Assembly: GCA_964510125.1 (NCBI GenBank) | Contig: CAZEAF010000001.1 | Coordinates: forward strand, 2,362 to 66,361 | Direction: 5' to 3' | DNA: 64,000 nucleotides | Origin: an uncultured Coriobacteriaceae bacterium | GTDB lineage: Bacteria; Actinomycetota; Coriobacteriia; Coriobacteriales; UMGS124 | In this document: one piece after another, positions 1 through 64,000 of the stretch | Layout of the letters: every line of letters starts with the position of its first letter | Position numbering within the stretch: position 1 is the stretch's first letter | The notes under the pieces: generated by a model | What the model was told of the DNA's origin: nothing | What the model saw: only the letters and a program-made list of their open reading frames with translations | Databases searched by the model: none | Made by a program: the position numbers and the translations under genes

Positions 1-754
1 CGACGGCATGGGCGCCGACCCGGCCCTGGCGGCCCCCATCGAGGGAGCACGGGCCCTGCTGCTCCTGGGCGATTTCATCACCACCGACCACATCTCGCCG
101 GCCGGCTCCATTGCGCCCGACTCTCCCGCAGCCGCCTACCTGCGGGAACACGGGGTTGCCGACGCTGACTTCAACACCTATGGGTCCCGCCGGGGCAACC
201 ACGAGGTCATGGAACGGGGCACCTTTGCCAACGTCAAGCTTCGCAACCTTCTGGCTGACGGCCGCTTGGGCTGCTGGACGCGGGACCTTCTGACGGGGAA
301 CTACAAGAGCGTGTGGGACGCCTCTCGGGATTACGATCAGGCCGGCGTCCCCTTGGTGGTCCTGGCAGGCAAGATGTATGGCAGCGGGTCGAGCCGCGAC
401 TGGGCGGCCAAGGGCCCCATGCTCCAGGGCGTGCGCGCCGTCCTGGCCCAGTCCTTTGAGCGCATCCACCGGTCCAACCTGATTGGCATGGGGGTCCTGC
501 CCCTGCAGTTTGCCGAAGGCCAGGGGGCGCAGGAGCTGGGCCTTGACGGGACGGAGGCCTACAGCATCCCCGCCATCGACTTTGCCCAGGCCCGCCTGCC
601 CGTCAGCGTGGAGGTGACCGCCACCAGAGCCGATGGGAGCAGCGTCGTCTTCACCACGACCGCCCGCGTGGACACCCCCACCGAGGCTCTCTACATGGCC
701 AACGGGGGAATCCTCCAGTACATGGTCAGGAGGCTGGCAGCCCGGCAGGCCTGA
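1..754 (+). CDS. acnA: aconitate hydratase, C-terminal part (5' end outside window)
   Basis: Frame is open to the window edge. Motifs [31 protein letters not shown] and [11 protein letters not shown] are typical of the aconitase C-terminal domain. Confidence 0.9.
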
Positions 755-949
755 GGCGGAAGGCAGGCCTTCCTGGCAAGACCTGGGGCCCAACCCATAC
801 GCGTGCCACAATGGGCGGTGGCCCGTATGATAAACTCCAAGGATTAGCGGCTTTGCCCTGACGCCGCGCGGGGTCCCATGCCCAGCGTGGCTTCAGGCAG
901 GCCGGCCTTGGGAAGCTGACAGGACGACACGAGACGGAGACACGGCGAC

Positions 950-1804
950 GTGGCAGCTCTAACGAGCACTCAGAAGGGAATCGCGGAGGGCAGGCGAGCC
1001 GCGCGCAGGCAAGTGCAGCGCAGCACCCTGTTCATCCTCCAGCAGCTGGTCTCAAAGGACTTCAAGCTCAAGTACCGCCGCAGCGTGCTCGGCATGTTCT
1101 GGAGCGTCCTCAACCCGCTGCTCATGATGATTGTCATGACCATCGTGTTCTCGAACATGTTCAAGTTCCCTATCGAGAACTACCCGGTCTACTTAATCCT
1201 GGGCACGGTCCTATGGTCCCTGATGGCCGACGCGACCAACGGGGCCATGGGGTCCGTCCTGGGGGCGGCCTCCCTCATACAGAAGGTCCGCGTGCAGAAG
1301 GCGGTCTTTCCCATAGAGAAGGTCCTCTTCTCCCTGGTCAACTTCGCCCTCTCCCTGGTGGCGGTCCTGGCGGTCATGCTTTTCTTCCGCATCGCGCCTA
1401 CGCCCAGCATGCTTGGGGCCCTGCTGGTCATCGTCTATGTGCTGCTGTTCGCGGCTGGCATAGGCCTCATCCTGTCGTCGCTCTCAGTCTTCTTCCGCGA
1501 TGTCATGCACCTGTGGGGCGTCATCATCATGGCTTGGAACTACCTCACGCCCATCTTCTGGCCCCAGGACCTGACCACCTTCCTGGGCTCCCTGGCCGAC
1601 CAGGGCCTGGCCCACCTGCTGGTGGTCATAGAGAAGTTCAACCCCATGTACCATTACGTGGTCTACTTCCGCGACACCCTCATGTACGGCACCATGCCCG
1701 GCCTGACCGAGAACCTCATCTGCCTGCTCTTTGCCGTGGTTACGCTGGCGGTCGGCATCATCGTGTTCCGCCGCACACAGCACAAGTTCATCCTCTACAT
1801 CTAA
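950..1804 (+). CDS. ABC-2 type polysaccharide/teichoic-acid exporter permease (Wzm/TagG-like)
   Basis: 284-aa multi-TM protein with the N-terminal KDFKLKYRRSVLGMFW motif typical of the ABC-2 family. GTG start after GGAGAC. Followed directly by the cognate ATPase. Confidence 0.8.
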   Translation: MAALTSTQKGIAEGRRAARRQVQRSTLFILQQLVSKDFKLKYRRSVLGMFWSVLNPLLMMIVMTIVFSNMFKFPIENYPVYLILGTVLWSLMADATNGAMGSVLGAASLIQKVRVQKAVFPIEKVLFSLVNFALSLVAVLAVMLFFRIAPTPSMLGALLVIVYVLLFAAGIGLILSSLSVFFRDVMHLWGVIIMAWNYLTPIFWPQDLTTFLGSLADQGLAHLLVVIEKFNPMYHYVVYFRDTLMYGTMPGLTENLICLLFAVVTLAVGIIVFRRTQHKFILYI

Positions 1805-1813
1805 GGGGCAGCC

Positions 1814-2674
1814 TTGGACACCACCTCCACACAGGAAAGCGCCGCCCAGGCTCAGGCAGCCCAGCAGGAAAGCGCCGCCCAGGCCCAAGCTGCCCAGCAA
1901 GCTGGCGTCACCGAGGGGCCCGAGGACGACCGCGATGTCATCGTGGACGTTGACGACGTCTCCATGGTCTTCAACATCGCCAACCAAAGGCTTAACAGCC
2001 TCAAGGAGTACTTCATCGCCTTGATTCGCAGAGAGCTCATGTTCAAGGAGTTCCGCGCCCTCAACCACATTACCTTCCAGGTCAGGCGGGGCGACGTCTT
2101 CGGCTTGGTGGGCACCAACGGGTCGGGCAAGTCCACCATGCTCAAGATTATCGCCGGCGTCTTGGAACCCACCTTCGGCAAGGCATTGGTCCATGGCACC
2201 ATCGCCCCCCTGATTGAGCTGGGGGCCGGCTTTGACGCCGAGCTCACGGCCCGCGAGAACATCTACCTCAACGGCGCCCTGCTCGGCTACTCAAGGAAGT
2301 TCATCGACGCGCACTTCGACGAGATTGTGGACTTCGCCGAGCTGCGCGACTTTCTGGACATGCCCCTCAAGAACTACTCCTCGGGCATGGTGGCCCGCAT
2401 AGCCTTTGCCATCGCCACAGCCACCGAGCCCGACCTGCTCATCGTGGATGAGGTCCTGTCGGTGGGCGACTTCCTCTTCCAAAAGAAGTGCGAGGATCGC
2501 ATCCAGTACCTCATCGACAACGCCAACGTCACGGTCCTTCTGGTGAGCCACAGCACCGATCAGATTGAGCGCATGTGCGACCGAGCCGCCTGGATTGAGA
2601 AGGGCCAGCTCCGCATGGTGGGGCCGGCTAAGGAGGTCTGCGCCGCCTACAGCCACCTGGCCGACGGGTCCTAG
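1814..2674 (+). CDS. ABC transporter ATP-binding protein (Wzt/TagH-like) with repeated Q/A-rich N-terminus
   Basis: Walker A GTNGSGKST, signature YSSGM, Walker B LLIVDE. Sits 10 nt after the permease stop. Confidence 0.85.
   Translation: MDTTSTQESAAQAQAAQQESAAQAQAAQQAGVTEGPEDDRDVIVDVDDVSMVFNIANQRLNSLKEYFIALIRRELMFKEFRALNHITFQVRRGDVFGLVGTNGSGKSTMLKIIAGVLEPTFGKALVHGTIAPLIELGAGFDAELTARENIYLNGALLGYSRKFIDAHFDEIVDFAELRDFLDMPLKNYSSGMVARIAFAIATATEPDLLIVDEVLSVGDFLFQKKCEDRIQYLIDNANVTVLLVSHSTDQIERMCDRAAWIEKGQLRMVGPAKEVCAAYSHLADGS
1832..1897 (+). repeat. 2 x 33-bp in-frame tandem repeat (QESAAQAQAAQ x2) inside the Wzt N-terminus
   Basis: Unit 1 is 1832-1864 and unit 2 is 1865-1897. They differ at 3 of 33 nt, all synonymous third positions (GCT/GCC, CAG/CAA, GCA/GCT). 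Confidence 0.95.
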
Positions 2675-2780
2675 GCCCTGCCTGCCGATAGCCTTCCTCC
2701 CGCACGCGACGACCTGACCAGGAGCCAGACGCAAGACAGCAGCCGCCTCAAGCCGCAAGACCAAGGAGATTCGAACTCAG

Positions 2781-3905
2781 ATGACTCAGAATCCCGATGT
2801 GACGATTATCGTCCCGACCTACAACACCGGCCAGTTCCTCGACCAGTGCCTTTCCTCCGTCGAGGAAAACGACCGGGCCCAGCTGGAGATTATCGTCGTC
2901 AACGACGGGTCCACCGACAACAGCCTTGAGATTATGCGGGCCCACGAAGCCAAGGACAGCCGGGTCCGGGTCATCGACAAGCCCAACGGCGGCTACGGGT
3001 CGGGCTGCAACCGGGGCCTTTCCGAGGCAAAAGGCACCTACATCGCCATCGTGGAGCCTGACGACTACGTGCGCCCCCACTTCTACGACGACATGATGGA
3101 CTACGCACGCAGCTTCCCCGAGCTCCCCGAGGTCGTCAAGAGCGCCTACACTCGCGTGGTCTGGCCCTGCACGCCCAAGGAGCACCTCTACCACTGCGCC
3201 TACTACAACCGCGTCCGTGTCAAGAGCCAGCCCTTCGTCATCGAGGACTGCCCGCGCCTGCTCCAGCACCACCCCTCGATCTGGAGCGCCCTGTACCTGC
3301 GCAGCTTCATCGAAGATCACGGCATCCGCTTTATGGAGGCCAAGGGCGGCGGCTGGGTGGACAACCCCTTCCTGGTGCAGACCCTTTGCCAGGCTAAGTC
3401 CATCGTCTTCCTCGACCGCGAGTACTACTGCTACCGCGAAGACCTGCCTGGGTCCTCGTCCATGCTCAAGTCTACCGACCTGGCCTTCACACGCTGGAAC
3501 AACATGACCGACATCCTGGACGACCTGGGCGTCCATGACCACGGAGTGCGGGCGGCCCACGCGGTGCGTGGGGTCATGTATCTGTCGGGCATCATGATGG
3601 AGAGCAACATCGCTGGCTCTGACGCCGAAGGCAAGATGCAGAACATGTTCTCCCGCATCGACCCCGACGACATGCTGGACAACAAGAACGTGCCCAACCC
3701 CATGAAACAGCTCTACTGCAAAGTGCGCGGCATCGAGCCCACGTTCAACAAGTGGCTTTACCGCCGGGCCCTGGTCGAGGAGTTCTTCTACGCCTGGCGC
3801 AACAACGGCTTCCTCTTTGCCCTCTCGCGGTTTAGTCTGTATGTCGACCGCAAGCTCAAGATTAACCGGCTCAACCCCACGCTCACCAAAAGCGCTGGCA
3901 TCTAG
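2781..3905 (+). CDS. family 2 glycosyltransferase
   Basis: N-terminal IIVPTYNTGQFLDQCL...IIVVNDGSTDNS and a DxD-like EPDD. AAGGAG upstream. Confidence 0.8.
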   Translation: MTQNPDVTIIVPTYNTGQFLDQCLSSVEENDRAQLEIIVVNDGSTDNSLEIMRAHEAKDSRVRVIDKPNGGYGSGCNRGLSEAKGTYIAIVEPDDYVRPHFYDDMMDYARSFPELPEVVKSAYTRVVWPCTPKEHLYHCAYYNRVRVKSQPFVIEDCPRLLQHHPSIWSALYLRSFIEDHGIRFMEAKGGGWVDNPFLVQTLCQAKSIVFLDREYYCYREDLPGSSSMLKSTDLAFTRWNNMTDILDDLGVHDHGVRAAHAVRGVMYLSGIMMESNIAGSDAEGKMQNMFSRIDPDDMLDNKNVPNPMKQLYCKVRGIEPTFNKWLYRRALVEEFFYAWRNNGFLFALSRFSLYVDRKLKINRLNPTLTKSAGI

Positions 3906-3977
3906 GTCGTCTCGGACATCGCCATCGTCGCAGGCCCGCCGGGCAGGGATGTGCGCCCGGGGGAGAAAGGAGGCACC

Positions 3978-4613
3978 ATGCAGGACCTCTCCGGGCAGGC
4001 GGCAGGACCGCTCGCCCCCAAGACCGTCGTCATGGACGAGGAGGTGCTGAGCCGTGCCCTCACGCGAATCGCGCACGAGATTCTCGAGGGCAACGACGGC
4101 GCCGAGGACCTCATCTTGGTGGGCATCGTGACCCGCGGCGAGCAGCTGGCCCGCCTCCTAGCCCAGCGCATCGATGAGATTGAAGGGGTCGAGGTCCCCC
4201 TGGGCTCGCTCGACATCAGCCTTTACCGCGATGACTTCGGCACCAGGCTGGCACCGGTGCTCCACTCCACCAGCCTGCCCGTCGACATAGAGGGCAAGCG
4301 GATTGTCCTCGTCGACGACGTCCTTTTCACCGGCCGCACCATCCGCGCTGCTCTGGACGCCCTCATGGACTTCGGCCGCCCCGCCTGCGTGCGCCTGGCC
4401 GTCGCGGTTGACCGCGGACACCGTGAGCTGCCCATCCGGGCCGACTACGTGGGCAAGAACGTCCCCTCGGCCCGCACCGAGACCGTCCGCCTGGCCCTGC
4501 CTCCCTTCGACGACCACGCGGCCGTGGAGATTTGGGACGCCCAGACCTGGAAGCAGTACAAGGCCCGCCGCGAGGCCGACCGCGGGGCCCTAGGGGGCGA
4601 GGCCGCATGCTGA
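3978..4613 (+). CDS. pyrR: bifunctional pyrimidine operon regulator / uracil phosphoribosyltransferase
   Basis: PRPP-binding loop IVLVDDVLFTGRT. ATG 3978 is preceded by GAAAGGAGG. First gene of the pyr operon. Confidence 0.9.
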   Translation: MQDLSGQAAGPLAPKTVVMDEEVLSRALTRIAHEILEGNDGAEDLILVGIVTRGEQLARLLAQRIDEIEGVEVPLGSLDISLYRDDFGTRLAPVLHSTSLPVDIEGKRIVLVDDVLFTGRTIRAALDALMDFGRPACVRLAVAVDRGHRELPIRADYVGKNVPSARTETVRLALPPFDDHAAVEIWDAQTWKQYKARREADRGALGGEAAC

Positions 4614-5542
4614 GCGTGCGCAACCTCATCAACACAACCGACCTGACCCGTGACGACATAGAGCAGGTCCTGGACACGGCACAGACCTTCGAGCAAATCA
4701 ACGCCCGGGTCATTAAGAAGCTGCCCACCCTGCGCGGCCGTACAATCGTGAACCTCTTCCTCGAGCCCTCCACCCGCACCAAGAGCTCCTTCGAGCTGGC
4801 GGCCAAGCGCCTGGGCGCCGACACCATCGCCATCGCAGGCTCTTCCTCCTCGGTGGCTAAGGGCGAGTCGCTCGTGGACACCGTCAAGACCATGGACGCA
4901 ATGGGCGTGGACATGTACATCTGCCGGGCCCGCTTCGCCGGTTCGCCCGAGATTATCGAGCGCACCTCCCGGGCCCGCATCATCAACGCCGGCGACGGCA
5001 AGCACGCCCACCCGACCCAGGCCCTGCTCGACCTCTACACCATGCGCAAGCGCTTCGGGCGCGTGGAGGGGCTGCGCGTGGGCATCGTGGGCGACGCCCT
5101 GCACTCCCGCGTCGTCGGCTCGCTGGTGCCGGCCCTGCGCACCATGGGGGCCGAGGTCACCCTGGTGGGCCCGCAGACCTTCCTGCCGATCATGCCCCAG
5201 GCCCTGGGGGCGGGTTCTACCTCCAACCTGGACGGCATCCTGCCCGACCTGGACATCGTCTACATGCTGCGCGTCCAAAACGAGCGGCTGGAAGGGGCGG
5301 CCATCCCCTCGGTGCGCGAGTATTCCCGGCTCTTCGGCATGGACGAGCGCCGCATGGGCCTCATGGGGCCCCAGGCGGTCATCATGCACCCCGGCCCTAT
5401 CAACCGTGGCGTGGAGCTTACCAGCGCCGTGGCCGATTCCGACCGCGCCCTCATCCTGAACCAGGTCAACGCGGGCGTCTCGGTCCGCATGGCGGCCATC
5501 TACCTGCTCCTTGGAGGCGAAGACAATGCGCTATCTCATTAA
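4607..5542 (+). CDS. pyrB: aspartate carbamoyltransferase catalytic subunit
   Basis: STRTKSSFE and HPTQALLD motifs. The start overlaps the pyrR stop (ATGCTGA). Confidence 0.93.
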   Translation: MLSVRNLINTTDLTRDDIEQVLDTAQTFEQINARVIKKLPTLRGRTIVNLFLEPSTRTKSSFELAAKRLGADTIAIAGSSSSVAKGESLVDTVKTMDAMGVDMYICRARFAGSPEIIERTSRARIINAGDGKHAHPTQALLDLYTMRKRFGRVEGLRVGIVGDALHSRVVGSLVPALRTMGAEVTLVGPQTFLPIMPQALGAGSTSNLDGILPDLDIVYMLRVQNERLEGAAIPSVREYSRLFGMDERRMGLMGPQAVIMHPGPINRGVELTSAVADSDRALILNQVNAGVSVRMAAIYLLLGGEDNALSH

Positions 5543-6824
5543 GGGCGCCCGGGTCGTGGACCCCCAGGCGGGCCTGGACGACATAAGGGACGTGCTCATC
5601 GGCGAGGACGGGACTATCGAGGGCGTGGAGGCCATCCCCGCAGCCGAGGGGGCCCAGGTCATAGACGGGGCCGGCAAGGTCCTCATTCCCGGGCCCCTCG
5701 ACATGCACGTGCACTTCCGCGACCCCGGCCAGGAGTACAAGGAGACCATCGCCGGCGGCGTCCGCTCGGCTGCCAAGGGCGGCTACACCGACGTCGCCAC
5801 CATGCCCAACACGGTGCCCGTCTGCGACACCGGCGCCGTCGTGACCTACCAGTATGAGAAGGCCCGCGAGGCCGGCCTTGCCCGCGTCCACCCAATAGGC
5901 GCCCTCACCATGGGGGAGAAGGGCGAGCAGCTGGCCGAGATTGGCGACATGGTGGATGCCGGGGCCGTGGCCTTCTCCGACGATGGGCATGGCGTCCAGT
6001 ACGCGGGCATCATGCGCACGGTCATGGACTACGTGGTCCAGTTCGACAAGGTCGTCATCTCCCACTGCCAGGACGACTCCCTGGTGGGCCATGGCGTCGT
6101 GAACGAGGGCCGGGCCTCCACCCGTCTGGGCCTTGCCGGCTGGCCCGCCCAGGGCGAGGAGATCCACATTGATCGCGACATCCGGCTCTCCGAGCTCACG
6201 GGCTGTGCCTTCCATGCCGCCCATGTCACCACCGCGGCCGGCGTGGAGATTGTCCGCCAGGCCAAGTTGCGCGGCGACGACGTGACCTGCGAGGTCTGCC
6301 CCCACCATCTCTTCCTCTGCGAGGACGACATTACCGACGCCTACGACACCAACTACAAGATGAACCCACCCCTGCGCACGGCCGAGGACGCTCAGGCCCT
6401 GCGCGAGGCCCTCTGCTCCGGCGAGATTGACTGCTATGTGACCGACCACGCCCCCCACGCCGCCCATGAGAAGGCCCTGGAGTTCGAGCGGGCCCCCTTC
6501 GGCATCATTGGCCTGGAGACCGCCCTGCCCCTACTGGTGACCAAGCTGGTGAACACGGGCCAGATGAGCTGGCAGCGCCTGGTGGAGGTCTGCTGCATCA
6601 ACCCCCGCAGCCGCTGCCGCCTGGACCCGGTCAGCATCGAGCGCGGCCGCGAGGCAACCCTGACCCTGGTCGACCCCCATGCGTCCTTCACGGTAACCGA
6701 GGACTTCCTGGCCGGCACCGCCAAGAACACCCCCTTCATCGGGACCGAGCTGGACGGGCGCGCCACCTGGGCCTTTGTGGCCGGAAAGCCAATTCTGGCC
6801 CACGGCGAGGTCGTCCAGGCCTAG
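5526..6824 (+). CDS. pyrC: dihydroorotase
   Basis: DMHVHFRDPG metal-binding motif and DHAPH. GGAGG lies 8 nt upstream of ATG 5526. Overlaps the pyrB end. Confidence 0.92.
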   Translation: MRYLIKGARVVDPQAGLDDIRDVLIGEDGTIEGVEAIPAAEGAQVIDGAGKVLIPGPLDMHVHFRDPGQEYKETIAGGVRSAAKGGYTDVATMPNTVPVCDTGAVVTYQYEKAREAGLARVHPIGALTMGEKGEQLAEIGDMVDAGAVAFSDDGHGVQYAGIMRTVMDYVVQFDKVVISHCQDDSLVGHGVVNEGRASTRLGLAGWPAQGEEIHIDRDIRLSELTGCAFHAAHVTTAAGVEIVRQAKLRGDDVTCEVCPHHLFLCEDDITDAYDTNYKMNPPLRTAEDAQALREALCSGEIDCYVTDHAPHAAHEKALEFERAPFGIIGLETALPLLVTKLVNTGQMSWQRLVEVCCINPRSRCRLDPVSIERGREATLTLVDPHASFTVTEDFLAGTAKNTPFIGTELDGRATWAFVAGKPILAHGEVVQA

Positions 6825-6915
6825 GGCGCGAGACCCCTTCCGAGCCGGCCGCGCGCGTCCCGGCCACTGGCAAGTGATTTTGAAGAGTGAAGAGTGTGAA
6901 GAGAGAGGAGCCCAC

Positions 6916-7719
6916 GTGCCCACAGAACCGTCCAGCGCCTACTTGTATCCGGCGAGCGTCGTCTCGACCAGGCAGCTGGCACCCAGCTACATGCTGACCG
7001 TCTTTTCCTGCCCCCAGGTGGCCAAGGACATCCAGCCGGGCCAGTTCGTGAACATCGAGGTCCCCGGCGACCCGTCCGAGCTCCTGCGCCTGCCCATGTC
7101 CTACTCTCAGGCGGACCCTGAGGCAGGCACAATCGATGTGGCTTATCGCGTCGTCGGCAAGGGCACCGAGCGCATGGCCGCCCTGCCTGCGGGAACCGAG
7201 CTTTCCCTCATCGGGCCCGCCGGCCACGGCTGGCGCTTTCCCGCTGGAGCCAGGGCCGCCCTGTGCGTGGGCGGCGGGTCGGGCATGGCACCCGCCCTTG
7301 CCGCGGCCGAGGGTCTGGCTGCCCGGGGCGTTGCAGTCGATTTGGTGGAGGGCGCCCAGACGGCGGCCCAGATTGTCCTGGAGGACGAGGCCCGCGCGAT
7401 AGGCATCCGTGACTTCGTGGTGACGACCGACGACGGGACCCGGGGTATCGAGGGCTTTGCCTCCGCGGCTGTGGAGCGGCTCCTTGCCCAGAACGCCTAT
7501 GACCTGGTCTGCGTGTGTGGCCCCCGTCCCATGATGGCGGGCATCGTCAAACTGGCCAAGGAGGCGGGCGTGGCCTGCCAGGTCTCCATGGAGGCGGGGA
7601 TGTGCTGCGGCTTTGGCATCTGCGGCACCTGCCCGGTCGACGGTGCCGACAGCCTTACCGGAAAGCTCGCCGTCTGCATGGACGGCCCGGTCTTCGACGC
7701 CCAGGAGGTGGCATGGTGA
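6916..7719 (+). CDS. pyrK: dihydroorotate dehydrogenase electron-transfer subunit
   Basis: FAD/NAD-binding fold with a C-terminal 2Fe-2S cluster motif CGFGICGTC. GTG 6916 follows GAGAGAGGAG. The longer ORF-track start (6775) overlaps pyrC and was trimmed. Confidence 0.85.
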   Translation: MPTEPSSAYLYPASVVSTRQLAPSYMLTVFSCPQVAKDIQPGQFVNIEVPGDPSELLRLPMSYSQADPEAGTIDVAYRVVGKGTERMAALPAGTELSLIGPAGHGWRFPAGARAALCVGGGSGMAPALAAAEGLAARGVAVDLVEGAQTAAQIVLEDEARAIGIRDFVVTTDDGTRGIEGFASAAVERLLAQNAYDLVCVCGPRPMMAGIVKLAKEAGVACQVSMEAGMCCGFGICGTCPVDGADSLTGKLAVCMDGPVFDAQEVAW

Positions 7720-8636
7720 GCAGCGTGAGCATGGCCGTGGACCTGGGCGGCATCCCCATGAAGAACCCGGTCAATACCGCGTCGGGCACTTTCGGAGCAG
7801 GCTGGCAGGTCCAGCACTTCCTCGACCCCGCAGAGCTGGGCGCCATCACCACCAAGGGCACGGCTGCCGAGGCCTGGCCGGGCAACCCCCAGCCCCGCAT
7901 GCACGAGGTCCCCAGCGGCCTCATCAACTGCGTGGGCCTGCAGAACCCGGGTGTCGGGGCGTTCGTGAAGGGGACCGGCGCCTATCTGGAGGAGCTCTCC
8001 CAGCAAACCTCGGTCATCTGCCAAGTGGCTGGCCACTCGGTGGAGGAGTACGCGCGGGCGCTGGAGATGTACGACGAGCTGGCCCCTTGGGCAGCGGGTT
8101 TCGAGATCAACATCTCCTGCCCCAACGTGGCCAAGGGCGGGGCTGCCATGGGGTCCACGCCCGAGGGCGCCGCCGAGGTCATGAGGGCCCTGCGACCCCT
8201 GACTAAGCGGCCGATTGTAGTCAAGATGGCCCCTACCCGCGTGCCCGAGATTGCGAAGGTCCTCGAGGCCGAGGGCGCGGATGCCCTGTCTCTCATCAAC
8301 ACCATCCCCTCCATGGCCATCGACGTCGAGACCCGCCAATCCTACCTGTCCCGGCCCACGGCGGGGCTTTCCGGCCCGGCCATCCACCCCATAGCCGTCC
8401 GCATGGCCTGGGAGGCCTGCAAGGCGGTCAAAATCCCGGTCTGCGGCATCGGGGGCATCATGAGCTGGCGCGACGCTGCTGAATTCATCCTGGTAGGCTG
8501 CACGGCCGTCTCCGTGGGTATGGCGTCCTTTGTCGACCCCGGCTGCGCGGCCAAGGTGGTCAAGGGGCTGCAGGATTGGGCCGCCCGCCAGGGCGTGTCT
8601 GACATCGCCGAGCTGAGAGGGGCCTTTGAATGCTAG
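7713..8636 (+). CDS. pyrD: dihydroorotate dehydrogenase (class 1B) catalytic subunit
   Basis: MKNPVNTASGTFG, and NISCPN containing the active-site Cys. The start overlaps the pyrK stop (ATGGTGA). Confidence 0.92.
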   Translation: MVSSVSMAVDLGGIPMKNPVNTASGTFGAGWQVQHFLDPAELGAITTKGTAAEAWPGNPQPRMHEVPSGLINCVGLQNPGVGAFVKGTGAYLEELSQQTSVICQVAGHSVEEYARALEMYDELAPWAAGFEINISCPNVAKGGAAMGSTPEGAAEVMRALRPLTKRPIVVKMAPTRVPEIAKVLEAEGADALSLINTIPSMAIDVETRQSYLSRPTAGLSGPAIHPIAVRMAWEACKAVKIPVCGIGGIMSWRDAAEFILVGCTAVSVGMASFVDPGCAAKVVKGLQDWAARQGVSDIAELRGAFEC

Positions 8637-9376
8637 AGGAGGGCAAGCGCACACTGGCGGATGCCGCCGAGCATGTCATAGTGGCCCTGGACTGCGATGC
8701 GCCGCGGGCCCTGGAGCTGGCCGACGGGCTGGGTCCTGACCTGCGCTGGGTCAAGGTCGGTATGGAGTTGTATTACAACGCTGGGGCCGGCATCGTTTCA
8801 CAGCTCGCACATAAAGGCTTGTCTGTCTTCCTCGACCTCAAGCTCCACGATATCCCCAACACGGTCCAACAGGCGGCCCGGGTCCTGGCCAGCCTCGGCG
8901 CCCGCATGCTCACGGTCCACGCCCAAGGAGGCGCCGCCATGGTGGCAGCCGCCCGGCAGGGGCTTGACGAGGGCGCCCAAAAGGCCGGTCTGCCCCAGCC
9001 CAAGCTCTTGGCTGTGACCGTCCTCACCTCCATAGACGAGCAGACCCTGCGGTCTATTGGCGTGGACCGGCCAGCGGCTCAACAGGCCGAGCTCCTAGCC
9101 CGCCTGGCCCTCGGCGCCGGTGCGGACGGCGTGGTGTGCTCTCCACACGAGGCGGCCGTCATGAGGCAGGCCCTGGGGCCTGATGCCCTGGTGGTCACCC
9201 CGGGCGTGCGGCCGGCAGGCTCTGCAGCAGGCGACCAGGCCCGGGTGGCCACGCCTGCACAGGCCATAGCAGCGGGTTCCTCCCATCTGGTCGTGGGGAG
9301 GCCCATCACAAAGGCGCACGACCCCCTGGCAGCCTTCGGCTCCATTTGCGAGGAAGTGCTTGGGGTTTTAAACTAG
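8630..9376 (+). CDS. pyrF: orotidine 5'-phosphate decarboxylase
   Basis: VALD...KVGMELY...DLKLHDIPNT motifs. The start overlaps the pyrD stop. Confidence 0.92.
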   Translation: MLEEGKRTLADAAEHVIVALDCDAPRALELADGLGPDLRWVKVGMELYYNAGAGIVSQLAHKGLSVFLDLKLHDIPNTVQQAARVLASLGARMLTVHAQGGAAMVAAARQGLDEGAQKAGLPQPKLLAVTVLTSIDEQTLRSIGVDRPAAQQAELLARLALGAGADGVVCSPHEAAVMRQALGPDALVVTPGVRPAGSAAGDQARVATPAQAIAAGSSHLVVGRPITKAHDPLAAFGSICEEVLGVLN

Positions 9377-9477
9377 GGAGGGGGGTAAAACTGCGTCATT
9401 GTCAGCGACAGCTCGTGGGGATTGTAAGGCCCGGTGTGGAGAGGAAGGCCCTTTACCAACCTTTTCCATGCTCGTAC

Positions 9478-9506
9478 TTGCAAAGCCCCAGGTAGTGAGA
9501 TATCGT
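9478..9506 (+). promoter_or_regulatory. candidate sigma-70-type promoter for mihF (-35 TTGCAA, 17-nt spacer, -10 TATCGT)
   Basis: Hexamers read directly at 9478-9483 and 9501-9506. This would give a leader of about 90 nt before ATG 9603. Confidence 0.4.
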
Positions 9507-9602
9507 TACTTATCGGTTACCACTGCCGCTGCCTGTATGTCAAGGACGCGGTCCCGGACTGCCACGCGGTACGTGGCACATCATCTAACGTTTGGAGGCA
9601 TC

Positions 9603-9911
9603 ATGGCACTTCCGCAACTTTCCGATGAGGAGCGTCAGCAGAATCTGAAGAAGGCCGAGGAAGCCCGTCGCGAGCGGGCCCAGCTGCGTCGCGATATCAA
9701 GGCTGGCAACGTCACCCTCAAACAGGTCTTTGAGATGGACTCTGACATCGCCAAGCGCATGAGGGTTTCCGCCCTTCTTGAGTCTATGCCCGGCATCGGC
9801 AAGGCCAAGGCTGAGAAGACCATGGAGGAGATTGGCATCTCCGAGAGCCGTCGCGTCCAGGGACTGGGCGTCCGCCAGCGTGAGCAGCTGCTTGCCAAGC
9901 TCGAAAAGTAG
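9603..9911 (+). CDS. mihF: actinobacterial integration host factor (mIHF)
   Basis: MALPQLSDEERQQNLKKAEEARRERA...VSALLESMPGIGKAKAEKTMEEIGISESRRVQGLG closely resembles mycobacterial/streptomycete mIHF. GGAGG precedes ATG 9603. Classical mihF-gmk-rpoZ order. Confidence 0.9.
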   Translation: MALPQLSDEERQQNLKKAEEARRERAQLRRDIKAGNVTLKQVFEMDSDIAKRMRVSALLESMPGIGKAKAEKTMEEIGISESRRVQGLGVRQREQLLAKLEK

Positions 9912-9921
9912 GCAGAACTAG

Positions 9922-10482
9922 GTGACGAGAAATCGCCTCTTTGTCATATCCGGGCCCGCCGGTGTGGGCAAGGGAACGGTCGTCAAGCTGCTGCGGCAGC
10001 GCCATCCTGAGCTTGCGCTAAGTATCTCCGCAACAACCAGGGCACCACGTCCAGGCGAGGTGGAGGGCGTCTCTTATTACTTCATGGATGAGAGTCGCTT
10101 TATGGACCTGGTTGAGCATGGCGGTTTCCTCGAGTGGGCTCATGTCCACGGCCACCTCTACGGGACGCCCAAGGCCCAGGTTGAGGACCAGCTCAGCACT
10201 AACTCGCTCATACTGGAAATTGACCCCCAGGGGGCGCTCAATGTGCGCCGCCTCATGCCTGAGGCGGTCTTGCTCTTCATTGCCCCGCCAAGCATCGACG
10301 AGCTGAGAGCTCGCCTGACGGGTCGTGGGACCGAGACGCCCGAGGAGCTGGAGCTGCGTATGAAGAACGCCCTCGGCGAGCTGGCCTTGGCGGACAAGTA
10401 CGATGAGGTCATCGTGAACGACGACCTGACGGACTGTGTAGAGAACCTTTCTGCTACTATTACATATTACGAAAACTGCTAA
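9922..10482 (+). CDS. gmk: guanylate kinase
   Basis: P-loop SGPAGVGKGT and TTRAPRPGEVEGVSYYF. Confidence 0.93.
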   Translation: MTRNRLFVISGPAGVGKGTVVKLLRQRHPELALSISATTRAPRPGEVEGVSYYFMDESRFMDLVEHGGFLEWAHVHGHLYGTPKAQVEDQLSTNSLILEIDPQGALNVRRLMPEAVLLFIAPPSIDELRARLTGRGTETPEELELRMKNALGELALADKYDEVIVNDDLTDCVENLSATITYYENC

Positions 10483-10548
10483 AGAGCCATAGCGCGGCAC
10501 CTTCGAAGGATGCCGCGCTATGGCTGTGCGCATGATGGAGGGCTTTTC

Positions 10549-10989
10549 ATGTCTGTTGTTGTGCCTACGATTGACGACCTGCTGTCCGTGACCAACGAGA
10601 ACCGCTTCCTACTCTGCGAGATGGCCGCCCGTCGCGCCTGTGACATCAACGACATGATGCGCAACCAGCATAACCGCGCTGAGCAGCTGGCTAGCGTCGA
10701 GGATGTGGCCATGTTTCTGTCCTCGGAAGACGGCTCGGTGCCTAACCCACTTAGCATCGCCTTCGACGAGATTGCCCCGCGTGCCGATGAGGACGGCAAC
10801 ATGGGGGAAGGCCTGCTCAGCTTCGTCAAGCCCAACGTCAAGAGCCTGTCCGAGGAGCCTGTCATCGCCGTCGATGAGATTCTCGTGGACATCGAGCTTC
10901 CTGAAGAGGCAAACGCTGAGTCTGAGGCAACCGAGACTGCCGAGGACGAGCCTGCCGTCGAGGCCACGAGCGACCTTCTGGGCGAGTAG
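10549..10989 (+). CDS. rpoZ: DNA-directed RNA polymerase subunit omega with acidic C-terminal tail
   Basis: N-terminal NRFLLCEMAARRACDI matches the omega signature (NRY.L...A.RAR). Position after gmk. Confidence 0.8.
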   Translation: MSVVVPTIDDLLSVTNENRFLLCEMAARRACDINDMMRNQHNRAEQLASVEDVAMFLSSEDGSVPNPLSIAFDEIAPRADEDGNMGEGLLSFVKPNVKSLSEEPVIAVDEILVDIELPEEANAESEATETAEDEPAVEATSDLLGE

Positions 10990-10997
10990 CCGCCTGC

Positions 10998-12293
10998 ATG
11001 GCCCGCGTCGTTTTCCTTGTCCACTACCACGAGATAGGTCTCAAGGGTCACAACCGGTCTTCCTTTGAAAGGCGCCTGCAAGCAAACCTGCAGGCTTGCC
11101 TCAAGGGGGAGCCGGTTGATTCTGTCGACCGCATCTCAGGTCACCTGTTGGTCCGCCTTTCCAGCAATGCCTCGCCTAACCAAGCCCAAGCCGCCTACGG
11201 GCGGGTGCTGGACACCCCCGGCGTGGCACGCGCCTCATGGGCCCAGTGCTGCGAGCTCGACCCCGCACAGTACTGCCAGGCCGCACAAGAGGAGCTGGCC
11301 GCCTCGGGCGACTTCTCCACCTTCAAGGTGCGCGCACGCCGGTCCAATACGACCTACCAGCTAACCTCCATGCAGCTCAACGAGCAAGTGGGGTCCTTCC
11401 TTTGCGACTGCTTTCCTGACAAGGGCGTGCGCATGCACGAGCCAGACAGGACTGTCAACGTCTACGTCATCCAAGGCTCGGTCTACGTCTACGTCCGCTC
11501 CGAGCTGGGCATAGGCGGCCTGCCCGTAGGGAGCGCCGGCAAGGTCGTCTCCCTCATCTCGAGCGGCATCGACTCGCCTGTGGCCTCCTGGAAGATGATG
11601 AGACGGGGGGCCGTGGTGCTGGGCCTGCACTTCTCGGGCCGCCCCCAGACCGCTGACACCTCCGAGTGGCTGGTCCAGGACATCATCGAGCGACTGGCCC
11701 CGGCCGGCGGATTCGCCCGTCTGTATGTTGTGCCTTTCGGCGAGGTCCAGCGAAGGATTGCCCTGGCTGCCCCTGCCGACCTGCTAGTCCTCATGTACCG
11801 CCGCATGATGTTTTCCTTTGCCTGTCGGCTGGCCAAGGCCGAGAACGCCAAGGCCCTGGTCACCGGGGAGTCCCTGGGCCAGGTTGCCTCGCAGACCCTG
11901 GAGAACATCGCGGTCACCAACGAGGTGGCCGACATCCCGGTCCTGCGCCCACTCATCGGCAGCGACAAGCGCGACATTATGGCCCAGGCCGAGAGGCTGG
12001 GGACGCTCGACATCTCCAACCAGAAGGCCGATGATTGCTGCACCCTCTTCATGCCCCGCACGCCCGAGACCCACTGTAGCCTGCGCAAAGCCCACGAGGC
12101 CTGGGACATGTTCGACCACGAGGCGATGCTGGACGAGATGATGGACTCTCTGGAGTACCGGTCCTTTGCCTGCCCCTCTTACCGGCCGCCCCGGTCGATG
12201 CCCCATGTGCACGACGAGCTGGGCCCGGTGGAGGAGTCCTGCCGCCAGGACCTACATGCGGCAACCCGGGCTAGGGTCTGCCAGTCAGAGTAG
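10998..12293 (+). CDS. thiI: tRNA 4-thiouridine synthase (THUMP + PP-loop), no rhodanese domain
   Basis: HYHEIGLKGHNR N-terminus and PP-loop SSGIDSPVA. C-terminal extension of about 40 aa. Confidence 0.85.
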   Translation: MARVVFLVHYHEIGLKGHNRSSFERRLQANLQACLKGEPVDSVDRISGHLLVRLSSNASPNQAQAAYGRVLDTPGVARASWAQCCELDPAQYCQAAQEELAASGDFSTFKVRARRSNTTYQLTSMQLNEQVGSFLCDCFPDKGVRMHEPDRTVNVYVIQGSVYVYVRSELGIGGLPVGSAGKVVSLISSGIDSPVASWKMMRRGAVVLGLHFSGRPQTADTSEWLVQDIIERLAPAGGFARLYVVPFGEVQRRIALAAPADLLVLMYRRMMFSFACRLAKAENAKALVTGESLGQVASQTLENIAVTNEVADIPVLRPLIGSDKRDIMAQAERLGTLDISNQKADDCCTLFMPRTPETHCSLRKAHEAWDMFDHEAMLDEMMDSLEYRSFACPSYRPPRSMPHVHDELGPVEESCRQDLHAATRARVCQSE

Positions 12294-12545
12294 GGCCCTC
12301 TCTGTCCTGCGGCCGCCGCCCCGGCAGATGACTCTTTGGCAGGGCTTGTCAAGGGCCTAAATGCGGTTTTTTGATCCTAACAATTTTCCTAACAGTTTTC
12401 AGCTCGTCTCCATGCCCCCTCAAGCTGCGCTTTTGTCGTAGTGCGGGAGGGCATTTTGCCTGTGTGTTATCCGCTCTAAGCAATTGAGCAAAAAGTTGGG
12501 GACCGGGCCAGTTTGCTTGCTACCTTCGGGCAGAAGGAGGCAGGC

Positions 12546-13409
12546 ATGGCACAGGTATCCAAGGCGACCTATCGAGAAGCCCGCCGGCGAGCGGGAACGG
12601 CGGACGACATGCGGAAAGGGGGGCGTTGCGAGCGCATACTGGAGCGGCTCCGGCTGGACAAGGTGTCCAAGCCGGTTCTTGCGGCCCTGGTCATCCTCGC
12701 CCTCGCGGCGTTTGTCACGGGAGGCCTAGCCTCAATCATGGCCCTGAGGGACGCTGGTGTCTTTGGGGATGGAGGCGGGGGCTTTGCTGTTCTGCCCGCC
12801 TCCAGGTCGGCGAGCTCCCTGCAGGATGTCGGCGACGAGGCCACGGGGGGCGGGAACGAAGGGCCGGCTGACTCGGAGCAAGGGGAGGTCGAAGGGTCAA
12901 GCGAGGCATCATCGCAGGCAGAAGCAGGCGATGCGCCCGTCCAAAGCATAGACACGCCCGTCCAGAGCATAACCGTTGACGTGGACGGGGCGGTCGCGGT
13001 CCCGGGCGTCTATGTGCTCGCGCAAGGGGCGCGGGTCGTGGACGCCATCGTCGCCGCAGGCGGGCTGACCGAGGAGGCCGAGACCCTCTCCCTCAACCAG
13101 GCGGCGCCCCTGTCCGACGGGGCCAAGGTAGTGGTTCCTGCTCAGGGCCAGGAGGGCCCGGGCCTGGTGACGGAGGGCGGCGACCAGACCGTGAGCGCAG
13201 GTACTGGCATACAGACAGGCCTGGTCAACATCAACACCGCCGGCGCCGAGGAGCTCCAGACCCTGCCCGGGGTGGGGGAGGCAACGGCCCAAGCCATCCT
13301 GACCGAGCGGCAGGATGGCGGGCCCTTTGCCTCGGCCGAGGACCTCATGAGGGTGAGCGGCATCGGCGAGAAGAAGCTGGAGCGCCTCCTTCCCTACATC
13401 TGTGTGTGA
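12546..13409 (+). CDS. comEA: ComEA-family helix-hairpin-helix DNA-binding membrane protein
   Basis: N-terminal TM segment, a SLBB-like region, and C-terminal HhH repeats NINTAGAEELQTLPGVGEATAQAI...VSGIGEKKLERL. GAAGGAGG precedes ATG 12546. Confidence 0.85.
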   Translation: MAQVSKATYREARRRAGTADDMRKGGRCERILERLRLDKVSKPVLAALVILALAAFVTGGLASIMALRDAGVFGDGGGGFAVLPASRSASSLQDVGDEATGGGNEGPADSEQGEVEGSSEASSQAEAGDAPVQSIDTPVQSITVDVDGAVAVPGVYVLAQGARVVDAIVAAGGLTEEAETLSLNQAAPLSDGAKVVVPAQGQEGPGLVTEGGDQTVSAGTGIQTGLVNINTAGAEELQTLPGVGEATAQAILTERQDGGPFASAEDLMRVSGIGEKKLERLLPYICV

Positions 13410-13418
13410 GAACCGGCC

Positions 13419-15860
13419 ATGATTCGTCCGAATCCGACTCCGAAGGCAGAAGAGAGACTAATTCATATAAGGCGGGGCCACGACCCCTTGAGGCCGACCC
13501 TATCGCCCGCCTTGCTGGCTCTGGCCCTTGTCTGGGCTGGTCAGAGGCTTGCGGCAGCAGTCATGCTAGGGGAGTGGCCTGAGCTGTCAGATATGCTGTC
13601 TGCTTGTGGGGGAGCGACCCTTTCGGCGGGGCTGACGGTCTTGGCTGTCATCCTAATTGCAGCCATGGCGGTCCTCTGGGTCCAGGCCCACCGTAAGGCG
13701 GCTCTCGTCCTATGCCTGGGAACCGGCGCCTTTGTCCTTGGCCTCTTGTCCATGAGGCTGCACCTGCAGGCAGTGGAAGCCCAGGCTGACGTGGCGACAG
13801 CGTCGCCGGTCTCGTCATACACCCTGCTTGTGGAGACCGACCCCAAGCTATCCGACACGGGCAACCTGACTGCGCGGGCACGGCTGAGCGACAAGGGCGG
13901 CGTGGACCGGGGGACGGTCTGGGTCAGCGTCTCCCCGCAGGTCCAGGGAGCCGACCAGCTCAGAATGGGCAAGCTGGTCACCGCGGTCGGCCGCTGGGGG
14001 TCCCTCTCCGACGACGACTGGGGCCGGGACATGAGGGTTAGGGGCGTCTGCGCTTCCGTCCGTCTGTTCGCCATCGAGGACGCAGGCTGGCAGGCAGGGC
14101 CCCTAGGCTGGGTGCGCCGGCTGCGGGACGGCTTGCACGAGAGCTTAAACGCCCTTCCCTCTGACGACGGGCGGGCCCTGCTTGCGGGCGTCGTCCTGGG
14201 CTACCAGAGCGACGCAAGCGGGTCCCAGCTGCAAGGGGACTTTCAGACCCTGGGCCTCAGCCACCTGGTCGCGGTGTCGGGCTCCCATTTGGCCGTGGTC
14301 GCCGGGGTCGTCCTTGCCCTGGCGGGATCGGTGGGCGCGCGTCCTTGGGCCCGCTTCGCCGTCCTGGTGGCCTTGCTGTCCTTTTACGTGGTCCTGACCG
14401 GCTTGCAGGCCTCGGCCCTGCGGTCCTTGCTCATGCTGTCGTCGGCCCTGGTCGCAGGGCTTGCCCACCGGCGCAGCCACGCTCTGTCAGCCCTGTCCCT
14501 CTGCGCACTCTTCCTTTTGCTCTGCCGGCCCTCTATGGCGGGTGACCTTGGCTTCGGCCTCTCGGTCCTCTCGGTTCTGGGCCTGTGCGCCTTCGGGTCC
14601 TACGGCTGCGAGCTGGCCCGTCGTCTCATGGGACCGCGCTGCCCCCAGGCACTGCCCGATGCGGTAGCCATGACCCTGGTTGCCCAGGCCTTCACCCTGC
14701 CCCTGACGATTCCCGCCTTTGGCATGGTGTCCCTTCTCTCGCCTTTGGCAAACGCCCTGGTGGGACCCTTGGTGAGTGGGGCTCTGGCCTGCGGCCTTGT
14801 CTGCGTGCCCCTGGCCTCGCTGGTCCCGGCCCTGGCCCTGCCGCCCTACCTGCTGGCCAAGCTGGTCTGCCTCGTCTCGCACTTACTGGCTGGCGTTCCC
14901 TATGCGGCTGTGCCGATTGCGGCGAGCGGGCCCCTCCTCGCCTGCCTCCTCTTTGCCGCCTGCGCGGCAGTCTACCTCTTTTGGCCCCTGCCCTCGGGAC
15001 GCCGCCTTCGGATAGGCTCGATAGCCTGCCTCACCTGCGTATTTGTCGTCCTCAACGTGTCCGTCCTGCTCGCGCCCACCCGTGTTCTCATGCTCGACGT
15101 GGGTCAGGGAGACGCCATTCTGGTTCAGGACGGACCCCACGCCATGCTGGTAGACACGGGGCCCGACGAGGCGGTGGTGCAGGCTTTGGGCAGGGCGCGC
15201 GTGGCCCGCCTTGACGCCGTCCTGCTCACCCATACCGACGCCGACCACGTGGGGGGCCTCGACGACATGGTCGGCCTGGTGGGCGTCTCACGCATCGTGG
15301 TGGCCCAGGGTGTCTGGGAGAGCGTTCAGGCAATCGACCCGGATTTGGAGCAGGCGATCCTTGCCACCGGGGGCCAGGTCGTGAGCGTGAGCGCCGGCGA
15401 CTGTATTCAGCTGGGGTCCTACACGCTCGAGGTCCTTTGGCCGACCAAGCCGGTGGAGGGGAATAGCAACGACCAGTCCCTGGTCTGTCTGCTCAGCCGG
15501 CCTGAGCGCGAGGGGCAGTTCTCCATGCTCCTCACAGGCGACGCCGAGGACGACGTGGTCAGCCGGCTCGTGGCCCAGGGGGCCGTGGGCGACATAGACG
15601 TGCTCAAGGTGGGCCACCATGGGTCGGCGGTCTCGATATCCCCCGAGACCATGCAGTCCTTGGCGCCCGAGGCGGCCATTGTAAGCGCGGGCCAGGGCAA
15701 CCGTTACGGCCATCCGCGCGAGGAGTGCCTGGACGTGCTCGAGCAGGGAGGGGCCGCCGTCTGGTGTACCATCTGGTGTCAGGACATCGACGTGCGCCTG
15801 AGCGAGAGAGGCTATGAGATTCTCAGCTCCGGCCAACCTGAACAGGCTCGGGCGCCATAA
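13419..15860 (+). CDS. comEC: ComEC/Rec2 DNA internalisation channel with C-terminal metallo-beta-lactamase domain
   Basis: 813-aa polytopic protein. MBL motif LLTHTDADHVGG and VGHHGS. Confidence 0.88.
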   Translation: MIRPNPTPKAEERLIHIRRGHDPLRPTLSPALLALALVWAGQRLAAAVMLGEWPELSDMLSACGGATLSAGLTVLAVILIAAMAVLWVQAHRKAALVLCLGTGAFVLGLLSMRLHLQAVEAQADVATASPVSSYTLLVETDPKLSDTGNLTARARLSDKGGVDRGTVWVSVSPQVQGADQLRMGKLVTAVGRWGSLSDDDWGRDMRVRGVCASVRLFAIEDAGWQAGPLGWVRRLRDGLHESLNALPSDDGRALLAGVVLGYQSDASGSQLQGDFQTLGLSHLVAVSGSHLAVVAGVVLALAGSVGARPWARFAVLVALLSFYVVLTGLQASALRSLLMLSSALVAGLAHRRSHALSALSLCALFLLLCRPSMAGDLGFGLSVLSVLGLCAFGSYGCELARRLMGPRCPQALPDAVAMTLVAQAFTLPLTIPAFGMVSLLSPLANALVGPLVSGALACGLVCVPLASLVPALALPPYLLAKLVCLVSHLLAGVPYAAVPIAASGPLLACLLFAACAAVYLFWPLPSGRRLRIGSIACLTCVFVVLNVSVLLAPTRVLMLDVGQGDAILVQDGPHAMLVDTGPDEAVVQALGRARVARLDAVLLTHTDADHVGGLDDMVGLVGVSRIVVAQGVWESVQAIDPDLEQAILATGGQVVSVSAGDCIQLGSYTLEVLWPTKPVEGNSNDQSLVCLLSRPEREGQFSMLLTGDAEDDVVSRLVAQGAVGDIDVLKVGHHGSAVSISPETMQSLAPEAAIVSAGQGNRYGHPREECLDVLEQGGAAVWCTIWCQDIDVRLSERGYEILSSGQPEQARAP

Positions 15861-16876
15861 TGGTGGCAGACAGGAGAAAGGCGGGACCGATGGCAGAGCA
15901 GATGGAGACAGGCAGGGGAGGGCTCCTGCCGGCCTACCTCATCGTCGGCCCTGACCGGGTCAAGGCTCGCGCCGCCTTGGAGCGCCTACGCAAGAGGCTG
16001 GCCGCCTCGGGGGAGCCCGAGTTCAACTCCGAGGAGTTCTCGGGGTCCGCCCTGCCCGACCCGGCCTCCCTGAGGGCGTCACTGGACACCCTGCCCTTTG
16101 GCGGGGACTTTCGTCTGGTGGTCATCGAGGGTGTGGACAAGGCGGCCAAGGCTGCGACCGAGATGCTGGTCGACTACCTGGCCGACCCCTGCCCCACGAC
16201 AGTCGTGGCCATGACGGCGGAAAAACTTGCCAAGACCACCCGCCTTTACAAGGCTGTCGACAAGGTGGGAGACAAGGCCGTCATCTCCTGCGAGGCTCGC
16301 AAGCGCCGTGACCTACCCGAGTTGGTGGCCCGCATGGCCCGCCAGGCCGGCTCCGACATCGACCCTGCGACCGCCGACCTGCTGGTCCAGCTGGTGGGTG
16401 AGTCGACCGAGATGCTGGAGAACGAGGTGGGCAAACTGGCTCTGGCATCGGGCGGCGGTCCCATAACCGAGCGGCTGGTGAGGGCCAACGTGGCAAGAAT
16501 CGCGCAGGTCAAACCCTGGGACCTGCTCGACGCCGTGTCCAAGCGCGAGCCTGCCGAGGCCATGCGCCTGCTGCGCCTCATGCCCGCCCAGGGCCTGGTA
16601 GGCCTGCAGGTGCTTCTGGTTAGCCGGATTCGCCACCTCATCGCGGCCAAGTCCCTGTCCCGGAGGGGTCAAGCGGCGAACCTGGCCCAAGAGCTGGGTC
16701 TGCAGGGCTGGCAGGTCAGGAACTTCCCAGCCTGGGCCCGCAACTACACGATGGGGGAGCTAGTGGGCGCCCTACGCGGTGCCTGCGCCTGTGAGGCCGC
16801 CCTCAAGTCGACTCCCGACAAGACCCTGGCCCTGCAGAGGTGGATTCTCTCCTTCTGCACGCCCAGGCGCGCCTAG
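15860..16876 (+). CDS. holA: DNA polymerase III subunit delta
   Basis: Conserved position after comEC; AYLIVGPDRVK N-terminus. TAATG stop/start overlap with comEC. Alternative start at ATG 15890. Confidence 0.78.
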   Translation: MVADRRKAGPMAEQMETGRGGLLPAYLIVGPDRVKARAALERLRKRLAASGEPEFNSEEFSGSALPDPASLRASLDTLPFGGDFRLVVIEGVDKAAKAATEMLVDYLADPCPTTVVAMTAEKLAKTTRLYKAVDKVGDKAVISCEARKRRDLPELVARMARQAGSDIDPATADLLVQLVGESTEMLENEVGKLALASGGGPITERLVRANVARIAQVKPWDLLDAVSKREPAEAMRLLRLMPAQGLVGLQVLLVSRIRHLIAAKSLSRRGQAANLAQELGLQGWQVRNFPAWARNYTMGELVGALRGACACEAALKSTPDKTLALQRWILSFCTPRRA

Positions 16877-16887
16877 CAATATGTCAG

Positions 16888-16925
16888 CAAAAAGCGGGCC
16901 CGATGGATGACCATCGGGCCCGCTT
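16888..16925. terminator. bidirectional rho-independent terminator between holA and rpsT
   Basis: Perfect 13-bp stem AGCGGGCCCGATG / CATCGGGCCCGCT (16893-16924). It is flanked by AAAAA on the plus strand, which gives a U-tract for minus-strand rpsT. Confidence 0.75.
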
Positions 16926-16948
16926 GGCAAACGTATGAGGCCGGGAGA

Positions 16949-17215
16949 CTAGGCAGCGATCTTGTTGACCAGCTTCTGCACGCCGGACTTGCGGTTGGCG
17001 GCCTGGTTCTTGTGGATGATGCCCTTGGCGGCGGCGTGATCGAGGAGCTTATAAGCCCTGGAGACGCGCTCCTGGGCCAGGTCGACGTCGCCGGCGGCGA
17101 CAGCCTGCTGGACGCGCTTGACCGCGGTCTTGAGCTCAGAGCGGACGGCCTTATTGCGCAGGCGGGCCTTCTCGTTCTGCTTGTTGCGCTTAATCTGAGA
17201 CTTGATGTTTGCCAC
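16949..17215 (-). CDS. rpsT: 30S ribosomal protein S20
   Basis: [26 protein letters not shown] start. Confidence 0.95.
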
Positions 17216-17425
17216 TTGAGACGATTCCCTTCAAAATCCCGTGCTTATAGAGGCCGCAGGTACCTGCGCCAGTAACCTTCGTACGCGACGGATACCTGCG
17301 CTCCTGCAAATCAAACCATGACATTCTATCATTGTTTCAATCATTGTGTGCGACGAGATATCATCTGCGCTCATCTTGTCAACATACCTACATCAGCGCA
17401 CCCCATACCTCACCCATACGTTATC

Positions 17426-19243
17426 ATGCGTCCCATGCCTACAGACACGCCAGACTTCATCAGAGACTTCTCGATTATCGCCCATATCGATCACGGGAAG
17501 TCGACCATAGCCGACCGCATCCTCGAGCAGACGCACACGATTGCCGAGCGCGACATGGAGAGCCAGATACTCGACTCGATGGACATCGAGCGCGAGCGCG
17601 GCATCACCATCAAGAGCCAGGCGGTCCGTGTCATGTACAAGGCCGACGACGGCAACACCTACCAGTTCAACCTCATAGACACCCCCGGCCACGTTGACTT
17701 CTCCTACGAGGTGTCGCGGTCCCTGGCCGCCTGCGACGGGGCTGTGCTGGTCGTGGACGCCACCCAGGGCGTGGAGGCCCAGACGGTCTCCAACGCCATC
17801 CTGGCCATGAACGCCAACCTGGAGGTCGTGCCGGCCATCAACAAAATCGACCTGCCCAGCGCCGAGCCTGAGCGCGTCAAGCAGGAGATTGAGGACGGCC
17901 TGGCCATCCCCTGCGACGACGCCTGCCTTGTGTCCGGTAAGACCGGCATCGGCATCCATGACCTGCTGGAAACCATCGTGCAGGACATCCCAGCCCCCTC
18001 GGGCGACCCGGACGCGCCTCTTAAGGCCCTCATCTTCGACTCCTACTTCGACGCCTACCGCGGCGTGGTTGCCCTGGTTCGCGTCGTGGACGGCCGCCTT
18101 TACACCAAGCAACGCATCAGGTTCATGGCCAGCGGCATGACCATCGAGGTCGAGGAAGTCGGCGTCCGCCGGCCGGCCGAGACCCCCCTGGCTGACCTGG
18201 GCGTCGGCGAGGTCGGCTACCTGGTCACGGGCGTCAAGGACCCCCTGCAGATCCGCGTGGGCGACACGGTGACCGACGCCTCCCACCCGGCCGCGGAGCC
18301 CCTGCCCGGCTACCGCGAGGTCAAGCCCATGGTTTTCACTGGCCTCTTTCCGGTGGACACTGCGGACTTCGACAACCTGCGCGACGCGCTCGATAAGCTC
18401 TCCCTCAACGACCCGGCCATCGTCTACGAGCCTGAGACCTCGGTGGCCCTGGGCTTCGGCTTCCGGACAGGCTTTCTGGGCCTGCTCCACATGGAGGTCG
18501 TCAAGGAGCGTCTGGAGCGGGAGTTTGACCTGGACCTCATCGCCACGGCCCCCTCGGTCCGCTACCGGGCCTACCTGCATGGGGGCTCGGTCGCAGACGT
18601 CAAGTCGCCCCAGGACATGCCCGACCCCGCCTCAATCGACCGCATCGAGGAGCCCTACCTGAAGGTCAAGGTCCTGGTCCCTCCTGACTATGTGGGCGCG
18701 GTTATGGACCTCACCATCGAGCACCGCGGCACCTTCGAGGACATGGTCTACCTGTCCGAGACCAACGTCGAGATGCACTGGTCCATGCCCCTGTCCGAGC
18801 TCATCATGGACTACTTCGACCAGCTTAAGAGCCGTACCCGCGGCTATGCCTCGCTGGACTACGAGCTGTCCGACTACCGGCCTGGCGACCTGGTCCGCCT
18901 CGACATTCTTTTGGCCGGCGAGAAGGTAGACGCCCTGTCCTTCATCGTCCACCGCGGCAAGGCCCAGTCCCGTGGCCGCGTCCTGTGCCAGAAGCTCAAG
19001 GAGATCATCCCCCGCCAGCAGTACGAGATTGCCATCCAGGCGGCCATCGGCGGTCGCGTGATTGCCCGCGAGACTGTGCGGGCCCTGCGCAAGGACGTCC
19101 TGGCCAAGTGCTATGGCGGCGACATCACCCGCAAGCGCAAGCTGCTGGAAAAGCAAAAAGAGGGCAAGAAGCGCATGAAGGCTATCGGTTCGGTCGACGT
19201 GCCCCAGGAAGCCTTCATGGCCATCCTCAAGGTCGACGAGTAG
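17426..19243 (+). CDS. lepA: translation elongation factor 4
   Basis: [28 protein letters not shown] and the LepA C-terminal domain. The start (17426 or 17435) is uncertain. Confidence 0.95.
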
Positions 19244-19246
19244 CCA

Positions 19247-20254
19247 ATGCCCTCCCCAAGCGCCCTCACGGCCCTCAACGCCGGCTGGCTGGCACAGCAC
19301 CCCTTCCGCCTGGCTCCCATGGCCGGCATCACCGACGCTGTCTACCGGGGCATGTACCTGGAGCGGGGCTGCACCCTGGCCTATACCGAGATGGTGTCTG
19401 TCGCCGGCATCATGTACGGCAGCGCCCAGACCTGGCTTTTGGTCGACCCCGGCCAGGACGAGGATAGGGTGGCTGTCCAGCTCTTCGGCAGCAGGCCCGA
19501 GCAGTTCTCATACGCGGCGGCAGGCTTGTGCGACAGGCTGGGCGACCGGCTGGCCCTCATCGACATCAACATGGCCTGCCCCATGCCCAAGGTCTTCAAA
19601 AAGGGGGAGGGCTGCGCCCTGATGGGCGACCCCGACCGGGCGGTCCGAATCTTGGAGGCCACCATCGACGGCTGCTCCGCCTCGGTGCCTGTGACCTGCA
19701 AGATTCGCCTGGGCATCCGCGAAGATGGCTTCCTGGCCCCCCGGTTTGCCCAGACGCTGGCCGAGCACGGGGCCAACGGGATTGCGGTCCACGGGCGCAC
19801 GGCGGGCCAGCTCTACCGGGGCCAAGCTGACTGGGACAAGATCGACCAGGTGGCGCAGGCCGTGGACATACCGGTCATGGGCTCGGGCGATATCATGACC
19901 CCCTCGGACGCGGTGGCCCGGCTGCAATCCAGTGCCGTCTCGGGCGTCCTGGTGGCCCGCGGGTCCTACGGAAGCCCCTGGTTTTTTGAGCGGGCCGAGG
20001 CCTTGCTTGCCGGGCGCGACCCCGGACCCGAGCCCTGCGTCTACACGCGCTTGGACGCCTTGCGCACCCACATCCGCCGCTATGCCAGAAGCGGCCGTCA
20101 CATGGCCCGCCTTCGCCCCCTGGTTGGCTGGTACGTCAAAGGCCTGCCGGCTGCCAGCGTCTGGCGGGGCCGGGCCAACCACTGCGAGAGCGAGGGCGAT
20201 TACCTAGCCCTGGTGGATGAGATGGAACGCACCTGCCAAGAGCGCGGCATGTGA
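19247..20254 (+). CDS. dus: tRNA-dihydrouridine synthase
   Basis: LAPMAGITDAVYR and NMACPMPKV (catalytic Cys) motifs. Confidence 0.87.
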   Translation: MPSPSALTALNAGWLAQHPFRLAPMAGITDAVYRGMYLERGCTLAYTEMVSVAGIMYGSAQTWLLVDPGQDEDRVAVQLFGSRPEQFSYAAAGLCDRLGDRLALIDINMACPMPKVFKKGEGCALMGDPDRAVRILEATIDGCSASVPVTCKIRLGIREDGFLAPRFAQTLAEHGANGIAVHGRTAGQLYRGQADWDKIDQVAQAVDIPVMGSGDIMTPSDAVARLQSSAVSGVLVARGSYGSPWFFERAEALLAGRDPGPEPCVYTRLDALRTHIRRYARSGRHMARLRPLVGWYVKGLPAASVWRGRANHCESEGDYLALVDEMERTCQERGM

Positions 20255-21564
20255 TGGCCGGGCAGCCCGCAGCCACCCCCGCAGGCCCTGGCGCACAGAC
20301 CCCACCGGCGCCGGAGAGCCCGGGTTTTGAGGCTCTCTACCTGCACATTCCCTTCTGCGCCCAGCGCTGCCGCTACTGCGACTTCACCACGGCCGCCATA
20401 CGCAAGGGCCATCCTCTCATAGGGGAATACCTCGAGGCACTCCTAGCCTGCCTTTCCCGGGTGTCTCGGGCAGGGCTCCTCTCCTGCGTGAGAACGGCCT
20501 ACATCGGCGGGGGGACGCCCACCATGCTGGGGGAGGGGCTGGTCCGCCTGGTGGCCGCCGTGCAGGAGGCCTGTCCTAGCATCCTCGAGCTTTCCTTCGA
20601 GGCCAACCCCGAGTCCCTGACCCCAGGCCTGGCGCGGGACCTGTCCGCAGCCGGCGCCACCCGGGTCTCCCTGGGCGTCCAGAGCCTGGTAGACGCCGAG
20701 CTCAGGGCCCTTGGCCGCATCCACGACGCCGCTCGAGCCAGGGATGCGGCAGGCTGGGCGGTGGACGCGGGCCTAGACCTCTCCTGCGACCTCATGTGCG
20801 GTATTCCCCTGCAGACCCCGGAGTCCTTCGACAGGTCACTTGCGGGCGTCCTGGCCGCCGGGGCAGGGCATGTGAGCGTCTATCCTCTCATGGTCGAGGA
20901 GGGCACACCCCTGGCCGCCGATTGTGAGCGCGGGGATTTGGCCTATCCCGACGAGGACCTGCAGGCATCCCTCATGGAGCAGGCTGCGCGGACCCTGGGG
21001 ACGGCGGGCCTTTCCCGTTACGAGGTGGCCTCCTACGCCCTTCCCGGCAAGAGCTGCGCCCACAACGTGGCCTACTGGACGGGCAGAAGCTACCTGGGCT
21101 TGGGCACCGGGGCCTCCTCCATGATGACGCCGGGGGAGTTCGACCAGCTGAGGGCCGCCATCCCCATGGAGGCCGTGCCCGAGGAGGACGAGACTCTGGA
21201 CCAGGTGGCATGGGACCGCGCCGCCCGGGTCCGCCTCTCCGTATGCGCCGAATCGGACGTCTTTGCCCAGCTCGTGAGGGCTGGACAGCCTGTGTGCATC
21301 AAGACCGAGACCCTGTCGGCCCGGGAGGCCCTGGCAGAGGATCTCATGCTGGGCATGCGCATGACGAAAGGGGTGCCGGCCTTCCTCTTGGACCGGGCCC
21401 GCGGCCTCATCCCCCTAGAGCAGCTGGACAAGGCCCTCAACCAGGTCGTCTCCCGCGGCCTGGCGTTTCTGGGGTCCGACGGGGGCCTGGTCCCCACCCA
21501 GCAGGGCTGGCTTTTGGGCAACGAGCTCTACGGGACCCTCTGGGACCTAGCCCACGGCGGATGA
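20251..21564 (+). CDS. hemW: radical SAM heme chaperone / oxygen-independent coproporphyrinogen-III oxidase-like
   Basis: LYLHIPFCAQRCRYCDF radical-SAM cluster motif. Conserved lepA-hemN/W neighbourhood. Overlaps the dus stop. Confidence 0.85.
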   Translation: MMAGQPAATPAGPGAQTPPAPESPGFEALYLHIPFCAQRCRYCDFTTAAIRKGHPLIGEYLEALLACLSRVSRAGLLSCVRTAYIGGGTPTMLGEGLVRLVAAVQEACPSILELSFEANPESLTPGLARDLSAAGATRVSLGVQSLVDAELRALGRIHDAARARDAAGWAVDAGLDLSCDLMCGIPLQTPESFDRSLAGVLAAGAGHVSVYPLMVEEGTPLAADCERGDLAYPDEDLQASLMEQAARTLGTAGLSRYEVASYALPGKSCAHNVAYWTGRSYLGLGTGASSMMTPGEFDQLRAAIPMEAVPEEDETLDQVAWDRAARVRLSVCAESDVFAQLVRAGQPVCIKTETLSAREALAEDLMLGMRMTKGVPAFLLDRARGLIPLEQLDKALNQVVSRGLAFLGSDGGLVPTQQGWLLGNELYGTLWDLAHGG

Positions 21565-21608
21565 GCGTTTGATGGGGGTGACAGGACGGCCTCCCGCATG
21601 GATAGAAT

Positions 21609-22772
21609 ATGACCAACGCGGCGCACCTGCCTGCGCCAGTCCCCGACCATGAGACGCGAGCTGCGACATTGGCTTCATCCACGAAGGACTACTACGACAT
21701 CCTGGGCGTCCCCAAAGACGCGTCCACCGACGACATCAAGCGGGCCTTCCGCAACAAGGCGCGCACGATGCATCCCGACGTGAACAAGGCGCCGGACGCT
21801 GAGGAGCGCTTCAAGGAGGTCTCAGAGGCCTACGAGACCCTGTCCGACCCCACCAAGCGGTCGCGCTACGATGCCTTGAGGTCGGGGCAGTTCACCACCC
21901 AGAACCCCTATGCCTCAAGCCCCTCCGGAGGGGCCTCCACCGCAGGTGCCGGCGGATTTGACGGCTGGCCCTTCGGTTGGCCCTTCAGCCCCTTCGGCAG
22001 TCCCTTCGCTGGCGCGTCCACGGCCGGCGGCAGGTCGGCGCGGGGCACGGCCCCCTTTACGAGCGAGCCCGGGGCGACCCGCCGCATCAACATGACCCTC
22101 ACTAGGGATGAGGCCCGTCAGGGGGCCAAGAAGACCGTCACCTTCGAGCGCTTCGAGCGCTGCGAGACCTGTGAGGGCCGCGGTGCGCGCAGCTCCTCAG
22201 ACGTGGCCACCTGCCCCACCTGCCACGGAAGCGGCAAGGTCACCGCCCGTATCCAGACGTTCATGGGCGACGCCGTCCAGACCGTCAAGTGCCCCGAGTG
22301 CTCGGGCTCGGGCAAGGTCATAACCAACCTCTGCCCTAACTGCTCGGGCTCGGGCACCCATCTCAGGCGGGCTACGGTCACCATCGACATCCCGGCCGAC
22401 TCCCATGACGGTGGCTCCCTGGTCGTGGAGGGGGCGGGTGACGCGGGCCGCAACGGCGGGCGCGTGGGCAACCTCCTCGTGGAGTTCACCGTGCCCTCCG
22501 AGCACCTGACCCACAATCAGGAGATTGCCTTCACGGGCCTGGGCATCGTGCTCTCGCTGGTCCTGTGTACGGTCTTCTTCAACACTATCCTGCGCATCCT
22601 CACCTTCTTCGCTCTGCCCCTCTTCTTCCTCTTCCTCATGGTCCCCATGGGTGGCCGCAAGCGGGGAGGCAGCTTTGCCAACCGGGCTGCCAGGCGCGTG
22701 GGCTTTGGCATGCTCATCGGTCTGTTTTTGTTTATCCTGTTCATTCCTTTCAGCTCGTTCTTGGCTTTTTAG
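21609..22772 (+). CDS. membrane-anchored DnaJ paralogue (J domain + G/F region + 4x CxxCxGxG zinc finger + C-terminal TM helices)
   Basis: DYYDILGV...MHPDVN (HPD motif). Zinc fingers [32 protein letters not shown]. The last 85 aa or so are hydrophobic ([19 protein letters not shown]..., [35 protein letters not shown]). An in-frame TTG at 21669 is an alternative start. Confidence 0.8.
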
Positions 22773-22837
22773 TAACCAGGGCGAGGATGAGGGTATAAGG
22801 TCGCTTGCGACGGCAGAGGCGAGGAGACGGACTGTTC

Positions 22838-23962
22838 ATGGCTCAGACCAAAGACTATTACGCAATCCTGGGCGTAGACCGGGCGGCAAGCGGGGAGGAC
22901 ATACAGCGTGCCTTCCGCAAGAAGGCCGTGGCCCTGCACCCCGACGTTAACAAGGCGCCGGACGCCGAGGAGCGTTTCAAGGAGGTCAACGAAGCCTACG
23001 AGGTCCTCTCCGATGAGAAGAAGCGGGACTTCTACGACCGTTACGGCACCGTGGACGGCTACGGCCAGGGCATGCCCGACATGGGCGACATCTTTGGCGG
23101 CTTCGATATGAGCGACCTCTTCAGTGCCTTCTTCAACGGCGGGGCTTCCACGGGTGGCCGCGCCGCACGGACTGAGGGCCGCGACATGGGCGCCCAGATT
23201 CGCGTCAGCCTGGCCGACGCTGCCGTGGGCGTCTCCAAGCAGATTGCCTACAACCGCCTGGCTACCTGCGATGCCTGCAAGGGCACAGGTTGCGCCGACG
23301 GGGGCCACCAGGTCAGCTGCCGCACCTGCCACGGGTCTGGTCAGGTGGTGACCACCCAGCGCACCCTGCTCGGTCAGATGCAGACCAGGTCGGTATGTCC
23401 TGACTGCGGCGGCTCCGGAACGGTCATCGACCACCCCTGCCCTGAGTGCGACGGCCAAGGTCGCGCCCCCGAGCGCGAGCGCGTCTCCGTGGACATTCCC
23501 GCCGGCGTGCGTGACGGCCAGCAGCTGAGGGTCGACGGCAAGGGCGAGGCCGGCCTGCGCGGGTCCCACTCCGGCGACCTGATTGTGACCGTGATTGTTG
23601 ATGGGGACGAGTCCTTCCAGCGCGACGGGGACGATTTGCACGTCCGCGTGGAGGCCTCCATCACCCAGGCCGCCCTGGGCGCCACCGTCACAATCGACGG
23701 CATCCTGCCTGACGAGACGGTGGACATCCAGGTCCCCGCCGGCTGCCAGACCGACCAGGTGGTTCGGGTGCGCAAGCAGGGCATGCCCCGCCTGGGCCGC
23801 AGCGACCGGGGCGACCTTTTCGCCCATATCGACGTCGTCGTGCCCAAGTCGCTCACGTCCGAGCAGCGCGAGCTTTTGGAGAAGCTGTCGGCGACCCTGG
23901 ACGACGCCGAAAACAAGCCCCGCCGCACCCCCTGGCAGCGTCTGCGCGACGCCCTCTCCTAA
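22838..23962 (+). CDS. dnaJ: molecular chaperone DnaJ (canonical type I)
   Basis: Full J domain, G/F region, 4 zinc-finger motifs, CTD I/II and dimerisation tail. Confidence 0.95.
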
Positions 23963-23974
23963 GGCAGGGCGCCT

Positions 23975-25444
<1,470 letters not shown>

Positions 25445-25541
25445 TAAACTGCATCTTCGGTCCAGACCCCCGACTTGGCGGCAAGCGCCACACACTACCG
25501 CTCGGCTGGGGGCGTCTTCAACAACAGTGGAGGAAATAGCA

Positions 25542-25817
25542 ATGATTACCAAGGAACAGCGCGCCCAGATTGTCGCCGAGTATGGCAAGGACGAGCACGA
25601 TACCGGCTCCTCGAACGTCCAGGTCGCCCTGCTCACGGCCCGCATCAAGGACCTGACCGAGCACATGAAGCGCAACCCCAAGGACTTCCACAGCCGCCGC
25701 GGCCTGCTCATGCTGGTCGGCCAGCGCCGCCGCCTGCTCGTCTACATCCGCAACCACGACATCAACGAGTACCGCGAGCTCATCGCCCGCCTGGGTATCC
25801 GCGACAACATCCAGTAG
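25542..25817 (+). CDS. rpsO: 30S ribosomal protein S15
   Basis: MITKEQRAQIVAEYGKDEHDTGSSNVQVALLTARIKDLTEHMK. GGAGGAAA precedes ATG 25542. Confidence 0.96.
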   Translation: MITKEQRAQIVAEYGKDEHDTGSSNVQVALLTARIKDLTEHMKRNPKDFHSRRGLLMLVGQRRRLLVYIRNHDINEYRELIARLGIRDNIQ

Positions 25818-25825
25818 TTTGGCAT

Positions 25826-25850
25826 GGGGGACGGGAAACCGCCCCCTTTT
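25826..25850 (+). terminator. rho-independent terminator/attenuator after rpsO
   Basis: GGGGGACGG-gaaa-CCGCCCCC hairpin (one bulged A) followed by TTTT. Confidence 0.6.
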
Positions 25851-25932
25851 CGTCGGGGCGTCTGATTCCCAGGAGGGTTCAGGCGCCCTCGCTCGTCAGG
25901 GGAGACGGTCTTCCCTGCACAGCCAAAGGCAG

Positions 25933-25956
25933 CCCGTCGGCAATGGGGCCGACGGG
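25933..25956 (+). promoter_or_regulatory. perfect 9-bp stem hairpin in the pnp leader (candidate processing/autoregulation element)
   Basis: CCCGTCGGC-aatggg-GCCGACGGG lies 12 nt before the pnp start region. Confidence 0.45.
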
Positions 25957-25967
25957 GATCGAGGAGA

Positions 25968-28259
25968 ATGGTTTTCAGCATGGCAAAGGTAACACACGAG
26001 TTCGACCTCTATGGCAAACACTACGTGCTCGAGACCGGTGAGCTCGCCAAGCAGGCCACGGGCGCCGTCCTCGTCAAGCAGGGCGACACGACAATCCTGC
26101 TCACGGTCGTCGTCTCCAAAGAACGCAAAAACTACGACTTCTTCCCGCTCACGGTCGACTTCCAGGAGCGCATGTACTCCGTGGGTCGCATCCCCGGCGG
26201 CTATCTCAAGCGCGAGACCCGTCCCACGGACAAGGCCACGCTCACGGCCCGCATGATCGACCGTCCCATCCGCCCCTCCTTCCCGGACGGCTTCCGCAAT
26301 GAGGTCCAGATTGTCGCGACATCCCTGGTGTGCGACCAGGTGAATCCCTTCGACGTCATCTGCACCATGGGCGCATCGGCCGCCATGTACGTGGGCGGCG
26401 TGCCCTTTGAGGGTCCCCTGGCCTGCGTTCGCATCGGCCGCGACCGCGACACCCAGGAGTTCATCGTCAACCCCACCTACACCGAGCAGGACAACTCCGA
26501 CCTTGACCTGGAGCTGGCCGGCACCGGCGACTTCATCTCCATGGTGGAGGCCGGCGCGGAGGAGATTTCCGAGGAAGACATGCTGGCCGCCATGCAGTTC
26601 GGCCAGCAGGCCATCGGCGCCTTCTGCGAGCAGCAGAACATCTTCTTCGAGAAGGTCGCCCAGGCCAACGGGCCCATCCTCAAGAAGGAGTACGTGCTCG
26701 ACGAGCCCAGCGCCTATGTGCACAACAAAGTGTTCGCCCACCTCGACCAGATGAGCGCCGCCCTCAAGGACCCCGACAAGCTGTCCCGCATGGGCAAGGT
26801 CGACGAGCTCAAGGCCTCCATCGTGGCCGAGTTCACCGACGAGGAGCAGGCCCAGTTCGAGCGCGAGCTGCCCGTCGAGCTCAAGAGCCTTGAGAAGCAC
26901 GCCATGCGCCGCATGGTCGTCGAGACCGGCGAGCGCGTGGACGGCCGCACGCCCACCGAAATCCGCCCCATCATGGTCAAGCCCGACTACCTGCCCCTGG
27001 TCCACGGCTCCGGCCTCTTCCAGCGTGGCCAGACCCAGGTCCTGTCGGTGCTCACGCTCGGCATGCTCAACGAGTGGCAGCGCTTCGACACCATCGAGCC
27101 CATCGACGGCAAGCGCTACATTCACCAGTACAACTTCCCGCCCTACTGCACCGGCGAGACCGGCCGCATCGGCGCCCCCAAGCGCCGCGAGATTGGCCAT
27201 GGCGCCCTGGCTGAGCGCGCCTTGCGCCCGGTCATCCCCTCTGAGGACGAGTTCCCCTACACCATCCGCGTCGTCTCCGACGTCATGGAGTCCAACGGCT
27301 CCTCGTCCATGGCTTCCACCTGCGGCTCCACCCTCGCCCTCATGGACGGCGGCGTGCCCATCAAGCGACCCGTCTCCGGCATCGCCATGGGTCTGATTCA
27401 AGAGGAGGGCAAGACCGTCATCCTGTCCGACATCCAGGGCCTGGAGGACTTCCTGGGCGACATGGACTTCAAGGTGACGGGCACCTCCAAGGGCATCACG
27501 GCCATGCAGATGGACAACAAGGCCACCGGCCTCACCTTCGACATCCTGTCCCACGCCCTGGCCCAGGCCAAGGAGGGCCGCGCCTTCATCCTCGACAAGA
27601 TGCTGGCCGCCATCGACGCCCCCCGCACGCAGATCCGCGAGAACGCGCCCCACATCATCACCATCCACATCCCCACGGACAAGATCCGCGACGTCATTGG
27701 GTCCGGCGGCAAGACCATCCGCGGTATCCAGGAGGACACGGGCGCCCAGATCGACATCCAGGAGGACGGCACCGTCTACATCGGCGCGACCGACTCCGGC
27801 GCCGAGGAGGCCCGCGCCCGCATCGAGGCCCTGGTCAAGGTCCCCGAGGTGGGCGAGGAGTACCACGGCCGCGTCGTGGGCATCCAGCCCTTCGGCGCCT
27901 TTGTTGAGCTCCTGCCCGGCAAGGACGGCCTGCTCCACATCAGCCGCGTCGCCAAGGGTCGCGTCGACAAGGTTGAGGACGTACTCAACGTGGGCGACGA
28001 GGTGCACGTCAAGATCATCGACGTGGACGAGAAGGGCAAGGTCTCGCTCGACCGTCTCGACAAGCCCGAGGCTCCGGAGCATTCCGGCGGGCACCGTCCC
28101 GAGCGCTCCGACCGCCGCGGCGAGGGCAGCTCGCGCTATGAGGGCGGACGCAACCCTCGCCGTCCTGGCGACCACGGCATGGGCGCCCGCTCCTCCTATG
28201 ACAAGGACGACGAGCCGGCTATGCCCCAACGTACCCCGCGCCGTCATCACGAGGGCTAA
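25968..28259 (+). CDS. pnp: polyribonucleotide nucleotidyltransferase (PNPase)
   Basis: Two RNase PH domains, KH and S1 domains, with a basic/acidic C-terminal tail. Alternative start at 25980. Confidence 0.96.
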   Translation: MVFSMAKVTHEFDLYGKHYVLETGELAKQATGAVLVKQGDTTILLTVVVSKERKNYDFFPLTVDFQERMYSVGRIPGGYLKRETRPTDKATLTARMIDRPIRPSFPDGFRNEVQIVATSLVCDQVNPFDVICTMGASAAMYVGGVPFEGPLACVRIGRDRDTQEFIVNPTYTEQDNSDLDLELAGTGDFISMVEAGAEEISEEDMLAAMQFGQQAIGAFCEQQNIFFEKVAQANGPILKKEYVLDEPSAYVHNKVFAHLDQMSAALKDPDKLSRMGKVDELKASIVAEFTDEEQAQFERELPVELKSLEKHAMRRMVVETGERVDGRTPTEIRPIMVKPDYLPLVHGSGLFQRGQTQVLSVLTLGMLNEWQRFDTIEPIDGKRYIHQYNFPPYCTGETGRIGAPKRREIGHGALAERALRPVIPSEDEFPYTIRVVSDVMESNGSSSMASTCGSTLALMDGGVPIKRPVSGIAMGLIQEEGKTVILSDIQGLEDFLGDMDFKVTGTSKGITAMQMDNKATGLTFDILSHALAQAKEGRAFILDKMLAAIDAPRTQIRENAPHIITIHIPTDKIRDVIGSGGKTIRGIQEDTGAQIDIQEDGTVYIGATDSGAEEARARIEALVKVPEVGEEYHGRVVGIQPFGAFVELLPGKDGLLHISRVAKGRVDKVEDVLNVGDEVHVKIIDVDEKGKVSLDRLDKPEAPEHSGGHRPERSDRRGEGSSRYEGGRNPRRPGDHGMGARSSYDKDDEPAMPQRTPRRHHEG

Positions 28260-28390
28260 GGGTTGAGTTGAGCTTGAGGCATCTAAACTAAGGCTTGAGT
28301 AAAGCCTGAGAGTCTGGGGCCAAAAGCTATTTGAATTCACGTTAGGCGGCATTGACGCGCCTTGTAAGCGCGGGAAAGCGAGGACGGTGC

Positions 28391-29371
28391 ATGGATAGGG
28401 AATCCAGGCGCCGCCCTCGCCCCGTGTTGGCGGCCCTTGGCTGGCTGCTGGCCCTGGTCGGCCTGGTGGGGACCCTTCTGCACTGGGTGCCGGATACCCT
28501 GGATGGGATTGCGCCCCTGCCCCAGCTCATAGCCCTGCGGCCCCTTTGGGGGATTGTCGGCCTGGCGGGACTGGTCCTGGCCTTGCTTGCCCGGCGGCGG
28601 GCGGCCTGCGTCTTGGCGGCTGTGGGGCTGGCTCTGCAGGCATACCTGTTTGTTCCCTACCTCATTGCCGAATCCCCCAGCCTTGAGAGCCCATTCCACC
28701 TGACAGTCATGACCCTCAACACCCAGGTGGGGCAGGCCGACGCAGACAAAATCACGAGCCTGGTCAGGGACCGGGGCATCTCCGTCCTCTGCCTGCAGGA
28801 GCTGACGGCTGAGGGGGTCGCGAGCCTTGAGCAAGCGGGCCTGGCCGACCTTCTCCCATATCGGGTCGGTGCCTGCCCGGGCGACCAGGTGTGGAGTGTC
28901 CTGCCGTTGGAGAAGTGTGTCGACGACGCTGTGGGATATTCAGGTTCGGCCATGGCGGCGGGGACGGTGGTTGTGAACGGCAGGCGGGTCCGCTTTGTGA
29001 GCGTCCACACCTGCTCTGCCACCCCTGGCTACGAGACCCTTTGGAACCAGAGTCTTTCCGACGTAGCCCGCGTGGGCAGCGTCGACGCGGGATATGAGGC
29101 TGGTGACACCTACGCCTTGCTGGGCGATTTCAATGCCACGCCCGACCACGCCTCATTCCGAGCCATCCTCGACGCCGGTTTTGCCGACGCCGCCTTTACC
29201 GCAGGAGGAGGCTATCGGGGGACCTGGCCGCGCCTGGGCTCGGCCGGTCTCATCGACCTGGACCATGTCCTGTGCGGGGACGGGATCTTCGCTGAGAGCC
29301 TGGAGGTCGTGGCCGTCGAGGGCACCGACCATATGGGCCTGGTCGCCGAGCTTTTGGTGGGCCGCGCCTAG
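28391..29371 (+). CDS. membrane-anchored endonuclease/exonuclease/phosphatase (EEP) family protein
   Basis: Three N-terminal TM helices, then VMTLNTQVG...VLCLQELT and a C-terminal DH motif typical of the EEP fold. Confidence 0.7.
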   Translation: MDRESRRRPRPVLAALGWLLALVGLVGTLLHWVPDTLDGIAPLPQLIALRPLWGIVGLAGLVLALLARRRAACVLAAVGLALQAYLFVPYLIAESPSLESPFHLTVMTLNTQVGQADADKITSLVRDRGISVLCLQELTAEGVASLEQAGLADLLPYRVGACPGDQVWSVLPLEKCVDDAVGYSGSAMAAGTVVVNGRRVRFVSVHTCSATPGYETLWNQSLSDVARVGSVDAGYEAGDTYALLGDFNATPDHASFRAILDAGFADAAFTAGGGYRGTWPRLGSAGLIDLDHVLCGDGIFAESLEVVAVEGTDHMGLVAELLVGRA

Positions 29372-29384
29372 ACGAGCATCTGTC

Positions 29385-30389
29385 TCACCGGCGCCCCAAG
29401 ACGGCGTCCGCGCCACCGGCAAGGCCGCGGGCATCCGAGTCGGTATTGTCGGGCCGGTCGGGGGTGCCATGGCTGCCGGGGCGGCCGGGTTCTGCGGGCT
29501 TGAGGGCGACCAGCAGGGCCGCGCTGATGACGGCCTCAAGGGCAAAGGCGGCCACGGCAAGCGGCGTGAACCCGGGCGTCGCAACCAGCATGGCGTTGTA
29601 CCACATGTGCGAGAGGATGCAGCAGGCGACGCCCCCAGTCTGGGCCCTCACGAGGGCAAAGGAGTAGCTCAGGCAGACGCCCACCAGCAGGACCGACCAG
29701 AAGGGGACGGTCTGCTGAAAGGTCCCCGGCACAAGGAAGAGGGGCAGGTGCCAGAAGCCCCAGACAAGGCCGGTGGCCAGAGGGGCGAGCAAGCGGGCTC
29801 CCGCGGGCGAGACCCTGCCCTCATCGGACGTGTCGCAGGCACCTCCAAAAGCGCGCGTCAGGCAGGGCTCGAGGAAGCCTCGCCAGCCGACCTCCTCCAG
29901 GCCGCCCCCGAGAAGGAGGACCGGAAGGCCCGTCAGGAAGGACAAGGCCGCCACGCCCGGGCTCGAGGGAAAGCCGAAGACGAATGAGAACATGAGGTAG
30001 CGCCAGACGGCGAGGGCGAAGAAGACCAAAGCTGCCCGCCAACTCGGGCGCAGGCCGAACGCCGTCTTGGCAAAGGAGGCGGGGGCGATACCCGCCGCGG
30101 CCAGCCGCCCATGCAGGAAATAGGTCGCGAACATGGGTGCCAGGGTGCCCAGGACCAAGAAGATCGCCGCCCAGTCCCAGGCTGCCGACCCCTCGCCCCC
30201 GAGGACCCTCATGAGGCCGGCACAGAGCCAGGCAATCCAGGAGATTCCAAAGGTCAGGGCGGCATAGGCCCCGGCCAGTCCCAATGCCTGCCGAGCCGGG
30301 GTGGGGGAGTGGCGCCTCCGGCCCCCGTCCTTTGCCCGACCCCCACGTGCGCCCACCGTTCGCCCCCCTCGTTCGTGCTGCCTTTGCAT
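29385..30389 (-). CDS. CPBP-family intramembrane glutamic endopeptidase (CAAX protease-like)
   Basis: Polytopic protein with motifs EEVGWRGFL, FWHLP and HMWYN. Confidence 0.75.
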   Translation of the reverse strand: MQRQHERGGRTVGARGGRAKDGGRRRHSPTPARQALGLAGAYAALTFGISWIAWLCAGLMRVLGGEGSAAWDWAAIFLVLGTLAPMFATYFLHGRLAAAGIAPASFAKTAFGLRPSWRAALVFFALAVWRYLMFSFVFGFPSSPGVAALSFLTGLPVLLLGGGLEEVGWRGFLEPCLTRAFGGACDTSDEGRVSPAGARLLAPLATGLVWGFWHLPLFLVPGTFQQTVPFWSVLLVGVCLSYSFALVRAQTGGVACCILSHMWYNAMLVATPGFTPLAVAAFALEAVISAALLVALKPAEPGRPGSHGTPDRPDNTDSDARGLAGGADAVLGRR

Positions 30390-30472
30390 GCTTGGCGGGA
30401 ATCCCGATCTTTTGCGAGTGTAGCATCTGTATCCTTAGCCCTGTCGCTTGTTGGTTGCATAAAGGAGGAGTC

Positions 30473-31270
30473 ATGATCAGCGTCGTCGTGTCGGGTGCAA
30501 AGGGCCGTATGGGAAGCTGCGTCGTCGAAGCCGTGTCCGCGGCCGAGGACCTCAGGCTCAAAGGCTGCTTCGACCCCTTCAACGAGGGCGAGGTCATCTC
30601 CTGCGCTGACGGTGACTTCGCCTGCTCGGCCGACCTGGCCTGCTTGCTCGACCAGGTCAAGCCCGACGTCCTGGTCGACTTCAGTCATCCCAAGGCGGCT
30701 CCCGCTAATGTGGCCTGCGCCCTTGACCATGGCGTCTCGGTCGTCTTGGGCACCACCGGCTCCACTCCCGAGGCCTTGGAGCAAATCTGGCGCGACCACG
30801 CCAAGGATGGCGCCAAGCTCTTCTTTGCCCCCAACTTCACGACTGGCGCCGTGCTCATGATGAGGTTTGCCCAGCTAGCGGCCCCTTACTTTGGCGACAT
30901 CGAGATTGTGGAGATGCATCACGACGGCAAGAAGGACGCTCCCTCAGGCACAGCTGTGCAGACGGCGCGCATGATAGGGGAGGCCCGCGGCCATGTGGCC
31001 AACCTGGGCCCCGGACCCGAAACCGAGACCAAGGGCCACATGGGCGCCCGCGGCTGCGAGGAGGACGGAGTCCGCATTCACGCCATCCGCGGAGCAGGCT
31101 ACATGGCCTCGCAGGAGGTCATTCTGTCCAGCGCTGGACAGACCCTGAGCATCCGCCACGACTCCACCGAGCGCGCCTCCTACATGCCCGGCGTCCTTTT
31201 GGCCATCAGGTCCATCCCCACTATGGAACCCGGCTTCCTGGTGGGCCTGGACAAGCTTATGGGCCTGTAG
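30473..31270 (+). CDS. dapB: 4-hydroxy-tetrahydrodipicolinate reductase
   Basis: VVSGAKGRMGS NAD(P)-binding motif and EMHHDGKKDAPSGTA. AAGGAGG precedes ATG 30473. The ORF-track N-terminal extension was trimmed. Confidence 0.92.
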   Translation: MISVVVSGAKGRMGSCVVEAVSAAEDLRLKGCFDPFNEGEVISCADGDFACSADLACLLDQVKPDVLVDFSHPKAAPANVACALDHGVSVVLGTTGSTPEALEQIWRDHAKDGAKLFFAPNFTTGAVLMMRFAQLAAPYFGDIEIVEMHHDGKKDAPSGTAVQTARMIGEARGHVANLGPGPETETKGHMGARGCEEDGVRIHAIRGAGYMASQEVILSSAGQTLSIRHDSTERASYMPGVLLAIRSIPTMEPGFLVGLDKLMGL

Positions 31271-31420
31271 GATTGGCGGGGAAAAACGCAGATTCGGCGC
31301 CCGTAGATACCCCAGAATTCACGGGTGCTGCGCAGCTAAGCGCCACCTGCGGTCTAAGATAAGGACAGACGGCCACTCTTGTGTCTCATGCAGCGGGTGG
31401 CGGACGGGAGGGAGAGCACC

Positions 31421-32326
31421 ATGAGGCAAGCACAGCTGTTCGGCCGTCTCATCACGGCCATCGTCACACCCTTTGACGGGCAGGGCGAGGTGGACTTCGA
31501 CACCTATGCTGACCTGGTAGACTTCCAGTTCTCCAACGGGGCCGACACCTTGTGCGTCTGCGGCACTACCGGCGAGTCCCCCACCATCGATACGGCCGAT
31601 AAGCTGGCCCTCTTCGGCCAGACCGTCCGCCTGGCACAGGGCCGTGGCAAGGTGCTGGCCAACGTGGGCAGCAACAACACAGCGGCCTCGGTGACCCTTG
31701 CTCGCGAGGCAGCTGCTCTAGGCGTCGACGGCGTCATGTGCGTGGCACCCTACTACAACAAGCCTTCCCAAGAGGGCATGTTTCAGCACTTCAAGGCCGT
31801 CGCAGACGCCGTGCCCCAGCTGCCGCTCGTCATCTACAACATCCCCGGCCGCGCCGTCGTGACCGTCGAGCCCCAGACCATCATCCGCCTTGCCGAGGCC
31901 TGCCCCAACGTGCGCGGCATGAAGGAGGCTGCGCTCGACATCGAGAAGAGCAAGCAGGTCCTGGCAGAAGTGCCTGGGGATTTCGAGATGTTCTCGGGCA
32001 ACGACGACAAGACCCTCGACCTCATGGCCATCGGCGCCTCCGGCGTCATCTCCACGACCTCAAATGTGGTGCCCCGGCTCATGGCCGATATGGTTGCCGC
32101 CTTCGCCTCCGGCGACCAAGCAGGCGCCAAACAGCTTCACGCCAGGCTCGAGCCCCTCATGACCGGCCTCTTCAAGGCCCCCAACCCCACGCTGGTCAAA
32201 AAGGCCCTGGAGCTCATCGGCCGCCCCGTCGGGGGGCTGCGCCTGCCTCTGGTCGAGGCCACGCAGGACCAGACGGCCTTCATCCGCGGCGTGCTGACGG
32301 ACCTGGGCGTCGACGTCGCCTGTTAG
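31421..32326 (+). CDS. dapA: 4-hydroxy-tetrahydrodipicolinate synthase
   Basis: TAIVTPF...GTTGESPT...YNKP...IYNIPGR motifs. GGGAGGGAG precedes ATG 31421. Confidence 0.92.
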   Translation: MRQAQLFGRLITAIVTPFDGQGEVDFDTYADLVDFQFSNGADTLCVCGTTGESPTIDTADKLALFGQTVRLAQGRGKVLANVGSNNTAASVTLAREAAALGVDGVMCVAPYYNKPSQEGMFQHFKAVADAVPQLPLVIYNIPGRAVVTVEPQTIIRLAEACPNVRGMKEAALDIEKSKQVLAEVPGDFEMFSGNDDKTLDLMAIGASGVISTTSNVVPRLMADMVAAFASGDQAGAKQLHARLEPLMTGLFKAPNPTLVKKALELIGRPVGGLRLPLVEATQDQTAFIRGVLTDLGVDVAC

Positions 32327-32457
32327 CCGGGATGGCCCGCTCGCTTACGGGTTGTTCCGCTTGTCGTGTGATTCGCAGTGATGCAGGAAGGTTCTCTCTT
32401 TCTGCATCTTCCAATAACGAAAGACCTACGATTGTTTAAGGAGGTTTTACCCTGCAT

Positions 32458-34122
32458 ATGCCAAAACGAAATAACATGCCTTTGCGCATCATCCCCCTCG
32501 GCGGCCTGGATGGCATCGGCAAGAACATGACGGTCTTCGAGTATGGCGACGACATGATTTTGGACGACGCCGGCCTCATGTTCCCCGATGACAGCCACCC
32601 GGGGATTGACATGCTCCTGCCCGACTATACCTACGTGCTCGAGAACGAGGACAGGCTGCGCGGCATCATCATCACCCACGGTCACGAGGACCACACGGGC
32701 GCCCTGCCCTACCTCATGGCCGACCTCAATCCCGACGTGCCAATCTTCTCCAGCTCCCTCACCTTGGGCATGGTGGCTGGCAAGTTCGAGGAGCACGGGA
32801 TTAAGAACCCCAACTTCCACCCGGTCAAGGCCCGCGACCACATTAAGCTGGGCGAGATTGACGTGGACTTCTTCCATGTCAACCACTCCATCCCCGACGC
32901 CATGGGCCTCTATATCTCCACGCCTGCCGGCACGGTCCTGCACACGGGCGACTTCAAGTTCGACGAGACACCCATCGACGGTCAGCGCACCGACTTCGCC
33001 GCAATCACTGCCTTTGGCGAGAGGGGCGTGGACCTGCTCATGAGCGACTCCACCAACGCCCAGTACAAGGGCTTCACGCCCTCCGAGGCCGAGGTGGGAA
33101 CCACCCTGTGCGACATCATCAGCCGGGCCAGGGGCCGTGTCTTCGTGGCGTCCTTCTCCAGCCACATCCACCGGCTCCAGCAGGTCTGCGACGCAGCCAA
33201 GGCGGCCAACCGCAAGATTGTGGTGACCGGCCGGTCCATGCTGCAGAACACCAAGATTGCCCGCGAGCTCGGCTACCTCAACATCGACGACGAGGACATT
33301 CTCGACGCCTTCGACATCGACAAGCTGCCCGACAACAGAGTCGTTGTCCTGTGCACTGGTTCTCAGGGAGAGCCTCTGTCGGCCCTGGCCCGCATGGTCA
33401 CCGGCGAGCACCGGACCCTGCAGATTGAGCACAGCGACACGGTTATCATCTCAGCCACGCCTGTCCCCGGAAACGAGAAGGCCGTCACGCAAATCGAGAA
33501 CCAGCTGGCCAAGATTGGCGCCGACGTCTTCGACAAGTCCCGCGGTCTTGTGCACGTGTCCGGCCATGCCTCGCAGGAGGAGCTCAAGCTCATGATGGCC
33601 ATGACCAAGCCGCGCTACTTCATGCCGGTCCATGGCGAGGCCCTGCACCTGCGCGCCCATGCCAAGCTGGCAGAGAAGATGGGCATCCCGCGCAAGAACA
33701 TCTATATCCTCGATAACGGCGACTCGCTCGAGATGCGCAACCACGTCATTACTCGCGGCCGGGCGGTGGAGTCCGGCGTCATCTACGTCGACGGCCTGCA
33801 CATCGGAGACTCCAACCAGGTCGTCCTGCGCGACCGCAAGAAGCTGGCCTCCGACGGTATCGTGACCGCCGTGGTCTCCATCTCCAGTCAGACGGGCAGG
33901 TTCCTCGACGTCCAGCTCGCCTGCCGTGGCGTCTCCTTCGAGGTAACCGACGCCGTGGTGGCCGAGGCCTCCAAGCGCCTGGAGAAGTCCTTTGCCAAGC
34001 GCCGCAACGCCTCTATCGACCAGGACGCCGACCGCAAGATTGTGCGTGATTCCCTGTCAAGCTACCTGTGGGACACCCTGCAGTGCCGGCCTATGGTCAT
34101 ACCCTTCATTATGGAGGTCTAG
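32458..34122 (+). CDS. rnj: ribonuclease J
   Basis: Beta-CASP metallo-beta-lactamase with HGHEDHTGALPYL. 554 aa. AAGGAGG upstream. Confidence 0.92.
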   Translation: MPKRNNMPLRIIPLGGLDGIGKNMTVFEYGDDMILDDAGLMFPDDSHPGIDMLLPDYTYVLENEDRLRGIIITHGHEDHTGALPYLMADLNPDVPIFSSSLTLGMVAGKFEEHGIKNPNFHPVKARDHIKLGEIDVDFFHVNHSIPDAMGLYISTPAGTVLHTGDFKFDETPIDGQRTDFAAITAFGERGVDLLMSDSTNAQYKGFTPSEAEVGTTLCDIISRARGRVFVASFSSHIHRLQQVCDAAKAANRKIVVTGRSMLQNTKIARELGYLNIDDEDILDAFDIDKLPDNRVVVLCTGSQGEPLSALARMVTGEHRTLQIEHSDTVIISATPVPGNEKAVTQIENQLAKIGADVFDKSRGLVHVSGHASQEELKLMMAMTKPRYFMPVHGEALHLRAHAKLAEKMGIPRKNIYILDNGDSLEMRNHVITRGRAVESGVIYVDGLHIGDSNQVVLRDRKKLASDGIVTAVVSISSQTGRFLDVQLACRGVSFEVTDAVVAEASKRLEKSFAKRRNASIDQDADRKIVRDSLSSYLWDTLQCRPMVIPFIMEV

Positions 34123-34128
34123 TGAGGA

Positions 34129-37100
34129 GTGGCTCAGCAAAAGCGCAGCTCGACACCACAGAAGAAGAGTAAGGCCAAAAGCGCCCAGACAAAGGCCGCC
34201 GAGCCTGCCCGCCGCGCATCGGCTGCCAAGAGGACCGTGGCCAGCCGCGCCGCATCCGCAGGCGGCCGCACCACTCAGCGCCGGCCGACCACAGCCAGGC
34301 AGGCCCCGGCCCCCGCACCGGCCATGTCCCAGGCCCCCGCTCCCTATGTTGAGGCCAGCGGCAGCCGCACCCGCCACGACATCGCCGGCATCGTCATCGG
34401 CGTCGTGGGCGTGGCCCTGCTCATAGCAGTCCTCACGCCGACGACGGGTGTCTTGACCATGGGCGTCTCGGGCCTGCTGCATCGGCTGCTGGGCCTGGGG
34501 GCCCTGCTGGTGCCCCTTGCCCTCATCGTCTGGGCCATTACCTTCTTTGTGCCGACCAACCGGGTCATGCCCGGCAGGGTCGCCTGTGGCCTGGGCCTCA
34601 TAGCCTTGGGCGTCATCGCCTTGCTGGGCATCACGGCAGAGGGCGCTGTGGCAGACCCCTCCCTCCTCTTTACCCCTGCGCTCCTGGTGAGCCGGGGCGG
34701 CTATGTAGGCAACGGGCTCGCCTGGGTCCTGCTGAGCCTGACGGGCGAGGTCGTGGGTGTCGTCGTGCTCGTGGGCCTTCTGATTGCCGGCCTGGTCGTG
34801 CTGGGCTTCTCCATGACCGAGGTCATCCAGCAGGCCTCTCTGCGCCTGCGCGAGCGCCGGGAGTTCGCCCGTCGCCAGAAGCAGGAGAGGGCCGCCCAGC
34901 TGGCCCGCGAGGCCGACCTCGACCTCTTACGCGCCCAGGGTGACATGCCCGAGGACTACGCCCCCACAGCCCTCTTCGACCCCGACCAACCCCTCGGCGA
35001 TCAGGGCCAATACCCAGAGGCGCCGCTGGACGGCGTGCCCACCAGCGTGCTGGACCGCTCGCGCACGGGCCAGCGCGCCTCGACTGTGCGCACCTTCGGC
35101 TGCGGAGACTACCCCGACGTCAACGGGAACGGGGCCCCGGTCGCGCCCGCCTTCGCCGGCGATGCTCCCGCAACGACCTATCTGCAGCAGGCTGACATCC
35201 CCGCCACCACCTATCTGCAACAGGCCGGCATCCCCGAGGATGTCCTCAAGGGGGTGCCTACCTCGGTCCTCAAGCGGGCCCAGGGCCGCGGCGCCTCCCT
35301 GACCCGCCAGTACCTTGACGACCAAAACGGGCCCGCGCTTGCCCCGGCCGCCTCCCCGGACGAGACCACCTTCCTGCAGCCTGCCATGGCTTTCGGGGAG
35401 GTTCCCGAGGATTTGGACGAGGAGGCCTTTCCCGGTTTGGCCCAGAGTCTGGGCGGGACCCCCCAGGCCCCTTTGCGCCGCGGTATCGACACAGCCTTTA
35501 CCCGCGAGGATGCCGGATCCAAGGCCTTCCGTCGGGAGCGTGTCCGCGACCAGCGCCGGGCCGAGTCTGCCTCTCGCAACTGGTGGGAGGGGACCGACCA
35601 GCCCCAGGCTGACATCGACGAGAGGGACGTGGCCTTTGCCGATGCCCGCCTGGATGTGCCGGTCCCGGGCATCATCGCCGGAATCCATCATGTTGAGGCT
35701 GAGGTTGAGCCTGAACCCGGCTTTGACCCTGAGCCTGAATCTGAGCCTGAGGCCCCAGCCGAGCAGACCACTCCCTTTCCCAGCTTGGCAGGGGAGGGGC
35801 GGGAGGTCTGGCGGGAGGCTGCATCCGCGGACCCAGAGCCTGACCAGGGGCTCGCCGAAGAGGAAGACGTGCAGGACTGGGACCCTGAGGCCAGCCCCTG
35901 CGTCGCCGACATGACGCCTCCTTGGGAGAGCCTGCCCGACCAGGCCGAGAAGGCTGACCAGACCCGAGCGGACTCGGCCAAGAAGGCTCGCACGCCCTCG
36001 ACCGAGACGACCCGTCTCACCTCAGCGGACAGGGCGCCACAAAAGGGCGCGACCGACTTTGCGGGCGTGTCAGGCGCCGCGGCATCCGCCCGACCCGCCG
36101 CACCTTCCAGCGACTTCCAGCTCCCCGATCCGGCTTTGCTGCGTCACACCACCCACGGCCTGAAAAAGAGCCAGGCCGAGCTGGACGAGATTGCCCACAT
36201 GGGTGAGCGGCTGGCCGACGTGCTCACCGAGTTCAAGGTGCCCGGCGAGGTCAAGGGATGGATCGAGGGGCCCACCTGCACAACCTATGAGATTAAGCCA
36301 GGCCAGGGGGTCCGCGTCAACCGCTTCACCGCGCTCGAGGAGGACATCGCACGCTCCCTGGCCCAGGAGAGCGTCCGCATCTACACGCCGGTCCACGGGA
36401 CCTCCTACATCGGCATCGAGGTGCCCAACCAGACCAGGCAGACGGTCCTCTTCGGCGACATCATCGCCTGCGTGACCGGCGGGCCGCTGGACTTTGCCGT
36501 GGGCCTGGATGCCAACGGCAAACCGGTCCACACCGACTTGGCCACCCTGCCCCACCTCCTCATCGCGGGTACCACGGGCTCGGGCAAGTCCGTCATGGTC
36601 AACTCCATCATCTGCAGCTTGCTCATGCGCAACACACCAGACGACGTCCGCCTCATCATGGTCGATCCCAAACAGGTCGAGCTCACGGGCTACAACGGCA
36701 TACCCCACCTGGTCATGCCCGTTGTGACCGACCCTCATCAGGCCTCGGCCGCCCTTCAGTGGGCGGTCACCGAGATGACCAGGCGCTTCAAGGTCTTTTC
36801 CAATGTTGGCGTGCGCGACATCATCTCCTACAACCGGAACCTGGAAGACCCGCAGGTCGTAGCCCAGACAGGGCTCAAGCACCTGCCCTATCTGGTCGTC
36901 ATCATCGACGAGCTGACCGACCTCATGATGGTGGCTAAGAAGGACGTCGAAGCCTCCATCACCCGCATAGCCCAGCTTGGCCGTGCCGCCGGCGTGCACA
37001 TAGTGACCGCGACTCAGCGACCCTCTGCCGACGTTGTGACCGGCCTCATCAAGGCCAACATCTCGAACAGAATGGCACTCAAGGTTGCCTCTGGCATCGA

Positions 37101-37635
37101 CTCCAAGGTCATCCTGGACCAGACCGGTGCCGAAAAGCTCCTGGGCCACGGCGACATGCTCTTCCTACAGACCCGATGGGGGAGCAAGCCCCGCCGCATC
37201 CAAGGCTGCTACCTGTCGGACCCCGAGATTGCCAACATCGTGAGCCACCTCAAGACCCAGGCATCGGCTGCTTCCGCCGAGGACCTGGGAATGGCGCCCA
37301 TGGGCGACGCCCGCCAGCTCACCATGGACACCCGAGGCCTGGACGCCGGCGGCTCCGACTACGCTGACTCCGGGGAGGTCACCGCCGTCAACGACGACGA
37401 CCCGCTCGTGATGAGGGCCGCCCAGCTCGTGGTCGAGAACCAGCTGGGTTCCACCTCTATGATCCAACGCCGGCTCAAGCTGGGCTATGCCCGTGCCGGC
37501 CGCGTCATGGACATGCTCGAGGAGCTCGGGGTCGTGGGGCCGGCCCGCAGCTCAAAGCCGCGCGACGTGCTCATCCAAGATCTCGACGAGCTCTCTGCCT
37601 TGTTCGGGACCGAGTTTACCGAAGGTGATGTGTGA
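34129..37635 (+). CDS. ftsK: DNA translocase FtsK (very long repetitive linker)
   Basis: N-terminal TM helices, a linker of about 500 aa, motor domain GTTGSGKSV...DELTDLMM, and a C-terminal gamma wHTH domain. The exact start is uncertain. Confidence 0.92.
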   Translation: MAQQKRSSTPQKKSKAKSAQTKAAEPARRASAAKRTVASRAASAGGRTTQRRPTTARQAPAPAPAMSQAPAPYVEASGSRTRHDIAGIVIGVVGVALLIAVLTPTTGVLTMGVSGLLHRLLGLGALLVPLALIVWAITFFVPTNRVMPGRVACGLGLIALGVIALLGITAEGAVADPSLLFTPALLVSRGGYVGNGLAWVLLSLTGEVVGVVVLVGLLIAGLVVLGFSMTEVIQQASLRLRERREFARRQKQERAAQLAREADLDLLRAQGDMPEDYAPTALFDPDQPLGDQGQYPEAPLDGVPTSVLDRSRTGQRASTVRTFGCGDYPDVNGNGAPVAPAFAGDAPATTYLQQADIPATTYLQQAGIPEDVLKGVPTSVLKRAQGRGASLTRQYLDDQNGPALAPAASPDETTFLQPAMAFGEVPEDLDEEAFPGLAQSLGGTPQAPLRRGIDTAFTREDAGSKAFRRERVRDQRRAESASRNWWEGTDQPQADIDERDVAFADARLDVPVPGIIAGIHHVEAEVEPEPGFDPEPESEPEAPAEQTTPFPSLAGEGREVWREAASADPEPDQGLAEEEDVQDWDPEASPCVADMTPPWESLPDQAEKADQTRADSAKKARTPSTETTRLTSADRAPQKGATDFAGVSGAAASARPAAPSSDFQLPDPALLRHTTHGLKKSQAELDEIAHMGERLADVLTEFKVPGEVKGWIEGPTCTTYEIKPGQGVRVNRFTALEEDIARSLAQESVRIYTPVHGTSYIGIEVPNQTRQTVLFGDIIACVTGGPLDFAVGLDANGKPVHTDLATLPHLLIAGTTGSGKSVMVNSIICSLLMRNTPDDVRLIMVDPKQVELTGYNGIPHLVMPVVTDPHQASAALQWAVTEMTRRFKVFSNVGVRDIISYNRNLEDPQVVAQTGLKHLPYLVVIIDELTDLMMVAKKDVEASITRIAQLGRAAGVHIVTATQRPSADVVTGLIKANISNRMALKVASGIDSKVILDQTGAEKLLGHGDMLFLQTRWGSKPRRIQGCYLSDPEIANIVSHLKTQASAASAEDLGMAPMGDARQLTMDTRGLDAGGSDYADSGEVTAVNDDDPLVMRAAQLVVENQLGSTSMIQRRLKLGYARAGRVMDMLEELGVVGPARSSKPRDVLIQDLDELSALFGTEFTEGDV
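35167..35232 (+). repeat. 2 x 33-bp in-frame tandem repeat (PATTYLQQA[D/G]I) in the FtsK linker
   Basis: Units 35167-35199 and 35200-35232 differ at 5 nt, 4 of them synonymous. The flanking GVPTSVL(D/K)R motif is also duplicated. Confidence 0.9.
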
Positions 37636-39218
37636 TGGCCCAGCAGCTTATCGGCGAAATCCTCTCCGAGCGCCGCAAGCAGCTCGGCCTTTCGGTGGAG
37701 CGCGTGGTGAACGCCACCAAGCTCCAGCGGCGCGTCATCGAGGCCTTCGAGAAGTCTGACTTCGCGGCCATGCCGCCCAAGGGCTATGCCAAGGCCAATC
37801 TGGCCTCCTATGCCCGCTACCTGGGACTCGACACCACCGAAATCATTAGGGTCTACGAGGAGCAGCTCTATCACTATGAGCGCATGCTGGCTCAGGAGCG
37901 CTCCCCGCGCCGCCGCAGCGCCGAGCGCGACCGCAGGTCCGGGAATGACTATGGCGGCAGTCACAACTACGAGGCCGGTCAGGACTACCGAGAGGACCGC
38001 GACGACCGGGCAGAGGGGTCCTATCGAGGCCGTGGACCGGCAAGGCCGACCCCTTCCGCTCCCACCACACGGCCCGCGTCTGCGCGCGGCTATGCGGACC
38101 AGGCCTCTGAGTACGACAGGACCTACCAGGCTTCCCGCAGGCCCGGTCTCTATGACACGCCCTCTCGCCGGTCCGGTTCATCCTCTTCTTCCGAGCGGAC
38201 GCGGTCCGATGAGGCCAGCCGGGATGAGCGTGCGGCCAGGGCCGGCCACCGGGACAGCCGGGCCGAGCGCCCTGACTATCGGGGCGGGCGCTCGGGCTAT
38301 TCGGACGAATCCGAGCGCAGGGGCGTCTCTACGGCGCGGGACCGCGACGAGCGCAGGGACGGCCGGGCCCAAGGACGCGATGCTAGGCGCGAATACGAGA
38401 CCACCCGCGCCGACCGCCAGCAACGCGAAGCCACGTCGCGCGACCGTCGCAACCCAAAGCCCGCGGACCGTGAGCTGCGGGTGGCCGACGCCATCGACCT
38501 CAACAACGGCTACGAGGGCGGCTCAGGCGGCTGGGGCGGGTCTTACGGCTTCACCCAGGCAGGCGACCGCAGGTCTTTGTCTCGTTCCAGTGGCCCTGCC
38601 GAGCGGGAGCAGGTATCTTTCGGCCAGAGCCTCAAGACCGCCCTGGTGGGCCTGCGCGCCTTCTTTGGCGAGAACCGCATGGCTGCCGTCATCGTATTCG
38701 GCGTCATTGCCCTGTTGCTGGTGGTCATCGTCGTCTTCGCGGTTTCCTCCTGCACCCGCGGGGACACCAACCAGCAGTCGACCATCCCCGTGGTCCAGAT
38801 GGGGTCCGGCTCCTCGGATTCGGCCTCCGCGAACTCAAGCGCGTCCGATCAGACAACTCAGCCTGAGAACACGACCGACGGTACCAACGCGGCGCCCGTC
38901 ATCACCACCGAGCCCACCGCCGAGGTGGAGACGCCCCAGATTGACCTGACAACCCTGCCCCCTGGCTCCAACCTGGTCTTTTCGGTTGACCCGGAATCGC
39001 TGGAGACGCCCTGGATTGAGGTAAGCGTCGACGGCGCCCCGATTTATGCCAACCAGGCTGTGGCGGGGGAGTCTCAGACCTTCTTCTTCGACAGCCAAAT
39101 CACCATTTCCCTCTCCAGCCCCGAGGTCGTGACCCTGGAGGTCAACGGGATTCAGGTAGAACCCACCATCGACGCGACCGGCCTAGCCACGCTCACGGCT
39201 ACCTGCATAGCCGAGTAG
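37632..39218 (+). CDS. rodZ: RodZ-like cytoskeleton protein (XRE-type HTH + charged disordered region + TM + DUF4115-like C-terminus)
   Basis: N-terminal LSERRKQLGLSVERVVNATKLQRRVIEAFE. A single TM segment AAVIVFGVIALLLVVIVVFAV. The start overlaps the ftsK stop (GTGATG). Confidence 0.65.
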   Translation: MMAQQLIGEILSERRKQLGLSVERVVNATKLQRRVIEAFEKSDFAAMPPKGYAKANLASYARYLGLDTTEIIRVYEEQLYHYERMLAQERSPRRRSAERDRRSGNDYGGSHNYEAGQDYREDRDDRAEGSYRGRGPARPTPSAPTTRPASARGYADQASEYDRTYQASRRPGLYDTPSRRSGSSSSSERTRSDEASRDERAARAGHRDSRAERPDYRGGRSGYSDESERRGVSTARDRDERRDGRAQGRDARREYETTRADRQQREATSRDRRNPKPADRELRVADAIDLNNGYEGGSGGWGGSYGFTQAGDRRSLSRSSGPAEREQVSFGQSLKTALVGLRAFFGENRMAAVIVFGVIALLLVVIVVFAVSSCTRGDTNQQSTIPVVQMGSGSSDSASANSSASDQTTQPENTTDGTNAAPVITTEPTAEVETPQIDLTTLPPGSNLVFSVDPESLETPWIEVSVDGAPIYANQAVAGESQTFFFDSQITISLSSPEVVTLEVNGIQVEPTIDATGLATLTATCIAE

Positions 39219-39278
39219 GTATACGACAGACTCCCTTCCGAGGGCTCAACGACTCAACGACAAGGCAAGGCAGTTTTC

Positions 39279-40643
39279 ATGTCAGACACCACGCACATCC
39301 CGTCCGAACCCATCCGCCGCGTCAAGATGGTCACGCTCGGCTGCGCCAAGAACGAGGTCGACACCGACCGCATGCGGACCCTTATCGAGGCCTGCCCAGC
39401 CTTTCAGGTCGTGGAACCTGACGACGAGGCGGACGTGGCCATTGTCAACACCTGCTCCTTCCTGGTAAGCGCCGTTCAGGAGGGCTTAGACCTGACCCTA
39501 GAGCTCGCGGGGGTCGACCGCGCTGACGGGACCAAGATGCCCGTCGTCATGTGCGGCTGCATCCCCTCCCGCTACGGGGAGGACCTGACCCGCGAGCTCA
39601 CCGAGGTGGCGGCCTTCGTCCCGGTCAAGGAGGAGGACACCATCATCGAGGTCCTAGCCCGCGTCTGCGGCATCTCCTCGCTTGACCGCAACGCCTCCCG
39701 CACGCCCGAGGTACTGCGCACCGTCCGGTCCGCCACGGCCTATCTCATGATTAGCGACGGCTGTAGCCGCTTCTGCTCCTTCTGCGCGATACCCTACATA
39801 CGCGGCGCCTACCGGTCCCGCGAGCCCCAGGTCATCCTAGACGAGGCAAAGTCCCTGGTAAAGGGCGGCGTGCGCGAGATTGTCCTCATCGGCCAGGACA
39901 CCGGCGTCTGGGGCTCCGACCTGCCAGGCAACCTCACCCTCGACTGGCTCATGCGCGAGGTGGCCAAGGTCCTGGCCCCCTGCCATGGCTGGCTGCGGGT
40001 CCTCTACCTGCAGCCCGAGGGCATGACCGACGAACTCATCGCCACCATCCGCGACGTGCCCGAGGTGGTCAAGTACATCGACCTGCCCCTGCAGCACTGC
40101 GACGCCGGCGTCTTGGCCCGCATGAGCCGCACGGGCGACCGCGAGTCCTTTGAGAGGCTTATCGCCCGCCTGCGCCGCGAGATTCCCGGTATGACCATCC
40201 GCACCACGGCTATGGCGGGCTTCCCGGGCGAGACCGACGAGGAGTTCGACGAGCTCTGCGCCTTCCTGGAGGTGAACGAGTTCGACTACACCTCGGTCTT
40301 TGCCTACTCTCAGGAGGAGGGCACCGAGGCGGCCGGCCTTCCCGGCCAGCTGGACGACCAGACCAAGCTGGAGCGGGCCCAGACCCTGCACGACATAGCC
40401 GACGACTCGGGCTTTGCGTCTGCCGAGGCGCGGGTGGGACAGGTCTATCGGGTCCTCGTCGACGGCACTGAGGCAGACGAGGACGGAAACATCGAGCTCA
40501 TCGGCCGCGCGGCCTTCCAGGCGCCCGACAGCGACGGCGTGGTCCATCTGGGCCAGGCGGACGTGGCCATGGGCGACTTTGTGGACGTGCGCATCGACGA
40601 GGCTGTGTGCTACGAGCTCTTCGGGACGATTGTGGGGCGGTAG
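39279..40643 (+). CDS. rimO: ribosomal protein S12 methylthiotransferase
   Basis: LGCAKNEVD, radical-SAM CSRFCSFCAIP, and a TRAM domain. Confidence 0.87.
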   Translation: MSDTTHIPSEPIRRVKMVTLGCAKNEVDTDRMRTLIEACPAFQVVEPDDEADVAIVNTCSFLVSAVQEGLDLTLELAGVDRADGTKMPVVMCGCIPSRYGEDLTRELTEVAAFVPVKEEDTIIEVLARVCGISSLDRNASRTPEVLRTVRSATAYLMISDGCSRFCSFCAIPYIRGAYRSREPQVILDEAKSLVKGGVREIVLIGQDTGVWGSDLPGNLTLDWLMREVAKVLAPCHGWLRVLYLQPEGMTDELIATIRDVPEVVKYIDLPLQHCDAGVLARMSRTGDRESFERLIARLRREIPGMTIRTTAMAGFPGETDEEFDELCAFLEVNEFDYTSVFAYSQEEGTEAAGLPGQLDDQTKLERAQTLHDIADDSGFASAEARVGQVYRVLVDGTEADEDGNIELIGRAAFQAPDSDGVVHLGQADVAMGDFVDVRIDEAVCYELFGTIVGR

Positions 40644-40646
40644 GGG

Positions 40647-41861
40647 ATGGACGCGAAGAAAGGCACGGATGCCAGCTCAGTCCGAACGCCGGCAAACATA
40701 GTCACCTGCGTGCGCATCCTGCTCATCCCGGTGTTGGTAGCGCTCATGCTGGTCCCTTGGGGCACCCCCGCGGTCAAGCCTTGGGTAGTGGTAGCCCTCT
40801 TCGCCCTCATCTCACTTACCGACTCTCTGGACGGCTACCTGGCAAGGTCTCGCGACGAGGTGACGACCTTCGGCAAGTTCATGGACCCCATAGCCGATAA
40901 GCTGCTGGTCCTGGCCGCCATGATGGCCTTGGTGGAGCAGGGGGCCCTGTCTAGCTGGGTTCCCATCGTCATCCTGGCCCGCGAGCTTCTGGTCTCGGGC
41001 ATGCGCATGATTGCCGCCTCGGCGGGGACCGTCATCGCCGCCTCCTACGTCGGCAAGGCAAAGACCCTGGTCACCATGGTCGCCGTCTGCCTCTTCATTA
41101 TCATGGACGCCTCGCAGTTCGCGGCTGTGTCGGGTCTGGTCCACGCCTTTGCCTGGCTGGTCATGATTGCGGCCGTCGTGCTCACCATAGTCTCGATGGT
41201 CGACTACTTCGTCAAGGCTAAGGACCTGTTTTTCGCAAGGCCGGTCAGAGCGGCACAGACTGGCTCGAGCAAGGCCGCGCAGACCCATGCCAGCCTGGCC
41301 CCGGCTGCCCAAGCCGATGGGAGCGATGTGGGACGCCTTGACCCGGCTGCCCTCGAGCCCACAACGCCCGAGCAGGTCGTCCTTCTGGCCCAGGAGTGGG
41401 GCGTGACCCTGGCGACGGCGGAGTCGCTCACAGGCGGCCTGGTCAGCTCACAGCTCACGAGTATCCCCGGGTCATCCCTCGTGGTCAAGGGCGGTATCGC
41501 CTCCTATATGCCCTCGGTCAAGGTGGGGGTCCTTCACGTAGCCTCCCGCACCATCGAGGAGAAGGGCGTCGTGTCCTCGCAGACTGCCGCCGAGATGGCC
41601 GAGGGGGCGCTTCGGGCCCTGGGCTCGGACGTTGCCGTGTCCATGACTGGGGTCGCCGGCCCCACGGGCGGCACCGCGCAGACCCCGGTGGGCACTGTGT
41701 GGATGGGCCTTGCCATCCGGGGCAGTTCCGACCGCCGGGTCCAGGTGGCCACTATAGAGCGGCATTTCGAAGGCAACCGGGCCCAGGTACGCGAGCAGAC
41801 GGCCCAGTGCGCCCTCTCCATGCTCATCCTCGGCATCAGAAAGGTCTCCGAGAGGGAGTAA
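40647..41861 (+). CDS. pgsA: fusion protein: CDP-diacylglycerol--glycerol-3-phosphate 3-phosphatidyltransferase + CinA C-terminal (PncC-type NMN amidohydrolase) domain
   Basis: The N-terminal half carries DSLDGYLARSRDEVTTFGKFMDPIADKL (CDP-alcohol transferase motif) and 4-5 TM segments. The C-terminal 160 aa carry LATAESLTGGLVSSQLTSIPGSS...MTGVAGPTGG (CinA/PncC). It is a single uninterrupted 404-codon frame. Confidence 0.82.
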   Translation: MDAKKGTDASSVRTPANIVTCVRILLIPVLVALMLVPWGTPAVKPWVVVALFALISLTDSLDGYLARSRDEVTTFGKFMDPIADKLLVLAAMMALVEQGALSSWVPIVILARELLVSGMRMIAASAGTVIAASYVGKAKTLVTMVAVCLFIIMDASQFAAVSGLVHAFAWLVMIAAVVLTIVSMVDYFVKAKDLFFARPVRAAQTGSSKAAQTHASLAPAAQADGSDVGRLDPAALEPTTPEQVVLLAQEWGVTLATAESLTGGLVSSQLTSIPGSSLVVKGGIASYMPSVKVGVLHVASRTIEEKGVVSSQTAAEMAEGALRALGSDVAVSMTGVAGPTGGTAQTPVGTVWMGLAIRGSSDRRVQVATIERHFEGNRAQVREQTAQCALSMLILGIRKVSERE

Positions 41862-41966
41862 GCAGCCCCGCTGTGCAAAAACGCCCAAATTGTCAGGCCA
41901 CCGTAAGGTTTCTGTCCCCACCTGTGTGCAAGACTTAAGGATAAGAAGCCGACCGCGGTAGAGGCT

Positions 41967-41995
41967 TTGACGCAGAACAATTGTTCGTGTATTCT
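41967..41995 (+). promoter_or_regulatory. recA promoter (-35 TTGACG, 17 nt, -10 TATTCT) with an embedded LexA box GAACAATTGTTC (41975-41986)
   Basis: A perfect GAAC-N4-GTTC palindrome occupies the spacer of a near-consensus promoter, about 30 nt upstream of the recA start. Confidence 0.8.
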
Positions 41996-42024
41996 CTTTG
42001 GGACAGCAAAGGCAAGGAGACGCT

Positions 42025-43137
42025 ATGACCACCAAGAAAACCACCTCGTCCAAAGAGGTGCATGCACCGAGCACCGGCGAAGAGCGCGAGCGCATGATCG
42101 ACCTCACCACCAGTGAAATCACCAAGCGCTTTGGCAAGGGCGCCATCATGAAGTACGGTGATGGGGCCCTTGACCTCGAGATAGAGGCAATCCCCACCGG
42201 CGCCCTGTCGCTCGACGCCGCCTTGGGAATCGGGGGCGTCCCCCGTGGCCGCATAATCGAAATCTACGGCCCTGAGTCCAGTGGCAAGACGACCCTTTCT
42301 CTGGAGATCCTGGCCGAAGCCCAGGCCATGGGCGGAGTCGTCGCCTTCATCGACGCTGAGCACGCCCTCGACCCCAGCTATGCCGCCCGCATCGGCGTGG
42401 ACATCGACGAGGTCCTCATCTCCCAACCCGACACCGGCGAGGACGCCCTGGAAATCTGCGACATGCTGGTCCGCTCGGGTGCCATCGACGTCGTGGTCAT
42501 CGACTCCGTGGCCGCCCTGGTCCCCCGTGCCGAGATTGAAGGCGAGATTGGTGACACGGTCGTTGGCATGCAAGCCCGCCTCATGAGCCAGGCCCTGCGC
42601 AAGCTTGCCGGCTCGCTCTCCAAGTCCAAGACCACCTGCATCTTCATCAACCAGCTGCGCGAGAAGATAGGTGTCATGTTCGGCAACCCCGAGACCACGC
42701 CCGGTGGCCGCGCCCTCAAGTTCTACGCCTCCGTCCGCATGGAGATCCGCCGGGTAGACACCATCAAACAGGGCGGCGACATCGTGGGTAACCGCGTCCG
42801 CGTCAAGGTAGTCAAGAACAAGGTGGCCCCGCCCTTCAAGCAGGCCGAGTTCGACGTCCTCTATGGCGAGGGCATCTCCAAGGAAGGGTGCCTTTTGGAC
42901 ATGGCTGTGGACGAGGGCATCGTGGAGAAGTCAGGCGCTTGGTACACCTACCAAGGCGAGCGCCTGGGGCAGGGGCGCGACGCCGCCCGCCTGTTCCTCA
43001 AGACCAGTCCCGACCTCACCCAGGAACTCGACCACAAGGTCCGCGTGGCCATCGGCCTCGAGGTCGACGATGACGAGCCGGTCGGCGAGCCCATTGGCCT
43101 CGATGTCCCCGGGGACGATCAGCCCTTCGAGGAATGA
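42025..43137 (+). CDS. recA: recombinase A
   Basis: [20 protein letters not shown], and loops L1/L2. AAGGAGA precedes ATG 42025. Confidence 0.98.
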
Positions 43138-43895
43138 TGGCCAGTCCCAAGGACGTCGAGCTGGTCCGCAGGCAGCTAAGCGACCTTTTGGCCCGGCAGG
43201 AGGAACGCCGGGCCAAAAGGACGCGCACAACTCCTCCCGTCTACCTGGCGGGAGGGATTGCCCCCCAAAAGACAAGCTCGCACCAGGGCGCCTCAATCAG
43301 CTGGGTCCGGGTGGACGAGCAGACGCAGCGAGGGGAGATACCCGTCCCCTGCGCCGTGGCCAAGGCCTTTGGTGACCAGCGCGGCTTCGACTCCCTGGGG
43401 GAGCTTCACGACTGCATAACCACTGTGACCGAGGACTGCCTGCGCAAACGCCTGACATCCCTGCTCAACGTGCGCGACTACGCCCCCAGCGAAATCCGGG
43501 GGAAGCTCTCGGCCGACGGCTATGAGGCCCGGGACATCGAGAAGGCCATCGAGCGGGCCAAGTCCTGCGCCCTGCTGGACGAGAGCCGCTACGGAGCCTC
43601 CTTTGTCCGAGCCCACGTCCGCAAAGGCTGGGGCAGGGGCCGTATAGAGCGGGAGCTGCGCCAACGGGGCATAGACCCCCGGTCCATCGAGGGCTACCCC
43701 GACCGCTTTTTTGAGGATGACGAAATCGACCGGGCCCGCCAGGCACTGGCCACCAAGCGGGTCTCGGAGCCCAACCGCGAGGCCAAGCTCGCGCGCTTCC
43801 TGCTGAGTCGGGGATTTTCCCAGGATGTCGCCATCCGGGCAGCTCGCGACCGTATGGTACAGGACCGCTCACAGGCTCTCGGGGAACAGATGTGA
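43134..43895 (+). CDS. recX: recombination regulator RecX
   Basis: Overlaps the recA stop (ATGATG). Repeated three-helix modules ([15 protein letters not shown]..., [11 protein letters not shown]..., ARFLLSRGF). Confidence 0.82.
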
Positions 43896-43973
43896 AGAAA
43901 CGACCCCAATCCAAAAACCGGGATTTTTTCCTTGCACCGGCTTTGGCGCAATGATAATGTTCTCACCTGTTGA

Positions 43974-44050
<77 letters not shown>

Positions 44051-44060
44051 CGACATGATG

Positions 44061-44098
44061 AGAGGTCACGGGGCTCCCTGGTCCTGTGGCCTCTTTTC
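44061..44098 (+). terminator. candidate terminator after tRNA-Pro
   Basis: Imperfect hairpin AGAGGTCAC...GTGGCCTCT followed by TTTT. Confidence 0.4.
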
Positions 44099-44188
44099 GT
44101 TTCCGCGGCTTTTGTCCCACGGACGACGGGGCCAGCGGGTAGGATGCTGTAAGGAACAAGAGACGAGAGACGCTAGGGGAGGGCAAGT

Positions 44189-44848
44189 ATGGCGCGCGAG
44201 CTTGACGTGGACAAATCAGGGCATCAGCCTGGCACGCCGGAGAACCCCCTGCATACCGTCCTCACCCTCCCGAACCTCGTCACCCTCTGCCGCCTGATAC
44301 TCACGATTTGCTTCCTCTTCATGTATCCCCATGAGGAATACCGGGTGCCCGCCATCGTCATCTTCATCATCGCGGCCACAACCGACTGGATTGACGGCCA
44401 GATGGCCCGCCGGCTCCACCAGGTGAGTGTCTTTGGGAAGCGCTTCGACCCCGTCATGGACCGGGTCCTCATCTTCTCAGGCGTCTTGGCCCTCTACTTG
44501 GCTGGCCGCATCCCCACTTTCGTTGCCGTCTTCCTCATCATCCGAGACGTCTACTTGGCGATTGGTGGCGCCGTCCTCAAGGTCTTCACGGGCCACATCA
44601 TCGACGTGGCCTATATCGGCAAGGCCGCGACCCTCATCATCATGAGCGGCTTTGCCATCCTGCTCTTCAACTTCTTCCCCGTGCCCGGCCTGGGCCTGAT
44701 TGAGTCGGCCCAGCTACCTGGTTGGGGCGCCCAGCCCGTGAGCCTGGGCATGTGGGCAGTCTACGTGGGATGTGTCCTGTCCTTCCTTACCGCCTGCGTC
44801 TACACGGCACGTGGCATCCGGGCCCTGCGCGCCAACCGGACCCACTAG
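44189..44848 (+). CDS. second CDP-alcohol phosphatidyltransferase family protein (specificity unknown)
   Basis: DWIDGQMARRLHQVSVFGKRFDPVMDRV fits D-x2-DG-x2-AR-x8-G-x3-D-x3-D. Polytopic. GGGGAGGG upstream. Confidence 0.78.
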   Translation: MARELDVDKSGHQPGTPENPLHTVLTLPNLVTLCRLILTICFLFMYPHEEYRVPAIVIFIIAATTDWIDGQMARRLHQVSVFGKRFDPVMDRVLIFSGVLALYLAGRIPTFVAVFLIIRDVYLAIGGAVLKVFTGHIIDVAYIGKAATLIIMSGFAILLFNFFPVPGLGLIESAQLPGWGAQPVSLGMWAVYVGCVLSFLTACVYTARGIRALRANRTH

Positions 44849-44872
44849 ACCGTCCTTGCAAAGGAGACGACC

Positions 44873-46042
44873 ATGAGAGCCCCCTCCAGCCTTTTCCTGC
44901 GCATCTTCGCGACTCTCGTGGGGTCCATGGCCTGCCTGGCGCTTGCGGCGGCCCCCCTTGCCGCGCAGGCTGAGACCCTTTCCCTTGCGCCTGACGAGGT
45001 CCCGGCGGTGTTCGCCGCAGGAGCGGTGGTATGCGACGAGGACGGCAACGTCCTGTGGGGTGTCAATGAGAATGTCTCGGTCCCCATGGCCTCAACGACC
45101 AAGGTCATGACGGCGGTGCTCGCCATCGAGAGCGGCCTATCCCTGGACACGACCTACACGGTCTCCGAGCTCGCGGCTGAAAACGAGAGCACCGTGGTCG
45201 GCTATGAGGCCGGCGAGGTCGTGACCCTAGGCGACATGCTCAAAATCATGATGGTCCTCTCGGCCGGTGACGCTGCCGTGGGCATTTCCGAGTGCGTCTC
45301 TGGCTCTCAGGAGGCCTTCATCGACCTGATGAACCAGAGGGCTCAGGAACTGGGACTGACGGGCACCCATTACTCGCGGCCCGACGGCTACATAGACGCC
45401 GACAACTACACCACGCCGGTCGACGAGGTGACTCTCGCCCGCTACGCCATGTCCCTGCCCCTCTTCCGCACCCTGGTGGGGTCCACCTCCGTCACCATCC
45501 CCGTGGGCGGCGTCACCAAGACCTACCACAACTCCGACCAGCTGCTCGATTACTATCCGGGCATGCAGGGCATCAAGACGGGCTTCACCTATGGGGCCGG
45601 CTACTGCTTTGTGGGCTGTGCCCAGCGTGGCGGGGTGACCATATACACCTGCGTGCTGGGGGACGAGGAGGAGGAGTACCGCGTGTCGGACACCATTGCC
45701 CTTCTGGACTGGGCCTTCGACCACTATTCCTCCACGACCGTCATCACCGACTCCGACCAGCTCAGCGCCTTTGGGGTCCTGACCTCGGGCGCCCTTTTCG
45801 GAAGATCCGTTCTGACCGCGCCTGTCTCCTCTGTGGGCCTGCGCGGTGCCGACGGCGAGGTCCAGGTGTCTACACAGTCCACCGAGGCCGAGCAGGTCTA
45901 CCCGGGCTCCGTCGTCGGCGTGATAGAGGCCGCCAGCGCCACCGGTTCCGTCGCTCGCGAGGTGCTGGCCTCCGAGGCCGACACCCCCACCCAGACCTTC
46001 GGCCCCTTTGTGTCTCAGCTCTTCTACGAGGGTTGCGACTAG
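44873..46042 (+). CDS. D-alanyl-D-alanine carboxypeptidase (S11 family, low-MW PBP)
   Basis: Signal peptide, SxxK motif ASTTKVMTA, and a SAGD (SxN-like) motif. Confidence 0.82.
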   Translation: MRAPSSLFLRIFATLVGSMACLALAAAPLAAQAETLSLAPDEVPAVFAAGAVVCDEDGNVLWGVNENVSVPMASTTKVMTAVLAIESGLSLDTTYTVSELAAENESTVVGYEAGEVVTLGDMLKIMMVLSAGDAAVGISECVSGSQEAFIDLMNQRAQELGLTGTHYSRPDGYIDADNYTTPVDEVTLARYAMSLPLFRTLVGSTSVTIPVGGVTKTYHNSDQLLDYYPGMQGIKTGFTYGAGYCFVGCAQRGGVTIYTCVLGDEEEEYRVSDTIALLDWAFDHYSSTTVITDSDQLSAFGVLTSGALFGRSVLTAPVSSVGLRGADGEVQVSTQSTEAEQVYPGSVVGVIEAASATGSVAREVLASEADTPTQTFGPFVSQLFYEGCD

Positions 46043-46197
46043 CGGCCGAACTGCAGGCTCAAGTCGCCCTTAAGACTTTTTGAAGACATGTCGTATTACC
46101 CTGATGGAGCGGTTGATACCAGGCCCCAGCACAGGATGGGGTAGTATTAACCTTAACGTGAATCTCAATATGCCATCCCAGGAAAGGAATCATATCC

Positions 46198-46602
46198 ATG
46201 GATGCCGCCGATAACAGCCGGTTCGACTCCGACCGCACACAGGCCTTTGTCCTCTCCAACCCCGACGCCACCATCCCCGGCATCTCCACCGCGACCCCCT
46301 CGGGCCTGGCCAGCCTGGTCATCGTGCGTGGCCCCCTCAGCGGCGAGCGCTTTGAGCTCGACACGACCGAGACCACCATCGGGCGCGACCCCTCCTGCGG
46401 GGTCTTCCTCAACGACCGCACGGTCTCCCGACACCATGCCCGCCTCACCATCCGCGACGGCTCGGCCATGATTGAGGACCTGGGCTCCCTTAACGGCACC
46501 TGGGTCGACGGTGCCATCATGTCCTCCGGCGCCCTCCACAATGGGTCGACCATCCAGATAGGTACCTTCAAGATGATCCTCAACATCCCGCAGGACAAGT
46601 AG
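46198..46602 (+). CDS. FHA domain protein (GarA/OdhI-like position)
   Basis: C-terminal FHA signature GRDPSCGVFLNDRTVSRHHARL...DLGSLNGTWV. Followed by a MerR gene, as in the garA-ftsR pairs of other Actinobacteria. Confidence 0.82.
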   Translation: MDAADNSRFDSDRTQAFVLSNPDATIPGISTATPSGLASLVIVRGPLSGERFELDTTETTIGRDPSCGVFLNDRTVSRHHARLTIRDGSAMIEDLGSLNGTWVDGAIMSSGALHNGSTIQIGTFKMILNIPQDK

Positions 46603-46608
46603 CCGACC

Positions 46609-47337
46609 ATGGCCGCATCCACCTACAACATCGGCAAGGTCGTCAAGAAGCTTGAGCCCACGCATCCCGGTCTCTCAATCTCCAAGGTGCGCTACTTGGA
46701 GTCAAAGGGCCTCGTCAACCCACAGCGCACCAAGAGCGGCTACCGGGTCTACACCGACGAGGACATCCGCCGGCTGGACGCGGTGCTCAAGCTCCAGGAG
46801 ACCTGCTTCTACCCCCTCCAGGTCATCAAGGACAAGCTCGACGCCGCCGACGGGGCGCCCTTGGAGGAGCTGTCCAGTCGTGAGGTGCAAGCGGCTGAGG
46901 AGGATATGATTGTCCACAGTCCCCACTTCCTTGATGACCTGCCCGCCCTCATTGGCATACCCATCAGCTTCGTGCGGCAGCTGTCCGAGGCGGGGATTGT
47001 CACCATCCAGCGGGGAAGGCACGGCCGCGAGTTCGTGGACGGACACGACGTCCCCACCATCCGGTCCGCCTTCGAGCTCAAGCGCTACGGGCTGGAGCCC
47101 CGCCTTTTGCGCCAGTATGTGCAGCAGGCCAACCGCGAGCTACCGACCTTCCGCCAGATTCTCTCGACTACCATGGGACGGCAGGGGACCTTGGACGACC
47201 CGCGCACCGTCGAGACCTTCGACACGACCCTGGCCAACCTCCTGGAGCTCACCGGCCGCATCCGCAACGACATCGTTCGTCAGTCCCTGCGCCGTGAGTT
47301 CAAACACCCCGAGGCCCAGTGCGCTCCGGTCGAGTAA
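46609..47337 (+). CDS. MerR-family transcriptional regulator (FtsR-like by position)
   Basis: N-terminal YNIGKVVKKLEPTHPGLSISKVRYLESKGLVNPQRTKSGYRVY is a MerR HTH. A second MerR-like repeat lies in the C-terminal half. Confidence 0.8.
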   Translation: MAASTYNIGKVVKKLEPTHPGLSISKVRYLESKGLVNPQRTKSGYRVYTDEDIRRLDAVLKLQETCFYPLQVIKDKLDAADGAPLEELSSREVQAAEEDMIVHSPHFLDDLPALIGIPISFVRQLSEAGIVTIQRGRHGREFVDGHDVPTIRSAFELKRYGLEPRLLRQYVQQANRELPTFRQILSTTMGRQGTLDDPRTVETFDTTLANLLELTGRIRNDIVRQSLRREFKHPEAQCAPVE

Positions 47338-47400
47338 GCATACGTTAACAATAACCGTGAAAGGCAAAGCGCCGCAGGCTGAGAGGGGAGGACGCCGCCC

Positions 47401-48543
47401 ATGAGGCAAGCTGATGAGACGTCCTACCCTTTGAGTAGGCGGGACTTTGTCTTTAGCACCGCCTCGGCCGGCACTGTTGTCCTGTGTCTCCTCCTGACAG
47501 GCATGGCTTTTCGCCGGCAGGCCCTTGCAGCCCCCACCCAGGCGCGCGGTGAGGAGGAGACGGCGGCCCTCACGGCGGCCCAACAGCAGTACGACGAGGC
47601 CAAGGACAAGCTCGAGACCATCGGCGCCCAGCTGGAGGACACTAAGTACCAGCGGGACCAGACAGCCGACGAGCTCAAGCAGCTGGGGGTTGACATCGAG
47701 GTCACCCAGAGTGGCATCGACGACAAGACCCGTGAGCTGGACCAGGCCCAGAACGCCTTGGCCGCCCTCATGCAGATTACCTACAAGTCGGGCCACACCT
47801 CCATGCTCGACATCTTCTTCTCATCCTCCAGTATCAACGACCTCGTGACCCGCACCTACTACGCAGCTAAGGTCCAGAACGCCCAGGTCTCCACCATCGA
47901 GGACATCCGGGTGCTCAAGAAGGAGCTCGAGGAGCGGCGGGCCACCCTGTCCTCCCAACAGGACGAGCAGAACAAGCTCCTGGTCCAGCTGGATGAGCAG
48001 GAGCAGCAGCTCAAGGCCAGCCAGGACGAGGCCAACCAGGTCCTAGCCCAGCTCTCAGTCGAGGTCCAGGAGCTCTTTGCTGCCCAGCAGACCGAGCTCC
48101 AGGCGGCCGCCCAGGCCCGCGCCTCTGCCCAGGCGGCTGCGGAGGGCGGGGAGGCACTCGGCGTGTACGCCCCCTCGAAGTCCCAGGGGTCCATCGTGGA
48201 GAACGCCTATGCCTGCCTGGGCATCCCTTACGTCTGGGGTGGCGATGACGAGAACTTTGCAGAGAAGGGCGGCTTTGACTGCTCGGGCTTCTGCCAGCAC
48301 TGCTACGCCCTGGAGGGCTGGGCGATAGGCCGCACCACCTGGGACCAAATCGACCAAATCAACGCCGCGGGCAACTGGAGGGACTCGCTGGACGACCTGC
48401 AGCAAGGCGATTTGATTTTCCCCAGGGACTCGCACGTGGGGATATATATTGGGAACTATCAGATGATTGACGCACCCTATCCGGGTATGTTCATCCAGGT
48501 TGACGATATCACCGATTTCCTGGGCGGCGGCTCCCCAATCTAA
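47401..48543 (+). CDS. secreted coiled-coil NlpC/P60 peptidoglycan endopeptidase (RipA/PcsB-like architecture)
   Basis: Tat-like signal SRRDFVFSTASAG, a Q/E/L-rich coiled coil of about 230 aa, and a C-terminal YVWGGDD...FDCSGF...H catalytic domain. Confidence 0.85.
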   Translation: MRQADETSYPLSRRDFVFSTASAGTVVLCLLLTGMAFRRQALAAPTQARGEEETAALTAAQQQYDEAKDKLETIGAQLEDTKYQRDQTADELKQLGVDIEVTQSGIDDKTRELDQAQNALAALMQITYKSGHTSMLDIFFSSSSINDLVTRTYYAAKVQNAQVSTIEDIRVLKKELEERRATLSSQQDEQNKLLVQLDEQEQQLKASQDEANQVLAQLSVEVQELFAAQQTELQAAAQARASAQAAAEGGEALGVYAPSKSQGSIVENAYACLGIPYVWGGDDENFAEKGGFDCSGFCQHCYALEGWAIGRTTWDQIDQINAAGNWRDSLDDLQQGDLIFPRDSHVGIYIGNYQMIDAPYPGMFIQVDDITDFLGGGSPI

Positions 48544-48569
48544 GGGAGGCCCCACGCTGGAAGGCGTTC

Positions 48570-49385
48570 TTGGAGGCGGTTTTGAAGAGATCTCAAGAGC
48601 TTGAAGGACCTGAAGCACATAAAGTCGACGCCATCTCCCAGAGAAAGCGCCGCCTGGTCGTCATCGTGGTTGCCGTGATTCTGCTTGCCATCGCAGTGGC
48701 CATCACCGTCGCTATCATGCCCTTCATGAAGCAGCTGGCGGTTGACGACGATTTCCAGGCCGACTTTGTGAAGTGGGTTTCCAGCCAGGGGGTCTTTGGC
48801 TTTTTGGTCCTGCTGACCTTGCAGATTCTCCAGATAGTGATTGCCTTTATCCCCGGCGAGATTGTTCAGGTCGTGGCAGGTGCCATGTACGGCACCTGGG
48901 GCGGGCTGGGTCTTTGCTTTTTGGGCTGCATCATCGCCAGCGCCGCCGTCTATGCCTTGGTTGCGCGCTTTGGACGGGACTTCGTCGTGACAGCGATAGG
49001 GGAGGAGAAGCTCGCCAAGTTCGACTTCCTCAATAGCTCTGAGAAGTTGGACACCATTGTGTTCGTCCTTTTCCTCATCCCCGGCATCCCCAAGGACGTC
49101 CTGACCTACATCGTCCCCCTGACCCCCATGCACATGAAGACCTTCCTGATTCTTTCCAACGTCGCCCGCATCCCCGGCATGATTGCGTCAACCTTGGTGG
49201 GCTCCAGCATCGTCGATACCAACTGGGTCGCCATCATCATCGTCTTCGCCATAGTCGCGGTCATCGGCGGCCTCGGCATCTGGAAGCACGACGCCATCAT
49301 GTCCTGGGCCAAGTCCCACAGCCACCATACGGGCGGCCACAATACTGGCGACAATGCGTCGTCTGACAAACACCATCGGCATTAG
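48570..49385 (+). CDS. TVP38/TMEM64 (DedA-related) family membrane protein
   Basis: Polytopic; FIPGEIVQVVAGAMYG and PGIPKDVLTYI motifs. The TTG start is uncertain. Confidence 0.7.
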   Translation: MEAVLKRSQELEGPEAHKVDAISQRKRRLVVIVVAVILLAIAVAITVAIMPFMKQLAVDDDFQADFVKWVSSQGVFGFLVLLTLQILQIVIAFIPGEIVQVVAGAMYGTWGGLGLCFLGCIIASAAVYALVARFGRDFVVTAIGEEKLAKFDFLNSSEKLDTIVFVLFLIPGIPKDVLTYIVPLTPMHMKTFLILSNVARIPGMIASTLVGSSIVDTNWVAIIIVFAIVAVIGGLGIWKHDAIMSWAKSHSHHTGGHNTGDNASSDKHHRH

Positions 49386-49489
49386 CAGGCAGGCCCGACA
49401 CCCACACGCTTCTGAATCCGCCCATGAGCATATCGGGCGGCCTTTGGCTTCCCGCACCGGCGCTGCCAGCGCTTTCTATGGTAATCCAA

Positions 49490-49517
49490 ATGTTACATAA
49501 GATATATTATCGGATTT
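49490..49517 (-). other. dif: candidate dif site (XerC/XerD chromosome-dimer resolution site), 11-6-11
   Basis: The minus strand reads AAATCCGATAA-TATATC-TTATGTAACAT. By hand alignment this is 21/28 identical to B. subtilis dif and 18/28 to E. coli dif, with the TTATGTAA XerD-arm core intact. It lies in the gap where gene orientation switches from plus to minus (convergent). Confidence 0.65.
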
Positions 49518-49559
49518 TTCTAGGGGAGTGTGAGTTACAGCGCAGACCATGGGCGACTC

Positions 49560-49582
49560 GCGGTAGGTCCCCTCCCTACCGC
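49560..49582. terminator. 8-bp stem hairpin downstream of dut (no U-tract)
   Basis: GCGGTAGG-tcccctc-CCTACCGC lies 33 nt beyond the dut stop. Confidence 0.3.
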
Positions 49583-49614
49583 TACCGGACAGCCTCATGC
49601 ATGCGCGGGCAGGC

Positions 49615-50079
49615 TCATGCTTGCGCCGACGACGCCACGCCTGTGGACCCAAAGCCATTGGCGCCACGGTCGGTCTGGTCGAGCTCCTCAACCTCGTGCA
49701 GGCGGACCGTGGGCACGGGCTGGATGACTAACTGGGCGATGCGGTCACCATGGTGGATTGCGATGGGTGTATGGGCGTCTGTGTTGATGAGGATGACTTT
49801 TAGCTCGCCCCGGTAATGGGAGTCTATGAGGCCGGGTGTGTTCACGATGGAAAGGCCACTTCGTATTGCTAGACCGCTACGGGGCTGCATGAAACCCGCA
49901 TAGCCGTCAGGCAGGCCAATGGCCATGCCGGTGGACACCAGGGCCCGCTCACCGGGCTGCAGGGTCAGGTCCTGGGCGCTCAGGATGTCCAGGCCAGCGT
50001 CACCCTCATAGGCATAGCTAGGCAGGGGGAGCGACTTGTCGAGCCTTTTGATGGTCACGTCTACGAACATCTGAGACAA
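49615..50079 (-). CDS. dut: dUTP diphosphatase
   Basis: GDAGLDI, RSGLA and [10 protein letters not shown] motifs. TTG start 5 nt after GGGGAGGG. Confidence 0.92.
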
Positions 50080-50100
50080 GGTGCCCTCCCCTATTCAATC

Positions 50101-50135
50101 ATTATAAATAATATTAATCAATCTATTAATATTAT
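50101..50135 (-). promoter_or_regulatory. dut promoter (-35 TTAATA 50124-50129, 17 nt, -10 TATAAT 50101-50106) overlapped by a perfect 11-6-11 inverted repeat
   Basis: Plus strand reads ATAATATTAAT(50108-50118)-caatct-ATTAATATTAT(50125-50135). It is embedded in a block of about 55 bp made almost only of A/T in a G+C-rich genome. The nrdR stop codon (50132-50134) lies inside it. Confidence 0.55.
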
Positions 50136-50599
50136 ATATCTGTATCTGACGATATGGATGCAAGCTCTTGGTAAAAGCCCTCGAGATCGCCAAAGTCTTT
50201 GTAGACCGAGGCAAAGCGCACATAGGCCACCTTGTCAAGCTTGCGCAGGTGCTCGAGGACCAGGTTGCCAAGCTGGCGGGAATCGACCTCGTTGATGAAG
50301 TGGTTGCGGAGTTCGGTCTCAATGTCATTGATGAGCTCGTTGAGCTTCTCGACCGAAATGTTGCGCTTGACCGTGGCGGTGACCAGGCTCTTGAGCAGCT
50401 TTTCCCGGTCGAAGGACTCGAGCGTGCCGTTCTTCTTGCGCACCTGGAGGGGATGCTCCTCACGGCGCTCGTAGGTCGTGAAGCGCTCCTTGCATTCGGG
50501 GTTGAGGCATTCGCGGCGTCGGCGCGTGGCATTGCCGGACTCAGCCGGGCGTGAGTCTATGACCTTTGACTCCGTATAGCCGCACTTGGGGCACCGCAT
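50132..50599 (-). CDS. nrdR: transcriptional repressor NrdR
   Basis: MRCPKCGYTESKVIDSRPAESGNATRRRRECLNPECKERFTTYE (zinc ribbon) plus an ATP-cone. GAGGAGG precedes ATG 50599. The ORF-track extension was trimmed. Confidence 0.94.
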   Translation of the reverse strand: MRCPKCGYTESKVIDSRPAESGNATRRRRECLNPECKERFTTYERREEHPLQVRKKNGTLESFDREKLLKSLVTATVKRNISVEKLNELINDIETELRNHFINEVDSRQLGNLVLEHLRKLDKVAYVRFASVYKDFGDLEGFYQELASISSDTDI

Positions 50600-50639
50600 G
50601 TATCCTCCTCGATGAATTTGGTTCGGGTACATGCGAAAG

Positions 50640-50660
50640 TTTACCTCACCTGTGAGTAAA
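50640..50660 (-). promoter_or_regulatory. imperfect inverted repeat upstream of nrdR
   Basis: Plus strand TTTACcTCAC-ct-GTGAGTAAA: 9-bp arms with one extra base. It lies about 40-60 nt upstream of the nrdR ATG. Confidence 0.3.
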
Positions 50661-50729
50661 TGAATTGTATGTTTTGCTCCCCTATCGCTAGCCTGGTTGT
50701 TGGCTATGCACATCTATGCCAAGCCTGGC

Positions 50730-51227
50730 TTAGCCGGCCGTGGGGACCAGGATGGTCTGACCGGGATAGATGGAGCTGGCCTCAAGACCGTTGAGGTCGG
50801 AGATGAGGCGGACGGCCTCATAGGTGCTGAGGTTGCTGACGGGGTTGCGGTCGGCAATGGACCAGAGGGTGTCGCCAGGCTGGACCGTGACGGGCGTGGA
50901 GGCATCGGAAGCCATGAGGGCCCGGTAGGTGGAAGTCTGGCCCACCATGGTCCAGGCCGAGACGGCGATGACGGCTGCGATGGCACTGGTCATGAGAAGA
51001 ACGAGGGCGCGGATCTGCCGGCGACGGGAAAGGGAGCGCCTCATTTGGTTGTGGCGGATAGAACGCTCGATCTGCCGGGACCTCGTAACGGCGCTGGGCT
51101 CGGACTCTGCAATCTGGTAAAGCCGGGCATGGTTGGGGTTGTAGTCATTGAAGAGGTTCTGGCCCACAAGACCGGCTGGTGCGTATGCGTGCTCAGTCTC
51201 AAAAGCGGCTATGCTGGTGGTATTCAT
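50730..51227 (-). CDS. LysM-domain membrane protein, candidate SOS cell-division inhibitor (YneA/ChiZ-like by architecture and position)
   Basis: Basic region, a single TM segment ALVLLMTSAIAAVIAVSAW, and a C-terminal LysM domain VTVQPGDTLWSIADR...IYPGQTILVP. Divergent from lexA and shares its SOS-box region. AGGAGG RBS. Confidence 0.75.
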   Translation of the reverse strand: MNTTSIAAFETEHAYAPAGLVGQNLFNDYNPNHARLYQIAESEPSAVTRSRQIERSIRHNQMRRSLSRRRQIRALVLLMTSAIAAVIAVSAWTMVGQTSTYRALMASDASTPVTVQPGDTLWSIADRNPVSNLSTYEAVRLISDLNGLEASSIYPGQTILVPTAG

Positions 51228-51292
51228 GTGGTCCTCCTATCCGTTTCTGTCTGCGACCGCATCATGGGCTAAGGTGGGGACAGAAACTCTTG

Positions 51293-51360
51293 GAACGTTC
51301 GTTCGGCGACCATGATAGCAGAACGAGTGTTCCGTGTGAAGGGTCTACGAACACCTGTTT
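51293..51360. promoter_or_regulatory. three LexA (Cheo-type) boxes in the lexA/LysM divergent region
   Basis: GAACGTTCGTTC (51293-51304), GAACGAGTGTTC (51321-51332) and GAACACCTGTTT (51349-51360). The spacing is 28 bp start to start. The third box overlaps the lexA -35. Confidence 0.75.
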
Positions 51361-51388
51361 GACATTCTTTTGAGGTGACATCTATACT
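51359..51388 (+). promoter_or_regulatory. lexA promoter (-35 TTGACA, 18 nt, -10 TATACT)
   Basis: Hexamers at 51359-51364 and 51383-51388. A GTTCGA half-site follows at 51391-51396. Confidence 0.55.
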
Positions 51389-51413
51389 GGTGTTCGACGA
51401 AAGGAGCCTCAGG

Positions 51414-52058
51414 ATGACCACTTCCGATGCCAAGCTCACTAAGCGCCAGCAACAGATTTACGATTACATATGCCAGACAGTGTTGGATAAGGGCTATCCC
51501 CCGAGCGTTCGTGAGATTGCCTCGGCCGTCGGCCTCAAGAGCCCCTCGACGGTCCACATGCACCTGCAGGTGCTGGAGGACAAGGGCTATATCCAGCGCG
51601 ACCAGTCCAAGCCCCGTGCGCTGGAGATTAGGGATGACCCGCGTGCGGCGAGCGCTGCCGACGGCGTCGAGCCGGTCGGCTCGGGAATCATTACGGTGCC
51701 CATCGTTGGCCGGGTGGCGGCCGGCCAACCCATCTTGGCTGAGCAGAATATAGAGGGGTCTATGGCCCTGCCCCAGTCTATCGTGGGAGATGCCGCCTCC
51801 TTCGTCCTGCGCGTCAAGGGCGAGTCAATGATTCAGGCGGGCATCTTCGACGGGGACTATGTGATTGTCCGCGAGCAACAGGACGCGGTGAACGGTCAGA
51901 TTGTGGTTGCCATGGTCGATGACGGGGCCACGGTCAAGACCTTCTATCGGGAACAGGACCGCATCCGGCTGCAGCCCGAGAACCCCGCCATGACCCCCAT
52001 CTACGCCGAGAACCCGGTCATCCTAGGCAGGGTCATCGGTCTGATCCGAGCCATGTAG
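51414..52058 (+). CDS. lexA: LexA repressor
   Basis: LTKRQQQIYDYI wHTH domain and an S24 peptidase domain, VKGESM...K dyad. GAAAGGAG precedes ATG 51414. Confidence 0.95.
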   Translation: MTTSDAKLTKRQQQIYDYICQTVLDKGYPPSVREIASAVGLKSPSTVHMHLQVLEDKGYIQRDQSKPRALEIRDDPRAASAADGVEPVGSGIITVPIVGRVAAGQPILAEQNIEGSMALPQSIVGDAASFVLRVKGESMIQAGIFDGDYVIVREQQDAVNGQIVVAMVDDGATVKTFYREQDRIRLQPENPAMTPIYAENPVILGRVIGLIRAM

Positions 52059-53375
52059 GTCGTCCGCGGCGGGGCGGTCGGGCCGGTCTCCCCTTTCCTG
52101 GAAAGGCTCGAGCCTGGCTGCCAGCAGCGGGGGCGCAATCACTGTCATGCGGGTGCCCGACTGGTCGAAGGACTGGGTCAAGATGGTCCCCTGCTCGTGG
52201 CAGCGCTTGACCAAGTCTCCCCTGTCATAGGGTATGAGCACCTGCAGGGTCGTGTCGCGGGACCGGGCGATGCGGGAGATTGCCTCCACCAGGCTCTCCA
52301 GACCGTCCCCAGCCAGGGCCGATACGGTCGCCGCATCAGGGTGGCGGTGGCGCAGGGCCTGCAGGTCCTCGTCTTCCAGACAATCAATCTTGTTGTAGAC
52401 CACGAGCTGGGCGATGCTGCTGGCGCCAATCTCCTCCAGGACGTCATCAACGGCTCCCAGCTGCTGGCTCACATGGGGGTCGGAGGCGTCGGCTATCTTT
52501 AGGATGAGGTCGGCTCCCTTGACCTCGGCTAGGGTGCTTTTGAAGGCCTCCACCAAGCCGGTTGGCAGCTTTTGGATGAAGCCGACCGTGTCGGTGAGGA
52601 CGGCCTGCCTGCCGCCGGGAAGCCCCAAAAGGCGGGTCGTGGGGTCCAGGGTGGCAAAGAGCAGGTCCTGGGTGAGCACCTGGGCATCGGTGAGCTTGTT
52701 GAGCAGGGTGGATTTGCCGGCATTGGTGTAGCCAGCCAGGGCCACCCGGAACATCTGGGACTCATAGCGCTGCTTGTGTTGGACCTCGCGGTTGGATTCT
52801 ACCTTGGCCAGCTCCCGGCGCAGGGTTGACATGCGGTTGCGGATGAGGCGGCGGTCGACCTCGAGTTGGCTTTCGCCTTGGCCGAAGCGCGAGCCGATGC
52901 CGCCGCGGGTCTTGTCCTTGGCCAGGTGCGCCCACATACCGCGCAGGCGGGGATAGAGGTACTTGAGCTGGGCCATCTGTACCTGGAGCTTGCCCTCGCG
53001 CGTCTGGGCGTGCTGGCCGAAGATGTCGAGGATGAGGGCTGTGCGGTCGATGACCTTGAAGTCCAGGCCGACGGCGCGCTCGATGTTGGACTGCTGGGAG
53101 GGCGTGAGCTCGTCGTCGAAGATGACGACGTCGGCCTTGAGGGTTTCGGCCATCTCCTTGAGCTCGGAGAGCTTGCCGGACCCCAGGAAGGTCTTGGCGA
53201 AGGGGCGGTCGAGCCGCTGGGTCACCCTGCCCACTGTGTCGGCCCCGTCGGTCCAGGCCAGCCGTTCCAGCTCGTCCAGAGACTCATCGACAGTCCACTC
53301 GCCCGGGCCCAAATCGACGCCAACTAGGACGCACCTCTCGCGCTCGGGCGCGACAACAAAGGGCTCCTCAGCCAT
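52023..53375 (-). CDS. hflX: GTPase HflX
   Basis: HflX N-terminal domain and G domain GYTNAGKSTLLNKLT...DTVGF. The 3' end overlaps the lexA 3' end by 36 nt. Confidence 0.92.
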   Translation of the reverse strand: MAEEPFVVAPERERCVLVGVDLGPGEWTVDESLDELERLAWTDGADTVGRVTQRLDRPFAKTFLGSGKLSELKEMAETLKADVVIFDDELTPSQQSNIERAVGLDFKVIDRTALILDIFGQHAQTREGKLQVQMAQLKYLYPRLRGMWAHLAKDKTRGGIGSRFGQGESQLEVDRRLIRNRMSTLRRELAKVESNREVQHKQRYESQMFRVALAGYTNAGKSTLLNKLTDAQVLTQDLLFATLDPTTRLLGLPGGRQAVLTDTVGFIQKLPTGLVEAFKSTLAEVKGADLILKIADASDPHVSQQLGAVDDVLEEIGASSIAQLVVYNKIDCLEDEDLQALRHRHPDAATVSALAGDGLESLVEAISRIARSRDTTLQVLIPYDRGDLVKRCHEQGTILTQSFDQSGTRMTVIAPPLLAARLEPFQERGDRPDRPAADDLHGSDQTDDPA

Positions 53376-54456
53376 GGACCTGCTCCTTCGTCAGACGTTC
53401 GATGACCGTGGTGAGCAGCTGGGACGTGGTCGCATGGGTCGCGTCGAGCCACTCGACACGGGGGTCTTTCCTGAACCAAGTCATCTGTCGTTTGGCATAG
53501 CGGCGCGACCGCATCTTGATCAAGTCGACAGCGGCAGACATAACCTCGCCCTCGTCGGCGCCCTCCCCCACGGCACGGAGCGCCTCTATGACTTCCTTGT
53601 ACCCGATGGCCTGACGCGAGGTCAAGGAGTCGGCCAGGCCCTGCTGGACCAGGCCTCGCACCTCGTCAACCAGGCCCAGTCCCATCATCTGGTCAACCCG
53701 GGCGTCAATGCGCCGGTAGAGGGGGTCCCGGTCCCAGGCGAGGCCGAAGACCCGGGTGGGATGGCGGTTTATGCGGACCTGGAGCCCCTCGTGTTTGACG
53801 GCGTAGGTCGTCCCTTGCTCCAGCAGCTCAAAGGCCCTGACCACCCGCCGCACGTTGTTGGGGTGGATGATGGCCGCGCTGGCTGGGTCTTTCTGGGCCA
53901 AGAGTTTGTGGATACCCTGGGGCCCCAGCTCCTGAGCGAGCTCCTGATAGTGCTCGCGGACAGGGTTGTCGACCTGCTCTCCGGCAGCGAAGGCCATGTC
54001 CTCCAGGGCGGCGCGCACGTAGAGGCCCGTCCCCCCGCAGACGACGGCGGTCTTGCCTTCCCCAATGAGCCCATCGATGGCCTGGTGGGCGAGCTCGGCA
54101 TACTCGGCTGCCGAGAAGGTCTGGCCGGGATCGGCTATATCCACACAGAGTAGGGGCACCGGTCTCTCCCCCACCGGGGTCTTGGCCGTGCCAATGTCCA
54201 TGCCCCGGTAGACCTGCATGGAGTCGGCCGAGACCACGGAGGTGCCCAGTTCTAGGGCCAGGGCGTCGGCCAAGGAAGACTTGCCGGAGGCCGTGGGACC
54301 CACGATAGCAACGACATCGCAGACAGAAACAGAGGTTGCATGAGCTGGGGTTGCGGGGACCACGGACCCTGGGACCGCGGGGCCGAGGTCATGGCAATCA
54401 AAGGCCGCGGGGCCGGGGACCGCTGGGCTGGGCGTGGCAGGGCTAGGTGTCGACAA
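53368..54456 (-). CDS. miaA: tRNA dimethylallyltransferase with P/A-rich N-terminal extension
   Basis: GPTASGKSSLA P-loop and MQVYRGMDIGTAKP. Confidence 0.92.
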   Translation of the reverse strand: MSTPSPATPSPAVPGPAAFDCHDLGPAVPGSVVPATPAHATSVSVCDVVAIVGPTASGKSSLADALALELGTSVVSADSMQVYRGMDIGTAKTPVGERPVPLLCVDIADPGQTFSAAEYAELAHQAIDGLIGEGKTAVVCGGTGLYVRAALEDMAFAAGEQVDNPVREHYQELAQELGPQGIHKLLAQKDPASAAIIHPNNVRRVVRAFELLEQGTTYAVKHEGLQVRINRHPTRVFGLAWDRDPLYRRIDARVDQMMGLGLVDEVRGLVQQGLADSLTSRQAIGYKEVIEALRAVGEGADEGEVMSAAVDLIKMRSRRYAKRQMTWFRKDPRVEWLDATHATTSQLLTTVIERLTKEQVHG

Positions 54457-55858
54457 GCGTGCCCTCCAGGTACCAGGTGCGGGCCAGGTCTATGTGGGCG
54501 CCCATGATGCGACCGACGTACTCATGACCAGCGTGGCCTGCGGGGATGGGCACGTGGACCGTCTGGTTCTTGGGGCTGCGACCCGAGAGCATTGCGGCGT
54601 TTCGCTTGGAAACGCCCTCCAAAAGGACCGGAACGGTCTGGTTGAGCTCCTTTTGGTTCTGCTCGTAGGCCGTGGTCTGGATGACCTCCACCAGCCGGTC
54701 AAAGCGGTCCTGGATGACCTCGCGGGGCGTGTCGTCTGCCATCTTTGCCGCAGGCGTCCCCTCGCGCTTGGAGTAGATGAAGGTGAACGCCTGGCTGTAG
54801 CGGACCTGCTCGGCCAAGGACAGGGTCTGGAGGAAGTCCTCCTCGGTCTCGCCTGGAAAGCCGACGATGATGTCAGTGGACAGGGCGATGTCGGGCATGG
54901 CGGTGCGAATGCGGTCGACGAGGGCCAGGTACTGCTCGCGCGTGTAGGTGCGGTTCATGGCCTTGAGGATGCGTGAGGAGCCCGACTGCACGGCCAGGTG
55001 GAGGTTGGGCATGACGGCTGGCGTCTGCGCCATGGCCGCAATGGTCTGGTCGGAGAGGTCCTTGGGATGGCTGGACGTGAAGCGGACCCGGTCGATGCCG
55101 GTGTTGCCCACGGCCTGCAGGAGCTCGGCGAAGCGGGGCGAACCGTAGAGATCGCGTCCGTAGGAGTTGACGTTTTGGCCCAGCAGCGTGACCTCTTTGA
55201 CGTTTGCGTCGGCCAGGCGGCGGACCTCGTCGACAATCTCGTCGAATTCCCGGCTGCGCTCACGCCCGCGCACGTAGGGGACGATGCAGTAGGTGCAGAA
55301 GTTGTTGCAGCCAAAGGTGATGGGCACCCAGGCGTGGAACTCCTCGTCGCGGCGGGAAGGCAGGTCGGTCGAGGCCTCGCCCAGCACATCGGCCTCGAGC
55401 AGAGCGCTGATATGGTCCTGGCCGGCTAGGGCTCGCTCGATGAGCTGGGGGACGCGGGACAGGGTGTGGGTGCCGAAGACGACGTCCACGTTGGGCAGGT
55501 GGGTGAAGAGGGCCTCGCCGTCGCGCTGGCCGATGCAGCCGCCCACGCAGACGACGCGCCTGTCCGACCCCGGCCGGGGCGGCAGGTTCTTCATGGTGGC
55601 CACCTGGCCGTAGAGACGGGTGTCGGCGGCCTCGCGCACACAGCAGGTGAGGAAGACCACGATGTCAGCGTCCTCGTAGCGCTCGACAGGCAAGGATCCG
55701 CAGGTCTCGAGCATGCCGCGGACGCGCTCGGCGTCGTGGAAGTTCATCTGGCAGCCAAAGGCGCGCACGACGTACGTCGTACCGGCCAGGGCCCGGGTGT
55801 CTGTGCCGGCTGCGGAGGCCACGGGCTGGTCAGTCGAGGCGTTCGTCATATTCGGCAT
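54443..55858 (-). CDS. miaB: tRNA-2-methylthio-N6-dimethylallyladenosine synthase
   Basis: FGCQMNFHD, radical-SAM CNNFCTYCIVP, and a TRAM domain. The start (55858 or 55849) overlaps the spoVS 3' end. Confidence 0.92.
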   Translation of the reverse strand: MPNMTNASTDQPVASAAGTDTRALAGTTYVVRAFGCQMNFHDAERVRGMLETCGSLPVERYEDADIVVFLTCCVREAADTRLYGQVATMKNLPPRPGSDRRVVCVGGCIGQRDGEALFTHLPNVDVVFGTHTLSRVPQLIERALAGQDHISALLEADVLGEASTDLPSRRDEEFHAWVPITFGCNNFCTYCIVPYVRGRERSREFDEIVDEVRRLADANVKEVTLLGQNVNSYGRDLYGSPRFAELLQAVGNTGIDRVRFTSSHPKDLSDQTIAAMAQTPAVMPNLHLAVQSGSSRILKAMNRTYTREQYLALVDRIRTAMPDIALSTDIIVGFPGETEEDFLQTLSLAEQVRYSQAFTFIYSKREGTPAAKMADDTPREVIQDRFDRLVEVIQTTAYEQNQKELNQTVPVLLEGVSKRNAAMLSGRSPKNQTVHVPIPAGHAGHEYVGRIMGAHIDLARTWYLEGTLVDT

Positions 55859-56159
55859 CCTTGCGTTCGCTGACGAGCATGGGCGTGAACTCATCGATGG
55901 ACCGGGGATGGACGGTGAGGCGGATGGCAGTGCGCTTCTCGCCGTCAATCACGATGTCCTGGAAGACCGGCGAGCACGACACGTCGATGCCGGTAGGAAT
56001 GAGAAAGCCGCGGGCGATGGCGATGGCCTTGATGGACTGGTTGACCGCGCCTGCGCCCACCGCCTGCATCTCGACGGGGACACCATCCTTAATCATGCCT
56101 GCTATGGCGCCAGCCACGCTGGCGGGCGAAGACTTGCTAGAGACCTTGAGGTAGTCCAT
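55830..56159 (-). CDS. spoVS: SpoVS-family protein with C-terminal extension of about 23 aa
   Basis: MDYLKVSSKSSPASVAGAIAGMIKDGVPVEMQAVGAGAVNQSIKAIAIARGFL...DGEKRTAIRL is nearly colinear with B. subtilis SpoVS. Confidence 0.9.
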   Translation of the reverse strand: MDYLKVSSKSSPASVAGAIAGMIKDGVPVEMQAVGAGAVNQSIKAIAIARGFLIPTGIDVSCSPVFQDIVIDGEKRTAIRLTVHPRSIDEFTPMLVSERKDAEYDERLD

Positions 56160-56267
56160 GTGAGCTCCGGTCAGGCTACGTATCAGATGCGATTGAATAC
56201 AGTTACCGCATAGTACATTAAGAACGTGCATATGGTGCGGGCTGGACATTTCTGCGAGGGGCGCCCA

Positions 56268-57422
56268 TCAGTCCTCCTTGCCGAACTCGATGGTCACCGA
56301 GATTTTGTTGGCGTGCACGCTCACACGGGGCGCGGATACGTCAGTCAGGTAGTAGCCAGCGCTCAGCTCTGAGAAGGCCTTGGCCACCCGGTCGGCAAAA
56401 GCGTCGACGTCAGCCTTGTCCAAGCGAAGGCCCCTCCGGTCACGGACCAGGTCGAGCGGAGACTGTCCGGCACCTTCTTTTCCGCCAGGTACCCGGGGTT
56501 CCTGCAGAGCCCCGTCATCCACTGTGGCAAGCAGGGTGTCGAGTAAGGGTGGCTGGACAGGAATCTCGCCGGCCATGACCCGGTGGGCATTTCGCAGGGA
56601 AAGGTCAAGGCCCAGGCCCTGGCAGACGAGGGCCAGCTGCTGGGCGGTGGCGGCCGCGGCTGGTCCCGCGCAGACCCCTTCTCCCGGGGAGTCCTTGAAA
56701 AGGGCCCGCAAGGTCGCGGCAATCTGGGAAGGGGTGCCCAGCCAGACCTCGACGCCGCCCCTCTCCTCCAGGGCGAACTCGGCGGCCGTGCGGGGTATGT
56801 TGTGGGGCCCGCGGGCCACAATCAGAATCCCGTCCTTGCCTGGTTCCAGGTCGGGAAGGGTGGATTGGTCATCCCGCTCAGCTAGCTTGGTGCAGTCAAC
56901 GGTCACGGCGATTGAGGTGCCGCAGCCGGGTTTGGAGGCGCAGACCCGGGCGGATGACACGTTCTGGGCGATGGAGTAGAGGGCCATGCCGCGCCCGTGG
57001 ACGCCCCAGTGGTCCATATGGACGCTTGTGAGCTTGGAGGTCACGCGGGCATCGAAGATCTTTTTATGCATGTTGGCGGGTATGCCGGACCCGTCGTCGA
57101 GGACGACCAGGGACCTCTCGTCTCCCCTGCGCGCGGTGGCCAAGAAGACCCGCCTGGCCCCTGCGTCACGGGCGTTGCGGAGAAGCTCAATCACGATGTC
57201 CTCGACGCAGCGGATGTCGTGCTTGGCCTGGCGGCGCTCGGCCTCGGCCACCCGCAGGCGGACGAAGCCCTGACCGAAGGACTCCTCCACCCGCAGGGAG
57301 TCCTCTCCCGCCACCTTGGCGATAAAGTCGACGAGACCCCCGTCACCGGCCGCAGCGGACAGGCCGGCGGTGACGGGGGTGTTATGCGGCTGGTCCTGCG
57401 GGCTTCGCTCGGAAAGGGGCAA
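56268..57422 (-). CDS. orphan GHKL-type ATPase domain protein (no DHp/His-phosphotransfer domain, no TM)
   Basis: N-box IELLRNARDAG, G1 box VLDDGSGI, G2 box HGRGMALYS. The C-terminal 180 aa or so have no motif I can recognise. Confidence 0.6.
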   Translation of the reverse strand: MPLSERSPQDQPHNTPVTAGLSAAAGDGGLVDFIAKVAGEDSLRVEESFGQGFVRLRVAEAERRQAKHDIRCVEDIVIELLRNARDAGARRVFLATARRGDERSLVVLDDGSGIPANMHKKIFDARVTSKLTSVHMDHWGVHGRGMALYSIAQNVSSARVCASKPGCGTSIAVTVDCTKLAERDDQSTLPDLEPGKDGILIVARGPHNIPRTAAEFALEERGGVEVWLGTPSQIAATLRALFKDSPGEGVCAGPAAAATAQQLALVCQGLGLDLSLRNAHRVMAGEIPVQPPLLDTLLATVDDGALQEPRVPGGKEGAGQSPLDLVRDRRGLRLDKADVDAFADRVAKAFSELSAGYYLTDVSAPRVSVHANKISVTIEFGKED

Positions 57423-57433
57423 AAGGCCCTCCC

Positions 57434-58993
57434 CTACTTGGCGACGTCCATCGCGCGGCTCTCGCGGATGACGACAACCTTGACCTGGCCGGGGTATTGG
57501 AGCTTGTCCTCAATCTCGGTCGCAATCTCGTGGGCGAGCACGGTGGCCTGGGCGTCGGAGACATCCTCGGGCTTGACCATGACGCGAATCTCGCGGCCGG
57601 CCTGCATGGCGTAGGTGCGCTCGACGCCCTCGTGGGAGTCGGCGATTTCCTCGAGCTTCTCCAGACGCTTGACGTAGCTCTCGGCGGACTCCCTGCGGGC
57701 GCCGGGACGGGCTGCGCTCACGGCGTCGGCGGCCTGGACCAGGACGTCGATGATGCCGTCGGGGTCGATGTCGTTGTGGTGGGACTCCACGGCGTGAACG
57801 ACAACGGGTTCCTCCCCGTAGCGACGGCACAGGTCTGCGCCGATGACGGCGTGCGGGCCCTCCACCTGGTGGTCGATGGCCTTGCCGATGTCGTGCAGAA
57901 GGCCCGCGCGGCGGGCAACGGGTGCCATGTTGGGAAGTCCGAGCTCATTTGCCATGATGTCGCAGAGCTGGGCGACCTCGATGGAGTGGACGAGCACGTT
58001 TTGCCCGTAGGAGGTGCGGTAGCGCAGGGCGCCCAGGGTCTTTACCAGCTCGGGGTGCATGCCGTGCATATCCAGGTCGTAGCAGGCCTGTTCGCCGGCC
58101 TCAAGGACCTTGGCCTGGACCTGGTCAGAGGCCTTGTTGAAGAGCTCCTCGATGCGGGCGGGGTGTATGCGGCCGTCGGCAATCAGGTTCTCAAGGGTCA
58201 CGCGGGCCGTCTCACGGCGGACCGGGTCGAAGGAGGAGAGCTGGACGGTCTCGGGCGTGTCGTCGATGATGAGGTTGACGCCTGTGAGCTGCTCGAAGGT
58301 TCGGATGTTCCGGCCCTCGCGACCGATGATACGGCCCTTGATGTCGTCGGAGGGAATGTGGACCGTGGTGACGGTAACCTCAGCCACATGGTCGCTCGCG
58401 AGGCGCTGGATGGCCGTGGACAGAATCTCGCGGGACTTGCGGTCGGCCTCGATGCGGGTGCGCTGCTCGGACTCGCGGATAATCTGGGCGGACTGGCGGG
58501 TCACCTCGTTGCGGACCTTGTCGAGCAGCTCGGCATGGGCATCATCGCGGGTGAGGCCGCTGATGCGCTCGAGCTCGGCAGCCTGGCGCTGGACCAGGTC
58601 CTCAGCCTCGCGCTTGCGCTTGTCAATCTCGCCGGCCTGGCTGGACAGCTGGTGCTCACGCCTATCGAGCGAGTCGTTGCGGCGGTCGAGGGACTCCTCG
58701 CGCTGTGCGATGCGATTCTCGCGCTCGTTGAGCTTCTCGGTGCGCTGGCGCTCATCGGCCTCGGCAGCCTGCTTGAGGCGCAGGGCCTCTTCCTTGGCCT
58801 CAATCTGAGCTTCTTTCTTGACGCTCTCTGCCTGCTTCTGCGCGCTGTCAACAATACGCGCGGCCTCCTCGTTAGCCTGGGAAACGGTTCCCGAGGAGGA
58901 CGTCTTAGCATGCTGCAGGCCGAGAGCGACACCGATGACAGCTGCAACGATGGCAATCACGACCATAAGGACAATGGCGAGTGGTGCCGACAT
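57434..58993 (-). CDS. rny: ribonuclease Y
   Basis: N-terminal TM segment, coiled coil, KH domain (GRIIGREGRNIR) and HD domain (HSIEVAQLC...LLHDIGK). AGGAGG RBS. Confidence 0.95.
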   Translation of the reverse strand: MSAPLAIVLMVVIAIVAAVIGVALGLQHAKTSSSGTVSQANEEAARIVDSAQKQAESVKKEAQIEAKEEALRLKQAAEADERQRTEKLNERENRIAQREESLDRRNDSLDRREHQLSSQAGEIDKRKREAEDLVQRQAAELERISGLTRDDAHAELLDKVRNEVTRQSAQIIRESEQRTRIEADRKSREILSTAIQRLASDHVAEVTVTTVHIPSDDIKGRIIGREGRNIRTFEQLTGVNLIIDDTPETVQLSSFDPVRRETARVTLENLIADGRIHPARIEELFNKASDQVQAKVLEAGEQACYDLDMHGMHPELVKTLGALRYRTSYGQNVLVHSIEVAQLCDIMANELGLPNMAPVARRAGLLHDIGKAIDHQVEGPHAVIGADLCRRYGEEPVVVHAVESHHNDIDPDGIIDVLVQAADAVSAARPGARRESAESYVKRLEKLEEIADSHEGVERTYAMQAGREIRVMVKPEDVSDAQATVLAHEIATEIEDKLQYPGQVKVVVIRESRAMDVAK

Positions 58994-59169
58994 CTCTTAC
59001 CTCCTGACTGTTTCTTGTACCTTGTGTTGCGCAAGTCAGGACGCATGTGCGGTTATGAGCCGGCACGTACGTCCGGCATCGTGAGACCCACGTTTTCGCT
59101 GCTCTGAAACCCTGTTTCGTGCCATATCAAAGCTCGTGTATACGAGGAAATCACACAAATGCTCACCTA

Positions 59170-59198
59170 ATTGTACGTAGATGCAGGGTGAACTACAA
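59170..59198 (-). promoter_or_regulatory. candidate rny promoter (-35 TTGTAG, 17 nt, -10 TACAAT)
   Basis: Read on the minus strand: -35 at 59193-59198 and -10 at 59170-59175. This implies a 5' leader of about 170 nt. Confidence 0.45.
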
Positions 59199-59229
59199 GA
59201 AGATGTTTCGCTGAAAGCGAAATCTATGC

Positions 59230-59243
59230 AAGTTCTAGAACTT
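59230..59243. promoter_or_regulatory. perfect 14-bp palindrome AAGTTCTAGAACTT upstream of the rny promoter
   Basis: Read directly. It sits about 30 bp upstream of the -35 hexamer. Confidence 0.3.
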
Positions 59244-59313
59244 ACGGGCATGCAGGGCCCAGCACCCGCACCCGAGTTCTGGCTGGGATATGACAGAGCC
59301 CGAGGGTGGAGCC

Positions 59314-60027
59314 TCAGTCCTTTTGCGTGCGGACGACAAGCAGACGGCCGCAGACCGGGCAGGTGGCGATGTCGGGGCCGGCACGGAGCTCGTCAATCTG
59401 GGAGGGCTGGAGCTGCATGCGGCAGCCGGAGCAGCAGCCACCCTCGAGGACGGAGATGCCGATACGGCCGTGGGCGGTGCAGCTGTTTTGATAGGCCTCG
59501 AGGAGCTCGGGGTCGATGGAGGCCAGCAGGGACTCACGCTGGCCCATGAGCTGGGCAATCTCCTCACGGATGGGGGCGGCGTCGTTGCGTAGCTGAACCA
59601 GGAGTTCCCGCTCACGGGCCTCCAGCGAGCCGCGAATCTGGTTGGACTGCTCGAGCAGGCCCTGAAGACGCTTGGCCTCAATCTGGGCCTTGCCCAGGTT
59701 GTACTCGTTCTTCTCCAGCCGCTTGGTCAGGTTGTCCAGGATGGCGTTGTTGGTGCTCACCTGGCGGAAGTCGGCCGTCTTGTTCTCCTCGGTGATGACC
59801 GCGGCCCGGCGCACAATCTCCTCGCGCTCCTTGGTCAGGTCGGCTATCGTCATGTCATTGTCCTTGACGAGGCCGTTGATGCGGGTGGTGCGACGAGAGA
59901 GCTCCTTGAGCCGCGAACGGATGTCGGCGATCTTGGCGGCAACAGGCATGCTCTTGAGGGCCTGCTGGTCGCGGAAGACGTTCATGTCAACGTCCTGCAG
60001 CTCGACGAGCGCTTTGGCAGAGTCCAT
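59314..60027 (-). CDS. coiled-coil C4 zinc-ribbon protein (COG1579/DUF164-like)
   Basis: Long coiled coil followed by CSGCRMQL...CPVCGR. Conserved partner of Nif3. An alternative upstream start at 60066 would overlap Nif3 by 11 nt. Confidence 0.72.
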   Translation of the reverse strand: MDSAKALVELQDVDMNVFRDQQALKSMPVAAKIADIRSRLKELSRRTTRINGLVKDNDMTIADLTKEREEIVRRAAVITEENKTADFRQVSTNNAILDNLTKRLEKNEYNLGKAQIEAKRLQGLLEQSNQIRGSLEARERELLVQLRNDAAPIREEIAQLMGQRESLLASIDPELLEAYQNSCTAHGRIGISVLEGGCCSGCRMQLQPSQIDELRAGPDIATCPVCGRLLVVRTQKD

Positions 60028-60055
60028 GCGATGCTCTCTCTCGTTGGGATCCGTG

Positions 60056-60886
60056 TTAATCGCCACAGATAAGTGTATCAGTCTGCCACCAAACAGGCGC
60101 CTCGTCTATCAGAAAAACGAGAGAACGGGAAATACCGCACTCGACTGCCGCCTGGACAAGGGCCTGGCGGTGAGGGAGCTCGGAGGCATCGTGGCCCAAG
60201 ACGACCACCGAGCAGCCCCGGGCCACGAGGTCGAGGGCCCGATGGTAGCCGCACTCCCCGCAGACGGCGGCGTCGGCCTGGGCGGCGGCTACATCCTCGC
60301 AGCTTGTGCCCCCCATGCTCCCCGAGCAGAAGGCGATGCGGTCAAGCCGGGCGCCCGGATTGTCGCCATAGACCTGGGCGACGCGCCCGAACGCCTCAGT
60401 ACAGGCCTTGGCCAGGTGGGCCAGGGTCCAAGGCTGGGACAGGTTGGCAAGGGCGCCCAGGCTGCCCTGGGAAGGGGTGCGGTCGCGCTCGATGCCGGCC
60501 TTGGCCTCCAGGCCCAGCATCTGGGGCATGAGCAGGGCCGCCCGGGGCGATCGGTCGAGGTTGGTGTGCATGGAGATGACGGCCACGTCGCGCTTGACCG
60601 CCTCCCAGATGGCGGCGGGGGCAAAACCGACCTGGGCAGAAGCGGGCGCTATGGTGGGCGGCAAGTCCAGGCAGACGGGGTGGTGGGTCAGAAGGACGTT
60701 GGCGCCCCTCTCGGCTGCGGCGTCGACCGAGGCGGCGCTCACGTCTAGGGCCACGGCCACGCTCCTCACGGGTGCGTCGGGATCCCCCACGGACAGACCG
60801 ACGTGGTCCCAAGGTTCAGCCCAGGCAGCAGGGAAGAGGGAGAACAGGGCGTCGGTCAGGGCGCGGACAGTGATTTTGGTCGTCAT
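60056..60886 (-). CDS. Nif3-like dinuclear metal centre protein
   Basis: WDHVGLSVGD...LLTHHPV...MHTNLD...GHDASE motifs. Confidence 0.82.
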   Translation of the reverse strand: MTTKITVRALTDALFSLFPAAWAEPWDHVGLSVGDPDAPVRSVAVALDVSAASVDAAAERGANVLLTHHPVCLDLPPTIAPASAQVGFAPAAIWEAVKRDVAVISMHTNLDRSPRAALLMPQMLGLEAKAGIERDRTPSQGSLGALANLSQPWTLAHLAKACTEAFGRVAQVYGDNPGARLDRIAFCSGSMGGTSCEDVAAAQADAAVCGECGYHRALDLVARGCSVVVLGHDASELPHRQALVQAAVECGISRSLVFLIDEAPVWWQTDTLICGD

Positions 60887-61689
60887 AGGTCAATCTGCCT
60901 CCAGTCTCCGTCGGCTCGGGGAACGTCGACCTTGCGGTAGCCGGCCTGATAGGCGTAGGCATAGAGGTCGGCAATGTGGTCGCCTACATTCTCTGCCTTG
61001 TGGGCGTCCGACCCCACGGTGATGGGGACGCCCGCCTGGCAGAAGCCAGAAAGGAGCCGGGGGTCGGGATAGAATGCACCGAGGGGTTTGCGCAGGCCCG
61101 CCGAGGAGACCTCCACATGGACGCCTGCCGCCTGCGCAGCATCGGCCGCCTGGGAGAAAAGCCTGCTCACAAGGGCTTCGTCTGCGGGGACCCGGCCGAG
61201 AATCCGGACCAGATCGGGATGGGCCATGGAGGAAAAACCAACGGGGCAGGAGCAGGCCCGGCACCAGACCTCAAAGTAGCGGCGCCAGACATCCTCAAGG
61301 GGGTGAGCCTCCCAATAGGAGAGGTCAGACAGGTCGTCGATCCACTCGCCGTCCAGGGCGTGGACCGAACCGAGCAGGAAGGTGGCGTTTCCGCGGTAGC
61401 GCCCGATGAAGTCCTCGCAGCCCTCGTAGTAGTCGCACTCCCAGCCGGACACGACCTCGATGCCGGGATGGGCCAGGCGGACCTGGGCAATCTCCTCCAG
61501 GTAAGGGGCCGCGTCGGCCGCGGGGACGCTGCACTCGCAGTCCGGGTCCATGGCGGAGGGCAGGACGAAATGGTCGGTGCAGGCTATGGTGGTAAGCCCC
61601 AGGTGCTCAGCGCGGGCCACGTTCTCCTCGAGCGTGGGCGTCCCGTCCGAATAGCGGGTATGGGTGTGGCAGTCGACGACCTGGGTCAT
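60883..61689 (-). CDS. PHP-family phosphoesterase (histidinol-phosphatase-like)
   Basis: VDCHTHTRYSDG, CTDHF and GSDAH motifs. GAGAGGGGAGAGG precedes ATG 61689. The stop overlaps the Nif3 start (ATGA). Confidence 0.78.
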   Translation of the reverse strand: MTQVVDCHTHTRYSDGTPTLEENVARAEHLGLTTIACTDHFVLPSAMDPDCECSVPAADAAPYLEEIAQVRLAHPGIEVVSGWECDYYEGCEDFIGRYRGNATFLLGSVHALDGEWIDDLSDLSYWEAHPLEDVWRRYFEVWCRACSCPVGFSSMAHPDLVRILGRVPADEALVSRLFSQAADAAQAAGVHVEVSSAGLRKPLGAFYPDPRLLSGFCQAGVPITVGSDAHKAENVGDHIADLYAYAYQAGYRKVDVPRADGDWRQIDL

Positions 61690-61741
61690 GGCCTCTCCCC
61701 TCTCGGTGGCAGCATAGCGGGACTGATACAGGCGCCAGGTT

Positions 61742-62920
61742 CTAGGCGCAGACCTGGCGCAGGGCGGCGACAAAGGCGCGGGCCTCATCCTCGGTGACAC
61801 GGGCGTCGAAGGAGATGCGCAGCTCTGACAGGGCCTCAGAGCCAGTCAGGCCCAGGGCCCGCAGAACGTGGGACTCCTTGCTGGAGCCCGCCGCGCAGGC
61901 CGAGCCCCCCGAGACCTCAAAGCCCCGCTCGTCGAGGGCCAGGACCAGGCTCTGGGAGTCGTGGCCGGGGACCAGCAGGCAGACCGTGGAGGGGACGAAG
62001 CGGTCGTCCAAAGTGCCGCCGGCAGCCAGGCGGGCGACGGGATTGGGCCCGCAGACGAGGCCCTCGACAAGGGTTCGAGCAACCTTACGCTCGCCCGCCA
62101 GGTTGCTGTCCAGCTGGGACACGGCGTCCTTGGCGGCGGCGGCAAAGACCAGGGCCCCCCGCACATCGACGGTACCGGACCTGAGGTTTCGCTCCTGGCC
62201 CCCGCCCAGCTGGATGGGCTCGATGCGGGTGCGGGACTTGACGTAGAGGGCGCCGCAGCCCACGAATCCGCCGACCTTGTGGGCGGTGAAGCTGGCGGCG
62301 TCCACCCCCAGCTGGCGAAGGTCAAGCGGGCACTTGCCCAGGGCCTGCACCCCGTCCGTGTGGCAGAGGGCCCCGGCCGCGTGGGCCATGCGGGCGACCT
62401 CGGCCACCGGCTGGATGGTGCCCAGCTCGTTGTTGACGGCCATAACGGACACCAGGGCCACGTCGGGGCCCAGCATAGCCTTGAGGGCCTCCAGGTCAAG
62501 GACGCCGCAGGATAGGACAGGTATCTCCTCCATGGTCATGCCCAGTTCGCGCAGGCGGGGGGCCAGAGCCAGGATGGAGTCGTGCTCGATGGAGCTCACC
62601 AGGACACGGTGGCGCCGGTGGCCATGTTCGTCGACCTGGGCGCGGGCTAGGCCCAGGACGGCTAGGTTGTTGGACTCGGTCCCGCCGCTGGTAAAGGTGA
62701 CCTCGGCGGGCATGCGGGCGCCCAGGGCCCGTGCCAGGTCGCGGCGGGCCCCCTCCAGGGCGGCAAAGGCGGACCGCCCATAGCTGTGTAGGGAGCTGGG
62801 GTTGGCGCCGGCCCAGGCCTGCTGGTCGTAGTCCCGGGCCGCAGCCAGGGCCGCCTCGGTGGGCGGACAGGAGGCCGCGGCGTCAAGGTAAACCTTATGT
62901 CGAGACTCAGAGTTGGTCAA
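61742..62920 (-). CDS. cysteine desulfurase (NifS/IscS class)
   Basis: TSGGTESNN, the PLP-lysine context SFTAHKVGG, and the active-site loop SGGSACAAGS. Confidence 0.87.
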   Translation of the reverse strand: MTNSESRHKVYLDAAASCPPTEAALAAARDYDQQAWAGANPSSLHSYGRSAFAALEGARRDLARALGARMPAEVTFTSGGTESNNLAVLGLARAQVDEHGHRRHRVLVSSIEHDSILALAPRLRELGMTMEEIPVLSCGVLDLEALKAMLGPDVALVSVMAVNNELGTIQPVAEVARMAHAAGALCHTDGVQALGKCPLDLRQLGVDAASFTAHKVGGFVGCGALYVKSRTRIEPIQLGGGQERNLRSGTVDVRGALVFAAAAKDAVSQLDSNLAGERKVARTLVEGLVCGPNPVARLAAGGTLDDRFVPSTVCLLVPGHDSQSLVLALDERGFEVSGGSACAAGSSKESHVLRALGLTGSEALSELRISFDARVTEDEARAFVAALRQVCA

Positions 62921-62929
62921 AGCGTCCCC

Positions 62930-63652
62930 TTATCGTCCCAGCCCAACTCCCGCGCTCGTGCGGATGGCCTCCATGGCCTGCTGTGACTGGGCGCCATGCT
63001 CAAAGACGGCGCTTCCTGCCACCAGAATCCTGGCGCCGGCTGCCACGACCTGCGGGGCCGTATCAACGTTGATGCCACCGTCAACCTCGATGAGAGGGTG
63101 AGCCTCAAGCTCCTCGCAGAGGGCGACCAGCTCCTGAATCTTGCGGATGGTGGAGGGGATGAACCTCTGCCCGCCGAAGCCGGGGTTCACGCTCATGACC
63201 AGGATAAGGTCCGCCACCTCGACCAGCTCGCGGACCGCTTGGACAGGGGTCGAGGGGTTGAGGGCGATGCCGGCCAGGGCTCCCCTCTCGTGGATGTGGG
63301 CCACAGCTCGATTGGCGTGGGCAAGGGCCTCATAGTGCATGGTCACCAGGTCGGCGCCGGCGTCTAGGTACCAGTCGACGGACTCGTCGGGGTTGGAGAC
63401 CATGAGGTGGACGTCCAGCTTGCTCTGGGGAAAGTCCCGCCTGAGCCCGCGCACGAAGGCGGGACCGATGGTGAGGTTGGGTGTGAAGTGGCCATCCATG
63501 ACGTCCACATGGATGAGGTCGGCCGTGGGGGCCACGCGGGCCACATCCTCGGATAGGCGCATGAAATCGGCCGAGAGGATGGAGGGGGCCATGAGAACCC
63601 GACCGTCCCCCCAGAGGTCCCGCGCAGCGGATGCGTTGGCGTTCTCGCTCAT
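62930..63652 (-). CDS. rpe: ribulose-phosphate 3-epimerase
   Basis: APSILSADF...HVDVMDGHFTPN...VNPGFGGQ. An alternative GTG start at 63667 overlaps the gpsA stop. Confidence 0.92.
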   Translation of the reverse strand: MSENANASAARDLWGDGRVLMAPSILSADFMRLSEDVARVAPTADLIHVDVMDGHFTPNLTIGPAFVRGLRRDFPQSKLDVHLMVSNPDESVDWYLDAGADLVTMHYEALAHANRAVAHIHERGALAGIALNPSTPVQAVRELVEVADLILVMSVNPGFGGQRFIPSTIRKIQELVALCEELEAHPLIEVDGGINVDTAPQVVAAGARILVAGSAVFEHGAQSQQAMEAIRTSAGVGLGR

Positions 63653-63663
63653 AGCCGGTCCTT

Positions 63664-64000
63664 TCACTCTTCCTCGTCTCGGCCGATGCCGTAGAACTCG
63701 ACGCGGGGCTCGCGGGCCATGAGGTCGTGGGCCACTTCGTCAAGGGACAGGTTCCCGTGAAGCAGCTGGTAGACGGACTCCGTGAGCGGCGCCTCGACCG
63801 CGTGCTTCCGGGCCAGGGTCCTGATGGAGGAGCAGGCATAGTAGCCCTCGACCACCATGTGGGTGCGCTCGGTGTACTGGGCCAAGGTCTCCCCCTGCGA
63901 GAAGGAGACGCCGAAGGAGAAGTTGCGCGACTTGGGCGAGGTGCAGGTGGCCACCAGGTCGCCCATGCCGGCGAGGCCCATGCAGGTGAGGGGGTGGCCC
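63664..64000 (-). CDS. gpsA: NAD(P)H-dependent glycerol-3-phosphate dehydrogenase, C-terminal part (5' end outside window)
   Basis: GHPLTCMGLAGMGDLVATCTSPKSRNFSFG...VVEGYY. The frame is open to the window edge. Confidence 0.88.
   Translation of the reverse strand, partial: GHPLTCMGLAGMGDLVATCTSPKSRNFSFGVSFSQGETLAQYTERTHMVVEGYYACSSIRTLARKHAVEAPLTESVYQLLHGNLSLDEVAHDLMAREPRVEFYGIGRDEEE

Follow-up and report, generated by a model that had tools for sequence, protein, structure and literature searches.

A DnaJ-derived J-domain protein of Coriobacteriales with a hydrophobic tail, predicted to span the membrane three times, in place of CTD-II and the dimerisation domain

The analysed DNA is a stretch of 64,000 nucleotides from an uncultured Coriobacteriaceae bacterium (GCA_964510125.1 CAZEAF010000001.1:2362-66361), hereafter called the window, and all positions are counted from its first letter. 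Four genes lie here on the same strand, namely hemW, an open reading frame for an unusual J-domain protein, a full-length dnaJ and mtaB (Table 1). The product of the second gene was designated mDnaJ, a label coined here.

Table 1. Genes of the mDnaJ locus and parts of the mDnaJ protein; residues are numbered from the annotated ATG
Feature	Position in window	Strand	Residues and remarks
hemW (radical-SAM haem chaperone family)	20251..21564	+	neighbour upstream of mDnaJ in the window
mDnaJ ORF	21609..22772	+	387 aa counted from ATG 21609; stop codon 22770-22772
J domain of mDnaJ	21687..21872	+	27-88; HPD at residues 55-57
G/F region of mDnaJ (Gly/Phe/Pro-rich linker)	21873..22070	+	89-154; from sequence and disorder in the model
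CTD-I of mDnaJ, first strands	22071..22160	+	155-184
Zinc-finger-like region of mDnaJ, four CxxCxGxG motifs	22161..22355	+	185-249
CTD-I of mDnaJ, remaining strands	22356..22493	+	250-295; last canonical hairpin (HxxFxRxGxDL) missing
Conserved junction VPSEhLTxxQ of mDnaJ	22494..22523	+	296-305; DnaJ homology ends, first helix begins
Predicted TM1 of mDnaJ	22524..22580	+	306-324; includes invariant G312
Predicted TM2 of mDnaJ	22587..22643	+	327-345; tight hairpin with TM1
Basic TM2-TM3 loop of mDnaJ	22644..22700	+	346-364; predicted cytoplasmic, family mean net charge +3.8
Predicted TM3 of mDnaJ	22701..22769	+	365-387; G367xxxG371; family Cys after TM3 is Phe here
dnaJ, full-length canonical (actinobacterial DnaJ2 position)	22838..23962	+	directly downstream of mDnaJ
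mtaB (tRNA methylthiotransferase)	23975..25444	+	next after dnaJ

The ATG annotated at 21609 is probably not where mDnaJ starts. Translation appears to begin at the TTG at 21669, which would yield a protein of 367 amino acids starting with MASSTKDYY, since most homologue N-termini that were inspected start 4–8 residues before KDYY. Residues 1–24 are unconserved in the family alignment and poorly modelled by AlphaFold2. At the other end, the window protein terminates with SSFLAF.

Profile searches identified a J domain (Pfam DnaJ, PF00226, residues 27–88, E 3.5e-26, 91 bits) and a complete zinc-finger-like region (Pfam DnaJ_CXXCXGXG, PF00684, residues 185–249, E 2.1e-15, profile positions 1–65 of 65). 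The match to Pfam DnaJ_C at residues 159–302 covered only positions 2–80 of 152, leaving positions 81–152 unmatched. In the same manner, the NCBIfam DnaJ equivalog model TIGR02349 matched mDnaJ with positions 1–260 of 354 and a score of 253 bits, which lies below its cut-off of 377.2 bits, and its positions 261–354 found no counterpart. The adjacent gene matched the whole of this model with 388 bits and thus encodes a normal DnaJ. An earlier reading of this DNA, made from the sequence only, had described the J domain with its HPD motif, the G/F-rich region, the four CxxCxGxG motifs and a part of the substrate-binding domain CTD-I in this ORF, and Pfam and TIGR02349 agree with this description.

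Alignments by BLASTP located the point at which mDnaJ departs from DnaJ. The identity to the adjacent DnaJ is 42% over residues 23–299 and the identity to E. coli DnaJ is 37% over residues 24–295, which correspond to E. coli residues 2–250. Both alignments stop at the same place, at residue 295–299 (E. coli ~250), which puts the break immediately ahead of the final β-hairpin of CTD-I, and BLASTP aligned no sequence after residue 299 to either of the two proteins. Where CTD-II and the dimerisation domain would be expected, about 85 hydrophobic residues stand. The sequence-only reading had proposed that these residues replace CTD-II and the dimerisation region; the unmatched profile positions bear this out and extend it, as the last hairpin of CTD-I is missing too. 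Judged from these profiles and alignments, mDnaJ appears to be devoid of the last CTD-I hairpin. It lacks both CTD-II and a dimerisation domain, and the absence of these two and a score below the cut-off place it outside the DnaJ equivalog family. No dedicated model for mDnaJ was found in NCBIfam.

Among 5.8 billion clustered proteins searched, more than 100 full-length relatives of mDnaJ were found, with lengths of 358–395 amino acids and identities of 38–68%. All of these relatives carry a hydrophobic tail of this kind at their end, with the exception of P0038, which is a frameshifted copy. In an alignment of 118 sequences, consisting of the window protein and 117 other cluster representatives which carry the tail in frame, HPD is invariant (118/118) together with flanking residues of the J domain, as are all eight cysteines of the zinc-finger region, and the motifs of CTD-I are conserved. 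Conservation extends into the tail, where it comprises the junction VPSEhLTxxQ, G312 (118/118), the basic loop with its motif GGSFW/RWWRNA, and, in the third helix, G367 (118/118) and G371 (114 of 118), which form a GxxxG motif. Just after this helix, 115 of the 118 members carry a cysteine followed by 4–20 residues, at the place of which the window protein has a phenylalanine. Reading this cysteine as part of a lipobox or a CaaX box has little in its favour: the residues ahead of it fit a lipobox only loosely, and the cysteine does not stand at the distance of a CaaX box and is absent from the window protein.

A frameshift had been named with the first description as the finding that would undo it, and the checks made on this point speak for a genuine tail. 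The other two forward frames between 22500 and 22800 are rich in Ser, Pro and Arg and contain no DnaJ_C, and a separate Logan assembly, that of run SRR10165007, yielded the identical protein. Selection on the tail was examined with dN/dS ratios obtained from Nei-Gojobori counts in close genome pairs; distant pairs are uninformative, as their synonymous sites are saturated. In close pairs, the ratio was 0.03–0.14 for the tail versus 0.01–0.04 for the soluble part, and at 70–90% protein identity it was 0.2–0.5 versus 0.1–0.2. By these ratios, the tail is under purifying selection, which is less tight than that on the soluble part. Such faster evolution is what would be expected of a simple anchor, and it gives little support to a function of the tail beyond anchoring. 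The idea that the tail is an artefact, i.e. a frameshift, an assembly error or the decaying pseudogene of a duplicated dnaJ, can draw on the existence of frameshifted copies in other metagenome assemblies (P0038, P0126) and on the window protein lacking the near-invariant C-terminal cysteine of its family, but it deserves practically no credence against in-frame tails that occur in 117 further clusters and at least 252 species genomes, isolates included, other frames without DnaJ_C, the low dN/dS of the tail in close pairs and the identical protein in a second assembly.

We also considered whether the tail is a module borrowed from another protein family. A profile built from the tail only matched 50 representative clusters among 1.84 billion. 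The matches, both the full-length ones and the shorter ones that were read, proved to be DnaJ-linked or gene fragments, with the exception of P0165, an unrelated membrane protein in which a loosely similar hairpin motif occurs as four repeats (E 2e-5). As the tail profile found the mDnaJ family and fragments and, beside these, P0165, this origin was rejected.

Membrane insertion was predicted by a simple Hessa-type sum of insertion free energies over segments of 19 residues. Three segments of mDnaJ gave negative energies (residues 306–324, 327–345 and 369–387), in contrast to the adjacent DnaJ, for which the same sum gave no negative segment and a minimum of +9. An AlphaFold2 model calculated on the family alignment (mean pLDDT 84) shows three helices in the tail comprising residues 302–322, 324–344 and 356–386 (21, 21 and 31 residues). 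The block-mean pLDDT of the tail is mostly 72–97 and lowest in the loop of residues 341–360. The J domain and the module of CTD-I and zinc finger were modelled with confidence, and the G/F region is disordered with pLDDT values below 50 at residues 99–144. Superposition of the soluble part on PDB entries by Foldseek matched its CTD-I and zinc finger to DnaJ of S. pneumoniae, Ydj1 (1nlt) and DNAJA2. The sequence-only reading had suggested two to three transmembrane helices; the hydrophobic tail and its helices are borne out by prediction, the structure model it had called for gives three confident C-terminal helices, and the number is three in both the energy sum and the model.

The charges of the tail allow a topology to be proposed. 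Across the family, the loop between TM2 and TM3 carries a mean net charge of +3.8 versus a turn of about five neutral residues between TM1 and TM2, which fits the positive-inside rule and a three-span topology with the N-terminus inside and the C-terminus outside. The stretch after TM3 averages 11 residues in the family. With the J domain bound to lie in the cytoplasm, the predictions fit a tail of three transmembrane helices in which the chain would enter from the cytoplasm, run out and back as a hairpin, return its loop to the inside and end outside. TM1 and TM2 are short and could form a re-entrant hairpin instead of two full spans.

The relationship of mDnaJ to the DnaJ encoded next to it was analysed with a neighbour-joining tree of 23 mDnaJ and 22 adjacent DnaJ (DnaJ2) sequences over 256 shared columns from the J domain to the end of CTD-I, rooted with E. 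coli DnaJ as outgroup; the sampling comprised these two groups. All 100 bootstraps recovered the two groups as reciprocally monophyletic, and the topologies of the two are broadly parallel. In both clades the same basal split separates the group of the window from an Atopobiaceae group, which implies one duplication before these lineages diverged. The tree therefore indicates that mDnaJ and the adjacent DnaJ arose from one old duplication. Mean identity is 56% within mDnaJ versus 66% within DnaJ2, hence mDnaJ evolves faster. Because the genes are adjacent, mDnaJ is likely derived from DnaJ2. A duplication of DnaJ giving rise to DnaJ2 has been placed at the stem of Actinobacteria, followed by domain loss in some lineages (PMC12799103), and a membrane form of DnaJ is not mentioned in that study.

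In a scan of one genome per species, mDnaJ was confirmed in at least 252 species genomes, and the best 80 of these belong almost entirely to Coriobacteriales. Isolates and species among the best 80 comprise Atopobium minutum, A. fossor, Olsenella uli, other Olsenella and Lancefieldella parvula, as well as Thermophilibacter, Olegusella and Kribbibacterium. At genus level, the best 80 further include records, some of them MAGs, of Tractidigestivibacter, Paratractidigestivibacter, Parolsenella and a Collinsella sp. The gene is also found in Parafannyhessea and in many uncultured lineages. A few contigs binned as Bacteroidales or Clostridia carry a full locus of the Coriobacteriales type and are probably mis-binned. 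The phyletic profile proposed with the first description thus yields the gene in a large number of species with a clear focus on Coriobacteriales, and the gene is not rare.

In nearly all loci of sufficient length, the order mDnaJ, full-length dnaJ, mtaB is kept; in one locus (L054), dnaJ and mtaB are separated by about 1 kb of additional sequence. Beyond these genes, comEC, holA, rpsT, lepA, dus and hemW lie on one side and phoH, ybeY, dgkA, era, recO, rpsO and pnp on the other. The gene immediately upstream of mDnaJ varies and is hemW in the window, a tadA-like deaminase gene in three related loci (L002–L004), and a glutathione-peroxidase-like gene, an ABC-F ATPase gene or others elsewhere. 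This wider arrangement is of the Bacillus type, where dnaJ follows hrcA-grpE-dnaK; in actinobacteria, hrcA comes before dnaJ2. The assignment of mDnaJ to the hrcA slot by the sequence-only reading holds as a positional analogy with these orders, but not as a fixed place next to a given gene, since the upstream neighbour changes and the constant unit is mDnaJ-dnaJ-mtaB.

It had further been noted that the window contains no hrcA and the gaps flanking mDnaJ no CIRCE, and both observations were corroborated. None of the window ORFs scanned by profile or judged by reading their translations is hrcA, and among these ORFs neither dnaK nor another Hsp70-like gene was recognised, nor was grpE. Likewise, HrcA was absent from the genes upstream of mDnaJ in the relatives (Pfam for L002–L004, translations read elsewhere), and literature searches on HrcA in Coriobacteriia gave nothing relevant. 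CIRCE was found neither in the whole window nor in 84 related loci (0.9 Mb) when up to four mismatches were allowed; HAIR did not occur in the window and, with up to two mismatches, did not exceed chance in the 84 related loci. The absence of a heat-shock operator of either type at the locus is a point against a co-chaperone reading of mDnaJ. A promoter and terminator scan of 19000–26000 returned nothing above the shuffled expectation, and the stretch from hemW through mDnaJ and dnaJ to mtaB is not interrupted by any promoter- or terminator-like site. The gap between mDnaJ and dnaJ in the window is 65 bp.

Comparison with known J proteins assigns the two halves of mDnaJ to different types. Like mDnaJ, bacterial class A DnaJ, represented by E. 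coli DnaJ and the adjacent DnaJ2, starts with a J domain that contains HPD, continues with a G/F region and has four CxxCxGxG motifs as well as the CTD-I fold; mDnaJ differs by lacking the last CTD-I hairpin, CTD-II and the dimerisation domain, by its three hydrophobic helices and by forming a separate clade. The class A proteins Ydj1 of yeast and human DNAJA1/2 are attached to membranes via the C-terminus, and the fold of CTD-I and zinc finger in mDnaJ matches that of Ydj1. Ydj1 and DNAJA1/2 are farnesylated. Unlike mDnaJ, they have retained CTD-II together with the dimerisation domain and bear their lipid on a CaaX box, whereas the predicted anchor of mDnaJ is proteinaceous and no CaaX box was found at the end of the window protein or in the family alignment.

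Among bacterial proteins, E. coli DjlA is a DnaK partner tethered to the membrane with its J domain in the cytoplasm (PMC8215388), and mDnaJ is predicted to be alike. The order of parts is opposite, as DjlA has one N-terminal transmembrane helix, a C-terminal J domain and neither G/F region, zinc finger nor CTD. Accordingly, BLASTP matched mDnaJ to DjlA in the J domain only (31 bits), and NF006948 scored 19 bits against a cut-off of 162. In E. coli DjlB and DjlC, an N-terminal J domain is followed by a C-terminal membrane anchor, as is predicted for mDnaJ. These tail-anchored proteins work with HscC and are proposed to chaperone membrane proteins (PMC8215388). They differ from mDnaJ with its three predicted spans by a single tail anchor, the absence of zinc finger and CTD, and a specialised Hsp70 encoded nearby; BLASTP gave a marginal match of 28 bits to the J domain of DjlB and no match to DjlC. 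In summary, the front half of mDnaJ is most like class A DnaJ, and its predicted tethering is like that of DjlA/DjlC or of farnesylated Ydj1.

We consider it quite likely that mDnaJ is a J-domain protein derived from class A DnaJ which is tethered to the membrane by its three C-terminal helices and acts with DnaK, probably by bringing it to the inner face of the membrane. The recruitment of DnaK to membrane-protein quality control, which the sequence-only reading had suggested, is a putative role. The tethering of J proteins as such is established in E. coli with DjlA, DjlB and DjlC (PMC8215388). The invariant HPD and J-domain surface imply a working Hsp70 interaction, most likely with DnaK as we infer, and the invariant zinc fingers together with the conserved CTD-I argue for client binding, which may be altered since CTD-I is devoid of its last hairpin. 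In Synechocystis, the J and G/F domains by themselves are able to provide the basic function of DnaJ (PMC7609799).

The following mode of action would be consistent with these features. The J domain, the G/F linker, the zinc-finger region and the truncated CTD-I would face the cytoplasm, TM1 and TM2 would form a tight hairpin, the basic loop between TM2 and TM3 would lie back in the cytoplasm, and TM3 would place the short C-terminus outside. The module of CTD-I and zinc finger may bind unfolded segments near the membrane, and possible clients are the parts of membrane proteins that lie in the cytoplasm, intermediates of insertion or secretion, and aggregates close to the membrane. The HPD-containing J domain would trigger ATP hydrolysis by DnaK and in this way concentrate Hsp70 action at the membrane, with the soluble full-length DnaJ from the adjacent gene serving the bulk cytosol. 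The invariant glycines of TM1 (G312) and of the GxxxG motif in TM3 suggest tight helix packing, which may replace the lost dimerisation domain. What we infer here is that the protein is inserted in the membrane with this topology, has DnaK as its partner, serves this class of clients and dimerises.

DjlA has a signalling role in E. coli. A regulatory or sensory function was weighed for mDnaJ, either as DjlA-like signalling or stress modulation via DnaK or as titration of DnaK in a heat-shock control where hrcA and CIRCE are missing at the locus. The absence of hrcA, CIRCE and HAIR at the locus in the window and the 84 related loci would fit this function, as would the conserved motif in the basic loop, predicted to be cytoplasmic, and DjlA provides the precedent of a J protein at the membrane whose activity depends on DnaK (PMC8215388). 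We nevertheless regard it as unlikely: mDnaJ has kept the full client-binding equipment of class A, i.e. zinc fingers and CTD-I, which DjlA lacks, it has no sensor domain and only a few residues facing outside, and no regulator gene is linked to it.

The adjacency of mDnaJ and dnaJ in every locus, with 65 bp and no terminator-like site between them in the window, and the broadly parallel phylogenies of their products could also be explained if mDnaJ were chiefly a membrane receptor that tethers a part of the DnaJ pool by forming hetero-oligomers with the soluble DnaJ. This seems improbable, as class A proteins pair through CTD-II and the dimerisation domain, which are absent from mDnaJ, and tandem duplication alone explains the adjacency.

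A third alternative regards mDnaJ as a DnaK-independent membrane holdase or a thiol-active zinc-finger protein with a vestigial J domain, comparable to ZnJ6, a redox-active zinc-finger chaperone associated with membranes (PMC7865324). The four invariant CxxCxGxG motifs would agree with such an activity, but this reading is improbable, since the J domain scores 91 bits and HPD and its flanking residues are invariant in 118 of 118 members, a conservation not expected of a vestigial domain; moreover, the ZnJ6-type proteins of plants and algae have no J domain.

Returning to a DnaK-dependent, membrane-tethered mDnaJ, a more specific role can tentatively be suggested. The protein might be a dedicated co-chaperone of membrane proteostasis in Coriobacteriales, the tail of which dimerises via its glycines and positions the client-binding module by the insertion or quality-control machinery, with the cysteine outside TM3 being covalently modified or linked by a disulfide. 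If this were true, mDnaJ would be a bacterial, protein-anchored counterpart of farnesylated Ydj1/DNAJA.

The sequence-only reading had known of no characterised bacterial example of this architecture, and literature searches likewise returned none: no paper describing a membrane-anchored class A DnaJ was found in full-text searches, with the survey of Barriot et al. 2020 outside their scope. Database annotation of mDnaJ members exists and is generic only, the RefSeq and UniProt label being "DnaJ domain-containing protein" (WP_090845778.1, WP_321970955.1, A0A6N7X977). mDnaJ is the product of a genuine, widespread and conserved gene of Coriobacteriales that has apparently not been studied. The genera that carry it include Collinsella, Olsenella, Atopobium, Lancefieldella and Parafannyhessea from the human gut, mouth and vagina and from the rumen. 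J-domain proteins decide where and on which clients Hsp70 acts. The known bacterial membrane J proteins DjlA, DjlB and DjlC have a J domain only, whereas mDnaJ retains the client-binding core of class A. It thus offers a natural test of what CTD-II and the dimerisation domain contribute and of the use that bacteria make of DnaK at their membrane.

The gene for mDnaJ, the DnaJ front half followed by three predicted transmembrane helices (TM1-TM3), lies in a neighbourhood whose gene order is still that of the Bacillus-type heat-shock region, without hrcA-grpE-dnaK. The comEA and comEC genes were assigned from their translated sequences, read by eye, and from synteny. A gene for an Rce1-like intramembrane protease follows downstream. 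Elsewhere in the window, a regulator was assigned to the MerR family, to which the heat-shock regulator HspR likewise belongs. A search for the HspR operator HAIR throughout the window found none.

Features of the window and of the related locus L005
Feature	Sequence	Position	Strand	Remark
comEA-like, comEC, holA, rpsT(-), lepA, dus, hemW, mDnaJ, dnaJ, mtaB, rpsO, pnp	window	12513-28259		order as listed
N-terminal extension of mDnaJ from annotated ATG	window	21609-21671		~20 unconserved residues
Alternative in-frame start TTG of mDnaJ	window	21669		MASSTKDYY...
mDnaJ codon 384, TTC	window	22758-22760		Phe
Rce1-like protease gene (CPBP, type II CAAX protease family)	window	29385-30389	(-)	~7 kb downstream
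Small FHA-like ORF, then MerR-family regulator	window	46198-47337		FHA: translation read by eye; regulator: MerR_1 match
First mDnaJ copy	L005	3922-5088		ahead of dnaJ
Second mDnaJ copy	L005	5263-6384		ahead of dnaJ

The conserved core mDnaJ-dnaJ-mtaB of the Coriobacteriales type was also present on seven contigs (L012, L015, L028, L039, L042, L046 and L060) deposited as Acutalibacteraceae, Alistipes, Oscillibacter, Paludibacteraceae and Bacteroidaceae "cleanbin" genomes. Most of them carry lepA, dus or hemW upstream of this core, and their identity with the window amounts to 45-83%. These contigs are probably mis-binned. In one uncultured Coriobacteriales genome (L005), two mDnaJ copies were found in tandem; they share the same tail nucleotide for nucleotide, and their soluble parts diverge (pN = pS = 0.062). 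Either the gene was duplicated recently and the copies underwent gene conversion, or the pair is an assembly artefact. Two proteins from other metagenome assemblies, P0038 and P0126, correspond to an mDnaJ gene with a frameshift, the tail being in the wrong frame or running beyond the stop, which indicates that frameshift errors in this gene do arise, yet as an exception.

At the N-terminus, the annotated ATG of the window mDnaJ adds unconserved residues, and the in-frame TTG gives a sequence in agreement with the N-termini of most inspected homologues. At the other end, the profile of the hydrophobic tail alone weakly matched, in its TM2-loop-TM3 section, the metagenomic protein P0165 (486 aa; E 2e-5), which is without a J domain and contains four copies of a hydrophobic hairpin bearing the motif ASGSWWQGTLDxFGVGFVVGGLVD. 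P0165 could be a remote relative of the hairpin or a compositional match.

Alignment of the mDnaJ family revealed a near-invariant cysteine directly C-terminal to TM3 (115 of 118 sequences). The window mDnaJ is the only member with phenylalanine at this position, its codon differing from the cysteine codon TGC by one nucleotide. In the family, the surrounding segment consists of a basic loop, about 19 hydrophobic residues and [LFM]-x-S-C. The pattern of this segment is loosely that of an internal lipoprotein signal and its lipobox, or of a disulfide or acylation site.

Follow-up and report, generated by a model that had tools for sequence, protein, structure and literature searches.

A probable chromosomal dif site at a convergent strand switch in a Coriobacteriia genome

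The locus and its 28-bp site

Pfam scans, together with a simple gene caller based on codon usage, were used to map gene orientation in the window (the whole 64-kb stretch of DNA that was analysed). Genes lie on the plus strand from 950 to 49385, except for rpsT (16949-17215) and a gene for an Rce1/CPBP protease (29385-30389), and on the minus strand from 49615 to the end of the window, except for lexA (51375-52058). This strand flip, including its three exceptions, is as the preliminary description of this DNA had given it. The two runs meet at an intergenic gap of 229 bp, in which a stretch of 28 bp (hereafter the 28-mer) resembles the recombination site dif. Fifty-two of the 55 genes called in the window point toward the 28-mer, and this co-orientation extends almost without exception over 49 kb to the left of the 28-mer and 14 kb to its right. 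Housekeeping genes are present on both sides, namely the pyr genes, comEC, holA, lepA, dnaJ, pnp, dapBA, rnj, ftsK, rimO, pgsA-cinA, recA and recX on the left, and dut, nrdR, lexA, hflX, miaA, miaB and rny on the right. The features of the locus are listed below, with coordinates of the window and with positions 1-28 of the site numbered along the minus strand.

34129-37635, plus strand: ftsK, DNA translocase with alpha, motor and gamma domains (Pfam FtsK_SpoIIIE 6e-61, FtsK_alpha 8e-25, FtsK_gamma 3e-24)
48570-49385, plus strand: VTT/TVP38-domain membrane protein, last gene of the plus-strand run (Pfam VTT_dom, E = 4e-18, and gene call)
49386-49614 (229 bp): intergenic gap holding the 28-mer, between the stop codons of the VTT/TVP38 ORF and dut
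49490-49517, minus strand: probable dif site of 28 bp, 5'-AAATCCGATAA-TATATC-TTATGTAACAT-3' (sequence, profile match and conservation in relatives)
49507-49517, minus strand: left arm AAATCCGATAA, positions 1-11, putative XerC-binding arm (by analogy with the dif sites of E. coli and B. subtilis)
49501-49506, minus strand: central 6 bp TATATC, positions 12-17, putative strand-exchange region (sequence)
49490-49500, minus strand: right arm TTATGTAACAT, positions 18-28, putative XerD-binding arm (sequence conservation)
49615-50079, minus strand: dut (dUTPase), last gene of the minus-strand run (Pfam dUTPase, E = 4e-36)

Read without interruption on the minus strand, 49490-49517 is AAATCCGATAATATATCTTATGTAACAT; the position, strand and letters that had been proposed for a Xer-like site in this gap are exact, and both the 11-6-11 layout and the inner ATAA/TTAT dyad ascribed to it are present. 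The 28-mer lies 104 bp from the end of the VTT/TVP38 gene and 97 bp from the end of dut, and its A+T content is 79%, compared to 34% in the remainder of the gap. When up to three mismatches were allowed, it was matched only once in the 64-kb window (0 matches expected). No Rfam family matched in the gap. A role of the 28-mer as a terminator or promoter was rejected or found to be unsupported, with a weak promoter-like match only.

Comparison with published dif sites

In a survey of bacterial dif sites, dif was predicted in 66 of 66 actinobacterial genomes starting from the Frankia alni site CACGCCGATAATGCACATTATGTCAAGT (Kono et al. 2011, PMC3025954); we found no members of the Coriobacteriia among the predictions of that list. 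A position weight matrix was built from 29 in-register actinobacterial predictions in supplement 2 of the same paper (none of them from Coriobacteriia; their consensus is nnnGCCGATAATnnACATTATGTCAAGT). With this matrix the 28-mer scored 30.0 bits and ranked first in the window, the next unrelated position reaching 10.0 bits and the best score in 300 simulated windows (second-order Markov model) being 23.7 bits. The score falls under the range of the training sites (minimum 32.8, median 42.9), because the central region is class-specific; with a profile made from 48 distinct sites of Coriobacteriia, from which the window was left out, the 28-mer scored 41 bits.

The 28-mer shares with the actinobacterial dif sites the length of 28 bp, the 11-6-11 architecture, the inner left arm CCGATAA, the start of the right arm (TTATGT), and the location in an intergenic region at a switch of strand bias. 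The preliminary description had given CCGATAA as actinobacterial, correctly so, as it is seen in the consensus of the 29 published predictions. Individual published actinobacterial sites are identical to the 28-mer at 18-20 of the 28 positions (F. alni, 18/28). The differences are found mainly in the centre, which is T-n-n-A-C-A followed by TTATG in other Actinobacteria, whereas in Coriobacteriia it is T-R-Y-A-T-C followed by TTATG. Position 24 is A, T or C in Coriobacteriia but mostly C in other Actinobacteria, and position 6, usually T in Coriobacteriia, is C in the 28-mer of the window.

The hand alignments of the preliminary description (21/28 identities to the dif of B. subtilis, 18/28 to that of E. 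coli) could be reproduced against the sequences printed in PMC3025954. The B. subtilis site (ACTTCCTAGAATATATATTATGTAAACT) agrees with the 28-mer in five of the six central bases (TATATC vs TATATA) and is identical in TTATGTAA of the right arm, but its inner left arm reads CCTAGAA instead of CCGATAA, and B. subtilis is a Firmicute whereas the host here is a high-G+C actinobacterium. The recombinases that act on the B. subtilis site are CodV and RipX. The E. coli system (dif GGTGCGCATAATGTATATTATGTTAAAT, XerCD and FtsK) has a site of the same architecture, and a gamma-domain FtsK is likewise encoded in the window.

The site in related genomes

For comparison, 80 loci of about 20 kb each around dut homologues of Coriobacteriia were searched with a pattern for dif-like sites; in a genome collection at species level, the best matches of dut belong to the Atopobiaceae, Collinsella and Olsenella (identity at most 73%), which places the host in the class Coriobacteriia, as a species absent from that collection. 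Exactly one site per locus was found in 60 of the 80 loci, and variant sites were seen in two further ones (62/80 in all). Four relatives for which the full 10 kb downstream of dut were available have no site there, and most of the other loci without a site have short flanks downstream of dut. All 60 sites are intergenic and on the strand of dut, 0.2-5.6 kb downstream of it, and in all 60 loci the homologous site also ranked first with the actinobacterial matrix.

When the sites of the relatives were aligned in register, conservation set in sharply at position 1 and ended as sharply at position 28, the information content being 1.38 bits per column within the 28-mer vs 0.13-0.15 in the flanking 40 nt. 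The class consensus is A-n-n-n-C-Y-GATAAT-R-Y-A-T-C-TTATGT-n-A-A-G-T. Among the 48 distinct Coriobacteriia sites, positions 7-12 and 18-22 vary little or not at all; in the left arm the inner GATAA is invariant and the outer positions 2-6 are variable, and in the right arm (consensus TTATGTnAAGT) TTATG is invariant, position 28 nearly so, and positions 26-27 agree with the consensus in about 75-80% of the sites (in the relatives, conservation is strong at positions 25, 27 and 28). A variable outer left arm combined with a conserved outer right arm is the classical asymmetry of XerC and XerD arms. At positions 26-27, which are AG in most relatives, the 28-mer of the window reads CA, a variant shared with L086 and L088.

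L086, a metagenome contig of a related species, keeps 28 of the 28 bases although the overall DNA identity is only about 65% and the gap is rich in indels; the synteny nrdR-dut-site-VTT is kept as well. L088 is a contig of the same species (99.5% identical) and also has 28/28 bases. In a search for the exact 28-mer, a match was obtained in only one metagenome contig, with the synteny of the window. In related genomes the site is thus conserved and its flanks are not (in L086, and across the 60 of 80 loci).

Gene order and rearrangements around the site

In the relatives, 85% of the coding bases on the left side of the site belong to the plus strand and 92% of those on the right side to the minus strand, and the gene pair immediately flanking the site is convergent in 48 of the 60 related loci. 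Synteny mapping revealed a usual order, recX > rny > HATPase > miaB > miaA > hflX > lexA(-) > nrdR > dut > dif < MerR < FHA < (PBP) < CDP-OH transferase < Zn-ribbon < NIF3 (arrowheads give the direction of the genes). The window differs in that its outer flanks have changed places, i.e., an inversion spans the 28-mer, with breakpoints about 9.5 kb and about 5.6 kb to either side. A second, smaller inversion was found in another relative (L002), where one of its ends adjoins the site. Convergence of the genes on the site is preserved in all of these arrangements, as is the orientation of the site relative to dut.

Inversions that are symmetric about the axis from origin to terminus are a prediction of replication-linked genome organisation. 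The claim that a probable replication terminus lies in the window is supported by the conserved convergent switch, the inversions spanning the site and the absence of origin features. More tentatively, the class-wide linkage of dut and dif together with the dif-centred inversions may point to an unusually stable neighbourhood of the terminus in Coriobacteriia.

GC skew

The extremum of the window's cumulative (G-C) curve is found at 49695, 180 bp away from the 28-mer. An extremum had been expected close to the site and in position it agrees; its sign does not: the curve has a minimum where a canonical terminus would give a maximum, with negative skew to the left of the 28-mer and positive skew to the right, the canonical signature of an origin. 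In the genes that point at the 28-mer, GC skew is +0.22, -0.15 and -0.23 at codon positions 1, 2 and 3, and G+C at third positions (GC3) is 84%; the coding strand is therefore net C-rich. Because about 95% of the genes are co-oriented, the skew curve mirrors gene orientation. The skew is thus not independent evidence for a terminus, as it is explained by C-rich third codon positions and the orientation of the genes.

Intergenic skew, read toward the 28-mer, is +0.025 over 5.4 kb, which is weakly canonical and without statistical weight. For separating replication skew from coding skew the power is too low, with only three of the genes called in the window in the lagging orientation and with differences of 0.02 or less in the pooled relatives. 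The inverted sign recurs in relatives of high G+C content (L004, L015, L030 and L054), and the canonical sign was found at the homologous site in 22 other Coriobacteriia loci.

FtsK, recombinases and guiding sequences

The ftsK gene lies 12 kb from the 28-mer, and the FtsK_gamma match of its product covers positions 2-62 of the 63 positions of the model. By analogy, we infer that this FtsK is the expected activator of Xer recombination at the 28-mer. No tyrosine recombinase gene (xerC/xerD) was found in the 64-kb window by Pfam scans and tblastn, nor by tblastn within 10 kb of the site in the 80 relatives; the tblastn query was an approximate E. coli XerD sequence, and no match in the window or in the related loci fell below E = 0.3.

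The XerS/difSL system of streptococci and the XerH/difH system of Helicobacter also resolve dimers at the terminus, but in both the recombinase gene adjoins an atypical site, whereas here the 28-mer is canonical and its neighbours encode a VTT protein and a dUTPase. A module of either type was rejected, as no similarity to tyrosine recombinases was seen in the window or the 80 related loci. That no tyrosine recombinase adjoins the site fits an unlinked system of the XerC/XerD type and argues against XerS and XerH modules. XerC/XerD enzymes are assumed to be the cognate recombinases of the 28-mer.

The E. coli-type KOPS GGGNAGGG occurs 18 times pointing toward the 28-mer and 22 times away from it, so that, unlike in E. 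coli, no polarity of this word is detectable in the window. Two other words are more skewed (GAGAAGGG, 6 toward and 1 away; GGGGAGGG, 9 toward and 1 away), but the co-orientation of about 95% of the genes confounds both counts, and all strongly skewed 6-8-mers of the window appear to be codon-driven. The reversal of KOPS-like polarity at the 28-mer that the preliminary description had anticipated was therefore not detectable, with gene co-orientation confounding the comparison. We know of no Tus/Ter-type trap in Actinobacteria.

Discussion

The 28-mer is very probably the dif site of a Coriobacteriia (Atopobiaceae/Olsenella-like) chromosome, at the point where its two replichores join. Its identification as dif-like in the preliminary description is upheld by the layout, the match to the profile of the phylum, the single copy found per locus in 60-62 of the 80 related loci, the sharp edges of conservation at 28 bp and the retention of all 28 bases in L086.

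An odd number of crossovers after replication leaves the chromosome as a dimer. At this site, if E. coli, B. subtilis and mycobacteria are a guide, a XerC-type enzyme would bind AAATCCGATAA and a XerD-type enzyme TTATGTAACAT, each arm being 11 bp long. The two dif copies of a dimer would be synapsed at the closing septum, where septum-bound FtsK would translocate toward dif and its gamma domain would activate the XerD-type partner; strand exchange across the 6-bp TATATC would then yield two monomers. The 28-mer would lie in the terminus region, where the co-oriented genes of both replichores converge. The pairing of arms and proteins, the dependence on FtsK and the meeting of the forks near the 28-mer are what we infer from these comparisons. 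Element and logic are those of the textbook, and no new mechanism is proposed.

Other explanations of the locus differ in what they leave of this assignment. The site might be a genuine dif while the forks meet elsewhere, the convergence of the genes being a local feature. Published predictions place dif near, and not necessarily at, the meeting place of the forks; dif is correlated with skew shift-points without being identical to them, and there are actinobacterial genomes with large offsets (PMC3025954). The skew of the window, explained as it is by codon usage, leaves room for such an offset, and so might two complete or near-complete records of relatives, in which the site is found at ~0.53 Mb of 2.39 Mb (~22%; OZ007031.1, L058) and at ~1.67 Mb of 2.20 Mb (~75%; the L087 contig), both counted from the start of the record and not from oriC. 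We nevertheless consider this unlikely, given that convergence at the site is conserved across the whole class, that inversions are centred on it as the axis from origin to terminus predicts, and that the 49 kb and 14 kb beside it are almost wholly co-oriented toward it. That the 28-mer instead marks the replication origin is hardly credible: the (G-C) minimum at 49695, negative on the left and positive on the right, would suggest it, but the genes converge on the 28-mer instead of diverging from it, dnaA and dnaN were not found in the window by Pfam scans, and near-matches to the DnaA box TTATCCACA number 5 in the 64 kb vs 4.2 expected, with none in the gap. The sign of the skew, moreover, is set at the third positions of codons (GC3 skew -0.23 at a GC3 of 84%, against +0.025 in intergenic DNA read toward the 28-mer), and it is canonical at the homologous site in most of the related loci.

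Two further explanations would deny that the 28-mer is the primary dif. It could be an operator for an unrelated DNA-binding protein, e.g., one that regulates dut or the VTT gene, with the resemblance to dif arising from an AT-rich imperfect palindrome; the 28-mer is indeed an intergenic imperfect palindrome, and a weak promoter-like CTCACA-17-GATAAT overlaps it on the minus strand. An operator is very improbable, however, because both neighbours have the 28-mer downstream of their 3' ends and because, in the relatives, its sequence and orientation stay fixed while the neighbours and the distance to dut (0.2-5.6 kb) vary; its length, asymmetry and base pattern also fit the dif profiles of other Actinobacteria. 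Alternatively, it could be the dif-like attachment site of a mobile element that exploits Xer recombination (IMEX), as the core CGATAATATATCTTATGTAA is also found in three contigs of a viral collection. These matches are dif-like sites on contigs of 30-46% G+C that are unrelated to the host genome, the window holds no second dif-like copy (none above 10 bits) and no integrase or mobile-element genes around the 28-mer, and the housekeeping context is conserved across the class, all of which makes an IMEX site extremely unlikely.

In the literature searched, we found no papers on Xer/dif or on skew in Coriobacteriia. For this poorly studied and mostly uncultured class of the gut and oral cavity, a chromosomal dif would be a landmark that is invisible to gene callers and marks the replichore junction, of use for orienting and checking metagenome-assembled genomes and for reading rearrangements such as the inversions around the site. 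The class-specific consensus serves genome annotation as well as Xer-based tools for marker excision. It is, along with the dut-dif linkage with its dif-centred inversions and the inverted sign of the skew, among the most notable by-products of the analysis.

Where the sign of the GC skew is "wrong", the site can guard against mis-assignment of origin and terminus; a naive origin finder would mislabel the locus around 49.5 kb. It is possible, and we offer this tentatively, without favouring it, that the usual compositional rule is reversed throughout this high-G+C, Atopobiaceae-like lineage, i.e., that the leading strand is C-rich and the terminus is the minimum of cumulative GC skew across the genome. 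The leading strand would be C-rich because more than 90% of the genes run in the direction of replication and have a strong preference for C over G at third codon positions. Tools that rely on skew would then exchange origin and terminus, leaving dif as the sole reliable sequence landmark of the terminus.

Gene order and GC skew around dif

The 28-bp dif site lies in the gap between the gene of a VTT/TVP38 protein (plus strand) and dut (minus strand). Comparison with the loci L087, L022, L058, L002 and others gave the usual order in Coriobacteriia as recX>rny...dut>dif<MerR<FHA<CDP-OH<Zn-ribbon<NIF3, relative to which the window carries an inversion that spans dif, with breakpoints between recX and rny and between the CDP-OH and Zn-ribbon genes, at distances from dif of about 9.5 kb and 5.6 kb. 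Another, small inversion was found in L002, one end of which adjoins dif, and the convergence of genes on dif was preserved in every arrangement compared. The ftsK gene, encoding a protein of 1168 aa with a gamma domain, is only 12 kb from dif and belongs to the conserved block dapB-dapA-rnj-ftsK-rimO-pgsA/cinA-recA-recX.

Features around dif (window coordinates)
34129-37635, plus strand: ftsK
43134-60066: region compared in gene order, containing the inversion that spans dif
49490-49517, minus strand: dif site (11-6-11 layout)

The cumulative GC skew of the window (1-64000) has its extremum at 49695, and at this terminus-like site the curve reaches a minimum rather than a maximum. The co-oriented genes have a coding strand rich in C (GC3 84%, GC3 skew -0.23 in the window). 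The inverted sign was also found in four relatives of high G+C content (L004, L015, L030 and L054), and the canonical sign in 22 other Coriobacteriia loci; callers of origin or terminus that rely on skew would be misled by the inverted sign.

Variation of the site among relatives

The presumed XerD arm (49490-49500, minus strand) ends in ...AACAT in the window, the corresponding end being ...AAAGT in 36-39 of the 48 distinct relatives. The CA variant at site positions 26-27 is common to the window, the related-species contig L086 and the same-species contig L088, and is possibly a change particular to this lineage, co-varying with XerD. Directly 3' of the right arm of the 28-mer, many Atopobiaceae or Collinsella-type loci share the 5 nt AGAGA, a possible extension of the conserved site within a subclade; the window reads TTGGA in this position.

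Loci with AGAGA 3' of the 28-mer
L004, L016, L027, L030, L033, L039, L047, L055, L057, L063, L065, L068

The linkage of dut and dif is not universal, because four relatives (L008, L029, L031 and L040) have no site within the full 10 kb downstream of dut. A site with a degenerate right arm, the left arm and centre being intact (ACGCCTGATAATACATCTTACGTCCTGC, 25 bits), occupies the expected place in L060 (11084-11111), which derives from a complete MAG chromosome (OY968780.1).

The scan of viral collections recovered Firmicute-like dif sequences (ACTTTCGATAATATATCTTATGTAAACT) in three contigs of 30-46% G+C, which share a 20-nt core with the site. These contigs are unrelated to the genome of the window, and their sequences may belong to Xer-exploiting elements or to host flanks.

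Firmicute-like dif sequences in viral-collection contigs
L083: 10632-10659
L084: minus strand
L085: 7379-7406

Other features of the window

The dut stop codon is straddled by a tandem direct repeat of 20 nt, 85% identical (CGGACAGCCTCATGCATGCG / CGGGCAGGCTCATGCTTGCG), apparently a short duplication of the dut 3' end. A 130-aa ORF crosses the gap and the dif site; with no Pfam match and no call by the codon-usage model, it is almost certainly spurious as a gene. Elsewhere, the window encodes three paralogous radical-SAM methylthiotransferases of the MiaB/RimO family, and two DnaJ paralogues side by side. The strongly negative AT skew of comEC (-0.23) is expected, since this T-rich gene encodes a hydrophobic membrane protein.

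Further features (window coordinates)
13419-15860, plus strand: comEC
21609-22772 and 22805-23962: adjacent DnaJ paralogues
23975-25444, 39279-40643 and 54443-55948: methylthiotransferase paralogues
49424-49816, plus strand: 130-aa ORF
49586-49625: tandem direct repeat
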